Shown piece after piece: positions 1 through 56,786 of a stretch of DNA of 56,786 nt. The first letter of the stretch is position 1. Each line of letters opens with the position of its first letter. Under the pieces are notes generated by a model. That model ran no database searches, was not told the origin of the DNA, and worked only from the letters and a program-made list of their open reading frames with translations. The stretch comes from a virus (taxonomy: Duplodnaviria > Caudoviricetes), in IMG/VR virus record IMGVR_UViG_3300025096_003284, positions 1 through 56,786 of that record; one strand, given 5' to 3'. The position numbers were made by a program, and so were the translations under genes.

Positions 1-687
1 AATAAAGCAACTCCTTTGCGTCAATTAATAACAAGTAAGCAAAAGGTTTGGGGAATCAAGCCTCGCAACAAAGAGCAGCAATTTCTCATGGACGCGCTTA
101 TGGACCCGAGAATCCAGATTGTGACGGCGATTGGTAAAGCAGGTAGCGGTAAGACGATCTGTGCCATCGCTGCAGGTCTTGAACAAACCATAGACGAGAT
201 GAAACAGGAATACACACGCGTAATCGTCTCCCGGCCCGTACAGCCGCTCGGAAAGGACATCGGCTTCCTTCCGGGAACTATGGAAGAGAAGATGTCACCC
301 TGGTTGATGCCTATTCAGGACAACCTACAGTTTTTAATGGGAAATGATAAAATAACCCTTGACATTTATATGCAAAAGGGTACAATAGAGATAGAAGCAT
401 TGACTTATATTCGTGGACGCTCAATCTCAAATGCCTTTATCATAATAGATGAGGCACAAAACTTGACAACTCACGAATTAAAGACTATAATAACAAGAGT
501 AGGTGAAGGAACGAAAATTGTGTTGACCGGTGACGTAGAACAAATTGATAATGTTTATATCGATGCGACGTCTAATGGATTAACACATGCCGTAGAAAAG
601 TTCAAGAAATTTGAGCTTGCTTCTCACGTTACCTTACATAAGGGCGAGAGATCTAAGGTCGCTACCTTCGCCGCAGAAAATTTGTGA
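1..687 (+). CDS. phoH: PhoH-family ATPase, 5'-truncated by the window edge
   Basis: Walker A GKAGSGKT, SRP..DIGFLPG, IRGRS, IIDEAQN, LTGD..QID and C-terminal ERS motifs. The frame is open from base 1, so the true start lies upstream. Confidence 0.93.
   Translation, partial: NKATPLRQLITSKQKVWGIKPRNKEQQFLMDALMDPRIQIVTAIGKAGSGKTICAIAAGLEQTIDEMKQEYTRVIVSRPVQPLGKDIGFLPGTMEEKMSPWLMPIQDNLQFLMGNDKITLDIYMQKGTIEIEALTYIRGRSISNAFIIIDEAQNLTTHELKTIITRVGEGTKIVLTGDVEQIDNVYIDATSNGLTHAVEKFKKFELASHVTLHKGERSKVATFAAENL
359..386 (+). promoter_or_regulatory. Sigma70-like promoter inside phoH (TTGACA-N16-TACAAT)
   Basis: TTGACA at 359-364 and TACAAT at 381-386. Confidence 0.4.
463..491 (+). promoter_or_regulatory. 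Perfect-consensus sigma70 promoter inside phoH (TTGACA-N17-TATAAT)
   Basis: TTGACA at 463-468, 17-nt spacer, TATAAT at 486-491. It points toward the gene starting at 695. Confidence 0.6.
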
Positions 688-694
688 GAGAAAA

Positions 695-958
695 ATGGAA
701 AATGAAAACCCCGCTTTAGAAGCACCGGTTGGTACCACTACCGGATTACAAGAACTAGTGGTCAATTACATTGGGGCACGGCTAGAAGCAGATGAGATTA
801 TCACTGTTGATATGGCAGTGCAAGTGTTTGCTGCAGAGTTCCCAGAATTCCTGATGGCTGTGGCGGAGGAAAACTTCCTTCGCGGCTATGAACAAGCACT
901 AACAGATGTAGAGCACTCAGAAAAAAAGAGCACTTCAGAAGAAGATTTCTTAGGCTGA
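695..958 (+). CDS. Small acidic hypothetical protein
   Basis: ATG at 695 just after the phoH stop is preferred over the track start at 611. TGATG coupling to the next gene. Confidence 0.75.
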   Translation: MENENPALEAPVGTTTGLQELVVNYIGARLEADEIITVDMAVQVFAAEFPEFLMAVAEENFLRGYEQALTDVEHSEKKSTSEEDFLG

Positions 959-1572
959 TGGAATATTATATCCACAGCGTCCCCGTATTTGTGATGGGGG
1001 ATAAACCGGTATGTAGTATACCACAGTTTTGTGCGGAAGCCGAAGATCTCTTGGCTTCCACATTACTATCTGGAGTCGACGTAGTATACATTGGCGACAT
1101 GCGCGAGTTGGCAGGAAGAAACGCTACATACGCTAACGCAGCCATTTACATGACAAACAAAGAGCCCACCGTAGAAGATATGTTAGAAAATTTTGTTCAC
1201 GAAGTGGCTCACTCCTTGGAGGAGAGTTACGGTCCTTTAATTTACACGCAAGATTTGATTAGTGAATTTAAAGGAAAACGCGAAAGGTTGCGGGTGTTGC
1301 TCGAAGCACAAGGGTTTTACACAAGCCCCCACCTGTACACGTTCACAGAGTATAATGAAATCTTTGATAAATTTCTGGCCGACGAAGTTGGCTATCCGAT
1401 ATTACTGAATTTGACGATTGGTCTTTTTGCGTCCCCGTACGGTGCAACATCGATTCAAGAATATTTTGCTAACGGGTTTGAGAAGTATTTCTTAGAAGAC
1501 CCACGATACGTCTGGAGCGTAAGCCCAGTGTTGTATGAAAAGATTGAAACGGTGATACATGACGAAGCGTGA
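958..1572 (+). CDS. Zincin-like HExxH metalloprotein (putative metallopeptidase)
   Basis: FVHEVAHSLE plus a downstream SPY.ATS..EYFA segment that could supply the third Zn ligand. Confidence 0.6.
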   Translation: MEYYIHSVPVFVMGDKPVCSIPQFCAEAEDLLASTLLSGVDVVYIGDMRELAGRNATYANAAIYMTNKEPTVEDMLENFVHEVAHSLEESYGPLIYTQDLISEFKGKRERLRVLLEAQGFYTSPHLYTFTEYNEIFDKFLADEVGYPILLNLTIGLFASPYGATSIQEYFANGFEKYFLEDPRYVWSVSPVLYEKIETVIHDEA

Positions 1573-2338
1573 ACACATATCTTATTCCGAACTAAAAGAT
1601 TGGGCACAATGCCCCCACTACCATAAGAAAGCCTGGATTGAAAGAGTCACCTCTTTTGAGGGGAACGAATATACGGCTTTTGGCACAGCCATTCACGATG
1701 TCTGCGAAAAGAAGCTCCTCAAAGAGAACGTGGACGAGGCTGAAATATTCCAGATCGGTTTTGATAAAAAACTGCAGCAGCTTTTAGAAAAAAATATTGA
1801 AGTAAATCCAAAGAATGTTGAACAAATGCGCGTTGCCGGCCCAGCGATTTTGTCCGAAGTAGACGATGCGCTCAAAGAGTACTTTGGAGATTATGAAGTG
1901 TTCTCATCAGAGGAAATGTTATATGTCCCCATTGAAAATTTCAACATTAACTTTAAAGGATTTGTTGATGCGGTAGTAAAAGTGGGCAATACCTATCATC
2001 TATTTGATTGGAAGACTTGCTCTTGGGGGTGGGACTCTCGAAGGAAGGCGGAAAAGCTCGTTACATATCAGCTCACACTATACAAGCACTTCTTCTGTCA
2101 GAAGCACAAAATCGATCCAAAAAACGTAGAGACTCACTTTGCCTTACTAAAAAGAACGGCCAAAAAAGACCGGGTAGAAATATTTAGAGTAACAAGCGGC
2201 TCCCAAAAAACTGAGAATGCCCTTAAACTTCTATACCAAGCAATCTATAATATCACTAAAAGATTTACGATCAAGAACCGGCTTAGTTGCCACAAGCCCT
2301 TTCCCTGTAAATTGCTTAATACTGAACACTGTACATAA
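1559..2338 (+). CDS. PD-(D/E)XK exonuclease, Cas4/AddB-like, putative Fe-S cluster
   Basis: N-terminal SYS..CP, GTAIH, GFVD..DWKT, QLTLY, and three C-terminal Cys (C-x5-C-x7-C). Confidence 0.85.
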   Translation: MTKREHISYSELKDWAQCPHYHKKAWIERVTSFEGNEYTAFGTAIHDVCEKKLLKENVDEAEIFQIGFDKKLQQLLEKNIEVNPKNVEQMRVAGPAILSEVDDALKEYFGDYEVFSSEEMLYVPIENFNINFKGFVDAVVKVGNTYHLFDWKTCSWGWDSRRKAEKLVTYQLTLYKHFFCQKHKIDPKNVETHFALLKRTAKKDRVEIFRVTSGSQKTENALKLLYQAIYNITKRFTIKNRLSCHKPFPCKLLNTEHCT

Positions 2339-2347
2339 GGAACACAC

Positions 2348-3598
2348 ATGTCTGAAAAAATCAAGATCTTCACGATTGGCGATCACCCTTTATCACCATC
2401 AGGAGTAGGATCCCAATCTAAATATATTATTGAAGGGATGTTAAAAACAGGAAAGTACCAGTTTTTCTCCTTCGGGGGCGCCATAAAGCACCCTGATCAT
2501 AATCCACAACACACAGAAGAATGGGGAGAAGACTGGATTATTTGGCCAGTTGATGGCTACGGTAACGCCGATATGGTTAGGGCCATGCTCCACCAAAATA
2601 AGCCCGATATTATGTGGTTTATGACGGACCCTAGGTTCTATACTTGGTTATGGTCAATAGAAAATGAGATCCGCTCCCACGTTCCTATGATTTACTATCA
2701 CGTGTGGGATAACTACCCATACCCCACTTTTAACAAACCGTGGTATGCCAGTAACGATCATATTGCATGCATTTCCAAGCTCACCCACGACATAGTTCAA
2801 ACAGTGGTTCCGGACGTTGAGAGTAGTTATATCCCACACGCGGTCGACGCAGAGGTCTTTCGCCCGCTGCCACAAGAAAATATAACACAATTCCGACAGA
2901 GCCGCGGCATAGATGATAGGTTTGTGTGTTTTTGGAACAACCGCAACGCTCGCCGAAAGCAATCTGGAACACTGATTTTTTGGTTTAAAGAATTTTTAGA
3001 CAAAGTGGGGCATGACAAGGCCACCCTTATTATGCATACAGATCCAAAAGACATTCACGGACAAGATTTAGAAGCCATTATTCATGAATTGGGGCTCACC
3101 TCGGGACAGGTATTATTCTCACGCGATAAAGTACAGCCTACAGATCTTGCTATGGTATATAATATGGCCGACTTGACGATCAATATTTCGGATGCTGAAG
3201 GATTTGGTCTGGCGACGTTAGAATCACTCTCGTCAGGCACCCCTATTCTCATTAATAAAACCGGAGGCCTCCAAGATCAGATAAGTGATGGGGAAACCTC
3301 TTTTGGAATCGGCCTAGAGCCCAGCTCGAAAGCAATAATCGGCTCACAGGATGTTCCTTACATTTATGAAGACAGGCTCAATAAGGATGACTTCCTCGAA
3401 GCGCTAACAACTCTGTATGAGATGCCGGCCGAAGAAAGGGTAGCCCTAGGACACGCCGGCCGTAAATTTACGGAGACTCAATTTAATTTTGAAACATTCA
3501 CCAAGAGCTGGGATGAACTATTCACTCGTGTTTACGAAGAAATGGGCTCCTGGGAAGACCGCAAGGGCTATAGCCCATATACTGTAAAGGAATATTAA
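2348..3598 (+). CDS. Glycosyltransferase, GT4/GT-B fold
   Basis: SGVG N-terminal loop, PHAVD, NRN.RRK and EGFGLATLE (E-x7-E) motifs. Confidence 0.9.
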   Translation: MSEKIKIFTIGDHPLSPSGVGSQSKYIIEGMLKTGKYQFFSFGGAIKHPDHNPQHTEEWGEDWIIWPVDGYGNADMVRAMLHQNKPDIMWFMTDPRFYTWLWSIENEIRSHVPMIYYHVWDNYPYPTFNKPWYASNDHIACISKLTHDIVQTVVPDVESSYIPHAVDAEVFRPLPQENITQFRQSRGIDDRFVCFWNNRNARRKQSGTLIFWFKEFLDKVGHDKATLIMHTDPKDIHGQDLEAIIHELGLTSGQVLFSRDKVQPTDLAMVYNMADLTINISDAEGFGLATLESLSSGTPILINKTGGLQDQISDGETSFGIGLEPSSKAIIGSQDVPYIYEDRLNKDDFLEALTTLYEMPAEERVALGHAGRKFTETQFNFETFTKSWDELFTRVYEEMGSWEDRKGYSPYTVKEY

Positions 3599-3599
3599 A

Positions 3600-4853
3600 G
3601 TGCAGAAGAAAATTTTAATTAAAGCTCCGATTTTATCGCGATCGGGTTATGGAGAACAATCTCGATTTGCTCTCCGTGCTCTGCGTAGCCGCCCTGATCT
3701 TTTTGACATTTACATTGTTAATATCCCGTGGGGGCGCACGGGCCAAATCATCGAGCACAACGAAGAAACTGATTTCATTAAGATGTCAATGACAAAGACA
3801 GCAGAATACGTTCAGCGCCAAGCGCCATTCGATATATCTCTGCAGATAACAGTGCCAAATGAATTTGAAAAAATCGCACCTGTGAACATCGGATACACTG
3901 CCGGTATTGAGACTACCAAAGTGGCCCCAGAATGGATAGATAAAAGTAACCAAATGGTCGACCGTCTGATTGTCGTCTCTAACCATGCAAAAAAGGTTTT
4001 CGAAAACACCAAATACACGGTTAAGGACCAAGCTGGAAATGACTATCCTAATTGGGGACTGACAGTCCCGGTAAGCGTGGTTAACTACCCGGTGCACGAA
4101 AGGGAAAGTTCGCCTGTTGATGTTGAGTTTACTACAGAAAATAACTTCCTAGTGGTCTCCCAGTGGGGCCCCCGTAAGAATCTCGATAATACTATTAAGT
4201 GGTTTGTGGAGACGTTTAACGACGACGATTCGGCCGGCCTGGTTCTCAAGACTAATACCGCCAATGATTCAATAGTTGATAAGTATCATACTAGCGCCCG
4301 TTTAGATAACCTATTAAGGGATTATGAAAACAGAAAATGCAAGATTTACTTGATCCACGGCGACCTGACCGCGAACGAGTTAACTTGGCTTTATCGTCAT
4401 CCTACGATGAAGGCTCTTGTCAACATTGGCCATGGCGAGGGATATGGTCTCCCTCTGTTTGAGGCAGCTTATAATGGTTTGCCCCTACTCACGGTTACTT
4501 GGAGCGGCCATATGGATTTCATTTGCAAGCCAAACAAAAAAGGAAAAAACTTCCCTCGTGTTGTTGGCGTCGATTACGATCTTAAGCCAGTTCAGAAAGA
4601 GGCCGTCTGGCCCGGAGTTATTCAGGAAGATTCTATGTGGGCGTTTGCGCGAGAAGCATCTTACAAGAGAGGGCTGAAAGAAGTCCTTGAAAAAGAGAAG
4701 CATAACAAGCAGGTTGCAACAGCGCTTCAAAAGCATATTTTGGAAACCTTCACTGCCGAGAAGATGTATGAACAATTTATTTCAAGCATCTATAATCCTT
4801 CGGACGAAGAGGTTGAGTGGATGAATACCCTAGGGGAGATTGAAATCTTGTAA
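3600..4853 (+). CDS. Glycosyltransferase, GT4/GT-B fold
   Basis: SGYG N-terminal loop, PRKN and GEGYGLPLFEA motifs. GTG start. Confidence 0.88.
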   Translation: MQKKILIKAPILSRSGYGEQSRFALRALRSRPDLFDIYIVNIPWGRTGQIIEHNEETDFIKMSMTKTAEYVQRQAPFDISLQITVPNEFEKIAPVNIGYTAGIETTKVAPEWIDKSNQMVDRLIVVSNHAKKVFENTKYTVKDQAGNDYPNWGLTVPVSVVNYPVHERESSPVDVEFTTENNFLVVSQWGPRKNLDNTIKWFVETFNDDDSAGLVLKTNTANDSIVDKYHTSARLDNLLRDYENRKCKIYLIHGDLTANELTWLYRHPTMKALVNIGHGEGYGLPLFEAAYNGLPLLTVTWSGHMDFICKPNKKGKNFPRVVGVDYDLKPVQKEAVWPGVIQEDSMWAFAREASYKRGLKEVLEKEKHNKQVATALQKHILETFTAEKMYEQFISSIYNPSDEEVEWMNTLGEIEIL

Positions 4854-5695
4854 TGTCCTGTCTCTTTTTATCTGACCTTTATAGTGACCAGATTAATGGA
4901 GGGGCGGAAAACAACGATGCAGTCCTCATTCAGCATCTGCGAGATAAAGGAGTTGAATTGGAGTGTCGTTCTACTAAGGATATCACCCCCGATGAGATAA
5001 GTGCATTTAACTGTATTATTTTATCTAATTTTATACTCCTAAGTGAGCAAGCAAAAGCTCATTTAACTAATAATTGTCGCTACGTGATTTATGAGCATGA
5101 TCACAAATATATTAATACCCGTGACCCTTCCAAGTTTGTAGATTTTAAAGCTCCCCCTGCGCAGCTTATTAATGCCGACCTATATGCTAATGCTGCACAG
5201 GTGGTGGTGCTAAGTAAAATATGTAAGTCGGTGGTGGAGAAAAACCTTGGCATTAACAACGTACACAGTATAGGAACTAGCCTGTGGTCAACCAAGAAGT
5301 TTAAGTTCATTAAGCAATTAATCAAAGGTGCCACAAAGACAAAGGACCTCGCAGTTTTAAATTCACCCAACCCAACCAAAGGGACTATACCTGCGGTTGA
5401 ATTTTGTAAGACAAACGGAATGAGCCCAGACCTCATTAACTCCCCAGACCAGTATGAGTTTCTTCAAATTTTAAGTGAGTATCGCACCCTATTGTTTATC
5501 CCTCAGGTATTAGAGACCTTTTGCCGTTTGGTGGCAGAGGCCAAGATGTTGAATTGTAACATACAGACAAAAAAAAACTTAATTGGGCTTATGAGTGAAC
5601 CTTACTCCGACCAGTCGGGGCTAGAATTGCTGGAGACCCTAGAGAAGAAAGTTGAGGAAGCTCTAGATCATTTTTATGAGTTGGTGACAGAATGA
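4853..5695 (+). CDS. Glycosyltransferase-like protein (GT-B)
   Basis: GGAE N-terminal loop, KG, and ETFCRLVAEA (E-x7-E). TAATG coupling. Confidence 0.7.
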   Translation: MSCLFLSDLYSDQINGGAENNDAVLIQHLRDKGVELECRSTKDITPDEISAFNCIILSNFILLSEQAKAHLTNNCRYVIYEHDHKYINTRDPSKFVDFKAPPAQLINADLYANAAQVVVLSKICKSVVEKNLGINNVHSIGTSLWSTKKFKFIKQLIKGATKTKDLAVLNSPNPTKGTIPAVEFCKTNGMSPDLINSPDQYEFLQILSEYRTLLFIPQVLETFCRLVAEAKMLNCNIQTKKNLIGLMSEPYSDQSGLELLETLEKKVEEALDHFYELVTE

Positions 5696-6552
5696 TAATA
5701 GGATTATCTTCAGATCATAATGGTGTTGAACTCAAAACGAAGATGGCGCAATATCTCCGCGATCAAGGAGATTTTAAGGTTATTGACATAGGTCCGTTTT
5801 CCTCTACTAAAAAAGTCGATTACGTCGATTATGCTAGCCAACTCTCACAGATGGTGAGCAATGGCGATCTAGATCGCGCTATATTAATCTGTGGTACCGG
5901 AGTTGGAATGAGTATCGCAGCCAACCGGTTTGAGAAAGTCCGTGCCGCATTGGTTCACAACGTTATGACGGCACCCAAATGTCGTGAGCACAATAACTCC
6001 AATGTGTTGTGCTTAGGTGCTTGGACCACCTCCGAAGAGGAGAATTTTGAAATCTTAGATTTGTGGCTGCAAACTATCTTTGGAGAAGGTCGACATGTGA
6101 AGCGCGTAGAGAAGCTTTCGTCGCACCGCGCCAACATTGTATTTACAAGTGGTGTATTCGACATTTTACACGCTGGTCATATAGAACTACTACGATTTGC
6201 TAAATCATTGGGGGACCGTCTTATTGTTGGCTTGAACTCTGATGAAAGTGTTAAGAGAATTAAGGGGCCCCATCGCCCCATTACAATGCAGGAAGACCGA
6301 AAAGGCCTTTTGGAAGCACTCCTAGAAGTCGACGAGGTCGTTATCTTCGATGCGGACAGCCCCGCAGACTTAATATCAGATATATCCCCCACCATTCTTG
6401 TAAAAGGTGGCGAGTGGACGGTGGATGAAATTCGATCCCGCGACAGCATCCCGGCCGAAATAGAAATCAAGGTATTTCCTATTGTAGGAAAATATTCTAC
6501 AACAAACATTATCAATCAGATCTCGCAAGTGGATGACGGTGAGAAACAATGA
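5692..6552 (+). CDS. rpiB: Fusion of RpiB/LacAB sugar-phosphate isomerase and HldE-type (RfaE domain II) nucleotidyltransferase
   Basis: N-terminal half has SDH.G, DY, ICGTGVGMSIAAN, HNNSNVLCLG and GRH..R. C-terminal half has TSGVFDILHAGH, GLNSD.SV, KGG and YSTT. Confidence 0.9.
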   Translation: MIIGLSSDHNGVELKTKMAQYLRDQGDFKVIDIGPFSSTKKVDYVDYASQLSQMVSNGDLDRAILICGTGVGMSIAANRFEKVRAALVHNVMTAPKCREHNNSNVLCLGAWTTSEEENFEILDLWLQTIFGEGRHVKRVEKLSSHRANIVFTSGVFDILHAGHIELLRFAKSLGDRLIVGLNSDESVKRIKGPHRPITMQEDRKGLLEALLEVDEVVIFDADSPADLISDISPTILVKGGEWTVDEIRSRDSIPAEIEIKVFPIVGKYSTTNIINQISQVDDGEKQ

Positions 6553-7463
6553 CATTCCTTAATCAAAACATCTTAGTTATAGGCGACTCAATCCTGGATC
6601 ATAAAGTATTTTGTAAAGCTGTTGGACTCTCGCTGGAGACACCAACTCTCAAGACGCGTCTCAACAAAGAGGAATATTCCTTTGGCGGCGCCGCCAATGT
6701 TGTCAATAACTTGCTACTGTTGGGAGCTAAGGTAACCTTTGTGACGCCCCTTGCAACAGATTCTCACCGACATCATTATCTTGGCTGGAATCAGACAAAC
6801 TTAACTGTTAAGCCACTGCAGTTTGACGGAACAAATGTGGTCAAATCTCGATACTGGATTTCTAAGGGAGACGGTCTCTATAAGTATCTTCAGGTTAATC
6901 AAGGTACTAAATTTAATGATCCTCAGCTTGTCATAAGCACTCTTACAGAGCTTTTGTATACAGATAGATATGATAAAGCCATATTGGTGGATTATCGCGG
7001 CGGCCTCTTTGAACAGAAAGAGGAAGTAAAATTAATTTTGGACATTTTGTATGGGCACCACATAAAAACGTACGCCGCATCACAGATGTCAGATAGAAAA
7101 GGTCAATATGATATTTTCGAAGGGGCCGGCCTTATATGCTTAAATCGCGAGGAAGCTGCAGCTTTGGTGGCGGGGTTCGAACCCACAGATGAAAAATTGA
7201 ACGAATTGTCCGCGCAATTGGGGGCCCGAGTATGTGTAACACTTGGCGCAGACGGAAGCATCCTTAGTAGTCCGTCAGGCGCCGTTAGAGCGGCCGCACA
7301 CCAAGTTGAAACTATTGACACCTGTGGAGCAGGAGACAGCTTCCTGGCAGCGCTGGTGGCGTCTGACGAGGATTTGGCTTTTAGTAATAAATGGGCCGCG
7401 GCATCGACATTGCAAATAGGCACAAATGCACCAAGTTTAGAGGAGGTGTTGTCATGGAGGTGA
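6549..7463 (+). CDS. PfkB-family sugar kinase, HldE (RfaE domain I)-like
   Basis: VIGD.ILD, GGAANV..N, VTLGADG and DTCGAGDSF motifs. Confidence 0.88.
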   Translation: MTFLNQNILVIGDSILDHKVFCKAVGLSLETPTLKTRLNKEEYSFGGAANVVNNLLLLGAKVTFVTPLATDSHRHHYLGWNQTNLTVKPLQFDGTNVVKSRYWISKGDGLYKYLQVNQGTKFNDPQLVISTLTELLYTDRYDKAILVDYRGGLFEQKEEVKLILDILYGHHIKTYAASQMSDRKGQYDIFEGAGLICLNREEAAALVAGFEPTDEKLNELSAQLGARVCVTLGADGSILSSPSGAVRAAAHQVETIDTCGAGDSFLAALVASDEDLAFSNKWAAASTLQIGTNAPSLEEVLSWR

Positions 7464-8134
7464 AGCAGCTCGTTCTAGATGCCAATCGCTGGATTGTTGA
7501 GAAGGGGCTAGTTAGTCTTACTTGGGGGAATGTTAGTGCCCTCGATGCCTCGTCTGCGGCGCTTATTATTAAGCCCTCTGGAATATCTCTCAAAGAGGCC
7601 ACAGAAAAGGATATGTCTGTCGTAGCGTGGGATGGCTCGCTATTAGATGGCAAAAAGCCATCTGTTGACACCCCTACTCATCTTGAATTATATGAGCGCT
7701 TCCCTGAAGTTCGATGTGTTATCCACACTCATTCTAAATACGGCACCATCTTTGCCCAAGCTAACCGATCGGTTCCTTGCCTTGGTACTACCCACGCGGA
7801 TTATTTTGCAGGAGACATCCCCTGTGTTCCACACCCTAACGAAAATCAAATAAATACAGATTATGAAATGTTTACGGGGAGAATAATAGGTGAATATTTT
7901 AAGAAAAATAGTTTAAACTATAATCACATTCCTGGATGCATAGTGCAGGGACATGGCGTATTTACGTGGGGAGAAACGATAGACAAGGCACTTGAAACAG
8001 CCTATGTCTTAGAGTTAGTGGCAGAAATGGCGTTTAAAACCCTTGCACTAGATTCTTACAGTTACTTAGCAGATTTTGTAGCTGAAAAACATTTTGCACG
8101 AAAGCACGGACAGACAAGTTATTATGGACAATGA
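7454..8134 (+). CDS. araD: L-ribulose-5-phosphate 4-epimerase (class II aldolase/AraD family)
   Basis: TWGNVS, IKPSG, KPSVDTPTH, HTHS, GTTHADYF, GHG and C-terminal RKHG..YYGQ. AGGAGG Shine-Dalgarno at 7441 precedes ATG 7454. Confidence 0.9.
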   Translation: MEVKQLVLDANRWIVEKGLVSLTWGNVSALDASSAALIIKPSGISLKEATEKDMSVVAWDGSLLDGKKPSVDTPTHLELYERFPEVRCVIHTHSKYGTIFAQANRSVPCLGTTHADYFAGDIPCVPHPNENQINTDYEMFTGRIIGEYFKKNSLNYNHIPGCIVQGHGVFTWGETIDKALETAYVLELVAEMAFKTLALDSYSYLADFVAEKHFARKHGQTSYYGQ

Positions 8135-8570
8135 AATAAAATACGGCCGACAAGAGCTACCTCCCGTTACAACGGTTGTTAAAGAGGTCGAAAAGTACTG
8201 GGGTGGTATGAAAACCCTATTCGAGAATGACCTGTACTCCGTCAAGAGAATCTTTATGAAAAAAGATACTCAGAGTAGTATGGAGTATCATGTGAAAAAA
8301 GAGGAATCTTATTACATCGAATCTGGAAAGCTTAAAGTAGGTACCCGTATAGGCCGCGCCGTGAATACCTCACTGATACTTAATCAGGGTGATGTATTTC
8401 ATATACCAGTAGGGTTTATGCATATGCGCATAGCTCTAGAAGATACTGTTATTATAGAGTTCTCCACACTAGATGATGATGGTGACTCGCATATAGTAGA
8501 AGATGGGAAAACATATACCCACGTAGACGACCCTTGGGCTCGCCCTCGGCAAACAAAGAAAGAGACTTAA
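8124..8570 (+). CDS. Cupin-domain protein (putative sugar isomerase)
   Basis: K.WG start, S..YH..KEE.Y...SG, GD...IP.G..H and EFST motifs. Confidence 0.8.
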   Translation: MDNEIKYGRQELPPVTTVVKEVEKYWGGMKTLFENDLYSVKRIFMKKDTQSSMEYHVKKEESYYIESGKLKVGTRIGRAVNTSLILNQGDVFHIPVGFMHMRIALEDTVIIEFSTLDDDGDSHIVEDGKTYTHVDDPWARPRQTKKET

Positions 8571-8571
8571 A

Positions 8572-9240
8572 ATGAAACTGTTTATTGATACAGCAAACCT
8601 AGAAGAAATTGAAAGCGCTTTAGAGCGCGGAGTAGTACAGGGAGTGACGACTAATCCATCCCTCTTATCGAAAGAGCCACAGGCGGACTTTTATTCCCAT
8701 ATTCAAAAGATAGCAAACTTATGTACCGAACTCGCACCTGGTATTCCGCTCTCGGTTGAAGTCTTTGCAGAAGAGGCTGACGAAATGATAGCCCAGGCTC
8801 AGGAGATTATGAAGACTATAGAATATACTAACTTAAATATCAAGGTGCCGATCGGCTATGATGAATTGCGAGTCATTAGTGAGCTGAAAGAATTAGGTAT
8901 CCCGGTTAATTGTACCTGCTGCTTCACAGCGACCCAGTTGCAGTTAGCTGCATTGGCCGGTGCACGCTATGTCTCGCTCTTTTATAATCGAGCACTCGAT
9001 AGCCAGATCGATGCTATTGAGATTTTAGAGCGCACGCGTGCATTTATTGATTTTAATGAACTTGAGTGTGAAATAATTGCTGGCAGTATTCGTAATGCTT
9101 ATGACCTAGAGGACTGTTGGGCCGCCGGCTGCGATATTGTTACCGCAGGACTCCCTGTTATTAAGAAGTCCGTATCCCACCTCAAAACAGATGAATCGGT
9201 TAATGGATTTTTGAAGGATTTCGCAGCATGGATAAAATGA
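8572..9240 (+). CDS. tal: Transaldolase (short TalC/FSA-type family)
   Basis: FIDTAN, GVTTNPSL, NIKVP (Schiff-base Lys) and AGSIR. Glu in SVEV and Phe in SLFYNR match transaldolase rather than fructose-6-P aldolase (Gln/Tyr). Confidence 0.9.
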   Translation: MKLFIDTANLEEIESALERGVVQGVTTNPSLLSKEPQADFYSHIQKIANLCTELAPGIPLSVEVFAEEADEMIAQAQEIMKTIEYTNLNIKVPIGYDELRVISELKELGIPVNCTCCFTATQLQLAALAGARYVSLFYNRALDSQIDAIEILERTRAFIDFNELECEIIAGSIRNAYDLEDCWAAGCDIVTAGLPVIKKSVSHLKTDESVNGFLKDFAAWIK

Positions 9241-9557
9241 CCTATGTAATTGATATCGACGACACCATATGCCGAACAAACGAAAGCGACTATGAAAATT
9301 CAGAGCCGATGCAACATCGCATAGATGCTGTTAATAAGCTCTATGATGACGGCCACACGATTTTGTTTTTGACCGCGCGCGGTATGTGCCGCAACAAGAA
9401 CCATCAATTAGACGCTATTGCAGAACTACACAAGTTTACGCATGATCAGCTGGTAAGATGGGGAGTTAAATTTCATAAGCTTTTCTTAGGTAAGCCGGCC
9501 GGAGATATCTATATTGATGACAAGGGCTGCAAGGATATAGATTTTTTTGATGAGTGA
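9237..9557 (+). CDS. Small HAD-superfamily phosphatase (capsule-biosynthesis type)
   Basis: DIDDT, TARG, GKP and IDDK motifs. ATGA overlap with the tal stop. Confidence 0.82.
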   Translation: MTYVIDIDDTICRTNESDYENSEPMQHRIDAVNKLYDDGHTILFLTARGMCRNKNHQLDAIAELHKFTHDQLVRWGVKFHKLFLGKPAGDIYIDDKGCKDIDFFDE

Positions 9558-10371
9558 TGGGCATCTAATAGCTGGCCCTTGGGTTGGAGAATTCGGATGG
9601 GAGCTATATGCGTGGCAGGGATATGTCCGCGCGCTCTCTCGAAGCTTCTCCAAAACAACAGTTATTTCTAGGCCTAATTCGCAATACTTATATGAAGACT
9701 TTGCTGATAGGTTTATACCACATACTCCCACCGGAGGTCACCCCGATGCTTTTTTGATGCACGGGTTTGATATGAAAACCTCATTGAGAGAAATTGTACA
9801 GGAGAACCAAATACAAACTGGGCCCCATACAACTTTGTTTACACCTCGCCGTCTTGGGAACCCTCCTTATACTCATTACACTACACCGGTCGAGGTAGGG
9901 ACCTTCGCAATAGTTCCAGAATACCATATGTATGGTACAAAAAACGCGACCGCAGAGTTTGACTACTTGTTTCATATTCGCAATCGTGATATGCGCGCTG
10001 AAGACAATTGGGATAAAGAGAAGTGGAGTGTCTTAAGGCACCTGCTCGGCGCCGATAAGAAGATAGGCTGCATCGGCACTACTAGTCAGTCAGGTCTGGT
10101 CGAAGGGACCACAGACCTGAGAGGTATTTCTCTAGAGGAAACATGCAATACCATCAAGGGCTGCAGAGCAGTTTTCGGACCTTCCTCGGGTCCTATGCAC
10201 CTTACAAGTCTGTGCGGGGTACCTCACGTAGTGTGGTCGGTTAAAGACCAGGTCCGATATACAGAAAATTGGAATCCATTTAATACTCCGATTCTTTACT
10301 TGAACGAGCAGGGATGGCGCGCCATACCGCAGTTTATCTATGACAAGTACCAGGCTTGGACAGGAGCCTAA
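9550..10371 (+). CDS. GT9/heptosyltransferase-like glycosyltransferase
   Basis: N-terminal GEFG; NW..EKW; DLRG..SLEE; GPSSGPMHL...GVP as in the GT9 C-terminal motif. Confidence 0.7.
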   Translation: MSDGHLIAGPWVGEFGWELYAWQGYVRALSRSFSKTTVISRPNSQYLYEDFADRFIPHTPTGGHPDAFLMHGFDMKTSLREIVQENQIQTGPHTTLFTPRRLGNPPYTHYTTPVEVGTFAIVPEYHMYGTKNATAEFDYLFHIRNRDMRAEDNWDKEKWSVLRHLLGADKKIGCIGTTSQSGLVEGTTDLRGISLEETCNTIKGCRAVFGPSSGPMHLTSLCGVPHVVWSVKDQVRYTENWNPFNTPILYLNEQGWRAIPQFIYDKYQAWTGA

Positions 10372-10764
10372 GTGTCACAGATAGTTTTTACAAACGGATG
10401 CTTTGATATTCTGCATCGAGGACATTTCGAGCTTTTAAAGTATTGTAAATCCTTGGGAACTGTCATAGTGGGCTTAAACAGCGATGCTAGCGTAGCACGC
10501 CTTAAGGGCCCAACCCGACCTTTTTTCAATACCGCGGACAGACAGTTTGCACTAGAGAGCTGCAGCTATGTGGATAAGGTGGTGGTATTCGACGAGGATA
10601 CACCATACAATCTCATCAAAGAATTGGCGCCCGATATTGTCGTAAAGGGAGGCGATTATAAAGCCGAAGAAGTTGTAGGTTATGATCTAGCCGAGGTGAA
10701 GATTTTTAATTTTGTTGATGGTTATTCAACAAGCAAAGTATTAGAAGAGAAGGAAGATGTTTAA
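10372..10764 (+). CDS. Stand-alone HldE-type nucleotidyltransferase (cytidylyltransferase-like family)
   Basis: FTNGCFDILHRGH, GLNSD.SV.RLKG..RP, VKGGDY and GYSTS motifs. Confidence 0.9.
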   Translation: MSQIVFTNGCFDILHRGHFELLKYCKSLGTVIVGLNSDASVARLKGPTRPFFNTADRQFALESCSYVDKVVVFDEDTPYNLIKELAPDIVVKGGDYKAEEVVGYDLAEVKIFNFVDGYSTSKVLEEKEDV

Positions 10765-11557
10765 GATATTACTGATTGGCGATGCTTGCGAGGATGTATA
10801 TCATTATGGCTCGATCGATCGATTGTGTCCGGAAGCACCGGTACCTATCGTGAGACACACCCACACCGAAACCCGGGACGGCATGTGTCTGAACGTAAGA
10901 AACAACCTCCAGACGTTTGGTATGTCCGTTGAGGTTTTGTGCAATGCTGAGCTGATTCAAAAACAGCGTTTTGTAGACCTTCGAACAAAGCAGCACTTAC
11001 TTCGAGCCGACTTCGGGGAAAACGAAAGATTAGCTCAATGCGACGCTGCAAAAGTCGAAAACTATGACTTCGCGTCTTTAGATGCGGTGGTGATAGCAGA
11101 TTACAATAAAGGATTTGTCGAAAAAGAAGTCATCGAGATTGTGACGAAGAAGGCTGCGGCAGAAAACATTAACGTCTTTGTTGACTCTAAAAAAAGCGAC
11201 CTGAGCGCGTATAAGAATTGCATCATAAAGATTAACAAATTAGAATTCAATAAGCTGAAAAAACAACCAGAACAGTGTGAGCTGATTATAACAATGGGAG
11301 AAGAGGGGGCCCGATGGAATGGAAACACATACCCCACAGAAGCCTGTGATGTGTTTGATGTGTGCGGTGCCGGCGACACTTTCTTGGCAGCCCTGGTTTA
11401 TGAACAACTCGAAACTAAGTCAATCGAAAAAGGAATTCAGTTTGCTAACCATTGCTCACGCTTGGTGGTGGGCAAATTTGGAACGTACACACTAACTTCC
11501 GAGGATGTTAAAAATATAAGAGACAAGGGAGAAAATCAAAATGAAGTTTGTACCTAA
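10757..11557 (+). CDS. PfkB-family sugar kinase, HldE (RfaE domain I)-like
   Basis: IGD.C.D, R..PEAPVP, DYNKG and DVCGAGDTF motifs. Confidence 0.9.
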   Translation: MFKILLIGDACEDVYHYGSIDRLCPEAPVPIVRHTHTETRDGMCLNVRNNLQTFGMSVEVLCNAELIQKQRFVDLRTKQHLLRADFGENERLAQCDAAKVENYDFASLDAVVIADYNKGFVEKEVIEIVTKKAAAENINVFVDSKKSDLSAYKNCIIKINKLEFNKLKKQPEQCELIITMGEEGARWNGNTYPTEACDVFDVCGAGDTFLAALVYEQLETKSIEKGIQFANHCSRLVVGKFGTYTLTSEDVKNIRDKGENQNEVCT

Positions 11558-11882
11558 AGGCTGGGGCTTTGAAAAGTGGATTGTTAATAACGAAGAGTAT
11601 TGTGGAAAATTACTTTACTTTGTTAAGGGCAAAAGATGCTCTTGGCATTATCACGTATTAAAAGATGAAGTATTTTATATACAATCAGGGAAAATTCTGG
11701 TAAAATATTCGGAGAGTGATGATCTTGAATCAGCCGAAGAGAAAACTTTAGAGCGCGGAGACAATTTTCACGTATATCGAGGATTGCGTCATCAGATGGT
11801 TGCTCTAGAGGACACCGAGCTGTTTGAGTTCTCAACTCAGCACTTTGACTCGGATAGTCATAGGATTATTAAAGGAGACTAA
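11541..11882 (+). CDS. Cupin-domain protein (putative sugar isomerase)
   Basis: KGWGFE, YCGK, S.HYH..KDE.FY..SG, H and EFSTQH motifs. Paralog of 8124..8570. Confidence 0.82.
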   Translation: MKFVPKGWGFEKWIVNNEEYCGKLLYFVKGKRCSWHYHVLKDEVFYIQSGKILVKYSESDDLESAEEKTLERGDNFHVYRGLRHQMVALEDTELFEFSTQHFDSDSHRIIKGD

Positions 11883-12779
11883 ATGTATAATTTCCGTATG
11901 CCCACGGTTCCGAAGAAAAAAGAGAGGTATGTTTACCCCAACAAGCAGGCCCCATATGAGAAGGTTTGTTTTGGCATTCGAGGCCAGTTCGGCGATATCG
12001 TGATGCAAGAGCCGGGCTTGAGAAAGTTTATTGAAGAAAATCCAGAAACTAAGATAGTTTTTGCTGTTTCTGAGCCCTATAAGGACATTCTTCCCCTTTT
12101 TGAGAACTATCATGAGAACATAGTAGGCTTCAAAGTCTGGGAGGGATACAATGAGTGGCCCACAGAGGCCGACCGTAAATATATGGAAGAAGAAAACTTT
12201 GATGCTCTGTTTCCTCCGGACATCCCTTTGCATGCCCAGCCGGACTGGGCCCACCGCCGCCACATCACCACAGAGACAGCTTTGATGATCGGGGTTACGT
12301 CCGGTGACACGAATATACAGCTTAAAATGCCAGCAGATGTCGAAAAAGAGCCGAAAACGGTCGGATTGCACCTGTTTTCGAGCAAGTGGCCAGGGGGCGC
12401 AAGATCCGTGGATGTGCAGAAACAGACTTCTATTGTCGACCATATAGTTGCCAAAGGCTATAAAGTATACCAGTTGTCCGCCCCGGACCAGCCGCGCATC
12501 CCAAATACAACCTTTTCGGAGGGCTCCTATTTTGATTCGTGTAAACGAATGCTTACTACGGACCTTTTAATCACTTGCGACTCCGGGATGCCCTGGATTG
12601 CGTCAGCGTACGACCACCCTATGGTGGGGCTGTACTCGACGGCCTATAACCCGCTTATAGAAACCACTAAAAACTGGCAACCGGAGAACCCTAATGCCGT
12701 TTTCTTAGAGGGTCCGCTCGCCAATGATATACCACTAGAGGTGGTTTTGGCTGCGATAGATGGAAAGCTAGAGGATTAG
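11883..12779 (+). CDS. GT9/heptosyltransferase-like glycosyltransferase
   Basis: GQFGDIVM N-terminal motif and ITCDSG..WIASA...P.VGLY C-terminal motif. Confidence 0.8.
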   Translation: MYNFRMPTVPKKKERYVYPNKQAPYEKVCFGIRGQFGDIVMQEPGLRKFIEENPETKIVFAVSEPYKDILPLFENYHENIVGFKVWEGYNEWPTEADRKYMEEENFDALFPPDIPLHAQPDWAHRRHITTETALMIGVTSGDTNIQLKMPADVEKEPKTVGLHLFSSKWPGGARSVDVQKQTSIVDHIVAKGYKVYQLSAPDQPRIPNTTFSEGSYFDSCKRMLTTDLLITCDSGMPWIASAYDHPMVGLYSTAYNPLIETTKNWQPENPNAVFLEGPLANDIPLEVVLAAIDGKLED

Positions 12780-12782
12780 ACC

Positions 12783-13664
12783 ATGAGAATCTCCCTTATT
12801 ACACCCCCATCCCATAACATTGAGCCTTGGGTGCCTATTTTTGAGAAGAAGGGCGTCAAAGTCCATCTCAATGGTATCCACCCTGATTGTGATTTCATTA
12901 TAAATACGAGCCAATCCTGGATTCACCTGGTGGTGATGTTTCGAAACACGTTTCCACATATTCCTTTTATCAATTATACTCTGGATTTCTACAAAACTGT
13001 ATGGACTGCCCCGAATCCGCACGGATATAACTGGGCCGCGTACCGAGACATTATAAAAACGGCCACAGAAGTGTGGTGTATCTCCAATGAAGTAAAACAA
13101 CGACTGACAGAAGAGGGAATAAACCCTGATCTCTGTGAGGTCATGAAAATATGGGCCCGATTCTTTGATTATCCGGGCACCATTGAAGATAAGCGCTATA
13201 TTCTTAATCCAATGCGCGCCTATATCGCCGACAAAAACTATGGTTGGCTTGACCGCGCGTGTAGCGAACTAAACATTCCTGTAGTCAAAACACAGAATAG
13301 CCTGACCCTCGACGACTTTCGCAAGACCATTGCGGAATGCAGTTTTATGTGCACAGAATATCATGAAACCTCCACCGGAGGTCTAACCCTGTTGGAAGGA
13401 TATAGGCTTGGCAAACCCTCTGTTGTGAGCGATTCTCCTTATGAGGGTGTCCGCGACTATCTGGGGGATAAGGCCATTTATTTTGATGACAACAGCTATG
13501 AAGATTTCAAGAGAGTCATCAAGGAGACCTGGGAAAATCCGCCGCAACTGGATTTAAAAGAGTGTGAGGCTTATTGCGATACACACCCCACCCTTGAAGA
13601 AACAGTCGATGTTATGATTGCCCGTATGCAAATACTCAAAGAAAGAGAGAACGAAAATGGATAA
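12783..13664 (+). CDS. Glycosyltransferase-like protein (GT-B)
   Basis: E.STGGLTLLEG...GKP.VVSD, followed by AIYF..SYEDF...I. Confidence 0.65.
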   Translation: MRISLITPPSHNIEPWVPIFEKKGVKVHLNGIHPDCDFIINTSQSWIHLVVMFRNTFPHIPFINYTLDFYKTVWTAPNPHGYNWAAYRDIIKTATEVWCISNEVKQRLTEEGINPDLCEVMKIWARFFDYPGTIEDKRYILNPMRAYIADKNYGWLDRACSELNIPVVKTQNSLTLDDFRKTIAECSFMCTEYHETSTGGLTLLEGYRLGKPSVVSDSPYEGVRDYLGDKAIYFDDNSYEDFKRVIKETWENPPQLDLKECEAYCDTHPTLEETVDVMIARMQILKERENENG

Positions 13665-14406
13665 AGCCACCATCAGATACCAACAGAGATTGGTCGTAGA
13701 TCACGAGATCGTGTTTCATGATCTACTAGAAACCGGAATGAATATGGATAAACATATTATTGCCGGGACGGCGTTCCAGCGCCCAGACCACAACTTTCAG
13801 CCATTGTTGCGCTTGGTTAAGAAGGGGTCTGTAGTTTATGATCTAGGATCGTACATCGGCACCTTTGCCATTCCAATGGCAATCGAAGGGATGGAAGTCC
13901 ATGCATTTGAGGGATTCCCTGACAACTATGAAAGATGCAAGAAAAACACAGAGCCATATAACGTGACAAATTATCAGGTCGCTGTGAGTAATGAAAATTA
14001 TACTGTGGATTCAAAATTTAATAACTGTATGGATAATGAGTATGAAGTGCGCACGATTAAATATGTGCGTCTAGACGAATACGTAAAGAAGAACAAGATA
14101 CCCGCCCCGTCTTTGGTAAAAATGGATATTGAAGGGATGGAAACTTTGGCGTTGCATGGGATGACTAATCTATTGGAAAATGTACGCCCGATATGGAGTA
14201 TGGGATATCACTTTAAGTTCTACTCTACAGTCGAAGGATACCCGGGCTGGATTGATGTAAAGGATGGAGGCTTCGATTTTAAGAGATTTACTGAGCTGGA
14301 ATATATAATCTTTGACGAGCTCGGCCGCCGAGCTCCTCCACATATACTTGACATTCGCGGAGGAGAGTTTACATTTATACCTAGGGAGAAGATTAAAGCA
14401 AAATGA
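13657..14406 (+). CDS. FkbM-family SAM-dependent methyltransferase
   Basis: VYDLGSYIG, HAFE, LD, and LVKMDIEGME..AL.G motifs. Confidence 0.85.
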   Translation: MDKATIRYQQRLVVDHEIVFHDLLETGMNMDKHIIAGTAFQRPDHNFQPLLRLVKKGSVVYDLGSYIGTFAIPMAIEGMEVHAFEGFPDNYERCKKNTEPYNVTNYQVAVSNENYTVDSKFNNCMDNEYEVRTIKYVRLDEYVKKNKIPAPSLVKMDIEGMETLALHGMTNLLENVRPIWSMGYHFKFYSTVEGYPGWIDVKDGGFDFKRFTELEYIIFDELGRRAPPHILDIRGGEFTFIPREKIKAK

Positions 14407-15011
14407 AAAAGGTCTGTATAGCTGCTTCTAGGGACGTTGGGCTCCGCTGTGCAGCGTGGGCGAAAGACCACACACCACATGGTTTCGAAGTAACTGAGGA
14501 TATGTCAGCTGCAGATATTATTATATGTGTTATGTATGAGAAAATACTGGGCCCCCAATATGTTAATAACAGTACTTGTTTTAACTTTCATCCTGGTATC
14601 TTGCCTGAGTATAAGGGATCTGGAACCTTTAGTTGGGTCATTATTAATGAGGAGCAAAAGGCAGGAGTCACTCTCCATTTAATTGACCGAGGACTAGATA
14701 CAGGAGACGTTATTGAGATAAGAGAATTCTTGATAGGAAAAGAAGATACAGCCTACTCCTTATTTTTAAGAGGCGAAGAAGTTATCTTCAAGATGTTCAA
14801 GAATTGGTACGCTGATCTGCTCCAGGGTCAGTACACTGCGATCCCGCAACGAAGCAAGAAGGGAAACCTTTATTACAAGAAGGACTTGCAGAAAGCCAAA
14901 AATCTAACGAGGTTTGTTAAGGCTTTTTATTTCCCCAACAAGGAGGCTGCTTATTATATTAATGACAAAGCAGAGAAAATTTATTTAAACTTTAAAGAGG
15001 AACAACGATGA
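14403..15011 (+). CDS. N10-formyl-THF-dependent formyltransferase (sugar N-formyltransferase-like)
   Basis: NFHPG.LP.YKG and GVTLH.ID.GLDTG motifs. Confidence 0.88.
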   Translation: MKKVCIAASRDVGLRCAAWAKDHTPHGFEVTEDMSAADIIICVMYEKILGPQYVNNSTCFNFHPGILPEYKGSGTFSWVIINEEQKAGVTLHLIDRGLDTGDVIEIREFLIGKEDTAYSLFLRGEEVIFKMFKNWYADLLQGQYTAIPQRSKKGNLYYKKDLQKAKNLTRFVKAFYFPNKEAAYYINDKAEKIYLNFKEEQR

Positions 15012-15964
15012 GAAATATTCAAAATTGCAATGTATGCGTAATTGGGGGAGCCGGCTTTCTCGGATCCCAACTAGTTGATCACTTGATTGAGGATCGTAGC
15101 TGTAATGTTATTGTTTTAGATAACCTAATAACGGGCCTTAAAAAACACATTCACCCCGACGCTGTCTTTAAGTGGTTCGACATCCGAGACGACGAAAACG
15201 AACTAGCCAAGATTTTTAATGAAAACAAGATTGACTATGTATTCAACTATGCGGCAGAGCCTTACATCCCGGAGTGCTTCGAGCGCCCGATGCACTTCTT
15301 TGATATTAACGCCACATCGGTACTGCGTGTATTAAATGCGTGCCAGAAAGCCGACATTAAAGGGCTCTTACAAGTTTCGTCCGCTGAGATCTATGGCGAT
15401 ATGAAAGGCAAGATCACGGAATCAGATCCGATCGTTCCGCATTCTACCTACGGGGTTTCTAAAGTGGCCGCCGATGGCCTCGTTCAAGTGCGCTGGCGAG
15501 AGGGGAAGGTTCCAGCGATCGCGATGAGACAATTTAATTGTGTAGGCGAGCGAGAGTCACACCCATATGTGATCCCTGAAATCATTTACCAAATGGACTA
15601 CTCAAACAAAATCAAGCTCGGCAACAACTCCTTCAGAGATTTTCAGTATTCTGGCGATGCAGTGAGAATGGCTGTGGAATTGTTAGAAAAAGGCGAGTTC
15701 GGCGAAGTTTATAACATGGGGAGCGAAGGGGGCATTCAAATTTATGATTTGGCTCATCTTATTGGTAAGCTTATGGGACACGAGACTGTCGAAATTGAAA
15801 CAGATCAGTCCCGTGTGCGCCCGTGGGAAATCTGGCATCTTCAGTCTGACAACACAAAGCTTTATGCTGCCATCGGCCAGAAGACTCCCACATCACTTGA
15901 AGAAGCACTACAGAAAACAATTGATTATTTTTATGCCAACGGAAAATCGTGGGATTGGGAATAG
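15008..15964 (+). CDS. NAD-dependent nucleotide-sugar epimerase/dehydratase (extended SDR)
   Basis: GGAGFLG, SSAEIYG, YGVSK (YxxxK) and R.FN motifs. Confidence 0.9.
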   Translation: MRNIQNCNVCVIGGAGFLGSQLVDHLIEDRSCNVIVLDNLITGLKKHIHPDAVFKWFDIRDDENELAKIFNENKIDYVFNYAAEPYIPECFERPMHFFDINATSVLRVLNACQKADIKGLLQVSSAEIYGDMKGKITESDPIVPHSTYGVSKVAADGLVQVRWREGKVPAIAMRQFNCVGERESHPYVIPEIIYQMDYSNKIKLGNNSFRDFQYSGDAVRMAVELLEKGEFGEVYNMGSEGGIQIYDLAHLIGKLMGHETVEIETDQSRVRPWEIWHLQSDNTKLYAAIGQKTPTSLEEALQKTIDYFYANGKSWDWE

Positions 15965-15967
15965 TAA

Positions 15968-16555
15968 ATGAGTTTTGAGGTAATCAAAACATTTGAAGAT
16001 GAGTTGGCAAAGTTTTTTGGTTCTCCTTATGCAGTTACAACTGATTGCTGCACACACGCTGTAGAGTTGTGTTTGCGGTATAAAGATATCAAGTCGATTA
16101 GCGTCCCGAAGCACACTTACATATCTATTCCTCTTTTGTCCCGCAAGCTTGGCCTTGACTTAGAGTGGCGAGACGAGGAGTGGCTGGATTACTACACAGT
16201 TGCTGATAATATCATTGATGCCGCAGTTCTGTGGAAGCCGGAGAGTTATATCCCGGGAACCTTTATGTGTGTGAGCTTTCAGTTCAAGAAACACTTGAGC
16301 CTAGGCCGCGGAGGCGTTATCCTCACAGATAATAAAGAGGCCGCGCTAGATTTAAAAAAGATGTCGTATGATGGACGAACACCGGATACCCCATGGGCAA
16401 CACAGAATATTAGCACTATGGGATATCATTACTATATGACACCCGAGACGGCAATCAACGGATTAGAGAAGCTGCCTGGGGCAATTGTCAACCCTCCTAA
16501 GCAGTGGACGATAGAGGACTGGCCAGACTTAACAAAAATGGAGATATTTAAGTGA
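15968..16555 (+). CDS. Minimal DegT/DnrJ/EryC1/StrS-family PLP aminotransferase-like protein
   Basis: FE..LA..G..YAV...CT.A, VP..TY, IDAA, SFQFKKHL..G.GG and GY.Y.M motifs. Only 195 aa. Confidence 0.75.
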   Translation: MSFEVIKTFEDELAKFFGSPYAVTTDCCTHAVELCLRYKDIKSISVPKHTYISIPLLSRKLGLDLEWRDEEWLDYYTVADNIIDAAVLWKPESYIPGTFMCVSFQFKKHLSLGRGGVILTDNKEAALDLKKMSYDGRTPDTPWATQNISTMGYHYYMTPETAINGLEKLPGAIVNPPKQWTIEDWPDLTKMEIFK

Positions 16556-17544
16556 GATTTTTAGTTACAGGCGCCACCGGTTTCGCTGGCCCGCATATGA
16601 TAAACCGGATTTTAGCCGACGGCCACGAAGTTGTTGCTATGGCCAGAAATTTAGAAACTGCTCCGGGCATTGAAAACATTGTTGGGGAAAATATTAATAA
16701 AATTGAATTTGTATATGGAGACCTAGCTGAGTTAGATTCTCTATCTGCAATTTTTGCAAACGACACCTTTGACGGTGTGTTTCATCTGGGCGCTTTTGCA
16801 CACCCACCTTCCTCTTTTGTCACACCGCTTTTGGCTAGCCAAACCAACATCTTAGGAACCGCTCGCATCTGTGATGAGATCCTAGAGCGAATGCCTGACT
16901 GTGTTTTGATGAATTGTTCTACCCCCGAGGTGTATGGAATATGCCCCGGCGATCGAAAGATTAAAGAAGACACACCTCTGGTCCCCAATAACCCCTATGG
17001 TGTTTCAAAAGCCGGCGCCGATATGTATGTTCTTGAGCGCGCTGCCACAACCGGGTTGAAGACCTTCTTAACACGCGCATTCTCACATACTGGACCCCGC
17101 CGCGGCCCAAATTTTTCAATATCTTCGGATGCAATCCAAATCGCGCGCATCCTTAGAGGACAGCAGGAGCCCATCATCAAAATTGGAAACATGGCTGCCC
17201 TACGAATTGTGGCTGATGTCCGCGACATTGTTGACGTTTATTATCAGTTAATGCTTAAGTTTATGGAAGGTGCCATTGAAACCGGCGACATCTTTCATAT
17301 TGCTGGAAACGATTTGCACACAATGCAACACTATTTAGACCTGATGCTGGGGATCTCGGGACTCACAGACAAGGTTACGCTAGAAATAGAACCAAAGTTT
17401 TTACGAAAAGTGGAGATCCCCGTACAAATACCTGACGACTCCAAGGTCAGAGCTTTATTGGGATGGGCGCCTACTATTCCTATTGAAGAAACGCTTGAAG
17501 ATCTGGTAAACTATTGGTTGGGAGAAATAGATCATGGGAATTAA
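16552..17544 (+). CDS. GDP-mannose 4,6-dehydratase/RMD-like extended SDR
   Basis: TGATGFAG, FHLGA....SF, PYGVSK, R.FSH.GPRR, GN....R...DVRD and LGW.P motifs. Confidence 0.85.
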   Translation: MRFLVTGATGFAGPHMINRILADGHEVVAMARNLETAPGIENIVGENINKIEFVYGDLAELDSLSAIFANDTFDGVFHLGAFAHPPSSFVTPLLASQTNILGTARICDEILERMPDCVLMNCSTPEVYGICPGDRKIKEDTPLVPNNPYGVSKAGADMYVLERAATTGLKTFLTRAFSHTGPRRGPNFSISSDAIQIARILRGQQEPIIKIGNMAALRIVADVRDIVDVYYQLMLKFMEGAIETGDIFHIAGNDLHTMQHYLDLMLGISGLTDKVTLEIEPKFLRKVEIPVQIPDDSKVRALLGWAPTIPIEETLEDLVNYWLGEIDHGN

Positions 17545-18604
17545 AGACGTAGACGCGCACAAATTAATGTACTACCCTGAAGAGGTAGCAAAATGGCTGA
17601 CAACGGGTGCCACAACTCCGTTGCATGTTGAGATTGGACCAACGAACCGTTGTAATCATCACTGTAGTTTCTGCAGCGTTGATTGGGCAACTCACGGAAA
17701 AGTACTGATTGATACTGAGGTATTGGAGAAGGCTATTCATTCGATGGCTGATGTTGGTGTAAAATCAATATATTTTGCTGGCGAGGGAGAGCCTATGCTT
17801 CACCCTGACATCGGCAAGTTTTTGCAAGCCGGCTGGAATCGTGGCATTAAAACCTCGATGGCTACAAATGGATCGAGATTGACCGAAAAGATGATCCCGG
17901 AAGTACTACCGTATCTATCGTGGGTACGATTTAGTATGGATGCAGCAACTCCGGATACACACAAATCAATTCATAAGAATAAAGACTTCGATCGTATTAT
18001 CAAGCACCTTCGAGCGGCCACTGCATATAAAAAAGAGCACAACTTAGAGGTAGAGCTTGGCGCTCAGTTCATCGTGTTAGAAGAGAATCTGACCGAACTG
18101 GAACAGTTCGCTGATCTTATGAAGGATGTGGGAGTCGACAATATTCAGTTTAAGCCACACCACAACCACCCCAAGAGTGCTTCCAACCCCACTCTTTACA
18201 ACCTGACAGACGAAGATCTAAAACAACGCCTGGTGGCTCGCAGCACAGATGACTTTGTTGTTATGGTTCGAAGCCGAAACATTCAAGAACTACCGGTTAT
18301 TGATGGCCAAAGCCACAATTATTGCTATAAGAAGTGCTATGCATATAATTTCCTGACGCTAATTGATGCATACGGGGAGTGCTATGGTTGCAATGTTTTC
18401 TATAACACACCTGATTATAGCTTTGGGAATATTCACAAGCAGTCCTTCGAAGAAATCCATACAAGCGGACAGGTCCAAGACACAATGGAACGTGTTGCAG
18501 AACTAGACCATGTACAGTGTGGTAACTATAAGTGTCGTCCTCATGTTTTAAATGAATATCTTCATCGAGTTAAAAACCCCGAGAAGAACGACGAATTTAT
18601 TTAG
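17534..18604 (+). CDS. Radical SAM enzyme with C-terminal SPASM/Twitch-like domain
   Basis: CNHHCSFC (CxxxCxxC), GEGEP, TNG, and C-terminal Cys cluster with FGNI...SF.EI. Confidence 0.9.
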   Translation: MGIKDVDAHKLMYYPEEVAKWLTTGATTPLHVEIGPTNRCNHHCSFCSVDWATHGKVLIDTEVLEKAIHSMADVGVKSIYFAGEGEPMLHPDIGKFLQAGWNRGIKTSMATNGSRLTEKMIPEVLPYLSWVRFSMDAATPDTHKSIHKNKDFDRIIKHLRAATAYKKEHNLEVELGAQFIVLEENLTELEQFADLMKDVGVDNIQFKPHHNHPKSASNPTLYNLTDEDLKQRLVARSTDDFVVMVRSRNIQELPVIDGQSHNYCYKKCYAYNFLTLIDAYGECYGCNVFYNTPDYSFGNIHKQSFEEIHTSGQVQDTMERVAELDHVQCGNYKCRPHVLNEYLHRVKNPEKNDEFI

Positions 18605-18616
18605 CAAGAGGTTTTG

Positions 18617-19486
18617 ATGAAAGTACTTTATATTGGGGTATTTGATAACAATCATAAGTCTACAAATACATCCCAACTGCTTTCTCTTAAGCGCGCCGGC
18701 GCACAAGTTGTTGGATACAACTACAAAGACAAAGCTAAAAAACTAGGTTTCGCCGGCCGAGATGCCGATCTGGTTAATCTAGTGAGAGACCGAGATTTTG
18801 ATTTGGTTTTGTATAGCAAGTGCAACTTACTAAGTTATGATGTATTTGAAAACATCAAGCAGCAAACTACAACAGCAATGTGGTTTATGGACCCTCTTCA
18901 AACATATGATATGGAGATGAAAGAAAGGACCAAATTGGTGGATTATTTTTACTGTGATAAGAGCAACGTTTTGTGTGAAGCACTAAAAATCAATCCAAAT
19001 TCACACAGGGTATGCGAAGGATATGACGAAAGTGTAGACCGGCCAATCGAGAATGTAAATAAATCTTATGACGTTAGTTTCATCGGAGGCTTATATGGCC
19101 ATCGCGTAACACAGATTTCGTCGATGAGACACCCGGTGAAAATTATAACGAACGCATATGGAAAAGAACATGCACATAGTGTGGCGAAGTCTAGGATAAA
19201 CCTAAATCTTTGCACAACTCGCGGCGCGTCAGATCGAGTATATAAGGTTATGGCCGCCGGCGGCTTTTTAATTACTGATGACTGGGACGGCCGCGAAGAT
19301 GATTTTGTTGATGGGAAAGACTTAGTTGTTTTTGAAAATATCGAGGATTTAGATCAGAAGATAGATTACTATTTAAGTAATCCAGTAATTAGTGATAAAA
19401 TAGCAAGAAGTGGGCAGAGAACAGTCCAGAAGTTTACGCGCCTGAATTGGGCGCAAGAGATCTTGAGCTTAACCCTAACCCACTAA
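18617..19486 (+). CDS. Glycosyltransferase, CgeB-like (GT-B)
   Basis: YDVSFIG, INLN, SDRVYKV.AAGGFL, F.DG.DLV.F and YYL....IA..G motifs. Confidence 0.82.
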   Translation: MKVLYIGVFDNNHKSTNTSQLLSLKRAGAQVVGYNYKDKAKKLGFAGRDADLVNLVRDRDFDLVLYSKCNLLSYDVFENIKQQTTTAMWFMDPLQTYDMEMKERTKLVDYFYCDKSNVLCEALKINPNSHRVCEGYDESVDRPIENVNKSYDVSFIGGLYGHRVTQISSMRHPVKIITNAYGKEHAHSVAKSRINLNLCTTRGASDRVYKVMAAGGFLITDDWDGREDDFVDGKDLVVFENIEDLDQKIDYYLSNPVISDKIARSGQRTVQKFTRLNWAQEILSLTLTH

Positions 19487-19500
19487 AGAACGGAGATAAA

Positions 19501-19665
19501 ATGAAGAAAAAGAAAGAAGAGGCCGCCCGCGGCCCAACCAGGAGCGAAGTTAAAGAAATTGCGCAAGACATAGTCCAGAGTGCCCTGCATACTCAAGCAC
19601 GCGAATTGGAAGCTCACTTAAGAGATATCCACTCACGAATAGTGGCCCTAGAACGGAAACCATAA
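19501..19665 (+). CDS. Small hypothetical protein (coiled-coil-like)
   Basis: GGAG Shine-Dalgarno before ATG 19501. Fills the gap between neighbouring genes. Confidence 0.6.
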   Translation: MKKKKEEAARGPTRSEVKEIAQDIVQSALHTQARELEAHLRDIHSRIVALERKP

Positions 19666-19667
19666 TA

Positions 19668-19877
19668 ATGACATTATCTAATCAAGCCATAGGAGCCCTA
19701 ATGATGGCTCTTCAAAAATCTTTAATGGAACAAAGCGACATAGTCCCTGTCCTATTAGGAATGGACTTTGTTACAACGGAGGAGGGAACCCTTCAGGTTA
19801 CAAACCCGCCCGTTGTTTCTTTAGAGGGCGTAACCCCTCCTTTCACAGATGAGGAAGAAACTACCTTTGAGGACTAG
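19668..19877 (+). CDS. Small hypothetical protein
   Basis: Tightly packed 69-aa ORF on the coding strand. Confidence 0.7.
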   Translation: MTLSNQAIGALMMALQKSLMEQSDIVPVLLGMDFVTTEEGTLQVTNPPVVSLEGVTPPFTDEEETTFED

Positions 19878-19882
19878 CATAG

Positions 19883-20131
19883 ATGCCACGATATAATTAT
19901 CAGTGCAAACTATGCAAAAAAACCTCAACGATAAATCATCATAGTGATGATTTGCCGGGTTGTTGTCCTTTGTGCAAAGAGGAGGGGGGATTGGTTAAAA
20001 CACTAACCACCTTTAGTACTCAACATAAAACATCTAGCGTATTGCGCACAGGGCAAGTTACAGAAGAATTTATAAAAGACTCACGAGAAGAATTAAAACA
20101 GCAACGGAAACAGTTGCACGAGGAACGATGA
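19883..20131 (+). CDS. FmdB-like zinc-ribbon protein
   Basis: MP.Y.Y.CxxC ... CPxC pattern. Confidence 0.8.
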   Translation: MPRYNYQCKLCKKTSTINHHSDDLPGCCPLCKEEGGLVKTLTTFSTQHKTSSVLRTGQVTEEFIKDSREELKQQRKQLHEER

Positions 20132-20454
20132 CAGAACTACACTTATTTTTAATAATATCAGTTCTCCTTAACGGAGGCCTTATATGGTATGTAACAAGAA
20201 TTTTAAGAAAATTTGTGTTCATATCAGAGAATTTGTCTGATCTATTTTTAACCACAAAGGCATTTCAAGTCTTTGTGAATTCATTATATGGGATGGATAA
20301 TTATCATGGCGAACCTATGATACAAGAACTGGTATTTAAAATTAGTCAAGTTACTGAGGAAATAGAAATGTTTCGCGACATATTTGAATATACACTAGAT
20401 GAAGAACTAGAGGAAGAACTAAATGCCGCCGCGGAAGAAAAGATCGAAGAATAA
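20128..20454 (+). CDS. Hypothetical protein with N-terminal transmembrane helix
   Basis: Hydrophobic LFLIISVLLNGGLIWYV segment and acidic C-terminus. ATGA overlap. Confidence 0.7.
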   Translation: MTELHLFLIISVLLNGGLIWYVTRILRKFVFISENLSDLFLTTKAFQVFVNSLYGMDNYHGEPMIQELVFKISQVTEEIEMFRDIFEYTLDEELEEELNAAAEEKIEE

Positions 20455-21118
20455 AAACCATTATTTTACAAAAGTCCATGAAGACGCAATTGTAAAATAC
20501 GCCAACACTGAAGACAGGGAACTGAGGTCAAAGCTGTATGTAGAATACATTCAGCCTGCTTTTGACCAGATGGTCGATAAAATTATTTATACTTATCGTT
20601 TTACCACCCTGCCCAATATTGATTACTTAAAAGCCGACTGTAAGGTCTGGCTCACAACTATTTTAAATAAGTATGATCCGAGCAAAGGATCAAAAGCCTT
20701 TTCCTATTTTTCTGTTGTAACTAAAAACTGGTTTATCCACAAAGTTAAGCGCACCCAGAAGCGAAACAGGACCGAAGTCTTCATGGAAGATATCCTGAAT
20801 GAGCTGGATGAAAATTTAGTATCCACCGAACCCACTTATCTACAAAAGCGCCAAGATATAGAATTTTGGTCTTCTCTCCATGGAGAAATTGATACTTGGG
20901 ATGGCTTTATGCTGAAGGAAAACGAAAAAAAGGTTTTAATGGCTGTTCGTATTTTATTGGACTCTGCTGATACAATTGAAATTTTTAATAAAAAAGCTAT
21001 TTACTTATACTTGCGAGAGATTACTGGCCTCAACACCAAACAGGTTGTTAATAATCTCAATAAACTGAGGAAGCGTTACAAAACGTTTAAAAGTAAATGG
21101 CAAAACGGCGAGATCTAA
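20423..21118 (+). CDS. Phage RNA polymerase sigma-factor-like protein (putative late sigma)
   Basis: N-terminal HYFT, region-2-like KYDPSKGSKAFSYF...N.FI, and a C-terminal HTH-like segment (LREITGLNTKQV). Lies directly before the structural module. Confidence 0.7.
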   Translation: MPPRKKRSKNKNHYFTKVHEDAIVKYANTEDRELRSKLYVEYIQPAFDQMVDKIIYTYRFTTLPNIDYLKADCKVWLTTILNKYDPSKGSKAFSYFSVVTKNWFIHKVKRTQKRNRTEVFMEDILNELDENLVSTEPTYLQKRQDIEFWSSLHGEIDTWDGFMLKENEKKVLMAVRILLDSADTIEIFNKKAIYLYLREITGLNTKQVVNNLNKLRKRYKTFKSKWQNGEI

Positions 21119-21405
21119 ACCTAGATGAATATCTAGAAGAAACTACAAAAAACATCCGCGAGGATCGGGCGATGGCTAAGACATTGCTTATAGATGTCAT
21201 GGCGGATATGAAAGCCTCTTCTGCGGAGCGCAGAGAAATGGGCCCCATCGCGGCCAAGTTTGTAGAAAACCTTCAACGCTCTAACGAACAGATGGTAAAG
21301 CTAGCATCCATCCTCCAGAGACAAAAAACTAGTAGTGTTGGTCTCACTGCGTCCGATAAAGAGGATCTGTTCGACCTTCTTAACGAGAACCAGGAGGACA
21401 AATAG
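21097..21405 (+). CDS. Hypothetical helical protein
   Basis: 102-aa ORF coupled to both neighbours. Confidence 0.7.
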   Translation: MAKRRDLNLDEYLEETTKNIREDRAMAKTLLIDVMADMKASSAERREMGPIAAKFVENLQRSNEQMVKLASILQRQKTSSVGLTASDKEDLFDLLNENQEDK

Positions 21406-21407
21406 CC

Positions 21408-23423
21408 ATGGCCGAGGAAACCGAGAGCAGCGAGAGCAGCCTTACTCTAAAGGGTTTAAAATACGGATTCCTTAATGATGTTTCCGACACTGGTATGGAA
21501 GGATCCACAGATCGAAGGCGATCGCAAGGAGTCGATTATTTACGGTCAGCAATAAATTCCAATTATCAGCGCCGCGCGCTTGAGAAAATAGCTGTTTTTA
21601 CGGGGATAGTAGTGGCTGTAGGTGAGAAAATATCTATCGCCGCCCGCAATCCGGACGTTATTTTGAAACAAAACGCAGTTAACAAAAACTGGTTTTCAAA
21701 CGACGACGGGGATGACGTAAAAGTTTATAAAGTATATATCCCAGAGATAGAGTGCCGCCCAGCTCCTGCAAGTTATCGCGATCCCATTATTGCTACGTAC
21801 TATGATGTATATAGCAGTTTAGGTACCGGATTCTTTGACAAAGAGCCGACAGTAGGCTCGGTGGTCTCAGTGAGGTTTGATAACCTTAATAATTTCTCTG
21901 GGCCCCGTATAATAGCTTTCGGCGAAACAATCGCCTTTCTTGACGATGTTGATGGAAATTTGCAGGCTCTTTTTGGCGGCGGTGGCTACGGTGGCGGCGG
22001 TGGCCAGTGGATGGGGGCCACGATGAAGAACCGGGGCAAAGGCCTAGGAGAATTTCAAAAGGCCTTCAACCGGAAGCCACGCATAAAGTGCGATACAGAG
22101 CCCTCTGAGGCTCAAAAACAAGTAGCTGCTGCTCTCAATATCGACGTTGAGGTTATTATGGCCATCGGCGCCGTCGAGTCAGGAGGCCGTTCGGGCCCCA
22201 CATTGCGCTTCGAACCACATCTATTTCACAGGGATGCATCATCTGCCGAGGCAGCCAAAGTACCATTTACTGCGCATAGCCCTCCTCCTACTTATAGTAG
22301 GGTAGGAAAGGAAACCAAGAAGCCCGCGTTCGATCACGCGTACACTGTAAATAAGAAAGCAGCCATAAGATCAACCAGTTGGGGCATGTATCAGGTCTTG
22401 GGGGGACATTTGCTGAAAAAGTACGGGCCCGACCCAGACAGGGCCCTCGCAGCATTCTATAATGACCCGGATGCCGTATCTTATGTCTTGCTTCAATCTT
22501 GGATGGAGGGGTCCCCCAAGGCACGCAAAGCAGCGCAGGAGAAGGATTTTGTATCTTTTGCCGGCTACTATAATGGCGGCGGCCCCGGTGGTGGGCAATC
22601 GTGGATGTACGGCGGATCGATCGCGCGCGAGTATAACTCTATTACGTGTGGCAGAAATGTTCAAGTCGCTCCCAATCCTGAAGACCCACAAGAACCAACG
22701 CCTGGCTCAGTACTCTATCTTGCAGATAGCCAGCATGCTGCCCCATATTCTTTTGGCGGCCTTTTGCGAAAGGACCTCACCAAGGCCGGCGTGCCTTATA
22801 TAATTAATATGGCGAAAACTGGCCGCGGCATTAGTGCCGGCGGAGCTGGGGTTATAAGCAATAGCACCTTAAAAAACGAATTTGTAGCGCGCGTAACGAA
22901 GGTAAAACCAAAGTATGCAATCGTTGGCTTGGGCGGAAACGATGCTGGTTTTTCTGGAGACGGATCCGAGTCTACCTATAAAACTAAATTTTTAAAACCA
23001 CTTGTAGAAGCTCTTAAGGGTGCCGGCATAGAGAAGATCATATGGCTCGGAGCCACCAAGCCCTCCGTGCCAGATAAAGAGCCCACCGGAGAACAAAAGT
23101 ATTATAAGAAACCCGAGGAACTCGCTCGCCGCGCTAATATTCGCCGATGGCAGGCTGGATATTTACCGTCCTTGGGGGTAACCTATATAAATATGGAACC
23201 TTTAACCCAGACACGACAAACAGCCGATGGCGTACACTATACATCAGGGGGATATTCTGGATGGTACAGCGCCGCTAAAAATGGTGTCCTCAAGGGCCCT
23301 ATAGATCAGTTGGTTGCCGGCGTCAAATCCGATATGGCCGCTGCAGAAGTGGCTGCCGCTGAAGAGAATACGGTTCAAGAAGAAGAAAATGCTGCTCCCG
23401 AGGAGAACACCGCTCCGGCGTAG
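21408..23423 (+). CDS. Baseplate hub/gp5-like protein: N-terminal OB-like domain + N-acetylmuramidase + SGNH hydrolase
   Basis: Muramidase motifs AVESGG, LRFEPHLF, STSWGMYQVLG and FAGYYNG. SGNH motifs ADS, G, GGND and DGVH. AGGAGG Shine-Dalgarno. Confidence 0.75.
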   Translation: MAEETESSESSLTLKGLKYGFLNDVSDTGMEGSTDRRRSQGVDYLRSAINSNYQRRALEKIAVFTGIVVAVGEKISIAARNPDVILKQNAVNKNWFSNDDGDDVKVYKVYIPEIECRPAPASYRDPIIATYYDVYSSLGTGFFDKEPTVGSVVSVRFDNLNNFSGPRIIAFGETIAFLDDVDGNLQALFGGGGYGGGGGQWMGATMKNRGKGLGEFQKAFNRKPRIKCDTEPSEAQKQVAAALNIDVEVIMAIGAVESGGRSGPTLRFEPHLFHRDASSAEAAKVPFTAHSPPPTYSRVGKETKKPAFDHAYTVNKKAAIRSTSWGMYQVLGGHLLKKYGPDPDRALAAFYNDPDAVSYVLLQSWMEGSPKARKAAQEKDFVSFAGYYNGGGPGGGQSWMYGGSIAREYNSITCGRNVQVAPNPEDPQEPTPGSVLYLADSQHAAPYSFGGLLRKDLTKAGVPYIINMAKTGRGISAGGAGVISNSTLKNEFVARVTKVKPKYAIVGLGGNDAGFSGDGSESTYKTKFLKPLVEALKGAGIEKIIWLGATKPSVPDKEPTGEQKYYKKPEELARRANIRRWQAGYLPSLGVTYINMEPLTQTRQTADGVHYTSGGYSGWYSAAKNGVLKGPIDQLVAGVKSDMAAAEVAAAEENTVQEEENAAPEENTAPA

Positions 23424-23437
23424 AGGAATAAAGTTTT

Positions 23438-24445
23438 ATGTCAAAAACAAAAATAAACCCAACTGTGAAAAAGATTAGTAAGGCGATAGACTTAGATTTG
23501 TTGTCCGATCGTCAGCGCGCTGCCTTTGATCGTAGATCCCCTAGTCAAAAAGCCCAATGGCTTGGCTTCAGCCAGGGCGGCCGCGAGAATTTCGATACGC
23601 CCTCCTATATCAAGAGCGACGCCGAGAAAGTACTAGACCAGGGGAATGCATTTATAGTTCTTGGTCTAGACAGGCCCAGTAACCTTTTCTCTGGTTTTGG
23701 GGGAAGCAAGAATACTCAATGCGCTGCGATCGACCTCGTCGCGGGGAGAATGGGCTACCGGGCTAAATCATCCACAAAAAACGGTGCTACTGTGCACACT
23801 GATCCCAACTTTCGCCACGACGCGGCGCGGATTTATATATCGCAGAAGTCCGACCCGGATGGGTATTTTGGATTAGCGGCAGGTTCAGTTGGAAACACAT
23901 CTAATAAGAGCCCCAGGAGTACGGTGGTACTAAAAGCAGACACGGTTCGTATGGTAGCAAGAGAAAACATTAAATTAGTGACACGCACAGACACACAAAA
24001 TTCTCAGGGAGCCACTCTAGGTAACGCATTTGTAGGGGGCTATGGAATTGATTTAATTGCGATGAATGACGACAAGGCCCTACAGCCTATGGTAAAAGGG
24101 GAAAACTTGAAAGAATGTTTGAAAGCTATCATCGAGACTATTCATGATATTAGAGATTTGTTTGATAATTTTATTGAAGAGGATCGAAAACTTACACAAT
24201 CACTTTTGAAACATACACATAACTCTCCTTTCTTTGGGTCCCCGACGTCTCCGGCCTTCGAGTTTTTGCCTGCTGGGATTGAGTCACTGATCAATAAAAT
24301 TACTAATGTGCAGCTCCAGTTGAATACCTCAATGCAAAAACTAAACTCAGTTCAAACGAATTATTTGGAAGTTCCTGCTGGAGCCTGCGCCACTAAAGAT
24401 GGAAAAAGCCAATATATATTGAGTAGATACAATAACGCGAACTAA
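23438..24445 (+). CDS. Putative baseplate central spike protein (gp5 C-terminal/gpV-like)
   Basis: Beta-rich VVLKADTVRMVARENIKLVT, VKGENL...L and HTH (HxH metal motif). Position between the hub and wedge genes. Confidence 0.55.
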   Translation: MSKTKINPTVKKISKAIDLDLLSDRQRAAFDRRSPSQKAQWLGFSQGGRENFDTPSYIKSDAEKVLDQGNAFIVLGLDRPSNLFSGFGGSKNTQCAAIDLVAGRMGYRAKSSTKNGATVHTDPNFRHDAARIYISQKSDPDGYFGLAAGSVGNTSNKSPRSTVVLKADTVRMVARENIKLVTRTDTQNSQGATLGNAFVGGYGIDLIAMNDDKALQPMVKGENLKECLKAIIETIHDIRDLFDNFIEEDRKLTQSLLKHTHNSPFFGSPTSPAFEFLPAGIESLINKITNVQLQLNTSMQKLNSVQTNYLEVPAGACATKDGKSQYILSRYNNAN

Positions 24446-24450
24446 TCATA

Positions 24451-27400
24451 ATGCCAGCCAAATTAAATTTTTATAAAGAGTTCCCCGGGAAGCCTCTCAA
24501 CATACCGTTTGAAGAGAAGGGCATTCCTTACCTTAAGTTTAAATTACGTAAAAAAATCAAAGACCAGGATACAATTTATAATAAAGCGATTGATCATTAT
24601 GTAACTCATTACTTTCCTGAATTTTATCGCAACATGAAGGATCCTGAGTTTGATGGCGACGATACATATTATGATGAATTAAGACAAACCCTCCGGTCAG
24701 CAATCCGGACCGAAAACCCTGGATATGCTACAGCGCCCCCTACTGCCAATCATATTATTATAACGCGTTTGGAGATGGACCAAACGATAGCCGAGCTAAG
24801 AAACTCAATGGCACGCCAAGATCAGCTCCCAGAATTTCGGCCTAGCCTAGAGTTCTTTAATAAAAAGAACAACATCAGCACTGAGATAGCCTCTCAAACG
24901 GAAATTCAATTAGAACATATTCTCACCGACATGGATTTGTTCGGAGCTGTAATGAAGGATTTCGGGAAACAAAAAGATAACTATAGCGGCGCCGTACCCC
25001 TAGGGGGAATTAATTTTAATTTTCTAGGTGGTGATATTTCTAAGGTTATAACTGTAATCCTGCGCGAGGTTCTTAAGGACGTTGAGGCCACTATGGGCGA
25101 AACCTACCGCGCGGAAGAGGGAGACGTGCTTACAATATATTTCTCTGAACGCACCGGGCCACCCGAAGGAGAATTGGAGTCGTCTGCACCACCACCGGAT
25201 CCGCTCAATATTTTTAATGTTCCAAAAATAGCGATCGCCGGAATTACTTATTCCGCCGCCGCGGCCACTGGCACTGAGTTCCTTAAGGTAGGATATCTAT
25301 CTCTCATTAAGTATAAGAAGCGATTCCGAGATCCCTTAACTCTTAAGACGTTACAAAAATATAATGATGTTCTGCTCAAAGCCGGCGAGAGCAACGCCGC
25401 CGGACAGCCATTTCCGATGTTTGAGTTTTTGTCCGAAACACTACCAGATCAAATACAGACAGATCAGAACAACGGTGATCTTTTTAGTTTCCCTACCCCC
25501 AATGATCAAAACAATAATGACAACAACGCGCTTCTTCAAGAGGCTATTCGTCTTGGTCTCATCGATGTTACTGATACCAAAGAATTGGAAGACGGCATAA
25601 AAGCCTTAACTACTGATGAGCTAACACAGCTTAGGGCCGCAGTCGAAAGCAATCCGGAGCTGGCAGAAAAAGTATATCAGGCAGAGCGCAAAAAGAATCT
25701 TGAGACTGGCATCAACATTGCTAATAATATTGAGAGGGCTTTTGAAATAGGCCCCCTTGCCATGTTCGAGCACTGCAGCGCGTTGGATAAAATATTAGAA
25801 AAAATAGGACTCAAGGCATTAGCCAAGGAGGCTTTGATCTGTTTAACCTTCGGAATAAATTTTGAAATTAGTCGCATCGCGGCCGCCGTGGGTAACGTAA
25901 TGGAGGAGGAACTTCTATCCCGACCATCCATAGATCCTCAAACGTTTGATATATTTAAAATCAAAGGAGATCTCTGGAAAACCATCTTAGATATGATTTT
26001 GAACTCCTTGCAACAAGCCCTCCTTGCGCTTGTTAAAAGCCTAACCGAGATGCTCAAGGAGGCGTGCAATCTCAATAACCCCCGCGCCAGTGACTACGGA
26101 AATACCGATCTTGCAGGCCTGATTGCCGACAACTTTCTGGATCCCCTCGCCGGCGTAAATCCATTTGGCTACGGCAATGATGGCAACAGCCCACTCGGAG
26201 ATTTGATAAATCTTTTAGGCATGCCACAAGAAGATATCTACAAGTACGTCAGCGACCTGTCATCTATTCTAAGTTCTCTGGACATTTGCATTCTTCTCAT
26301 GGACATACAATCAGCGTCCGACGAACTAATCGATCGAATTATTGAGTTTAATTTAGGATATGGAGATTCTAATATTTCAACCAAACTCATAGATGTTTCG
26401 TCGGTTATTGAATTCTTTACGCTCCTGGGGAATGTAACAGATGTAACTGATCTGTGCAATGAGATTATTAATGATCTGTCATTGTTGAACCAAGATAATA
26501 TTTGTTTAGACATCGGTCAACTTGATGCCCAAGAGATGCAGAATATTGAGGATTTGCTAGACATTATTGAAAACGGATTCACAGATGAACCCCCCGTATA
26601 TAACTTTGATTGCCCTGAGGCCGAAAACTATATTAGTGACCCGACCATAACCAGACTTATACCGGAAACTTTGAGCACGCTGGTAGAACTTGTTGAGATG
26701 CAGTTCGTTTATTCAGTCGACTCGATAAAAAATGTTCTCTTAGAGCCTTCCATCGCCCGGGCCGGTGGCTCTGGAGCTAAGGGGGAGACAGCCTATGGAA
26801 CCGCACTTAAGAGTGTTCCTGACGCCGAGGACTGGCCCGAATTACCTAAAGCCGGCGTGTCGGCCCTGCTCTCGATAATGAAAGCACTCAAAGAGGTGTC
26901 CTCTGGCTCTTCCGACCTCCGCGATGCGCTCGAAGCGTGTTTGATTGATGTTCCGGGCCTTCTAAATCCAGACCTTCGGAACATTGGCGAGGCCATTGAT
27001 ATTTTAATGGACGTTCTGATGTCACCAGAAATTTCTGATGCACTAGAAAACATTTCAGACAAAGCAGATCAACTCAATCAGGGGACTGGCCCAGCAGTTA
27101 TGACCTATCGCTTCAACCAAGAGTTTTATAATAAGTTTGTGGACTACATTAATATTGATGAGGCCGACTGGAAAAGGTTATCGACAACACCCTCACGGAC
27201 CCAGTATTATATTAAAGATCGTTTTAAGTATATCACCTCCGAAGAAACAAATACCAACCGAGTTATGTTTTCGTTTCCCGATATAGCGTCGACTCCTACC
27301 CTTGCGGGCCTCCGGGATGGTACAGTAACGGCGACTACGGGAGAGAGACTCGATTGTAAGGACCAACAACAAATTAATCAAATATTAGATTTCGGAGGCA

Positions 27401-29790
27401 CCGTACCGTGGGGAACTGGCTGCCCGGGCACCACTCACGGTCCTGAGACCGCGATCGCTGTAGGCGACCAACGTATTGAGCTAAAATATCCACTGTACGG
27501 TACCTCGGAAGATTCCCAGCCTTCTGTGTTTAAGCTGGATGACCTATTCACAACCGAGACAAGGGAAAAGTTTCAAACAGATATGTTTCTGTCTACATCC
27601 CTAGAACCCGTAAACTATAATTTGGATCCGTTCGTTGATGCAGTAGCTGCGCAGGGCGTATCGAACGCCACAGCTGAACAGCGCTATTTCCCCCTTGCCT
27701 ATGGATTACTGGCAGACCAGGTCTTTGATTATTATACTGTTAATGGCATCTTCGACGCCGCAACACTTCAATCACTAAACTTTTTCCACGACAATGCTAA
27801 CTGTGCTGCCGACGATATATCTGATCTTTTGGATGTATCGGGGGTATTCACCCAAATGCAAAAGGAATATTTAGAAGAGGCCTGTAATAACAATCCCGAG
27901 TCTTCCCGCGAACGCATGCGCGAAGTAATAAAATTTGGTATGTTTCTGCTGTTGATTCAGGTACACGTAGCTGAGTTTATTCTTAAAAACATTTTTGTCT
28001 TCGGCGCTGTGGAAATGGATGAGCTTTTTGCTAAGCCGTTTATTGTTTCATATATGCGCGATCAGGTAAGCCTATCGATGAAAAGCTATTTTTCAAGACT
28101 TGTTGAAGCAGGGGAAGAAGAAAAAGTTAACGGGGTTAAAGATGCTCTAGTCGACATATTCAACAGAATGATGCAACGCCCGAGTACTGTGGCGAATGGC
28201 GGCCTTTTAGATCTCAACAATAATGTTGTGTTTCCGTTTGGAACGGTGTTTCTAAAACCAGCTGGCAAGACCACCTACGGCCCGGATACCCCTACTGCAA
28301 CCTTTAATGATATTATCGATTATCTTACAATTTATCGTATTCAAAGCGCAATGGGTACCGCCGGCAACCCTGGTCCGACATCAAACTCTGTCAAGAATGC
28401 GTTGCCCATATCGCGCCAGAAACCAATGGATGAAATCTTCCTGAACTCGATGCCTGTGGTAGACGCCGTAAACACGACCTCAGCCGGTACCGGCGCCGAC
28501 CTAGGAGCTGAGTTTTTTGCGAACAAATTAAAGCAAAAGTCTGGTATTGTAATAACGAAGTCTTGGTTCAAAGCCGTGACCCTCGAACGCGCTCCCTGCC
28601 TAGATCAACAACAGATAAATCAATACTTAGGATTCGGCGCCACCATACCCATCGGCCACGGCTGTGAAGGGACAACCCATGGTCCACCAGATGAAGATCA
28701 CAGACCTCTCACTCAGAGCGAGGAAGAAGCCGCTACACTCGCCGCAAGTCTTAATCTTGGCCCCAATGACTCGATCCGCTACCAGTGTTATATGTATGTT
28801 GATAGTATGACGGAGTTTGATTTGCCGTGGATCCCTTCACCCGGCTCAAAGAGTGGCCCAGCTCCGGCCCCGACGCCAACAAAAAAAGCAATTAAGCTTT
28901 TCGAAATCGAGCTGGATAAAGTATCGGATCTAGAAAACTACAGCCTCAGAGAGGTTAAAAAGAGAGACCGTCTAAGCCCCGCAGAAGTGAGGTTTCTCCT
29001 CGATAATGAAACTTACCAAGATTACTTTACCAATGTTTTCAGCGCTGAGACAATTGGGATACTCCCAATTATACAGAACTTCTATCTTACCACAAAGTAT
29101 TTTAAGGATATCCGTAAAGCTATGCGATCTACGAAGAATCAAGTGCTCGATATATTGAATAGTACAATGGCAAACGCAGATAGTTATAGCGCAACGCCAG
29201 ACCTTCGCCGCCCAGGCGCGCGCAAGGCCATGGCCATCGACGGTCCAGATGCAGAAGCCATGGCGCGCGACTTTATTCTTAAAATGTTAATCAAGACACC
29301 AATTGATATTATTAAGGGTCTTATGCAACTCATCGACCCACACGTGATCATCACCAAGCTTATTAAAGGCGGGACAGCAGACGTATTCAACATGATTCAG
29401 TCTCAGTTGCGACAGGTTGACTTGCCGAGCCCCGGAGACGATCCCCCGCCAGCAATCGCCCCGTTTGCCGACGGCGCCGACGGGGGAGATGCTTTTGTTG
29501 CTATTTTATGTTTGTTGCAGTATCTTATGGAAAATCCGCCGAACTTCCCCGACCCGCCACCACCCGGCGTGAAACCAGAAAACTTCTTCCCGCGAATTTC
29601 TGAGGATGGAGTTGATTTCTTGGGTACGGGAATGGGCATGTTAATGATGCCGCCCACACCTTTTGGGCTCATTTATCTATTGTTATCACTAATTAACTTT
29701 GACACTGAGCAGCCCAATATTGACGTCCAGGTTGATTTTGGTCCAGACCAAACAAACGCTGGAGACTCGGGCGGCCCAAGTGAGTGTTAA
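24451..29790 (+). CDS. Large (1779 aa) acidic, mostly helical putative virion protein of unknown function
   Basis: Long ORF within the baseplate module with no recognisable catalytic motif. Contains an internal 30-aa duplication. Confidence 0.6.
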   Translation: MPAKLNFYKEFPGKPLNIPFEEKGIPYLKFKLRKKIKDQDTIYNKAIDHYVTHYFPEFYRNMKDPEFDGDDTYYDELRQTLRSAIRTENPGYATAPPTANHIIITRLEMDQTIAELRNSMARQDQLPEFRPSLEFFNKKNNISTEIASQTEIQLEHILTDMDLFGAVMKDFGKQKDNYSGAVPLGGINFNFLGGDISKVITVILREVLKDVEATMGETYRAEEGDVLTIYFSERTGPPEGELESSAPPPDPLNIFNVPKIAIAGITYSAAAATGTEFLKVGYLSLIKYKKRFRDPLTLKTLQKYNDVLLKAGESNAAGQPFPMFEFLSETLPDQIQTDQNNGDLFSFPTPNDQNNNDNNALLQEAIRLGLIDVTDTKELEDGIKALTTDELTQLRAAVESNPELAEKVYQAERKKNLETGINIANNIERAFEIGPLAMFEHCSALDKILEKIGLKALAKEALICLTFGINFEISRIAAAVGNVMEEELLSRPSIDPQTFDIFKIKGDLWKTILDMILNSLQQALLALVKSLTEMLKEACNLNNPRASDYGNTDLAGLIADNFLDPLAGVNPFGYGNDGNSPLGDLINLLGMPQEDIYKYVSDLSSILSSLDICILLMDIQSASDELIDRIIEFNLGYGDSNISTKLIDVSSVIEFFTLLGNVTDVTDLCNEIINDLSLLNQDNICLDIGQLDAQEMQNIEDLLDIIENGFTDEPPVYNFDCPEAENYISDPTITRLIPETLSTLVELVEMQFVYSVDSIKNVLLEPSIARAGGSGAKGETAYGTALKSVPDAEDWPELPKAGVSALLSIMKALKEVSSGSSDLRDALEACLIDVPGLLNPDLRNIGEAIDILMDVLMSPEISDALENISDKADQLNQGTGPAVMTYRFNQEFYNKFVDYINIDEADWKRLSTTPSRTQYYIKDRFKYITSEETNTNRVMFSFPDIASTPTLAGLRDGTVTATTGERLDCKDQQQINQILDFGGTVPWGTGCPGTTHGPETAIAVGDQRIELKYPLYGTSEDSQPSVFKLDDLFTTETREKFQTDMFLSTSLEPVNYNLDPFVDAVAAQGVSNATAEQRYFPLAYGLLADQVFDYYTVNGIFDAATLQSLNFFHDNANCAADDISDLLDVSGVFTQMQKEYLEEACNNNPESSRERMREVIKFGMFLLLIQVHVAEFILKNIFVFGAVEMDELFAKPFIVSYMRDQVSLSMKSYFSRLVEAGEEEKVNGVKDALVDIFNRMMQRPSTVANGGLLDLNNNVVFPFGTVFLKPAGKTTYGPDTPTATFNDIIDYLTIYRIQSAMGTAGNPGPTSNSVKNALPISRQKPMDEIFLNSMPVVDAVNTTSAGTGADLGAEFFANKLKQKSGIVITKSWFKAVTLERAPCLDQQQINQYLGFGATIPIGHGCEGTTHGPPDEDHRPLTQSEEEAATLAASLNLGPNDSIRYQCYMYVDSMTEFDLPWIPSPGSKSGPAPAPTPTKKAIKLFEIELDKVSDLENYSLREVKKRDRLSPAEVRFLLDNETYQDYFTNVFSAETIGILPIIQNFYLTTKYFKDIRKAMRSTKNQVLDILNSTMANADSYSATPDLRRPGARKAMAIDGPDAEAMARDFILKMLIKTPIDIIKGLMQLIDPHVIITKLIKGGTADVFNMIQSQLRQVDLPSPGDDPPPAIAPFADGADGGDAFVAILCLLQYLMENPPNFPDPPPPGVKPENFFPRISEDGVDFLGTGMGMLMMPPTPFGLIYLLLSLINFDTEQPNIDVQVDFGPDQTNAGDSGGPSEC
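27355..27444 (+). repeat. 30-aa Cys-bracketed repeat, copy 1
   Basis: CKDQQQINQILDFGGTVPWGTGCPGTTHGP. Confidence 0.85.
28597..28686 (+). repeat. 30-aa Cys-bracketed repeat, copy 2
   Basis: CLDQQQINQYLGFGATIPIGHGCEGTTHGP. Confidence 0.85.
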
Positions 29791-29805
29791 GGAGGAGATA
29801 AGAAG

Positions 29806-30195
29806 ATGTCCGGACTTTCGGTAGCACTACCATTAGAATTCAGTGAGGTTTTCGGACCTTATGTTCGCAACATGACCTTTAATGCCCTGGCCAAGCAAAA
29901 CTTAAAAATGTTGCTCCTCACCATCCCAGGAGAGCGAATTATGGATATTAATTTTGGCGTCGGTATTCCTAGATATTTGTTTGAGAATAATGGACCAGAT
30001 ACTTATAGTGCAATTGCCGGCAAGATCCGGGAACAGGTAGACATATACTTGCCATATATTGCAATTGATGATGTCGTCTTTAATTATGTGGAGGACAACC
30101 CGGACCTGTTCCCTAATTCGCTGAATTTGAGTGTTTATTTTACTATCATCCCGTTACAACAGTCAGATTCTTTAGAAATTGATATACACAACTAA
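29806..30195 (+). CDS. Baseplate wedge subunit, gp25-like
   Basis: KQNLKMLLLT.PGER.M..NFG.G...YLFE and I..Q...YLPYI motifs. Strong GGAGG Shine-Dalgarno. Confidence 0.9.
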   Translation: MSGLSVALPLEFSEVFGPYVRNMTFNALAKQNLKMLLLTIPGERIMDINFGVGIPRYLFENNGPDTYSAIAGKIREQVDIYLPYIAIDDVVFNYVEDNPDLFPNSLNLSVYFTIIPLQQSDSLEIDIHN

Positions 30196-30200
30196 TTAAA
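30191..30200 (+). promoter_or_regulatory. Candidate phage late-promoter motif (ACTAATTA)
   Basis: Lies upstream of the gp6-like gene and resembles ACTATTTA at 50990 and 55801. Confidence 0.35.
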
Positions 30201-30211
30201 GAGACTTTATT

Positions 30212-32011
30212 ATGCCCAAGAAACTACAACCTATTGATTATACGAGCCGGGACTTTGATTCAATCCGAAAAGACCTGGAGAACTACGCCAAGCGCTATTA
30301 TCCTGATACATATAAGGATTTTAACAAAGCCTCCTTCGGATCATTAATGCTGGATACAGTTTCGTATGTCGGAGATGTGCTATCATTTTATCTAGATTAC
30401 CAGGCCAACGAAAGTTTCCTTGAAACGGCTGTTGAATATAATAATGTTCTTCGATTGGCCCGCCAGATGGGCTTCAAACTCAATCAAAGTCCCTCCTCGT
30501 ATGGGGTGCTTACGTTTTACATTCAAGTGCCGGCTGACCAATCGAGCCTAGGCCCCGACTTAGCATATGCCCCGGTTCTAAAGCAGGGGTCTACCTTTTC
30601 TTCTTTGGGAGGAGGGATGTATACTTTGCTTGCAGACGTCGACTTTAGTGTATTAACCAACCAAGTGGTTCCGAAAGATATTGATAATACCACCAATAAT
30701 GTGCTGAACTATGTTGTGAGAGCTCAGGGCCGAGCTGTCTCTGGTCGAATGGCGTATAAGGAAGTAACGGTTGGGAATTTTGAAAGATTTTTAAAGGTTG
30801 ATTTGGGAGTAAGCAGTGTAACAGATGTTTTAAGTGTGCATGATACTGAGGGACATGAATATGTCCAGGTCGATAACCTATCCCAGAACGTTATTTATAA
30901 AGCAATTAGAAATACAAACAGCACCACCAATGGAGCCGTGAGCAGTATTCTTAAGGCAGTCCCGGTAGCACGACGATTTACAGTTGAGAATGTCGCCGAC
31001 CGCACATATCTCCAGTTTGGATACGGCTCGGATTCTGAATTACTGTCAGATTCTGTGGTTGACCCCACTAATCTAGTTTTAGATTTAAATGGCCGCACCT
31101 ATGTAACTGATGTTGATTTCGATCCTACCAACTTAATTAATACTGATAAATTTGGAATCGCCCCCTCTAACACAACCTTGCGTATTGCATATCGGGTGAA
31201 CACAATAGATGATGTTAACGCCGGCGCCGGAACCATTACAAACGTAGAAAGCCCAAAATTTAGGTTCAAATCCCAAGGCGCGCTGTCATCTACATCTCGA
31301 TCAACAACGCAGTCATCATTAGAGGCCACTAACGACGAGCCATTCACAGGAGACATCACGTTGCCATCTTCTGAAGAAGTAAAGCAGAGAGTCTTTGGCT
31401 ATTATGCAGCACAAAACAGGGCAGTCACGGTTCAGGATTATCAGGCCATCTGTTATGGCATGCCAGGAAAGTTTGGGTCGGTTAAAAGAGCTGCAGTTGT
31501 GCGCGACTTTGATGAGTTACGACGAAACATTAATATATATGTGATCTCACAAGACACTAGTGGCAAGCTAATAGCAGCCAACCAATCTTTAAAGAATAAT
31601 TTAAAAACGTGGCTCTTACAATATAAAATTATTAATGATACAATTGATATATTAGATGCTGTCGTAGCAAACTTTGGAGTTAATTACGTGATCGCAATTG
31701 ATACCAATGCAGATAGATTTACAGTATTAAATCGCGCCAACATTGCTATAGCAAAGCATCTTAATAATAGCCAATATGATATCGGCGAAACTATTATGAT
31801 CACGGACTTCTATAAGATATTACAGAAGGTCCCGGGCATTATCGATGTAATCGATTTAGAAATCGTAGGTAAGACCGGCGGGATTTATTCAGATTTGAGT
31901 TATGATTTCGTTGATAAACTGTCAGCCGACGGCCGCCGCATCATGTCTGAAAAGAATACGATTTTCGAACTTAAGTTCCCCAACATAGACATTAAGGGAT
32001 CGATTACCTAA
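30212..32011 (+). CDS. Baseplate wedge subunit, gp6-like (baseplate J family)
   Basis: IDYTSRDFDSI, D.LSFY.D.QANE.FL.TA, LQFG.G and AQNRAVT.QDY motifs. Confidence 0.9.
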   Translation: MPKKLQPIDYTSRDFDSIRKDLENYAKRYYPDTYKDFNKASFGSLMLDTVSYVGDVLSFYLDYQANESFLETAVEYNNVLRLARQMGFKLNQSPSSYGVLTFYIQVPADQSSLGPDLAYAPVLKQGSTFSSLGGGMYTLLADVDFSVLTNQVVPKDIDNTTNNVLNYVVRAQGRAVSGRMAYKEVTVGNFERFLKVDLGVSSVTDVLSVHDTEGHEYVQVDNLSQNVIYKAIRNTNSTTNGAVSSILKAVPVARRFTVENVADRTYLQFGYGSDSELLSDSVVDPTNLVLDLNGRTYVTDVDFDPTNLINTDKFGIAPSNTTLRIAYRVNTIDDVNAGAGTITNVESPKFRFKSQGALSSTSRSTTQSSLEATNDEPFTGDITLPSSEEVKQRVFGYYAAQNRAVTVQDYQAICYGMPGKFGSVKRAAVVRDFDELRRNINIYVISQDTSGKLIAANQSLKNNLKTWLLQYKIINDTIDILDAVVANFGVNYVIAIDTNADRFTVLNRANIAIAKHLNNSQYDIGETIMITDFYKILQKVPGIIDVIDLEIVGKTGGIYSDLSYDFVDKLSADGRRIMSEKNTIFELKFPNIDIKGSIT

Positions 32012-33588
32012 TGGCTATTTTAAGATTTACAGCTAGCGCAGACACAACTATTACAAATGCTTTTGAGTCGAATTTGCGCCTTCGTGGCACGGGATCTAAT
32101 ATGGGGTATGCCGACTCCCTAGAGATTTTCTCGATTTATGGCCAAGAGTCCGGATCAAACGGACAATCTCAGGAGCTTTCGCGAACTCTTATAGAGTTTC
32201 CTATTTCTCAGATTTCAGCCAGCCGTGCCGCAGGGAACCTTCCCACCTCCGGGAGCGTTTCCTTTCATTTAAGAATGTTCAATGCGCGCCATCCATTCAC
32301 ACTACCTCAAGGATTTACTCTAGTTTTAGAACCAGTGTCGGGCTCTTGGACCGAGGGTACCGGCCTTGATATGGATGAATATAAAGACCTGGGACAAGCT
32401 AACTGGGGCCTGCGCACAAGCGCCGACACTTGGACTCGCAAAGGTGGCGATTATTACACATCATCGGCGCTCATTACCAATGTTTCGTTTCCTCTGGGAC
32501 TTGAGGACATAAATCAAGATATCTCACACTTAGTTGAAGAGTGGGTCAAATATTCGAATGCTAACGCTTCACTTACGGGAGTAACAAAAAACTACGGGCT
32601 TGGGGTCCATCTAACGGCCAGCGACGAAGCCTACTTTTCCAGTTCTGCCGGAGCAGGAAAACTCCCCCTCGATCCCGGCGCAGACTCTGGCTCTGTGTTA
32701 CAGAACCCCGGCGGAGCAAACCAATCTTACTATACTAAGAAGTTCTTCTCTAGGAGTACCGAGTTTTTCTTCAAACGTCCAGTTATCGAAGCGCGCTGGA
32801 ACTCAGCAACTAAAGATGATAGGGAAAATTTCTATTATTCTAGCTCTGTTGCGCCAGCTGCCGACAACTTAAACAAATTATATCTTTATAATTATGTGCG
32901 AGGGCGCCTTGTTAATGTTCCGAAGGTCGGAACCAACGAGATGCTGGTCTCATTCTATTCAAGCAGCGCCGGCCTGCCCACGGGATCTAAGCTTCGGCTT
33001 CCAGTAGGCGGTGGGGTCGCCGCAGCGCTCGATCTAAACGCTACAGCTAGTTATTTGAGCACAGGCCTGTATACAGTCCAACTAGCTCTTACAGCGGCTT
33101 CTACGGCCGTCCCTGCGATTCATGATGTATGGCACTCTGGCGGTGTTGAATTTTACACTGGTTCGTTCTATCCTGAACTGATGCCGACCTATGATAGTGC
33201 GCCTACCTTCAATCGTATTACGAGTTGCACCAATCTTAAAAAGAAATACTCCACCACAGATAAGGCACGCTTTCGCTTTTTTGTAAGAGATAGGAATTGG
33301 AACCCCACAATTTATACCGTGGCGAAAGCTAACAATCCTACAGACATTATTGAAAGCGCTTCTTACGCGATCTACCGCACCACGGATAACTATGCGGCTA
33401 TAGCATATGGCACTGGCTCGTCTTTGAGTACAATGATGTCGTACGACAAAGGAGGCAACTATTTTGATCTTGATCTATCGCTTCTAGAGTCAGACTATAT
33501 GTATGAAATAAGATTATCCTATTATAATGATAGTATAGGAGACTGGCAGGAGCAACCTCAAACGTTCAAATTTAGAGTTGAAGAATAA
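32011..33588 (+). CDS. Putative virion structural protein (beta-rich, S/T/G-rich)
   Basis: Coupled to gp6 by TAATG. Has SR.LI.F, W.EG.G and KKFFSR...P..EARW segments, and is rich in [ST][GAS]S. Confidence 0.7.
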   Translation: MAILRFTASADTTITNAFESNLRLRGTGSNMGYADSLEIFSIYGQESGSNGQSQELSRTLIEFPISQISASRAAGNLPTSGSVSFHLRMFNARHPFTLPQGFTLVLEPVSGSWTEGTGLDMDEYKDLGQANWGLRTSADTWTRKGGDYYTSSALITNVSFPLGLEDINQDISHLVEEWVKYSNANASLTGVTKNYGLGVHLTASDEAYFSSSAGAGKLPLDPGADSGSVLQNPGGANQSYYTKKFFSRSTEFFFKRPVIEARWNSATKDDRENFYYSSSVAPAADNLNKLYLYNYVRGRLVNVPKVGTNEMLVSFYSSSAGLPTGSKLRLPVGGGVAAALDLNATASYLSTGLYTVQLALTAASTAVPAIHDVWHSGGVEFYTGSFYPELMPTYDSAPTFNRITSCTNLKKKYSTTDKARFRFFVRDRNWNPTIYTVAKANNPTDIIESASYAIYRTTDNYAAIAYGTGSSLSTMMSYDKGGNYFDLDLSLLESDYMYEIRLSYYNDSIGDWQEQPQTFKFRVEE

Positions 33589-33597
33589 TTATAGAGT

Positions 33598-36500
33598 ATG
33601 AGCATTAAGAAATACTTTGAAGTTGCCGAAAACATTCAGTCACTGGCAAACAAAACCTCTAACGATATTTCGGGAGAAGTAGAATCCTCGGGATATCATG
33701 CGCAGGATATCATCAAAGAAGAGAGGTATATTCCTTATGCTGATTTTAAAAAGCCTGAAAACTTTGCCCGGTGGGGTTCTGCTGAAGAATATTATGAATC
33801 TGCCATTAAGAGAATTTATGGTACTTATCCATACGACGGCTCTCTTAAAGAGAGGCTAGAGTGGGAAAATGAGTCCACATATCTAGATCTTTATCTTCTT
33901 GAAGAGCGCTACCCTCGCACAAACGGCTATATTATTCTGTCGGCCGACAGTACCGCGGTCAGCCAGGTTAATGATGGATATGGACGCCCCTCAACCCCGG
34001 AATACATCTTCTTCAGAGGCGGCCCTAACCCCACTACGGGTCAAAGTGACACCCTAGCCGGCCAATTTACTGGTTCTAACTACTATGAGCCGTCGATGAA
34101 CCGGGCCTCTAACTTACAGTATGATCTCGCTTCGCGCGGCACATCGCTAGAATTCTGGCTCAAGAAGGATAACTTCTCTGACCCTAGTGTTACTTCTCGC
34201 GAAGTAATCTTTGATATGTGGAACGGCCAGAATTCCTCATCCGCTGATTATGGGCGCCTGCGCCTGGAGCTTTCCGCCAGTGGTGATAGTGTCCTGGGCG
34301 CAAACCCGTTATTGCTTACAGCATTATCGGGAACGACTGGATTTTATCGGCAGCCTATTGCAGCAAGTACTTTTACTACTTCCTCACTAGCAGATGGAAA
34401 CTGGCACCACTATGCAGTGACAATGAAGTCTGCATCTGCCGGAGTAACTACTAAATTCTATGTGGATGGCCAACTTAATAATACTACTACTTTGGGAACC
34501 GCGGGGATTAATGATATTTCAACACCAGGATTACGGGCTCACATCGGCGCCTTGGTTGACCAAGTCTCAGGTTCCTGGACTACTCCGAGCCCCACACTAG
34601 CCGGCGACGGCAAGCTCGACGCCTCTCTAGACGAATTCCGCTACTGGAAAACACAGCGAACTTCTAAAGACATTGGTCGCTATTGGTTTACACAGGTAGG
34701 AGGCGGTGTTAATACCGACCCGAAGCCATATATTACAACTCAAGAACTAGCAAACACAAATCTGGGCGTTTATTTTAAGTTTAATGAGGGCATTACCGGC
34801 ATAACTAGCACCGACAGCACCGTATTAGATTACTCTGGCCGTTATTCAAATGGTACGTGGACAGGCTATAACGCGAACTCTAGAAACACTGGCTCTGCTA
34901 TTGTTTCGTCTAGTGCTGCAACTCATGAGTTCCTGGACCCTATTATCTATGTTTCACACCCCAAGGTGCAGGCGCTAAAAACAGAACTTCAATTGTCTGG
35001 CTCCACCTATGACGTCGACAATAATGCTGCCATTTACAACAGCATCCCGTCATGGATTAGCGAAGAGGACAGTGAAGGCACCAAGAATGTTAAGTATTTA
35101 ACCCAAATTCTCGGAAGCTATTTTGACACTCTTCATCTTCAGATCGATAATTTAAACACTCTTGGTGAGAAACGCTATGTGAGTGGCAGCTTTGAGAAGC
35201 CAATCCCCTTCGCGGAGAAGCTAGTATCCTCAACAGGTATCGTCGCTCCGAACTTGTTCCTAGATGCGGATGTTTTAGAAAAGCTAGCCGACCGAAGCGA
35301 AGACCGCGTGTATGCGATGTCTTTGCACGATATTAAGAATACGATCTACCAAAACATCTACAATAATATATCTTACATCTATAAGTCAAAGGGGACCGAG
35401 AAAGCCTTCCGTAACCTTATCAGGTGCTTCGGAATTGATGATGAACTTGTTAAATCCAATATGTATGCCAGCAACGTGGAATATGAATTGCGAAACAACA
35501 GGCGCAACACTGTTGTGGCTGACAAATTTATTGATTTTAATACAGAAGACAATCAAGTAGCTACAGTCTTCAACTATCCCAATTCTGCCAACGCCAACTC
35601 AGTTGGTTATATTACTTCGAGTACAAATCTTACAGGAGGATTCTCTACAACCCTAGAAGCAGAGATTATGTTTCCTCTCAAGCCCTCCCAGGAACAGGCG
35701 CAGGGATTTTTTAACACGAACGTGATTAGTTCATCTCTGTTTGGAATGCATGGCGCGATGCCTCACGATGCAAACGACACGACTTGGCTGACAAACCTTG
35801 AAGCTGTCAACTTTCAGGTTTATGCTGTTCGTGACGAATTGTTGTCCGATAATGCTACCTTTGTGCTCACAAGTTCTGGGGATGGTCATATACCGGTCAT
35901 CTCTTCCTCGCTCTACCAAGATGTATATAACAACCAGAGATGGAATCTGTCGGTTCGAATCCGTCCCGAACAGTATCCAGTAAAGGGCCTAGTAGACGGA
36001 GCTAGCTCCAATTACGTAGTTGAACTTCATGGCGTCCAGGCACAAGCCGGGGAAATCATGGAACAGTTTACTGTTTCGGGGAGCATTTCAAGTGCAGGCC
36101 TACCAGCTGCATTTATGACCGGCTCGCGTCGTGCCTACATTGGTGCCCACAGAACCAATATGACAGGCAACGTTTTACAGACTTCCGATGTGAAGGTTAA
36201 TGCTTGTCGGTATTGGCTGGACTATGTCGACGATGAAGCTTTAGCCGGCCATATTCTAGATACGGAGAATCACGGTGCTATGCAGCCGCACCTCTATGCT
36301 TTCCCGTTCCAAACATCAGCGTCTTTCGGCGATGTTAAAAAGATAGACACTTTGATATTCAATTGGGAGTTCCTTACTAACACGGGATCTAGTGCTAGTG
36401 GATATCTTACGGTTGCAGATATTAGTTCTGGATCAGCGCCAAAGACTGGATTGGACACTGGGTTTTCAATTGATAACCTCCTAAACCAGCAGCACACAGC

Positions 36501-39500
36501 ACAAGGACGATTCTTCAAGACCTCATCAACTTCAGCTATCGATAAGGACTTCGTCGTCGCCGCGCGCCTGAATCTCCCCGAGAATGTACAGTCCGAAGAT
36601 ATGGTGAAGGTCCTCAATGCCCAAGAGCAGGATGTGTTTACTTCTGACTCGCGGCCAACCAGCTATTTCTTCGCGTTCGAGAAGAGTATGTATCAGGTTA
36701 TCTCGGAAGAGATGGTTAATTATTTCGCTAACCTTAAGGATTTCAACAACTTAATTGGTGATCAGGTGGAACGATATCGACCTGATTATAAGCAGTTGTC
36801 TTTCATGCGGCAGAAGTTCTTTGAGCAAGTTGGCAACGATAGTCTTGACTTTGATAAGTTCTATGAATTCTATAAGTGGTTCGATAGTTCCCTTTCGTTA
36901 ATGCTCGGACAACTTGTCCCGGCCTCGGCAGACTTTAGTGATAATGTTCGTACCATAATCGAGAATCACGTTCTTGAAAGGCCAAAGTACCAGCAGAAAT
37001 TTCCGTTCCTGCAGCGCAAGGGTGGCGGCGATATTACGAGTTCAGCTGACGGCAATATGGCTGCAGATAGCTCGATGATGTCTTCGCCAGAGGAATTCGC
37101 ACAAGGTACTGCTTTCTTCACAAACACCGCGATGACAAAACGTCAGATTGGCTCTTCGAATACGTCGCAGAACAGGCCGTGGAAGCATTTCCACGCTCCC
37201 CTCGCTCGGAGCGCTCCTTCTGCCAAGTCCATGCTTTTCGATGGCGACAACCCCAGCGAGATTGATATTGGTGCCGATTCTGTTTGGAATCCTCTAGTAG
37301 GACTCGCCGGCGCTGACGCAAAAGCTTTTACTATCTCTGCCTGGATTAAAGCAGATGGAACAACAGGACAAGGAATCGGCTACGGAGTGATATTGGATTT
37401 TGCTGCCTGGGACCGTACCTTCATGATAGATTATTCTTCGTTGCCTTATAGCACTTATAATCTTAAGTATTATATGCGCGGTAGCACCCCCGGCGAGGCT
37501 ACCACCGCCGCCGGCGGCTTGAACAAAGACGTCTGGTATCACGTTGCTGTCACCTATACCGGCGGCACAGCCGGCACAATAACTCTATATGTGGACGGTG
37601 CAGCCGCCACCGACTCGGTCACGACACCCTCTGTTCCCGACGCCATCGGTAGCGGTCATGGTTGCAACATCGGAGTAGATTATGGAGGCAGCGTGGAAGC
37701 CTTCGGCGGCAACATGTGTGATGTCGCCATTTGGGACAAAGCCCTCTCAGCAGCCGAAGTAGTCGAAATTGCCGGCGCAGGCAGACGAGTTAATTTAAGG
37801 GAAGTGAGTGCCGTATCTAATCTTCTGACGTGGTGGATGATGGGTTCGGACCCTCTGGATACTTACAATGGTACAATTTATGATCAGATAGGCGGACGCA
37901 ACGGCGCGGCGGCAGGCTTTAACTCGGCCGCCGATATAGAATTTGACTCTCCAGTAATGAAAAGCCCCTACTATGGTGCTGGACCTGCCAACAAGAACAT
38001 GTACTGGCACCGCTATCTTGAAGAGCGCTCCGGTAGCGCGATGCCATCAGGTGATGCCGCGCGCCAAAGCCTTCTCGGCTCAATTAGAAATACCTTCGAC
38101 CGTCGAGTAAACTCTCCGGTCAAGCTCGCAGTAGAGGGTTACACAGCAATTGGTGGCGTTGGACGGCATCATAACTTCGTAGCCAATTATGTTTTTGAAG
38201 CCGCTGCAGCATGGGGCCGTACGGTTGGTACCAATGCGCCTGTCAATATCCTCCTAGCCCATTCGGGTGGTATAGAAAAACTTCTCGGTACTACCGATGA
38301 ATACTACCCCACCTTTAAGCAGCGCCTAGGATTTAAACTAAACCCAGGAGCAAACAGTGGCAAGGATAATGCCTTTGACGGCAATATGTATGCGCCATTT
38401 AGTCTCTATAGCTCATCGGTGACAACTGGGTATAACGCAGAAGTGGTAACTAACTGGACTGGTAATGTTGAAATTACAAACCTTCACCACGATTTTGTAG
38501 CCGGGACTGATATTCCAATGCAGGGTCCATTCACCGAGAAGTACGTTGGAGGGCGCCAGTATCGCCATACAGCGCTCAACAAGGGCCCGACGCTAGATAC
38601 TGTGGAAACCCGCGCCGAAGGCTTTAGAATCCAGTTTAACGACGTTACAGCCTCTGGTGGTGGAACGTTTAAGAACTCTCTGGCGATTATTCCGCCCAAC
38701 TCGTTAGGCGGCGCCGCTGATTGGTGGAGCCCGCCGACTGCCTATCGCATGCGCACTGCGACCGCAAAGCGCCCGGTTAACATCCGCAACATCAAGATGA
38801 CGACTGGTTCAACGATCATTGGCAACTACGAGAAGAACTATCAGGTAATTAATACGGGAGGACGTACTCTGAACGACCCGTACTTTAAAGATCAATCTTT
38901 CAATTTTGCTTTGTATCCTGAGACGCTGGCAACAAGGGGAAGATTTCCGCTTTATGAGCCCGAGCCTGTTGAGGCCAAATCGATATTGTTTGACGCTAGT
39001 TTGGGGACTGTCGTCTACGACACGGACGACTCCGCCTGGGAGAGTGCGCTAAGTAATGTTTCCACCGACGGCCTTACCATTTCCTTCTGGTTCAATTATA
39101 CGGGTTCCCCTTTAACTACCCCGCGACTGGTTAATCTGGGAACCATCCAATCTGGAATCTTCAAGTTCGATGGATTCAGCATGCGGTTATACTTCGCTGA
39201 CCCTAATTGGGTTCTTTATGCCAACCTCCGTGACCCCACCGCCGCGGCATCCTACGCACAAGGCACCACAGGTCTTGCGGCGGACACCTGGTATCATGCT
39301 ATTATAGAGTTCCCCGCCGGGGCCCTCGACGGGACCGATTCTGAGGTACCGGCGATCTATCTTAATAACTCACTCGAAGTTTTAGCTGGTTCGGATGGCG
39401 CCGCCGACTGGAGTACTCTCGAGGCGCTCGACACTGGCATCAGCCTCGGTGATCACGGCGTGCTCAGCGACCCTTATAATGGCTATTTATGCGACGTGGC

Positions 39501-42500
39501 TATTATTAACAAAAGCATAAATTCGGCCGAGCGCGCTTTGCTTTATAATGATGGAAAGAGAACAAATATTGCTCTAGACGGCCTCGGCGCCAATCTGGTG
39601 GCATACTATCGCCTAGGTAACAAGAGCGTACAGGGGAATGCTGATTCAACCACGGGGGATATCTATAATTCAGTAATCACCAACGACATTCCCAACGCAA
39701 TGCCGAGATACTTTACGAACACCGCTACCAACGGAATCAAGGGACAATCTCCCAGCGCGCTATCGCCGGCGAGCGATTGGCCCGTACTCTTCCGTATACT
39801 CAATAAGCCAACCGCCAACCCTGGCGGCAATCTCAACTTCCTGGTGCCGATGCGAACAGGCTCAGCATCTCAAAAGACTGTTATAGTTAACCGGTTCGCC
39901 GGCAGTGGCTATGAGGTGATGTCTTTAGGATATATGGATCCCGCTCACGAAGAGTTGTCAGTGTACAATGCGCTGCCTTATCACAACCTTGCAATAATTG
40001 ATTACGGTCTCTCAGGCTCGGCATCCGTAGATCCTCTCGCGCCACGGACAATTACAGTTGTCGATCAGCTTGATAAAAACCGAGGCCTCAACCAGCGCGC
40101 CACACTGCATGCAGGAATGTATGGTGTCGACTCCGCGTATGGAGCCATCAATGTTGGCAACACGCGCGTAGACGGCGGCCTGGGCTATCCTGTGACACCT
40201 TCTTGGCACAAGACAAACAGGAACAGGGTCCGTCGCATGGATAACCTCGCAACTGATGACACTCCTGCTGATTATCCGGTAGCAAACAACTTTACTGCGT
40301 CTGTTTATGACAATCTCTACGTCCAGCACGCAATCCCTCGCTCAGAGGCACAATACGCGTGGATTACAGGCTCGATGATCGCTGGTACAACGATCTTTGG
40401 TTTGGATCGGCCTTCTTGTTTCAGTGCGAGCACGTTGAGTCAGCTTGTGACAGCGAGTGATGGACAGGTTGCATTTCAGGCTGCGGGCGCCTGGTCTTTC
40501 GGCGGCCAAGAATCAGGCTTTACTGATGGCCGCGGCATCGTCCCGGTAGATTTTGCTGGATTAAATACTATTATCCTTGAGCCAGTATCGGCGTCATCTC
40601 ACATCCTGGGATATCCTAGAATGCAAAGTACGCCGTTGCTTGATGTACAAGGCAGCAATAATTATCTTAACCAGAGCGACGGATATAATCCTCTTGGCAC
40701 CCAAGGATTCCTCCAGACCGGCCCAATGGTGTCACTTCCGACCCTCGGCTACGCGGGAAGTGCTGGTGTGTTTAATGCCCTCCTTCTTAATCGCAACGGA
40801 CCTTACGGGTGGCCAACATGGAAACAGATTCGCGCCGGCGAAAGCAAGGTTGCCCGCAATCTGCGAAAGAACAGCCTCATCGGCACAGTTGTTCCTCCTC
40901 CCAAGATTGCCAACACAATCGGCGGAAAGCAGGTTAGTTTCATTCAGCCCACTCAGCCAAACAGCTTTGTGGACTTTTATGAAGCACCAATCGAGTCAAG
41001 CAATAACCCCATCTATTTCTACTTTGAGGACAACACTGAAAACTCAGATTCAGACAACAACGTCATTTTGACGGTTCCATATGGCAACCGGCTTGAATAC
41101 TTCTCGAACACGGGCCTCAACAACTATCTTGGGTTGCAGATTGATATGAACAAAGAAACTGCGTATGATGCGGTGGTTGACATTGCAATTTCCAGCTCTC
41201 TCAGCCTAAAGGTTGAATATAGCCAGCGCGTCTATCCTTCGATGGTGAATGCTTATAATGATATAGTCCGCGCGAGGACAACATTTACTATTGCGAATAT
41301 TTGGAGCTCTTTTCGCGACGTTCGAAGTGGCGGCGGCAGAGGAAGATCGATCGGATCGGGCCCAATAAGCGCTTTTCGATTTTCGGGATCGCAGGGGCAG
41401 TTAGTTGCAAGTTCGAGCATTTGGCCCCTTGATGGCCCCAGGCCGAATGTAGGCGGAGGCCCAACCCTCTTAACGTCTTCCATTACTGCTAGCGACGGCG
41501 CCGGCGAACTGATGAACTTCTACAGTAGATGGGCCCATCGCAACACGGGCTCCTACCGCGGAAATCAGAATGAGAATCCATTTATAAATCTCTTAACACA
41601 AAGTTGGGCCGCCCCAACTTATGCATCCCGAGTCCCGGCAGGCTGCGCCGGCAACGACACGCTCGTCAATAGTATGGTCCTCGCTGGGGCTCCTCCGTGG
41701 ATCGCACCTTCTCAGGCTAACAAAGATCCGTATGAAAACTACACGGATTACGCTGACCAGATACGCGCCGCAGCAAAAGATTATTCTATTGTTCCCGAAT
41801 ATAGAGTGAGCCCGCTAATGGACTTGTATGTGAATCGATCCGCCGGCGACTTTTTGTCTACGGCAGCTGACTTCAATCTTACGGGTGCAGCTTATGTCGA
41901 CAGTTCTGTCGATAAATTCTACAGAACATATTCAAACTCAGATTTCCTGAAGTACTTCAAGTATGTAGATGAAGATTTAAACAATCAAAGATCCGGAGAT
42001 CTGAAGATTAAAAGAGATAAGATTTCTCTCAGCTGTGAAGCATTTATAAAGTTTCTCCCCTATAAGGGTTTTTACCCTGCTGAAAGAACTCTGGAGTTGG
42101 CTACTATTTTGTCGAAGTCCTTCGGGCCCCAGCTGGTCTATACACCAAGCCTAAACGGCCAAGGTTACACAGATTTCAGATTTTTCTTTAATCCGCGGTC
42201 TGCCTATAGGATTTTCTTAGAGCCCTTAATGGCCCCGGGGATTTTGTTTAATACGATTAAATCTGGCCTTGCCTGCAGTAATTTTGTATTAACGGAAGGC
42301 AGCGAGCGCTGGAACTGGCTCAAAACCGAGTCAAACTTGCTCCCCACCGCTTCGCAAACGTCTCCGGAGACGAGTTATCCTGAAACTGACCCAAGTGTCG
42401 GCTTGTATTACGGCCTTAATCCCAATGTAGTTACAATGCCGAACCCGGGGGCCAGGGCATCAGGCAGTTCTGCTCGAATTCTGTCTTTGGGATCTTCGTC

Positions 42501-44568
42501 ATCCGGGAGCTATGATTCTGGCCAGAATGATTCGCATAACTTTATGTTGAGAAAGATGCCCTTTGAGGCCATTTATCGTCCCACACAATATTTCAACGCT
42601 AACTTCATCGGGGGCGACAGCCGAGATGCACCTGTCTCCATATATGACACAGCTGCCTCAGGCACTTCAGCATGGATCCCAACGTGGCTTAGTTATGGTG
42701 GATACAACATTGGTATCCCGTGGCAGTCTTCTGTCCTAATGGGGATTCCAACCGTCTATCGAACCTCAGGCCTTGTTGACGTCTCACCAGAACTGGGTGG
42801 TGGTGAGGATTACACCCTGGCAATTGACAATTTTCTGTGTGAGAGTATGAATATGTTTGTCGACGGTGGGGCAAGCTTGGTGTCAGCGCGGCAAGAGAAC
42901 TTTCAAGATCAAGTTGAGGGGCGCATATATACGGGCGTGGTGAAATTGTTCAGGACGCTGACCGGCTCACAAGGAACCAGTGAACCGTTTGAAATGTATA
43001 GTCGTGCAAGCGCTTTTGGGGCCCCGTTGGACGCAAACACACGTAAAACGGCCGAACCCGGCACCGGCGACCACGAGACCGGAACGAAAGGAATATCGTT
43101 CTCTCATGTGACACCCCCTTATTTTGCTGGAGAGAGCTACGTCACATTAACTTATACGGCATCTTATAGTGGACGCCCCGATTTGGATGATATTTTTGCA
43201 CAAATGACGTCTTCCTATTATCGAGATGAATATGTGGAGAATCTCAACGCCGCTAGCGCAGTTGAAAGGGGCACCAACGAAGACATAAGAATGCAGATTA
43301 AAGATAGTGTGAACCTCTTTACCAAGATTCAAGAGGTGCCAGAGGGAACCAACGATCAAAAGTCGCGATGGCTCATTCAACCTAAGTTTGAAACGCCCAT
43401 TTTGAACTTTGCGGGAGTATCGACCGGGTCAGCAATGGTTCCCTCTCACACCAGAACACCAGCCCCTGGATACCCACAGACGGCGAGCGCTAATCAAATT
43501 ACCACCCGCGGCATGTGGCATCAATATGGATCTGTAATTTCATCTTCCAACGCCGGCGTCTTTCTCTCATGCCAAGACAAGCTTTATGACCAACCAACGA
43601 CCGACGGCATAAACTTCAGTCTTAGGCGCCACTCTCTATGGGATCTAGTAGGCATGCCCTCTGGTAAAAACCAGCGCATTGGCAACCCTAAGAATGAGTT
43701 CCTCTTAGAAGAAGCAGTTGTGGCTGTGCCATTTAAGACAGTATCCGGAGCACGACAGTTTATTGGTTTCCCAACTCGATCCCCCACATATAATTATAAA
43801 ACCACACGTACGTGGCACGCGCTGAATGGGGCGATGAACAAATATGTGTTCCCGCCAATTTTTGACTTTATCCGGTTTGAAACAGTAGACCCGGTGCTAA
43901 TGTATGTGTTTGAATTCTCCGCGAAACTCAATCAGAAAGACATCACGGACATCTGGCAGAACTTGCCACCCGATGTGGCTGAACGCTTTGAAGTACAAAA
44001 CGCAGTGGTTGAAGAGAAAGAACTCATTGACTCAATCGTATCCAAGAACCATGACATTGAGTGGATGGTATTCAAGGTTAAGAAGCGCGCAAAGAAGGAC
44101 TTCGAAAAGTTCCGTCGTTCGCTGGTTTCCGAGGCTGATCTGTCAGCATTTCCAGATACCATTAGATCTCCGATGACTTATAACTGGCCCTATGATTACT
44201 GCTCTTTAGTTGAGTTGGCAAAGATTGAAGAGACAGCGACATACGTTTCGACAGATCTCAAGAAAAATGCGCAACTTACTCCGCTGGAGGAGTTGAATAT
44301 AGAGCGAATAACATTCGTTGATGAGGTGGCCATTCCTACGACAATAAGACGACCAACTCGACAGCCACGCCGCCGCAGAAAGCGACGACCGGCACCAAGG
44401 AACCGCCGCACCCGCGGCCGCATAACCCCGACTAGAACTCGACGTCGTAGGCCCCCCACACGTCGACGCAGAGCCACACTGCCCTCCGCGACCTTACCTC
44501 GCCGACGGCGCAGCTCTCGTCGTCGACCCACCCGTTCTCGACGTAGGACCAGAGGAGGCTCCCGATAA
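33598..44568 (+). CDS. Giant (3656 aa) baseplate/tail protein with a wedge-like domain, several LamG/concanavalin-A-like domains and an Arg-rich C-terminal tail
   Basis: YKSKGT..A.RNLIRCFG wedge-like motif; LamG signatures (EFWLK..WHHYAV..YVDG..DEFRYW; ISAWIK..WYHVAVTY..DVAIWDKALS; ISFWF..WYH..DVAI). Confidence 0.8.
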   Translation: MSIKKYFEVAENIQSLANKTSNDISGEVESSGYHAQDIIKEERYIPYADFKKPENFARWGSAEEYYESAIKRIYGTYPYDGSLKERLEWENESTYLDLYLLEERYPRTNGYIILSADSTAVSQVNDGYGRPSTPEYIFFRGGPNPTTGQSDTLAGQFTGSNYYEPSMNRASNLQYDLASRGTSLEFWLKKDNFSDPSVTSREVIFDMWNGQNSSSADYGRLRLELSASGDSVLGANPLLLTALSGTTGFYRQPIAASTFTTSSLADGNWHHYAVTMKSASAGVTTKFYVDGQLNNTTTLGTAGINDISTPGLRAHIGALVDQVSGSWTTPSPTLAGDGKLDASLDEFRYWKTQRTSKDIGRYWFTQVGGGVNTDPKPYITTQELANTNLGVYFKFNEGITGITSTDSTVLDYSGRYSNGTWTGYNANSRNTGSAIVSSSAATHEFLDPIIYVSHPKVQALKTELQLSGSTYDVDNNAAIYNSIPSWISEEDSEGTKNVKYLTQILGSYFDTLHLQIDNLNTLGEKRYVSGSFEKPIPFAEKLVSSTGIVAPNLFLDADVLEKLADRSEDRVYAMSLHDIKNTIYQNIYNNISYIYKSKGTEKAFRNLIRCFGIDDELVKSNMYASNVEYELRNNRRNTVVADKFIDFNTEDNQVATVFNYPNSANANSVGYITSSTNLTGGFSTTLEAEIMFPLKPSQEQAQGFFNTNVISSSLFGMHGAMPHDANDTTWLTNLEAVNFQVYAVRDELLSDNATFVLTSSGDGHIPVISSSLYQDVYNNQRWNLSVRIRPEQYPVKGLVDGASSNYVVELHGVQAQAGEIMEQFTVSGSISSAGLPAAFMTGSRRAYIGAHRTNMTGNVLQTSDVKVNACRYWLDYVDDEALAGHILDTENHGAMQPHLYAFPFQTSASFGDVKKIDTLIFNWEFLTNTGSSASGYLTVADISSGSAPKTGLDTGFSIDNLLNQQHTAQGRFFKTSSTSAIDKDFVVAARLNLPENVQSEDMVKVLNAQEQDVFTSDSRPTSYFFAFEKSMYQVISEEMVNYFANLKDFNNLIGDQVERYRPDYKQLSFMRQKFFEQVGNDSLDFDKFYEFYKWFDSSLSLMLGQLVPASADFSDNVRTIIENHVLERPKYQQKFPFLQRKGGGDITSSADGNMAADSSMMSSPEEFAQGTAFFTNTAMTKRQIGSSNTSQNRPWKHFHAPLARSAPSAKSMLFDGDNPSEIDIGADSVWNPLVGLAGADAKAFTISAWIKADGTTGQGIGYGVILDFAAWDRTFMIDYSSLPYSTYNLKYYMRGSTPGEATTAAGGLNKDVWYHVAVTYTGGTAGTITLYVDGAAATDSVTTPSVPDAIGSGHGCNIGVDYGGSVEAFGGNMCDVAIWDKALSAAEVVEIAGAGRRVNLREVSAVSNLLTWWMMGSDPLDTYNGTIYDQIGGRNGAAAGFNSAADIEFDSPVMKSPYYGAGPANKNMYWHRYLEERSGSAMPSGDAARQSLLGSIRNTFDRRVNSPVKLAVEGYTAIGGVGRHHNFVANYVFEAAAAWGRTVGTNAPVNILLAHSGGIEKLLGTTDEYYPTFKQRLGFKLNPGANSGKDNAFDGNMYAPFSLYSSSVTTGYNAEVVTNWTGNVEITNLHHDFVAGTDIPMQGPFTEKYVGGRQYRHTALNKGPTLDTVETRAEGFRIQFNDVTASGGGTFKNSLAIIPPNSLGGAADWWSPPTAYRMRTATAKRPVNIRNIKMTTGSTIIGNYEKNYQVINTGGRTLNDPYFKDQSFNFALYPETLATRGRFPLYEPEPVEAKSILFDASLGTVVYDTDDSAWESALSNVSTDGLTISFWFNYTGSPLTTPRLVNLGTIQSGIFKFDGFSMRLYFADPNWVLYANLRDPTAAASYAQGTTGLAADTWYHAIIEFPAGALDGTDSEVPAIYLNNSLEVLAGSDGAADWSTLEALDTGISLGDHGVLSDPYNGYLCDVAIINKSINSAERALLYNDGKRTNIALDGLGANLVAYYRLGNKSVQGNADSTTGDIYNSVITNDIPNAMPRYFTNTATNGIKGQSPSALSPASDWPVLFRILNKPTANPGGNLNFLVPMRTGSASQKTVIVNRFAGSGYEVMSLGYMDPAHEELSVYNALPYHNLAIIDYGLSGSASVDPLAPRTITVVDQLDKNRGLNQRATLHAGMYGVDSAYGAINVGNTRVDGGLGYPVTPSWHKTNRNRVRRMDNLATDDTPADYPVANNFTASVYDNLYVQHAIPRSEAQYAWITGSMIAGTTIFGLDRPSCFSASTLSQLVTASDGQVAFQAAGAWSFGGQESGFTDGRGIVPVDFAGLNTIILEPVSASSHILGYPRMQSTPLLDVQGSNNYLNQSDGYNPLGTQGFLQTGPMVSLPTLGYAGSAGVFNALLLNRNGPYGWPTWKQIRAGESKVARNLRKNSLIGTVVPPPKIANTIGGKQVSFIQPTQPNSFVDFYEAPIESSNNPIYFYFEDNTENSDSDNNVILTVPYGNRLEYFSNTGLNNYLGLQIDMNKETAYDAVVDIAISSSLSLKVEYSQRVYPSMVNAYNDIVRARTTFTIANIWSSFRDVRSGGGRGRSIGSGPISAFRFSGSQGQLVASSSIWPLDGPRPNVGGGPTLLTSSITASDGAGELMNFYSRWAHRNTGSYRGNQNENPFINLLTQSWAAPTYASRVPAGCAGNDTLVNSMVLAGAPPWIAPSQANKDPYENYTDYADQIRAAAKDYSIVPEYRVSPLMDLYVNRSAGDFLSTAADFNLTGAAYVDSSVDKFYRTYSNSDFLKYFKYVDEDLNNQRSGDLKIKRDKISLSCEAFIKFLPYKGFYPAERTLELATILSKSFGPQLVYTPSLNGQGYTDFRFFFNPRSAYRIFLEPLMAPGILFNTIKSGLACSNFVLTEGSERWNWLKTESNLLPTASQTSPETSYPETDPSVGLYYGLNPNVVTMPNPGARASGSSARILSLGSSSSGSYDSGQNDSHNFMLRKMPFEAIYRPTQYFNANFIGGDSRDAPVSIYDTAASGTSAWIPTWLSYGGYNIGIPWQSSVLMGIPTVYRTSGLVDVSPELGGGEDYTLAIDNFLCESMNMFVDGGASLVSARQENFQDQVEGRIYTGVVKLFRTLTGSQGTSEPFEMYSRASAFGAPLDANTRKTAEPGTGDHETGTKGISFSHVTPPYFAGESYVTLTYTASYSGRPDLDDIFAQMTSSYYRDEYVENLNAASAVERGTNEDIRMQIKDSVNLFTKIQEVPEGTNDQKSRWLIQPKFETPILNFAGVSTGSAMVPSHTRTPAPGYPQTASANQITTRGMWHQYGSVISSSNAGVFLSCQDKLYDQPTTDGINFSLRRHSLWDLVGMPSGKNQRIGNPKNEFLLEEAVVAVPFKTVSGARQFIGFPTRSPTYNYKTTRTWHALNGAMNKYVFPPIFDFIRFETVDPVLMYVFEFSAKLNQKDITDIWQNLPPDVAERFEVQNAVVEEKELIDSIVSKNHDIEWMVFKVKKRAKKDFEKFRRSLVSEADLSAFPDTIRSPMTYNWPYDYCSLVELAKIEETATYVSTDLKKNAQLTPLEELNIERITFVDEVAIPTTIRRPTRQPRRRRKRRPAPRNRRTRGRITPTRTRRRRPPTRRRRATLPSATLPRRRRSSRRRPTRSRRRTRGGSR
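44347..44565 (+). other. Protamine-like low-complexity tail (36 Arg in 73 aa)
   Basis: Direct count from the translation. No acidic residues. Confidence 0.85.
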
Positions 44569-45482
44569 TGGAATTCTTTAATAAAAAAGAAGACGTCCTT
44601 GACGTTCAGTTGACCGAATATGGTAAAAGCTTGCTGGCAAAAGGAAAGCTGAAGCCGGTCTATTATGCTTTCTTCGACGATGACATAATGTATGATGTTG
44701 CTGGTTCGGGAATGGTTGAATCGCAGAACTCCTCCGAGCCCCGTATTCAAGATAATACTCCGTCTTTGAAACTCATTCGTACGCGGACAAGCGCCGAAAC
44801 CCGGGTCAATGAGTTTCTTAATAACCTAGAGACCGCGGTCGGTAGCTCTAACTCAGACCCGGCCAGCAACACAGCAGTTTTTAAGCAACAACAATCTTTC
44901 AAAGAGAAGGGGAAGATTGCAGCTTACCCGCTCGGTCGCTCCTCACTTAATTCTAAATATAATCCCGCATGGAAGGTAGAAGTCCTCTCGGAACCTGATA
45001 TTACAAGTGCGGAGAGATATTTTAATGATAATGATTATATCGATAATACACCGCAAATCAATATTACGGTTGATTATGAAACCTTTTTCAAGCAGGGCCC
45101 AATGTCACTCGATTCTATAAGCGATTATTTAGGCCCGACTGAAGCGATCTTTCTTGCGATGAACGAAAATTATTTGATGCTAGAGATTATAGAGCAGAAC
45201 ACAGACTTTGAGAAAGAGAACTTTGAGATTGAAGTCTATCTTTCACAATCCGTAACCGGATACACACAGAAAGCATATCTTCAAAACAACCCGCTACAGT
45301 TCGTTCCGCCTACAACAGATAATATTGAATACTATATGAATATTTTAGTTGACAATGAAATACCACGAGAAGTTCTAACAGAACTAAATATATCAGATAG
45401 AGCAGTGGCCACAAACGCTTCGCGACTCAAGCTGAATCGTGATTTGTATAGTGATGCCGAAAACGAGGAGCCATGTGATTAA
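44568..45482 (+). CDS. Putative tail/baseplate protein with a tail-collar-like N-terminus
   Basis: D.QLT.YG..LLA.G....YAF.DD.I.YD, shared with 51018..51962. Confidence 0.65.
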   Translation: MEFFNKKEDVLDVQLTEYGKSLLAKGKLKPVYYAFFDDDIMYDVAGSGMVESQNSSEPRIQDNTPSLKLIRTRTSAETRVNEFLNNLETAVGSSNSDPASNTAVFKQQQSFKEKGKIAAYPLGRSSLNSKYNPAWKVEVLSEPDITSAERYFNDNDYIDNTPQINITVDYETFFKQGPMSLDSISDYLGPTEAIFLAMNENYLMLEIIEQNTDFEKENFEIEVYLSQSVTGYTQKAYLQNNPLQFVPPTTDNIEYYMNILVDNEIPREVLTELNISDRAVATNASRLKLNRDLYSDAENEEPCD

Positions 45483-48247
45483 TGTCAATTGCAGCCGGAC
45501 CATACAAAAAATTAATACCGTTTATTAATACTGAAGAAGTTTTATTATACCCCTCTCGCGACGACGAGAGTCTGAGCGTGACCATTCGTTTATCAAATGA
45601 GGTTGGTCGACTATCAAAGAAAGTAATCCAATTTGGAAATTTTGCTTATCTGACACATGATCGATCCGAGGCAATGGAATTGTGCACCGATGCAGAGATG
45701 CTCATCCAGGCCATAGCTTCCCTTAAAGATACAAACGTTAGTATGCTTGGTCTTACGGCCAAAGATTTTAGAAAAAAAGCTCTCTCTACAGGGCCCGAAG
45801 GCTCCCGACAGCGCGTATACAGCTATCAGAACACTATGCAACTAAACGTAGACAACAAGAAAGAACTCTATTTGGTTATAGCATCTTTCCGTGATTATAA
45901 AAACAGGATAAGTATTGGGAACGTAACTCGCGAGACACTGCTGACCAAGGGAACCACGCCAGCCACCTCGACCATCTATCGCTTAGAAGAGTCGGTTGTG
46001 GGATATGGAAAAGAGGGTACCATCTGGCCCGGAGCCGTCCATCGTAGGGGTAAAGATATAATGGCCGGCAATGTTCATGTCCGCGCTAAACACCCCACTC
46101 TTCGGCCGCAAAAAGTCCCGAACATCAAAATAAAAGATATGAGGATCCTCAACCTCGCCTGGACGCGACTGCCTCAGTATAAGACTGTCGCGACAGCGGT
46201 TCCATTTATTTCTCCACTAGAGGTATCGCGAAATGCTGTGGGAATTATTAATGGTATGTTTTCTTTTGATTTGTTGAGATACATTGGGGTTAACTCTGCG
46301 CTGAGTGGTATTATGACCAATAATGCAAGCCTCATTAATTCTATAGAATTGAAGGATATTACAATTTGGAAGAAAAAGTCCGGACGAAACTTTAAAGGTA
46401 ATTCGCTCACCCCGGTTGCAAAAGTGTCTTGTGGAATAAGCGATATCTCCGGGTTTAAAAAGGTAGCATCGCTGAGCGACGGCTGTGAGGTTCTTGACAC
46501 TGATAACAATGGGAACGAAATTATAGATGTAGCATACGTTGATGACACGAGTAAGGGGGCTTCTGCCGGCTTTATGGAATATAGAATGGAAATATTAATG
46601 GCCGACCGCTCGGCCGATACGATTGCTGCTATGTCATCTCAGCTGAGATTTTATACATCTAAGATCCAGGATGGTTTTTCCATTCCACAACCCGGGCCCA
46701 AGTACTATAACTTACCCGAAATGATGATTAACCTATATCTGGATGCATTAGAATATTTATTTGGAGCGCAAACGTTTGAGCCCTATACTCGGTCCTATTG
46801 GTACAACAGCCTCATGGCCTTATCTTACAATCTTCAAAATGATATAAAACAGAAAGAGGTGGTACTTCGCCTAGTAAAAGGATTTGTGAAGAGCTTGAAT
46901 ACTTTAGTACAAAAGACTGGCGTGTCAAGTCCAGGCCCAGTCAATCATAGATCTGCGATAGGAATGTCAAAAAAGGAAACACTTTTAGCTTTCCGCCACA
47001 CTTTTGATAATAAACTAGAGATTCAAGGAGATGCAAATTTTGGGCTTGGTTATGTTGACGATGTTATAGAGGATCTTGACACAGTAGCACCCCGTATATC
47101 CTTTGATAAATATGACTCAAGGGCCACAGAGGAGACAACTAAATATAACATTGCGGATCCGCAAGCACGAAATGTTAATAAATATGGTTTTTTGTCTCCT
47201 GCTTTTATGGGCCTAGGCCCCAAGAAGACAATTGAAACGGGAGCTTTACAGATGAGTATGGATGGTTTCTTGCCGCTCGCACGCAGCAGGATGTCGCAGA
47301 CCCCGGTCCAGGACAACAAGCCTAAAAACGATGATGCCCTTAACAAACTAGAAATTCTTCAATCTCAAGGAGTATCTATAGTCCCTCTCAAAGTATCTCT
47401 GAAAAAAGAAGTCATCGCACCACAAATTGTTAACGCGCCGGCGGTTCCCGCCGGCAATCTACTCGGCAGATCTTCTAAATTTTATATTGATAATCTTAAA
47501 GCGAATTCGGTTTCGGGGAGTCAGCGATCGATTATTCGTCGGACTGCTCGAAAGGGCTTAACAAAGTCGCCATTGATTGCTAAAATGGTTAATAAGTCGA
47601 TAACGAACTTTAAGCCACAGAAAGAAGTAAAAAATGCTGGACTTTTGTCCGGCTCAATCGCCTTGACTAAAACACAGGAAGACCCGAAAATAGTTGATGA
47701 GTCAGATTCGATGACAGCCGTGACAAATTATGGCTCCCTAGTACAAGTCCAATACTTGGCTCCCTATAAAGAGAGCGAAGGAGTTAAAAAACAGAACTGG
47801 AAATTACTAGATAAGAATACCTTTGACAACGCTAAGCGTGATAACAAGGCTCTGACATGCCGCACTGTAAAAGTCAGCAACACAGTAGATGGAGGCTCGT
47901 CAGTCGAGATGAATCCTTTATCCTCGTTGTTTACCTTGGGCGAGACTAATATTAAAAACGTGCGCGCCATACCAAACCCTCAAATACCTCGGCGCCCCAT
48001 CCCGAGAGAAACCATGGCATTTCTTATTAAAGAACTGGGGGAAGAGATGTTATATTCTAAGAACGTTTCGTTGCCGGCCCCGCCGCGTCGCCGCAAGCGG
48101 CCAAAGAATAGGAAAGGCGCCGATCCCGATATGGTAGAGGATATTGAAATGAAAAACAAATATGATGAGTCCTCCACTAAGATGAGCAAAAAAGAAAAAT
48201 CTCGTTCCCATCGCCGCAACCGTTCGAAAGGAAACTTAGGATACTAG
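45482..48247 (+). CDS. Large hypothetical (putative virion) protein with basic C-terminal tail
   Basis: 921-aa ORF coupled by TAATG. Ends in PRRRKRPKNRK...KSRSHRRNRSK. Confidence 0.6.
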   Translation: MSIAAGPYKKLIPFINTEEVLLYPSRDDESLSVTIRLSNEVGRLSKKVIQFGNFAYLTHDRSEAMELCTDAEMLIQAIASLKDTNVSMLGLTAKDFRKKALSTGPEGSRQRVYSYQNTMQLNVDNKKELYLVIASFRDYKNRISIGNVTRETLLTKGTTPATSTIYRLEESVVGYGKEGTIWPGAVHRRGKDIMAGNVHVRAKHPTLRPQKVPNIKIKDMRILNLAWTRLPQYKTVATAVPFISPLEVSRNAVGIINGMFSFDLLRYIGVNSALSGIMTNNASLINSIELKDITIWKKKSGRNFKGNSLTPVAKVSCGISDISGFKKVASLSDGCEVLDTDNNGNEIIDVAYVDDTSKGASAGFMEYRMEILMADRSADTIAAMSSQLRFYTSKIQDGFSIPQPGPKYYNLPEMMINLYLDALEYLFGAQTFEPYTRSYWYNSLMALSYNLQNDIKQKEVVLRLVKGFVKSLNTLVQKTGVSSPGPVNHRSAIGMSKKETLLAFRHTFDNKLEIQGDANFGLGYVDDVIEDLDTVAPRISFDKYDSRATEETTKYNIADPQARNVNKYGFLSPAFMGLGPKKTIETGALQMSMDGFLPLARSRMSQTPVQDNKPKNDDALNKLEILQSQGVSIVPLKVSLKKEVIAPQIVNAPAVPAGNLLGRSSKFYIDNLKANSVSGSQRSIIRRTARKGLTKSPLIAKMVNKSITNFKPQKEVKNAGLLSGSIALTKTQEDPKIVDESDSMTAVTNYGSLVQVQYLAPYKESEGVKKQNWKLLDKNTFDNAKRDNKALTCRTVKVSNTVDGGSSVEMNPLSSLFTLGETNIKNVRAIPNPQIPRRPIPRETMAFLIKELGEEMLYSKNVSLPAPPRRRKRPKNRKGADPDMVEDIEMKNKYDESSTKMSKKEKSRSHRRNRSKGNLGY

Positions 48248-48251
48248 TATA

Positions 48252-50978
48252 ATGCCGACGAGTAACCGAGCTTTCCGAGATGTTTTTTACTTAACAGAAA
48301 CTTCTCAACTAGGTGATAAAGAACGTATTAAAAATACTTCTAATTTTCATCCCATGGTGCGCAGCGAGTGGGGCACACAAGATAAAATTCGAGGAGTTTT
48401 GGGCGCATATAGGGTAACATATTATGGATCGAAGGGTGTTCAAATCTATAATTACGCCGGCGCCCTGGCTGCACTACGCGAAGGCCGGCAAGTAGGGGCA
48501 TCCGATCGTGGAAAAGGCGGCCTCGGAAAACTCCGCAAGCAGCTCAAGGGCCCCAACGACGGTACAAACATAGTTTTTGATTATGGTGTTGTGGAAGGAG
48601 GGGTACCCGTGGGAGCTATGAAACATTCTGCACCACAAGAATATCTCGTATTAAGACATGGCCCGCAGGAGTCCTCTGCGTGGAATGGATATGGCACAAG
48701 GACTTCGCCAGCTTCAACAAACTTTCTTACAAATACTTCCAATATGACCTCGTTTCTTTCGGGAACTTATAATATTGGCAATACGCCCTACGGAGGACTC
48801 TTGAATGAGATACTGGAAGTACCGCTTACAGACCACAGTCATGTTTTACTTGCGGTCCCTAAGAATATAGCCGTACGAGCTGAGGCCGGCTATAATTTAC
48901 ACGTAGACCCGGTTTATAATTATTATACTTCGACCACCCCTCCTTATGAAGTTGTTATTGGACTCCCGGCCACCGGCCGCTCTGCAGCAACGTCGGCTAA
49001 GATTAAAGAATATCACTTGCCAAATGTTTATTATTTACAGAGCGAGCTTAATAATACTAGTAGTGTCCTGTTGGCTCAATATCACCTTCCATCTCTTACT
49101 CTAAATCAGAATATTGCGTGGTTCAATGTAGGGAGCCAGCAAAATGTTACAGAGGCAAATGTTGATAGATACTATGATTTATACGCAGAAGGAATCTCAG
49201 CGTTATTAAGTGATCAGTCGGAGTATGAATCCGTTGATCCGGTACTAAGCTATAATAATAAAAACTTTGTAGTATTACACTCGGACTTAGATGCAATTAA
49301 AGAGGATAGGATAAATACGACCACCATTCCATTCTACAATAAATTAACTCTAGGTTATGATGCTGATGCCCGCACTGGCTATGCTGTCAATGTTAATATT
49401 TTACGAAATCTTTACAATAATCCTGAAACAAGGGATTTTATTAACATTCTTCAAATGCAAACTGTACTTCGTTTGACAACAGAAAAAAATCTTAGTAACA
49501 CCCTTCCAATGATGATGACACACAGGAGCGTACTTTCTAACGAAGACGCGTCCGATTATGCTAATCAAACAGGCGTCAATAATGTAGAAGTTTTATATGA
49601 TCTGGAAGATTTATTCGAGAATTATCTGACAACCAATCGCGAGATTGAAATTGCATCGATGATTAACAACTTTGCTTCATTTGACCCAGATGTTCAATAT
49701 ATTGGAACAGATTTAGAACAACTACCGTTTAGGCTGATTAGAGATTATCTGCTTACAGATGACCAGCTCGATGCAGACCCAATGCATGTAGAAAACGCTT
49801 ATGTAGAAATGTATGAGGATAAAAATTCTTTATCAAGTGTCGATCGAGTAACAAGGTCTTACGAGGAGATGTTACGCGGCCACTACTCGCACACAGAAAC
49901 ATTGATGTATGTGGTAAATAAAAAGAGAAGTCCTACGGGGCCGCCAGTACAGACTTTTTATATATCGGCAGAATTTGCAAACGATGCTCCCTCCGTATAT
50001 TTTGACACTCAAGTAAAATATGAAACAAATTATTATTATGATATATCAAGAGTGGTTTTGGTTTTTGGTAATGATTATGAATATGTTGGAGATCCTCAAG
50101 TTCATAAGACCGCAAAAGCAGTCATAAGTAAGATTAAAATCGATAATAGGCCAAGTGTTAAAGCGCTTCTGGTTCCATATATTGGTAGTCAAGGGAACTT
50201 AGCAGCAAAGATAATGGACAAACCCCCTGTCCCTCCAGAAATAACATTCTATCCTTTTAAGGGAATTAATAATAAATTAAAAATTCTTCTTAACTCTAGC
50301 ACCGGGAAATTAGATACGGCCCCCGTTTCCATTGAAGAGTCCGACGAAGAATACTTCTTAGGGGAGTACCAGTCCCAAACAGGCGACTGGGATATGACAT
50401 ATGGGGAGATGGTTGCCTCGGGCGCCAAGATTTCTTTTAGGTCTGATGATCCCGTCGACGCGTATGAAATATTCAGGCTTCAAACAAAACCAGAGTCGTA
50501 CCAGTCTTTCGCGGGAAATTCTGTTTTTCTTAATCCATCACGGGGAGTGCCCGGGTCTATTTTAGATTCGGTAGTTCCCAACACTAAATACTATTATTGT
50601 GCGCGCGCAATTGATGTCCACGGCAATCGTTCTAACCCAACTCATATTTATGAGCTGGAAATAGTTGATAATAATGGGCAGATATTTTTAAAGCAAGATG
50701 TACTTAGGTATGAAGCTTTAAAGCCTGACTTTACGAAACCAGCCCGGAGATTCGTATATATTGAGCCAGCCTTTAGGCAAATAATTTTCCCTGACGGCAC
50801 CGACACAGGTCCACCGGCAGTTGACACACCACCGCTATCTAGCATTCTGGGCGACACAGATATCGATAAGGTGTGGGGAAAGTCATTCAAGGTGAGAATA
50901 AAAAGCAAGCAGACAGGCAGAAAAGTCGATTTAAATCTTACATTTAAAAACACAGGCATTGTAAATGCGAGCGAATAA
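48252..50978 (+). CDS. Putative virion protein with C-terminal FN3/Ig-like domains
   Basis: FDTQVKY...YYY, PPVPP, YEIFR and D.V.PNTKYYY..RAID.HGN.S motifs. Confidence 0.65.
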   Translation: MPTSNRAFRDVFYLTETSQLGDKERIKNTSNFHPMVRSEWGTQDKIRGVLGAYRVTYYGSKGVQIYNYAGALAALREGRQVGASDRGKGGLGKLRKQLKGPNDGTNIVFDYGVVEGGVPVGAMKHSAPQEYLVLRHGPQESSAWNGYGTRTSPASTNFLTNTSNMTSFLSGTYNIGNTPYGGLLNEILEVPLTDHSHVLLAVPKNIAVRAEAGYNLHVDPVYNYYTSTTPPYEVVIGLPATGRSAATSAKIKEYHLPNVYYLQSELNNTSSVLLAQYHLPSLTLNQNIAWFNVGSQQNVTEANVDRYYDLYAEGISALLSDQSEYESVDPVLSYNNKNFVVLHSDLDAIKEDRINTTTIPFYNKLTLGYDADARTGYAVNVNILRNLYNNPETRDFINILQMQTVLRLTTEKNLSNTLPMMMTHRSVLSNEDASDYANQTGVNNVEVLYDLEDLFENYLTTNREIEIASMINNFASFDPDVQYIGTDLEQLPFRLIRDYLLTDDQLDADPMHVENAYVEMYEDKNSLSSVDRVTRSYEEMLRGHYSHTETLMYVVNKKRSPTGPPVQTFYISAEFANDAPSVYFDTQVKYETNYYYDISRVVLVFGNDYEYVGDPQVHKTAKAVISKIKIDNRPSVKALLVPYIGSQGNLAAKIMDKPPVPPEITFYPFKGINNKLKILLNSSTGKLDTAPVSIEESDEEYFLGEYQSQTGDWDMTYGEMVASGAKISFRSDDPVDAYEIFRLQTKPESYQSFAGNSVFLNPSRGVPGSILDSVVPNTKYYYCARAIDVHGNRSNPTHIYELEIVDNNGQIFLKQDVLRYEALKPDFTKPARRFVYIEPAFRQIIFPDGTDTGPPAVDTPPLSSILGDTDIDKVWGKSFKVRIKSKQTGRKVDLNLTFKNTGIVNASE

Positions 50979-50989
50979 AAGTTTTGAAC

Positions 50990-51000
50990 ACTATTTATAG
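50990..51000 (+). promoter_or_regulatory. Candidate phage late-promoter motif (ACTATTTATAG)
   Basis: Sits in one of the few intergenic gaps, just upstream of the Shine-Dalgarno and ATG 51018. Recurs at 55801. Confidence 0.5.
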
Positions 51001-51017
51001 GAGAAGAGGGTAACAAC

Positions 51018-51962
51018 ATGGGTTTCTTAGATAATTCAGGCGACATTATTTTGGACGCTGTTTTGACTGATCTCGGCCGCAAAAGGCTGGCTGAAGGAAA
51101 TGGAAGGTTCCGCATCGATAAGTTTGCTTTTGGCGACGATGAGATCGATTATGGACTGTACGACAAAAATAACACAAGCGGCTCTGCTTATTACGATTTA
51201 AGTATTCTGCAGACGCCAGTAATGGAAGCATTTACTAATAATATGTCGAGCATGAAGTCTCGGCTTATTTCGTATACGAGTAATGATTTGTTATTTTTAC
51301 CCATCGTTGCCCTCAAGAATTCGGGCGACTCTGCAATCTATGGCGGCACCCCGCCGATCAACTCTCATTTAATACTCGTCGACGAGCAGACGGTTAATGC
51401 GCTAACAAACAACTCTAATGCTCTAGACGCTGGCATTCTCAATGGATATCAGCCAACAAAGGGTATTAATGTTGTAGCAACAGACCAGGGCCTCAATACC
51501 AGCGAGCTGTCTCCTGACGAGGTTATAGATCCAACACTTTTGGAAACACAATATTTTATACAGATTGATAATAGGCTTGGTTCCATTCGCCCGTCACTTG
51601 GCGAGTCTGACTCAGAAGCGTTCACCCCCACTTCCATTGACGACGACAACATCGCCACATATATTTTCACGGCCGATGATGAATCGGGAGTGGTTACTGA
51701 GATTGCTCCTTCGGCTGCTTCTGCAATCATTGGACCACGCGGAACCCGGGTATCGTTTAAGCTTGCCTCGTCGCTCGATCTCAAAACCAACACTTTCCTC
51801 TTCAACCAGATAGGGAGCGTAGGCACAGTAGCAATTGCTAGCGGGACAAAAACACTCGCAGCCGCAAACCATAAATTTATTGATTCCACGGTTCGGGTCA
51901 CAGGAGTTTCTACTGGATACTCTTTGGACGTCCCGATTCGGTTTATCAAGGATATAAGTTAA
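51018..51962 (+). CDS. Putative tail/baseplate structural protein with a tail-collar-like N-terminus
   Basis: DAVLTD.GRK.LA.G...I.KFAFGDDEIDY motif. Confidence 0.7.
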   Translation: MGFLDNSGDIILDAVLTDLGRKRLAEGNGRFRIDKFAFGDDEIDYGLYDKNNTSGSAYYDLSILQTPVMEAFTNNMSSMKSRLISYTSNDLLFLPIVALKNSGDSAIYGGTPPINSHLILVDEQTVNALTNNSNALDAGILNGYQPTKGINVVATDQGLNTSELSPDEVIDPTLLETQYFIQIDNRLGSIRPSLGESDSEAFTPTSIDDDNIATYIFTADDESGVVTEIAPSAASAIIGPRGTRVSFKLASSLDLKTNTFLFNQIGSVGTVAIASGTKTLAAANHKFIDSTVRVTGVSTGYSLDVPIRFIKDIS

Positions 51963-51977
51963 CAGAAGGATATTATA

Positions 51978-53132
51978 ATGGCCACATCATTTAAAACATT
52001 TGACCCCGGCAAGGACTCGGTAGTAACAAGAAACCTGCTTCACGAAGCAATCCCGGTCACGGGTACGATTATCTCAGGAACGTATGGTTCGCCCTCACCT
52101 TCCACAAATGTTAAAAACTACAGTCACGGGATGTTCCAGTCGGTCTATGACTACCCTTATCTAAGCTCATCGGCTAATCACATTTTTGATATCACCATGG
52201 GTTTTTCTGCCACATCTCATCTTTCTGGTACTACGGACGGCGGCGCCGCACCCGTACAACGTGCTAAGAAGATCAACATCTATAATGAAATGGCTCAGGT
52301 TCTCGCAGGGTTTGACGAGAACAGCGCCGTCCGCCTCTTCGACGAAGACGGAGATCTTACCGGCGGCACCAAGATTGATGAAGCTTATTTCATTAACTTT
52401 ACTCGGCTTCTTGCTAAAGATGAGATCAAGAAGGGTAGTTTCTCGCTGACTTTGGGTGTTAACAACGGGCGCGCGTATACGGGCTACGAAGATGTTTTCA
52501 CACAGACCATCACAATCACAGACAAGAGCGGATCCACGGGATATAAAGTAAATTCCCCAGCCGGCGAATACGGCATTCTGTTCGCCACAGGTTCGAAAAC
52601 AGGTGAGCAAGATGTGGTGGATGAAACGGGATTAGTTACTGTCGATCGCGGCTATGCCAAGGTAGGATTGATTTACTATCAAGCAGGAATTGCTGTGATA
52701 TCATCGTCTGTGTTTGGAAGCTTGCTTTCTTCCTCGGTAAGCATGAGCGCCGTTGATGCCACGGTACCCAACAAGCCTTATCTCAGCGCCAGTGTTAATG
52801 GCAACTTCATTAGTTCCTCGATCTCGGGTAATTGTAATAACTTACGCCACCGCATCCAGAACATTTCTTTCAACAACACCACAGAGTTAAACTCCACTGT
52901 TTACTTCTGCCGTGCTGACAACACTGACTTCAACTATTCTTCTAACCCAACCTATCTTAGCTCTAGCAAGATGGTGGTGAAGAATAACTCTCAGGACGTT
53001 CCTATCTCGTATGTAACTTCGGTAGGAATGTACTCAGCAGACAACGAATTACTGGCTGTTGCGAAGCTTTCAGAGCCGCTTAAGAAAGACCCAACAACGG
53101 AGTTCACAGTTAGAGTTCGTTTAGACTACTAA
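51978..53132 (+). CDS. Putative tail structural protein with a tail-collar-like C-terminus
   Basis: FNYSSNPT..YVTSVGMY....ELLAVAKLSEPLKK...VRLDY. Paralog of the next gene. Confidence 0.72.
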   Translation: MATSFKTFDPGKDSVVTRNLLHEAIPVTGTIISGTYGSPSPSTNVKNYSHGMFQSVYDYPYLSSSANHIFDITMGFSATSHLSGTTDGGAAPVQRAKKINIYNEMAQVLAGFDENSAVRLFDEDGDLTGGTKIDEAYFINFTRLLAKDEIKKGSFSLTLGVNNGRAYTGYEDVFTQTITITDKSGSTGYKVNSPAGEYGILFATGSKTGEQDVVDETGLVTVDRGYAKVGLIYYQAGIAVISSSVFGSLLSSSVSMSAVDATVPNKPYLSASVNGNFISSSISGNCNNLRHRIQNISFNNTTELNSTVYFCRADNTDFNYSSNPTYLSSSKMVVKNNSQDVPISYVTSVGMYSADNELLAVAKLSEPLKKDPTTEFTVRVRLDY

Positions 53133-53152
53133 AGTGATGCAATGGTTATGTT

Positions 53153-54388
53153 ATGGCTTATTACAAGTTTAACAGGAATGACGTATACCACAATACGTTA
53201 AAGACCTATCCGAGCACCAAGTTTGTAATTTATAATGGATCGGCATTTTACAATAATGCTCCCAATGTAGCCGGCGAGTTCGCGGACCCTATCCGCCTTA
53301 CAGATGCTGGTCATGTTTCTTTATATGAACTAAATGTCGACCGCGTCAGCGCTTCCACCAATAGATGGATCGGTCCGCGGAGTGTCTCAGAGGACCAGGA
53401 AGTTATCGACAATGGCTTGATTTATTCTTTTGTTGTAAAGAATGGATCGCGAATCGATTTTAGAACCTCGACCGAGGCCTCCTTTAATAACTCTAGTTAT
53501 GGCGATATCATTACTAGTTCTTATCCCTATGTCTCCAGCATTGCTAAAGAATTTTATGAAACATCTACAGCCCGCAGCGGGTCTTCTTATGTTTCTCATC
53601 TGTTGGCGCTAAAGAACACAATTAATCACTATCGGTACATTAGTCCGGAGTTCCAATATTCTTCCTCACTCAGAAATCTAAATTCTGTTGAGGTTGGCTT
53701 GGTGAATATCCCTACAATTTTTTATGGTTCTCAAATTAAAAAAGGTACCATTAACCTACGTTATTATTTTACGGGCACGCTGATTGGCCAAGCTCGCGAT
53801 GAAAACCAAAATGGGGTTTTATATTCTACATATGGCACCGACTCTGGAAGCGTTGTGGGTATAGCTCTCTATAATGAAGGATTCTTAATTTTAACTGGTA
53901 CGACGGCCCTGTCTCCTGCTGGCACAGATGCTTATACAAGTTCTCTTACTCCATATGTGGGGTTTGGAGATTCGCCAAGATGGACTTACTTTGGGCAGTC
54001 TATTTCGGGCACCATCACCGCGCCCAGCTCATCTTTCATCATGGAGATGAGTGGCACTTCCTATAACAACACTCTTACTCTCTTTGCGACAGCGCCGAAA
54101 GGACAGCTCAATCAATCAAACAATCCTACGTTTACCAAGTACTCTACGGCCAACTTTGCCCAAACAGGCTCGAAGGCGTACTTTGAAAATGACCAGCGTT
54201 TGATTAAAAATGTGGTTAGCTCAGCCTATGCTGACCCTACTGGGTCATTTGAAAAGACAACATATATTTCTAAGATTGGCATTTTCGATGACGATCGTAA
54301 TCTAATTGGAATAGCAAAAGTCGCGATGCCAGTCAAAAAGACTGCAGCGCGAGACTTTACATTTAAGATCAAGTTAGATATTTGTTAA
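53153..54388 (+). CDS. Putative tail structural protein, paralog of 51978..53132
   Basis: IKKG..L, VG..Y..G, N.SNNPT..YISKIGIFD....LIGIAK...PVKK...KLD. Confidence 0.72.
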   Translation: MAYYKFNRNDVYHNTLKTYPSTKFVIYNGSAFYNNAPNVAGEFADPIRLTDAGHVSLYELNVDRVSASTNRWIGPRSVSEDQEVIDNGLIYSFVVKNGSRIDFRTSTEASFNNSSYGDIITSSYPYVSSIAKEFYETSTARSGSSYVSHLLALKNTINHYRYISPEFQYSSSLRNLNSVEVGLVNIPTIFYGSQIKKGTINLRYYFTGTLIGQARDENQNGVLYSTYGTDSGSVVGIALYNEGFLILTGTTALSPAGTDAYTSSLTPYVGFGDSPRWTYFGQSISGTITAPSSSFIMEMSGTSYNNTLTLFATAPKGQLNQSNNPTFTKYSTANFAQTGSKAYFENDQRLIKNVVSSAYADPTGSFEKTTYISKIGIFDDDRNLIGIAKVAMPVKKTAARDFTFKIKLDIC

Positions 54389-54391
54389 AAT
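54363..54391 (+). promoter_or_regulatory. Candidate sigma70 promoter with extended -10 (TTAAGA-N17-TAAAAT, TG at 54383)
   Basis: The -10 ends 6 nt before ATG 54398, consistent with a leaderless transcript. Marks the structural-to-replication module boundary. Confidence 0.4.
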
Positions 54392-54397
54392 GAGTCT

Positions 54398-54931
54398 ATG
54401 ATCTTAGGCTTAGACATCTCAACCAGCATAACTGGTTATACAGTACTGGATTACGAAGGCAACATTCTTGCTTGCGACCACATTGACTTGCGAAAAGAAA
54501 AGAACTTCTTTAAGAAAATACAAATTGTGAGAAAGTGCCTGGAGGACTTAGAGGGCGAATATCCTATAGAGCAGGTGTATGTCGAACAGTCACTCCAGTC
54601 TTTCCGCTCCGGGTTCTCATCAGCACAAACCTTATCACTTTTATCAAAAATAAACGGCATTGTTTCGTGGTTATGTTATAATATGTTTTACGGCGAACCC
54701 AAGTATCTTGCTGCTACATCCGCTCGCAAGTTGTGCGGTATTAAGATTCCCAAGGGACAGAAAGCAAAAAAGGTTTCTTTGCAGTTTGTCATTGACAACG
54801 TGCCTGGTTTTGATGTAGAATACACTAGACATGGAAATCCTAAGGCTGGTTATGCTGACCGGTCCGATAGCTATGTGATCGCAAAGGCAGGCTGGATCCG
54901 TGAAAGAGAAGAAGCTAAAGATACTGACTAA
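54398..54931 (+). CDS. RuvC-like Holliday junction resolvase
   Basis: ILGLDIS...TG, VYVE, and C-terminal DRSDS acidic catalytic residues. Confidence 0.85.
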   Translation: MILGLDISTSITGYTVLDYEGNILACDHIDLRKEKNFFKKIQIVRKCLEDLEGEYPIEQVYVEQSLQSFRSGFSSAQTLSLLSKINGIVSWLCYNMFYGEPKYLAATSARKLCGIKIPKGQKAKKVSLQFVIDNVPGFDVEYTRHGNPKAGYADRSDSYVIAKAGWIREREEAKDTD

Positions 54932-55835
54932 TGTGTTGGGGACCGGCTACCGGACCAACAATGAATATCTTTTTAAATGCCCCTACTGTGAACATCACAA
55001 GCGCAAGTTCTCTGTAAATTTAGATAAAGGCTACTATAAATGCTGGGTGTGTGACACCCGCGGCAAGAATATCTATCGTGTCGTTCGCCGTTTTGGCACG
55101 AACCACGACAAGTCGCAGTGGCGAGACTTCACTTCCGAGATTGATTTTGATCAACTCGAAGATTTATTCGCCGAGAAAATAGAAGAAAAACAGATACTTG
55201 AGATGCCCGAAGGGTTTATCTCACTGGCAAACAGAGAGATGCCACCTACCGGCTTCGCCGCAATGAACTATCTACGACAGCGTGGTATCACTAAGCAAGA
55301 CATTGTTTGGTGGAAGATGGGCTATTGCAGCAAGGGAGAGTACGAAGGCAGAATCATAATTCCATCGTTTGATGACGAAGGAGACTTGAGCTATTTTGTA
55401 TCCCGATCTTATGATAGATCCTATTATCCTAAGTATAAGAACCCTCCGGCAAGTCGTAATATTATATTCAACGATTTGTTTGTGGATTGGAGTTCGGACA
55501 TTATCTTGGTCGAAGGGATTTTTGATGCGATCAATGCAGGTCGCAATGCGGTTCCTATTCTCGGTTCCACACTAAATCAGAATTCCGTCCTGCTTCGCAA
55601 GATCGTAAAAGAGGATGCGGGAGTGTATGTGGCCCTCGACCCGGACGCAACGAAGAAAGAGCTTGAGATTATAAAGACTTTGTTGGATTTTGACATTGAA
55701 GTCTGGAAGGTAAATATCGGGGATAATGAAGATGTGGGCTCCATGAACAAGGAACAATTCCAGAAATGCTTGGAAAATGCGACCCTTATCACTCCAGACA
55801 ACTATTTATTGTTGACGCTTGCCATGTCCGTCTAG
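54900..55835 (+). CDS. DNA primase (zinc-binding domain + TOPRIM)
   Basis: CPYC..H...CWVC, YL..RG, RIIIP, KY.NP, VEGIFDA and LDPDA motifs. Confidence 0.9.
   Translation: MKEKKLKILTNVLGTGYRTNNEYLFKCPYCEHHKRKFSVNLDKGYYKCWVCDTRGKNIYRVVRRFGTNHDKSQWRDFTSEIDFDQLEDLFAEKIEEKQILEMPEGFISLANREMPPTGFAAMNYLRQRGITKQDIVWWKMGYCSKGEYEGRIIIPSFDDEGDLSYFVSRSYDRSYYPKYKNPPASRNIIFNDLFVDWSSDIILVEGIFDAINAGRNAVPILGSTLNQNSVLLRKIVKEDAGVYVALDPDATKKELEIIKTLLDFDIEVWKVNIGDNEDVGSMNKEQFQKCLENATLITPDNYLLLTLAMSV
55801..55810 (+). promoter_or_regulatory. Candidate phage late-promoter motif (ACTATTTAT)
   Basis: About 35 nt upstream of ATG 55844, with the same core as 50990. Confidence 0.45.
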
Positions 55836-55843
55836 GAGCCCTT

Positions 55844-56236
55844 ATGAAATTGATAATGGAAAACTGGAAGAAGTTTATAAATGAAGAGGAAGGTTCCTCT
55901 GACATTCAGTGGTCATCATCCAATCAAGCCCCAATGGGTATGCGCGACGATGTCTACAGTGTTGAAGACGAACAACTTATTCAGCAAGCGCTCGGCCCGG
56001 ACTATTATGTGGTAGAGTTTCAATATGATGCCGCCGGAGAAGCCGGTATGGAAGCTCAAGACCGCTCGCGACAATACTTCGATAAGTATGTCAGCCGGCC
56101 AACAGCAGGCCCGAACGGCGAAATCGTTGTAATGCCGCAAAAGACACTTGAACAAGGGGGGCGCCGGGTAAACTATTTTAAGATGGCGCATGATCGAGAT
56201 GAAGACGGCAACATGTATGCGATGCTGGTGACCTAA
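55844..56236 (+). CDS. Hypothetical protein with MKLIMENWKKFINEE leader
   Basis: AGGAG Shine-Dalgarno before ATG 55844, preferred over the track start at 55766. Confidence 0.75.
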   Translation: MKLIMENWKKFINEEEGSSDIQWSSSNQAPMGMRDDVYSVEDEQLIQQALGPDYYVVEFQYDAAGEAGMEAQDRSRQYFDKYVSRPTAGPNGEIVVMPQKTLEQGGRRVNYFKMAHDRDEDGNMYAMLVT

Positions 56237-56452
56237 ATGAAAATTTCAACATCCCGTTTAAAACGAATCATCCACGAGGAACTCTTTTATCGAGAGTTTC
56301 GTCGTGAAGGCCTCGAATTAGAAGAAGCCAAGAAAGCCAAGGACGAAAGGATCTCACGAAAGATCGCATATCTGATGGATAAAGAGGGAAAGCCGAGAGA
56401 TCAGGCTGTAGCAATTGCTCACTCGATGGAAGAGCGTGGAGAATTAGAATGA
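56237..56452 (+). CDS. Small hypothetical protein with MKISTSRLKRIIHEEL leader and QAVAIA motif
   Basis: Abuts the previous stop. ATGA coupling to the next gene. Confidence 0.75.
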   Translation: MKISTSRLKRIIHEELFYREFRREGLELEEAKKAKDERISRKIAYLMDKEGKPRDQAVAIAHSMEERGELE

Positions 56453-56786
56453 AAATCACCAAACAAAGACTTAAAGAGATTATCAAGGAAGAGCTTAATG
56501 AAGCCGCCAACCCAGAGTGGGAGTCGGCTGACAAGATTCTTAGAGATCTAGTGTATCTTGCGCAGGACTTAGAGGACAGTACCAGCGCCGAACCCGCGGC
56601 TCTCGCATCGGCAATCGTCGGCAAACTCCGCGAAGCCGTGGATGCTATGGAGCGACGCCTAAACGAGAAATTTGCAGAGGTAGAAGACGAGGTTTCGGAC
56701 GAAGAAGCACTAGAACTGAAGGGTAACCCCTCGCAGCGGGAAATTGATAGACTACGCCGTAAGTTAAAATATGGTTTTGAGGACTG
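56449..56786 (+). CDS. Hypothetical protein with MKITKQRLKEIIKEEL leader, 3'-truncated by the window edge
   Basis: Not in the ORF track. ATG 56449 overlaps TGA 56450-56452 and the frame stays open to the window end. Confidence 0.75.
   Translation, partial: MKITKQRLKEIIKEELNEAANPEWESADKILRDLVYLAQDLEDSTSAEPAALASAIVGKLREAVDAMERRLNEKFAEVEDEVSDEEALELKGNPSQREIDRLRRKLKYGFED

Follow-up and report, generated by a model that had tools for sequence, protein, structure and literature searches.

The locus studied here raises the question of which sugar a marine phage would build with a run of genes that places pentose-phosphate enzymes beside enzymes of the ADP-heptose type. The window, the whole 56,786-nt stretch of DNA that was analysed, comes from an uncultured marine phage. 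A first-pass annotation had proposed that positions 5692-10371 of the + strand encode a heptose or octose nucleotide-sugar pathway that is independent of GmhA and feeds a glycosyltransferase of family GT9. All seven genes were found at these positions (Table 1), and Pfam, NCBIfam and structure matches agreed with the gene content described, namely an RpiB-nucleotidyltransferase (NTase) fusion, an HldE-like pfkB kinase, an AraD-type 4-epimerase, a phosphomannose isomerase (PMI)-like cupin, a transaldolase (Tal), a HAD phosphatase and a GT-B protein. The reading that we favour, and to which we give slightly better than an even chance, is that these enzymes would build a seven- or eight-carbon ketose phosphate and convert it to a nucleotide-activated aldose, which GT-B transferases would add to a glycan.

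Table 1. Features of the locus, with positions in the window and the basis of each assignment.
Feature	Position	Strand	Basis
Upstream trio: two GT4-type glycosyltransferases and a 280-aa protein without known family	2348..5695	+	travels with the cassette
RpiB (residues ~1-145) fused to HldE-domain-II-like nucleotidyltransferase (~147-286)	5692..6552	+	PF02502, PF01467
pfkB-family kinase (kin1), distant HldE-domain-I relative	6549..7463	+	PF00294
AraD-type class II aldolase-fold 4-epimerase	7454..8134	+	PF00596, PRK08193
PMI-like metal cupin (cupin1)	8124..8570	+	PF01050
Small (TalC/FSA-size) transaldolase, Tal type	8572..9240	+	PF00923
109-aa HAD-type phosphatase	9228..9557	+	weak profile matches, motif stretches
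274-aa GT-B glycosyltransferase, GT9 (heptosyltransferase)-like fold (GT9L1)	9547..10371	+	AlphaFold model, Foldseek
Second module: NTase	10372-10764	+	rfaE_dom_II 151.2 bits (cut-off 181.5)
Second module: pfkB kinase (kin2)	10757-11557	+	rfaE_dom_I 152.7 bits (cut-off 345)
Second module: cupin2	11541-11882	+	Cupin_2 E 3.6e-7
Second module: GT9-like (GT9L2)	11883-12779	+	Glyco_transf_9 E 0.0065, under threshold

Adjacent genes of the run overlapped by 4-17 nt or abutted. The order of the six enzymes was kept in 11 related viral contigs, with AraD missing in two, and in one Prochlorococcus chromosome contig, so the genes did not come together by chance. The six between 5692 and 9557 make up a self-contained cassette. 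The Prochlorococcus copy lies within a polysaccharide island that also has Bac_transf, GT2, GT11, Wzz, Poly_export, ABC and sulfotransferase genes, which ties the cassette to surface-glycan synthesis. The earlier description of the sugar as made by a virus is not exclusive, given this chromosomal copy. The phage locus is immediately upstream of tail-fibre genes, and for this reason the sugar is probably attached to the virion or to the envelope of the host. It is very improbable that the genes share no pathway and that chance placed three auxiliary pentose-phosphate genes, RpiB, AraD and Tal, among glycan genes. Cyanophages commonly bear talC and other carbon-metabolism genes, as this disfavoured account would have it, but here RpiB and the NTase are fused in one reading frame, genes overlap by a few bases, 12 loci, one of them cellular, share the gene order, and fusions of cupin to Tal, HAD and HldE exist.

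The transaldolase matched TAL_FSA (PF00923) with an E value of 1.5e-44 and 152.9 bits (cut-off 27), and scored 161.6 with TIGR00875, under the cut-off of 245.95. When it was compared with B. subtilis transaldolase 3r8r (128 bits), the Lys of NIKVP, the Glu of SVEV and the Phe of SLFYNR were aligned; we take the Glu/Phe pair as a Tal rather than an FSA signature. Identity to Tal of phage isolates was 39% at most. Tal was inside the cassette, adjacent to its partners, in 12 of 12 copies (the 11 related viral ones and Prochlorococcus), a kinase-bicupin-Tal-HAD order recurred in a distant lineage with a Tal of 34% identity, and a cupin-Tal fusion was found as well. On these grounds Tal is an integral member of the cassette and not a stray metabolic gene, which supports its inclusion in the pathway first proposed. 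RpiB and Tal occurred together in 7 of 80 viral loci with an HldE-type NTase and were both absent in the other 73; since the seven loci are kin, this co-occurrence counts as one event and is not phylogenetically independent.

The NTase domain matched CTP_transf_like (PF01467, E 3e-17) and reached 156.3 bits with rfaE_dom_II (TIGR02199), under the cut-off of 181.5. The kinase kin1 matched PfkB (PF00294, E 1.5e-21) and was just 23% identical to the second kinase of the window over 171 aa; with rfaE_dom_I (TIGR02198) it gave 90.6 bits, far under the cut-off of 345. The HAD protein had weak matches to the capsule phosphatase profile TIGR01689 (39.6 bits, cut-off 162) and to HAD-SF-IIIA (22.5 bits), both under cut-off, and 49% identity (E 2e-36) to an S-CAM1 protein annotated 'phosphoheptose isomerase'; its sequence shows DIDDT, LTARG and GKP..DD stretches, which we take to be its HAD motifs. 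We propose that kin1 is an anomeric (O1) kinase and that the HAD may remove the distal phosphate, the role of GmhB. Kinase, NTase, Tal and HAD all scored under the curated equivalog cut-offs. By profile the nearest relatives of the cytidylyltransferase-like NTase and the pfkB-type kinase were nevertheless HldE domains II and I, and the kinase/phosphatase/nucleotidyltransferase logic is of the HldE type, as had been suggested.

The ADP-heptose pathway (GmhA, HldE or HldA plus HldC, GmhB, HldD) follows the same logic of isomerase, anomeric kinase, phosphatase and nucleotidyltransferase. The cassette differs from it in that a PMI-like cupin stands in place of the SIS-domain GmhA, the 109-aa HAD falls outside the GmhB equivalog, the fusion partner of the NTase is RpiB and not the kinase, Tal and usually AraD are built in, an HldD-type epimerase is absent, and every HldE-type score is under its curated cut-off. 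The product might still be ordinary ADP-D-glycero-beta-D-manno-heptose, with host GmhA giving heptose-7-P or host metabolism giving sedoheptulose-7-P. The phage kinase, HAD and NTase would then only redirect the sugar, Tal, RpiB and AraD would boost pentose-phosphate flux, and the cupin would be a tailoring enzyme, such as an epimerase of the sugar or of its nucleotide-linked form. We consider this account unlikely. It fits the HldE-like kinase and NTase, the canonical look of RpiB and AraD, the resemblance of GT9L1 to ADP-heptose transferases, and the wide occurrence of talC among the metabolic genes of cyanophages (502 phage records matched). The great distance of kin1 from HldE domain I speaks against it, as do the constant place of Tal in the cassette, its recurrence in the distant lineage and its fusion to a cupin, all unlike the free-standing cyanophage talC (36.5% identity).

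Host GmhA also bears on this account. The SIS_2 profile (PF13580) had no match in the window record or in five related virus records (completeness 94, 93, 72, 68 and 29%); the window record is only about 39% of the genome, so the absence of GmhA rests on the relatives. Neither tblastn with five GmhA-like sequences as queries nor a small HMM detected GmhA in 91 viral loci and the window. Independence from GmhA, as first claimed, agrees with the lack of matches in the phage lineage but is less sure for the infected cell, as GmhA-like genes were present in 47 of 201 genomes searched of the Prochlorococcus host family, including the one that carries the cassette. These hosts could supply the heptose phosphate of the ADP-heptose account, whereas the other 154 genomes had no GmhA-like match. 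The cassette-bearing Prochlorococcus contig also encodes, beside the cassette, a canonical GmhA/GHMP-kinase/NTP_transferase-HAD heptose set. A duplicate product is less likely, and the co-resident set suggests that the cassette makes something else.

Our preferred reading, a seven- or eight-carbon route of its own, requires another isomerase, and cupin1 is the best candidate in the cassette for a GmhA-like conversion of ketose phosphate to aldose phosphate. PMI and GmhA generate the same C2 configuration. Cupin1 (probable start ATG 8124) matched Cupin_1 in Pfam and narrowly passed MannoseP_isomer (PF01050) at 24.9 bits against a gathering threshold of 23.6, and many of its homologues carry a precomputed PF01050 match. 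It was the best-conserved cassette protein (61-88% identity in relatives), with H56, E61 and H100 of a His/Glu/His site conserved; at the first position of the metal site cupin1 has Glu, where most relatives have His. Fold matches to its structure model (pLDDT 91.7) included the T. kodakarensis cupin PMI (Z 14.6), D-lyxose isomerases and, on top, the cupin domain of the capsule enzyme CapF (Z 15.6). An epimerase role has been reported for this CapF domain, in keeping with the tailoring enzyme of the ADP-heptose account. Cupin1 thus shares with the type II PMI cupin domain, the small archaeal cupin PMI and D-lyxose isomerases the PF01050 pass, the His/Glu/His site and top fold matches, but structure alignment gave just 18-22% identity to PMI and D-lyxose isomerase cupins. 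Cupins of many different functions score equally as its fold matches, among them non-isomerase ones such as a cysteine dioxygenase-like protein and Pac13, so isomerase is a candidate role only.

Members of the cupin family are fused to PfkB plus CTP_transf_like (HldE; 587 aa), to PfkB, CTP_transf_like or HAD alone, and to TAL_FSA, and these fusions place the family in the cassette pathway. Of the 80 viral loci having an HldE-type NTase, 40 also had a member of the family. Cupin2-like genes in five picocyanobacterial genomes had no kinase or NTase nearby, so the family is not everywhere tied to HldE-type genes. The first-pass annotation had left the isomerase as either the cupin or RpiB; the fusions and the RpiB-less modules of cyanophages favour the cupin.

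The RpiB domain was canonical by profile, with LacAB_rpiB (PF02502) at E 1.3e-47, TIGR01120 rpiB passed at 142.1 bits (cut-off 138.65) and PRK05571 passed at 163.6 (cut-off 135). CGTG, SDH and RHxxR stretches, presumably functional in RpiB, were visible in its sequence, and the top PDB matches of the fusion protein were RpiB enzymes and cytidylyltransferase 5x9q. AraD (probable start ATG 7454, preceded by AGGAGG) matched Aldolase_II (PF00596, E 3.8e-47) and exceeded the PRK08193 cut-off (264.9 against 257 bits), while the TIGR00760 equivalog score of 246.8 was under its cut-off of 389.1. It aligned over its full length with E. coli AraD 1jdi (202 bits), including HTHS, HADY and the C-terminal YYGQ. 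Being dispensable in two of the 11 viral cassettes (L003 and L006), AraD is an accessory member. Both AraD and the RpiB domain have the appearance of ordinary enzymes of pentose-phosphate metabolism, and this would be compatible with mere flux support.

The same two enzymes would suit a shorter activated sugar, either ADP-beta-mannose, for which fructose-6-P would pass from the cupin to the O1 kinase and on to HAD and NTase, or an NDP-pentofuranose from RpiB and AraD products, with Tal just supplying fructose-6-P or balancing pools. We regard such a product as quite improbable. In its favour, cupin1 has the type II C-terminal domain of PMI as its sole family assignment and counts a small cupin PMI of archaeal origin among its top fold matches, the NTase is joined to RpiB in a single protein, and AraD and RpiB behaved as pentose-phosphate enzymes in all tests run. 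Fructose-6-P and ribose-5-P are, however, abundant central metabolites whose supply would need no dedicated Tal that is always linked, and the transferase fold and the kinase and NTase families indicate heptose-type chemistry. We know of no precedent for ADP-beta-mannose or NDP-pentofuranose as products of such a cassette.

In the seven- or eight-carbon route, RpiB would make ribose-5-P; alternatively, AraD would first invert C4 of a pentulose-5-P, and RpiB would then make another aldopentose-5-P. With fructose-6-P or sedoheptulose-7-P as donor, Tal would add a C3 unit to the RpiB-derived acceptor, giving octulose-8-P with ribose-5-P; erythrose-4-P as acceptor would give sedoheptulose-7-P. The PMI-like cupin would convert ketose phosphate to aldose phosphate, a step that known pathways leave to an SIS-type enzyme, GmhA or LmbN. 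The pfkB kinase would phosphorylate O1, the small HAD would take off the distal phosphate, and the HldE-type NTase domain would activate the sugar-1-P, probably as an ADP sugar. GT-B transferases such as GT9L1 would attach the activated sugar to the glycan. An octose is a tentative suggestion and a heptose a somewhat more doubtful one; the two divide the chance given above to the whole reading. Sequence cannot tell heptose from octose.

The lincosamide octose pathway (with LmbR as transaldolase, LmbN as isomerase, LmbP as kinase, LmbK as phosphatase and LmbO as guanylyltransferase) likewise puts a transaldolase ahead of the isomerase/kinase/phosphatase/NTase logic. LmbN resembles GmhA, LmbP belongs to the GHMP kinases and LmbO to the NTP_transferase family. 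Transaldolase is the only family in common, the cassette having a cupin isomerase candidate, a pfkB kinase and a cytidylyltransferase-like NTase, and it is set among surface-glycan or phage genes instead of in an antibiotic cluster. According to two reports, LmbR uses ribose-5-P as acceptor to form octulose-8-P, and isomerase, kinase, phosphatase and NTase steps follow (PMC5854111, PMC4351081). The cassette RpiB could supply this acceptor.

The transferase proved GT9-like by fold but not by sequence. GT9L1 had no Pfam, NCBIfam, PHROG or PDB sequence match, and the PF01075 profile did not place it in GT9. The ten best Foldseek PDB matches of its AlphaFold model (pLDDT 89.1) were WaaF 1psw, Veillonella GT9 3tov, WaaC and TibC (E 4e-7 to 4e-5, TMq 0.49-0.62), and the modelled GT-B fold is thus closest to solved GT9 heptosyltransferases. 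GT9L1 had 745 homologues; among the 120 listed, three were named heptosyltransferase by JGI and two had PF01075. In L002 and L005 it was fused to a Glyco_trans_1_2 protein. The cassette-GT9 link is variable among relatives. Ten related viral loci reach past the HAD gene, and just 4 of them have a GT9-like gene after the cassette. The upstream trio, with Glycos_transf_1 matches in both transferases and none in the third protein, preceded the cassette in 8 of 11 related viral loci; the idea that the pathway feeds a GT9 is accordingly a loose one.

The second module lies directly downstream of the run, as it also follows the cassette in L085. The two NTases of the window were 48% identical, and GT9L2 scored 16.3 bits with PF01075, under the cut-off of 22. 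This module is of the type of the cyanomyophage 'heptose' modules (S-CAM1, P-TIM68, S-T4, S-SM2 and others), which comprise NTase, pfkB kinase, small HAD, cupin and SDR epimerase. They share four protein families with the cassette and likewise have no SIS isomerase but, unlike the cassette, have no RpiB, AraD or adjacent Tal; their cupin is 35-40% identical to cupin1. No description of the cassette, or of this route to an activated C7/C8 sugar, was found in the literature searched. In RefSeq, the HAD of the cyanomyophage modules is labelled 'phosphoheptose isomerase' and the cupin 'cysteine dioxygenase'.

Seven genes on the + strand occupy positions 5692-10371 of the window, and neighbouring genes abut or overlap by 4-17 nt. 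Gene families were assigned with Pfam and NCBIfam. The first-pass annotation had listed these genes as parts of a GmhA-independent heptose or octose pathway, and its gene list was borne out, the GT9-like member by fold. The NTase half of the RpiB fusion was closest to HldE domain II (156.3 bits, cut-off 181.5). The AraD-type protein, whose ATG start is preceded by AGGAGG, scored 202 bits against E. coli AraD (1jdi), with HTHS, HADY and YYGQ aligned. In the alignment of the transaldolase (Tal) to B. subtilis Tal, the Schiff-base Lys, the Glu and the Phe all matched; identity was at most 39% to the transaldolases of phage isolates and 36.5% to cyanophage TalC.

Genes and regions of the window and of related loci
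Feature	Coordinates	Strand	Remarks
RpiB fused to a cytidylyltransferase-like NTase	5692-6552	+	rpiB equivalog, 142.1 bits (cut-off 138.65)
kin1, pfkB kinase	6549-7463	+	distant likeness to HldE domain I, 90.6 bits (cut-off 345)
AraD-type epimerase	7454-8134	+	PRK08193, 264.9 (cut-off 257)
cupin1	8124-8570	+	PMI type II C-terminal family, narrow pass, 24.9 bits vs 23.6
Tal, small transaldolase	8572-9240	+	best solved relative B. subtilis Tal, 128 bits
HAD, 109 aa	9228-9557	+	DxDxT present; weak family matches
GT9L1, GT-B protein	9547-10371	+
Second module	10372-12779		NTase, pfkB kinase (kin2), cupin2, weakly GT9-like protein (GT9L2)
Glycan locus	2348-19486		about 22 glycan genes
Set of sugar genes	14403-19486		colinear in related viral locus L085
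Glyco_trans_1_2 protein	18614-19486
Gap of about 640 bases	19487-20127		no ORF of at least 100 aa; 3' of the glycan locus
Putative late sigma factor-like gene	20423-21118		beyond the gap
Muramidase-GDSL esterase fusion	21408-23423		671 aa; upstream of the giant proteins
Giant proteins	24451-44568		1,779 and 3,656 aa
GT9-like + Glyco_trans_1_2, single ORF	L002 (viral locus) 13837-15609		590 aa
GT9-like + Glyco_trans_1_2, single ORF	L005 (viral locus) 14030-15775		581 aa
"Phosphoheptose isomerase" of S-CAM1	L081 6709-7032		107-112 aa for this and the next
"Phosphoheptose isomerase" of P-TIM68	L082 7342-7680
Canonical set, Prochlorococcus	L095 1-2790
RpiB-NTase cassette, Prochlorococcus	L092 5683-9421
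cupin2 homologue beside a radical SAM-SPASM homologue	L104 (picocyanobacterial stretch) ~9929-12593		63% and 24.5% (full-length), respectively; no kinase/NTase nearby

Eighty viral loci were gathered with the RpiB-NTase fusion, which was full-length in seven, and scanning with cupin1 brought up nine, of which four were new, for a total of 11 cassette loci. The order RpiB-NTase, kinase, AraD, cupin, Tal, HAD was kept across all 11, with AraD missing from L003 and L006 and L083 breaking off inside the Tal gene. The cupin was the best conserved cassette protein (61-88% identity). Two GT4-type transferases and an unknown protein of 280 aa lay upstream in eight of the 11. In L085, colinearity with the window extended over the second module and on into the sugar genes downstream. 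Genes were also counted in the 80 NTase-centred loci by tblastn (E <= 1e-5, query coverage at least 50%), many of the loci being cut by contig ends: the cupin was present in 40, the kinase in 30, the small HAD in 14, and RpiB together with Tal in seven, which are close kin and were counted as one event. RpiB and Tal were both absent from the remaining 73. That the genes held in this order share no common pathway is very improbable, and activation of a shorter sugar by the cassette is improbable.

For the cassette we infer a series of steps, adopted because it is the sole reading with a job for every conserved gene. RpiB, with AraD upstream where present to set the pentose configuration, would supply an aldopentose-5-phosphate, which Tal would extend by a C3 unit to a ketose phosphate (octulose-8-phosphate in the octose reading). 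The cupin, instead of a SIS enzyme, would isomerise the ketose phosphate, kin1 would phosphorylate O1, HAD would take off the distal phosphate, and the HldE-type NTase would activate the sugar. We lean towards a GmhA-free route of this kind to an NDP-activated C7 or C8 sugar, with the cupin as isomerase; octose is a tentative choice of product and heptose a slightly more doubtful one. An ADP-activated octose route, with octulose-8-phosphate made by Tal, isomerised by the cupin and activated in the HldE manner, can likewise be put forward only tentatively. With erythrose-4-phosphate as the Tal acceptor instead, the product would be a heptose, and RpiB would be without an obvious role. Passages of PMC5854111 and PMC4351081 describe how, in the lincosamide octose route, LmbR uses ribose-5-phosphate as acceptor to form the 8-phosphate of D-glycero-D-altro-octulose, followed by an isomerase, a kinase, a phosphatase and a guanylyltransferase. 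The step logic proposed for the cassette would be alike.

PF13580 had no match in the window or in the records of five relatives (94, 93, 72, 68 and 29% complete), and tblastn with five picocyanobacterial GmhA-like proteins, together with a small HMM built from them, detected no GmhA in 91 viral loci and the window. The first-pass annotation had called for a gmhA search of the genome, and the absence it had noted held throughout these records. The phage lineage appears to lack GmhA. GmhA-like genes (TIGR00441 at E <= 0.001, none of them above the cut-off for the equivalog) were found in 47 of the 201 Prochlorococcus-family genomes searched, so the infected cell, unlike the phage, may possess GmhA. 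Synthesis of ordinary ADP-heptose with such host help is nonetheless judged unlikely.

The cupin was placed in the pathway because of its fusions. A search of 1.84 billion representatives returned 1,139 cupin relatives, and fusions were catalogued for 30 longer ones. One protein of 587 aa joined the cupin to PfkB and CTP_transf_like, that is, a whole HldE; the other partners were PfkB (two proteins), CTP_transf_like (three), HAD (two), and NTP_transferase, NUDIX and TAL_FSA (one each). The fusion to TAL_FSA led to three short metagenome contigs (L113-L115) carrying a pfkB kinase, a bicupin, a Tal (34% identical to window Tal) and a 217-aa HAD_2 phosphatase, with two B12-binding radical SAM enzymes and a polysaccharide deacetylase downstream. 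These contigs, too short to show an upstream RpiB or NTase, repeat the kinase-cupin-Tal-HAD order in a distant lineage with another type of HAD.

In a 49-sequence alignment of the cupin, W26, G27, H56, G68, E112 and D121 were invariant and K41, S52, K59, E61, G89 and H100 nearly so; a metal site of His/Glu/His type is predicted, with lysines close to it. PDB sequence searches with cupin1 and cupin2 gave nothing significant. The cupin1 model (pLDDT 91.7) was matched about equally by many cupins, including the CapF cupin (Z 15.6), the cupin phosphomannose isomerase of Thermococcus kodakarensis (Z 14.6), D-lyxose isomerases, KdgF and a cysteine dioxygenase-like protein. Fold was dropped as an arbiter between isomerase and epimerase, Foldseek and VIA-align having returned tied cupins of unrelated function. 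The most economical role would be that of an aldose-ketose isomerase, because of the PF01050 match and the PMI and lyxose-isomerase fold matches. PMI and GmhA produce the identical C2 configuration. RpiB was also considered as the GmhA substitute and found less likely: the cupin is retained by cyanophage modules that lack RpiB, and the RpiB domain scores above the cut-off of the genuine RpiB equivalog.

A tie of the cupin to HldE-type genes everywhere was rejected: five picocyanobacterial cupin2-like genes had no kinase or NTase in the stretches examined. Cupin2 types, one of which adjoins a radical SAM-SPASM homologue, may function outside modules of HldE type.

Matches to cupin1 by tblastn came from 35 phage records, all of cyanophages or marine viruses. 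The cupin of S-CAM1 and P-TIM68, a "cysteine dioxygenase" in RefSeq, has as neighbours an NTase, a pfkB kinase, a small "phosphoheptose isomerase" and SDR epimerases. The two "phosphoheptose isomerase" proteins matched no Pfam family, and that of S-CAM1 was 49% identical to the window HAD (E 2e-36). Most probably, then, the label is an error and the protein a small HAD phosphatase, in which case kinase, HAD, NTase and cupin would occur without a SIS enzyme in these isolates too. The same label is repeated in part of a genome announcement (PMC7378029). Correction of this propagated annotation means that claims of gmhA in cyanophages should be rechecked.

The isolates' modules are of the same type as the second module of the window, which contains no RpiB, Tal or AraD and no phosphatase of its own. 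Its NTase was 48% identical to the cassette NTase, whereas kin2 was 23% identical to kin1 and nearer HldE. These values, together with a canonical set coexisting with the cassette in Prochlorococcus, hint that the first cassette may act on a different sugar.

The Prochlorococcus copy was found in a scan of genome contigs: a 53-kb contig of Prochlorococcus sp. AG-347-M18 carries the whole cassette (cupin 65%, Tal 48% identity). The contig is chromosomal and has ispF, thiE, ribF, surE, pheS, ribD, ftsH, argF and lexA aboard. A polysaccharide island surrounds the cassette; it encodes an initiating sugar transferase (Bac_transf), GT2 and GT11 proteins, Wzz, a Poly_export protein, a sulfotransferase and ABC transporters. 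At the start of the contig, about 29 kb from the cassette, is a canonical set of the GDP-heptose type: a SIS_2 protein, a GHMP kinase and a fusion of NTP_transferase with HAD. A cupin1 orthologue was present in one of 201 Prochlorococcus-family genomes, with relatives of 31-39% identity in five more. From the location of the cellular copy and the coexisting canonical set, we concluded that the cassette functions in making surface glycans, is exchanged horizontally by phage and host, and probably yields a product different from the heptose of the canonical set.

No published account was found of heptose-type isomerisation by a cupin, of a phage hldE-transaldolase locus or of nucleotidyl activation of octulose-8-phosphate, and, by title and abstract, the papers found on cyanophage heptose or phosphoheptose isomerase contained no description of the cassette. 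If the proposed route is true, heptose-type activation gains a second entry enzyme, unrelated to the first, with a cupin replacing the SIS enzyme GmhA, and has a carbon-chain-building step built into its logic; an undescribed nucleotide sugar would join the glycans of the recognition arms race between marine phages and picocyanobacteria. If the octose reading is true, the cassette would be the first pathway to an eight-carbon neutral sugar for a surface or virion glycan; it would have arisen independently of the lincosamide route and be encoded by Prochlorococcus as well as by abundant marine phages. The chemistry is likely to be ecologically widespread, because both the cassette and its cupin are common in ocean metagenomes (cupin1 has 316 close homologues, GT9L1 745 homologues).

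The designation of the seventh gene as a GT9-like transferase stood at the fold level and not by sequence, as searches placed GT9L1 in no family. Its model, built from a 28-sequence alignment (pLDDT 89.1), had GT9 heptosyltransferases as all ten best PDB matches: WaaF, a Veillonella GT9, WaaC and TibC, the last a protein heptosyltransferase. Sequence searches of the PDB with GT9L1 and GT9L2 gave nothing significant, and the two showed no detectable similarity to each other. A GT9-like gene lay 3' of the cassette in four of the 10 viral loci reaching past the HAD gene, and in two of these four it was fused to a Glyco_trans_1_2 protein homologous to the separate one in the window. The single-ORF fusion suggests that the two transferases act together.

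The glycan locus encodes, beyond the two modules, five additional transferases of GT-B type, one FkbM methyltransferase and one formyltransferase, a pair of SDR dehydratase/epimerases, a radical SAM-SPASM protein and a short piece resembling DegT. Neither a flippase nor a polymerase nor an initiating transferase was found within it. The formyltransferase, the SDR proteins, the radical SAM-SPASM protein and the Glyco_trans_1_2 transferase make up the 3' set, which resembles a branch for making a formamido- or amino-deoxy-sugar; its DegT-like piece, at 195 aa, is short for an aminotransferase. A lysin and giant proteins of tail-fibre size follow directly 3' of the locus. The glycan may be destined for either the host envelope or the virion. 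Part of PMC7029224 describes glycosyltransferase-rich "host recognition clusters" in pelagimyophages and mentions rfaE.

The window is an entire IMG/VR virus record of 56,786 bases. The record is 39% complete (CheckV), and its other genes encode PhoH, a PD-(D/E)XK nuclease, a baseplate wedge protein and a primase. The ORFs of at least 129 aa were all on the + strand, except for one at the 3' end and those nested in or overlapping longer + ORFs. No tRNA or Rfam family was found across the window. Megablast matched no phage isolate to positions 5692-12779, and by tblastn none of 70 isolate records covered at least 80% of the RpiB-NTase fusion. The wedge protein was 29-30% identical to those of isolates, the top matches being Microcystis phage Mel-JY01 and Flavobacterium phage immuto. 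Given this identity and the lack of a Megablast match, the source is an uncultured myophage distant from cultured phages. The giant protein scanned, that of 1,779 aa, had no PHROG match; the pair presumably serve as tail fibres or in host recognition of another kind.
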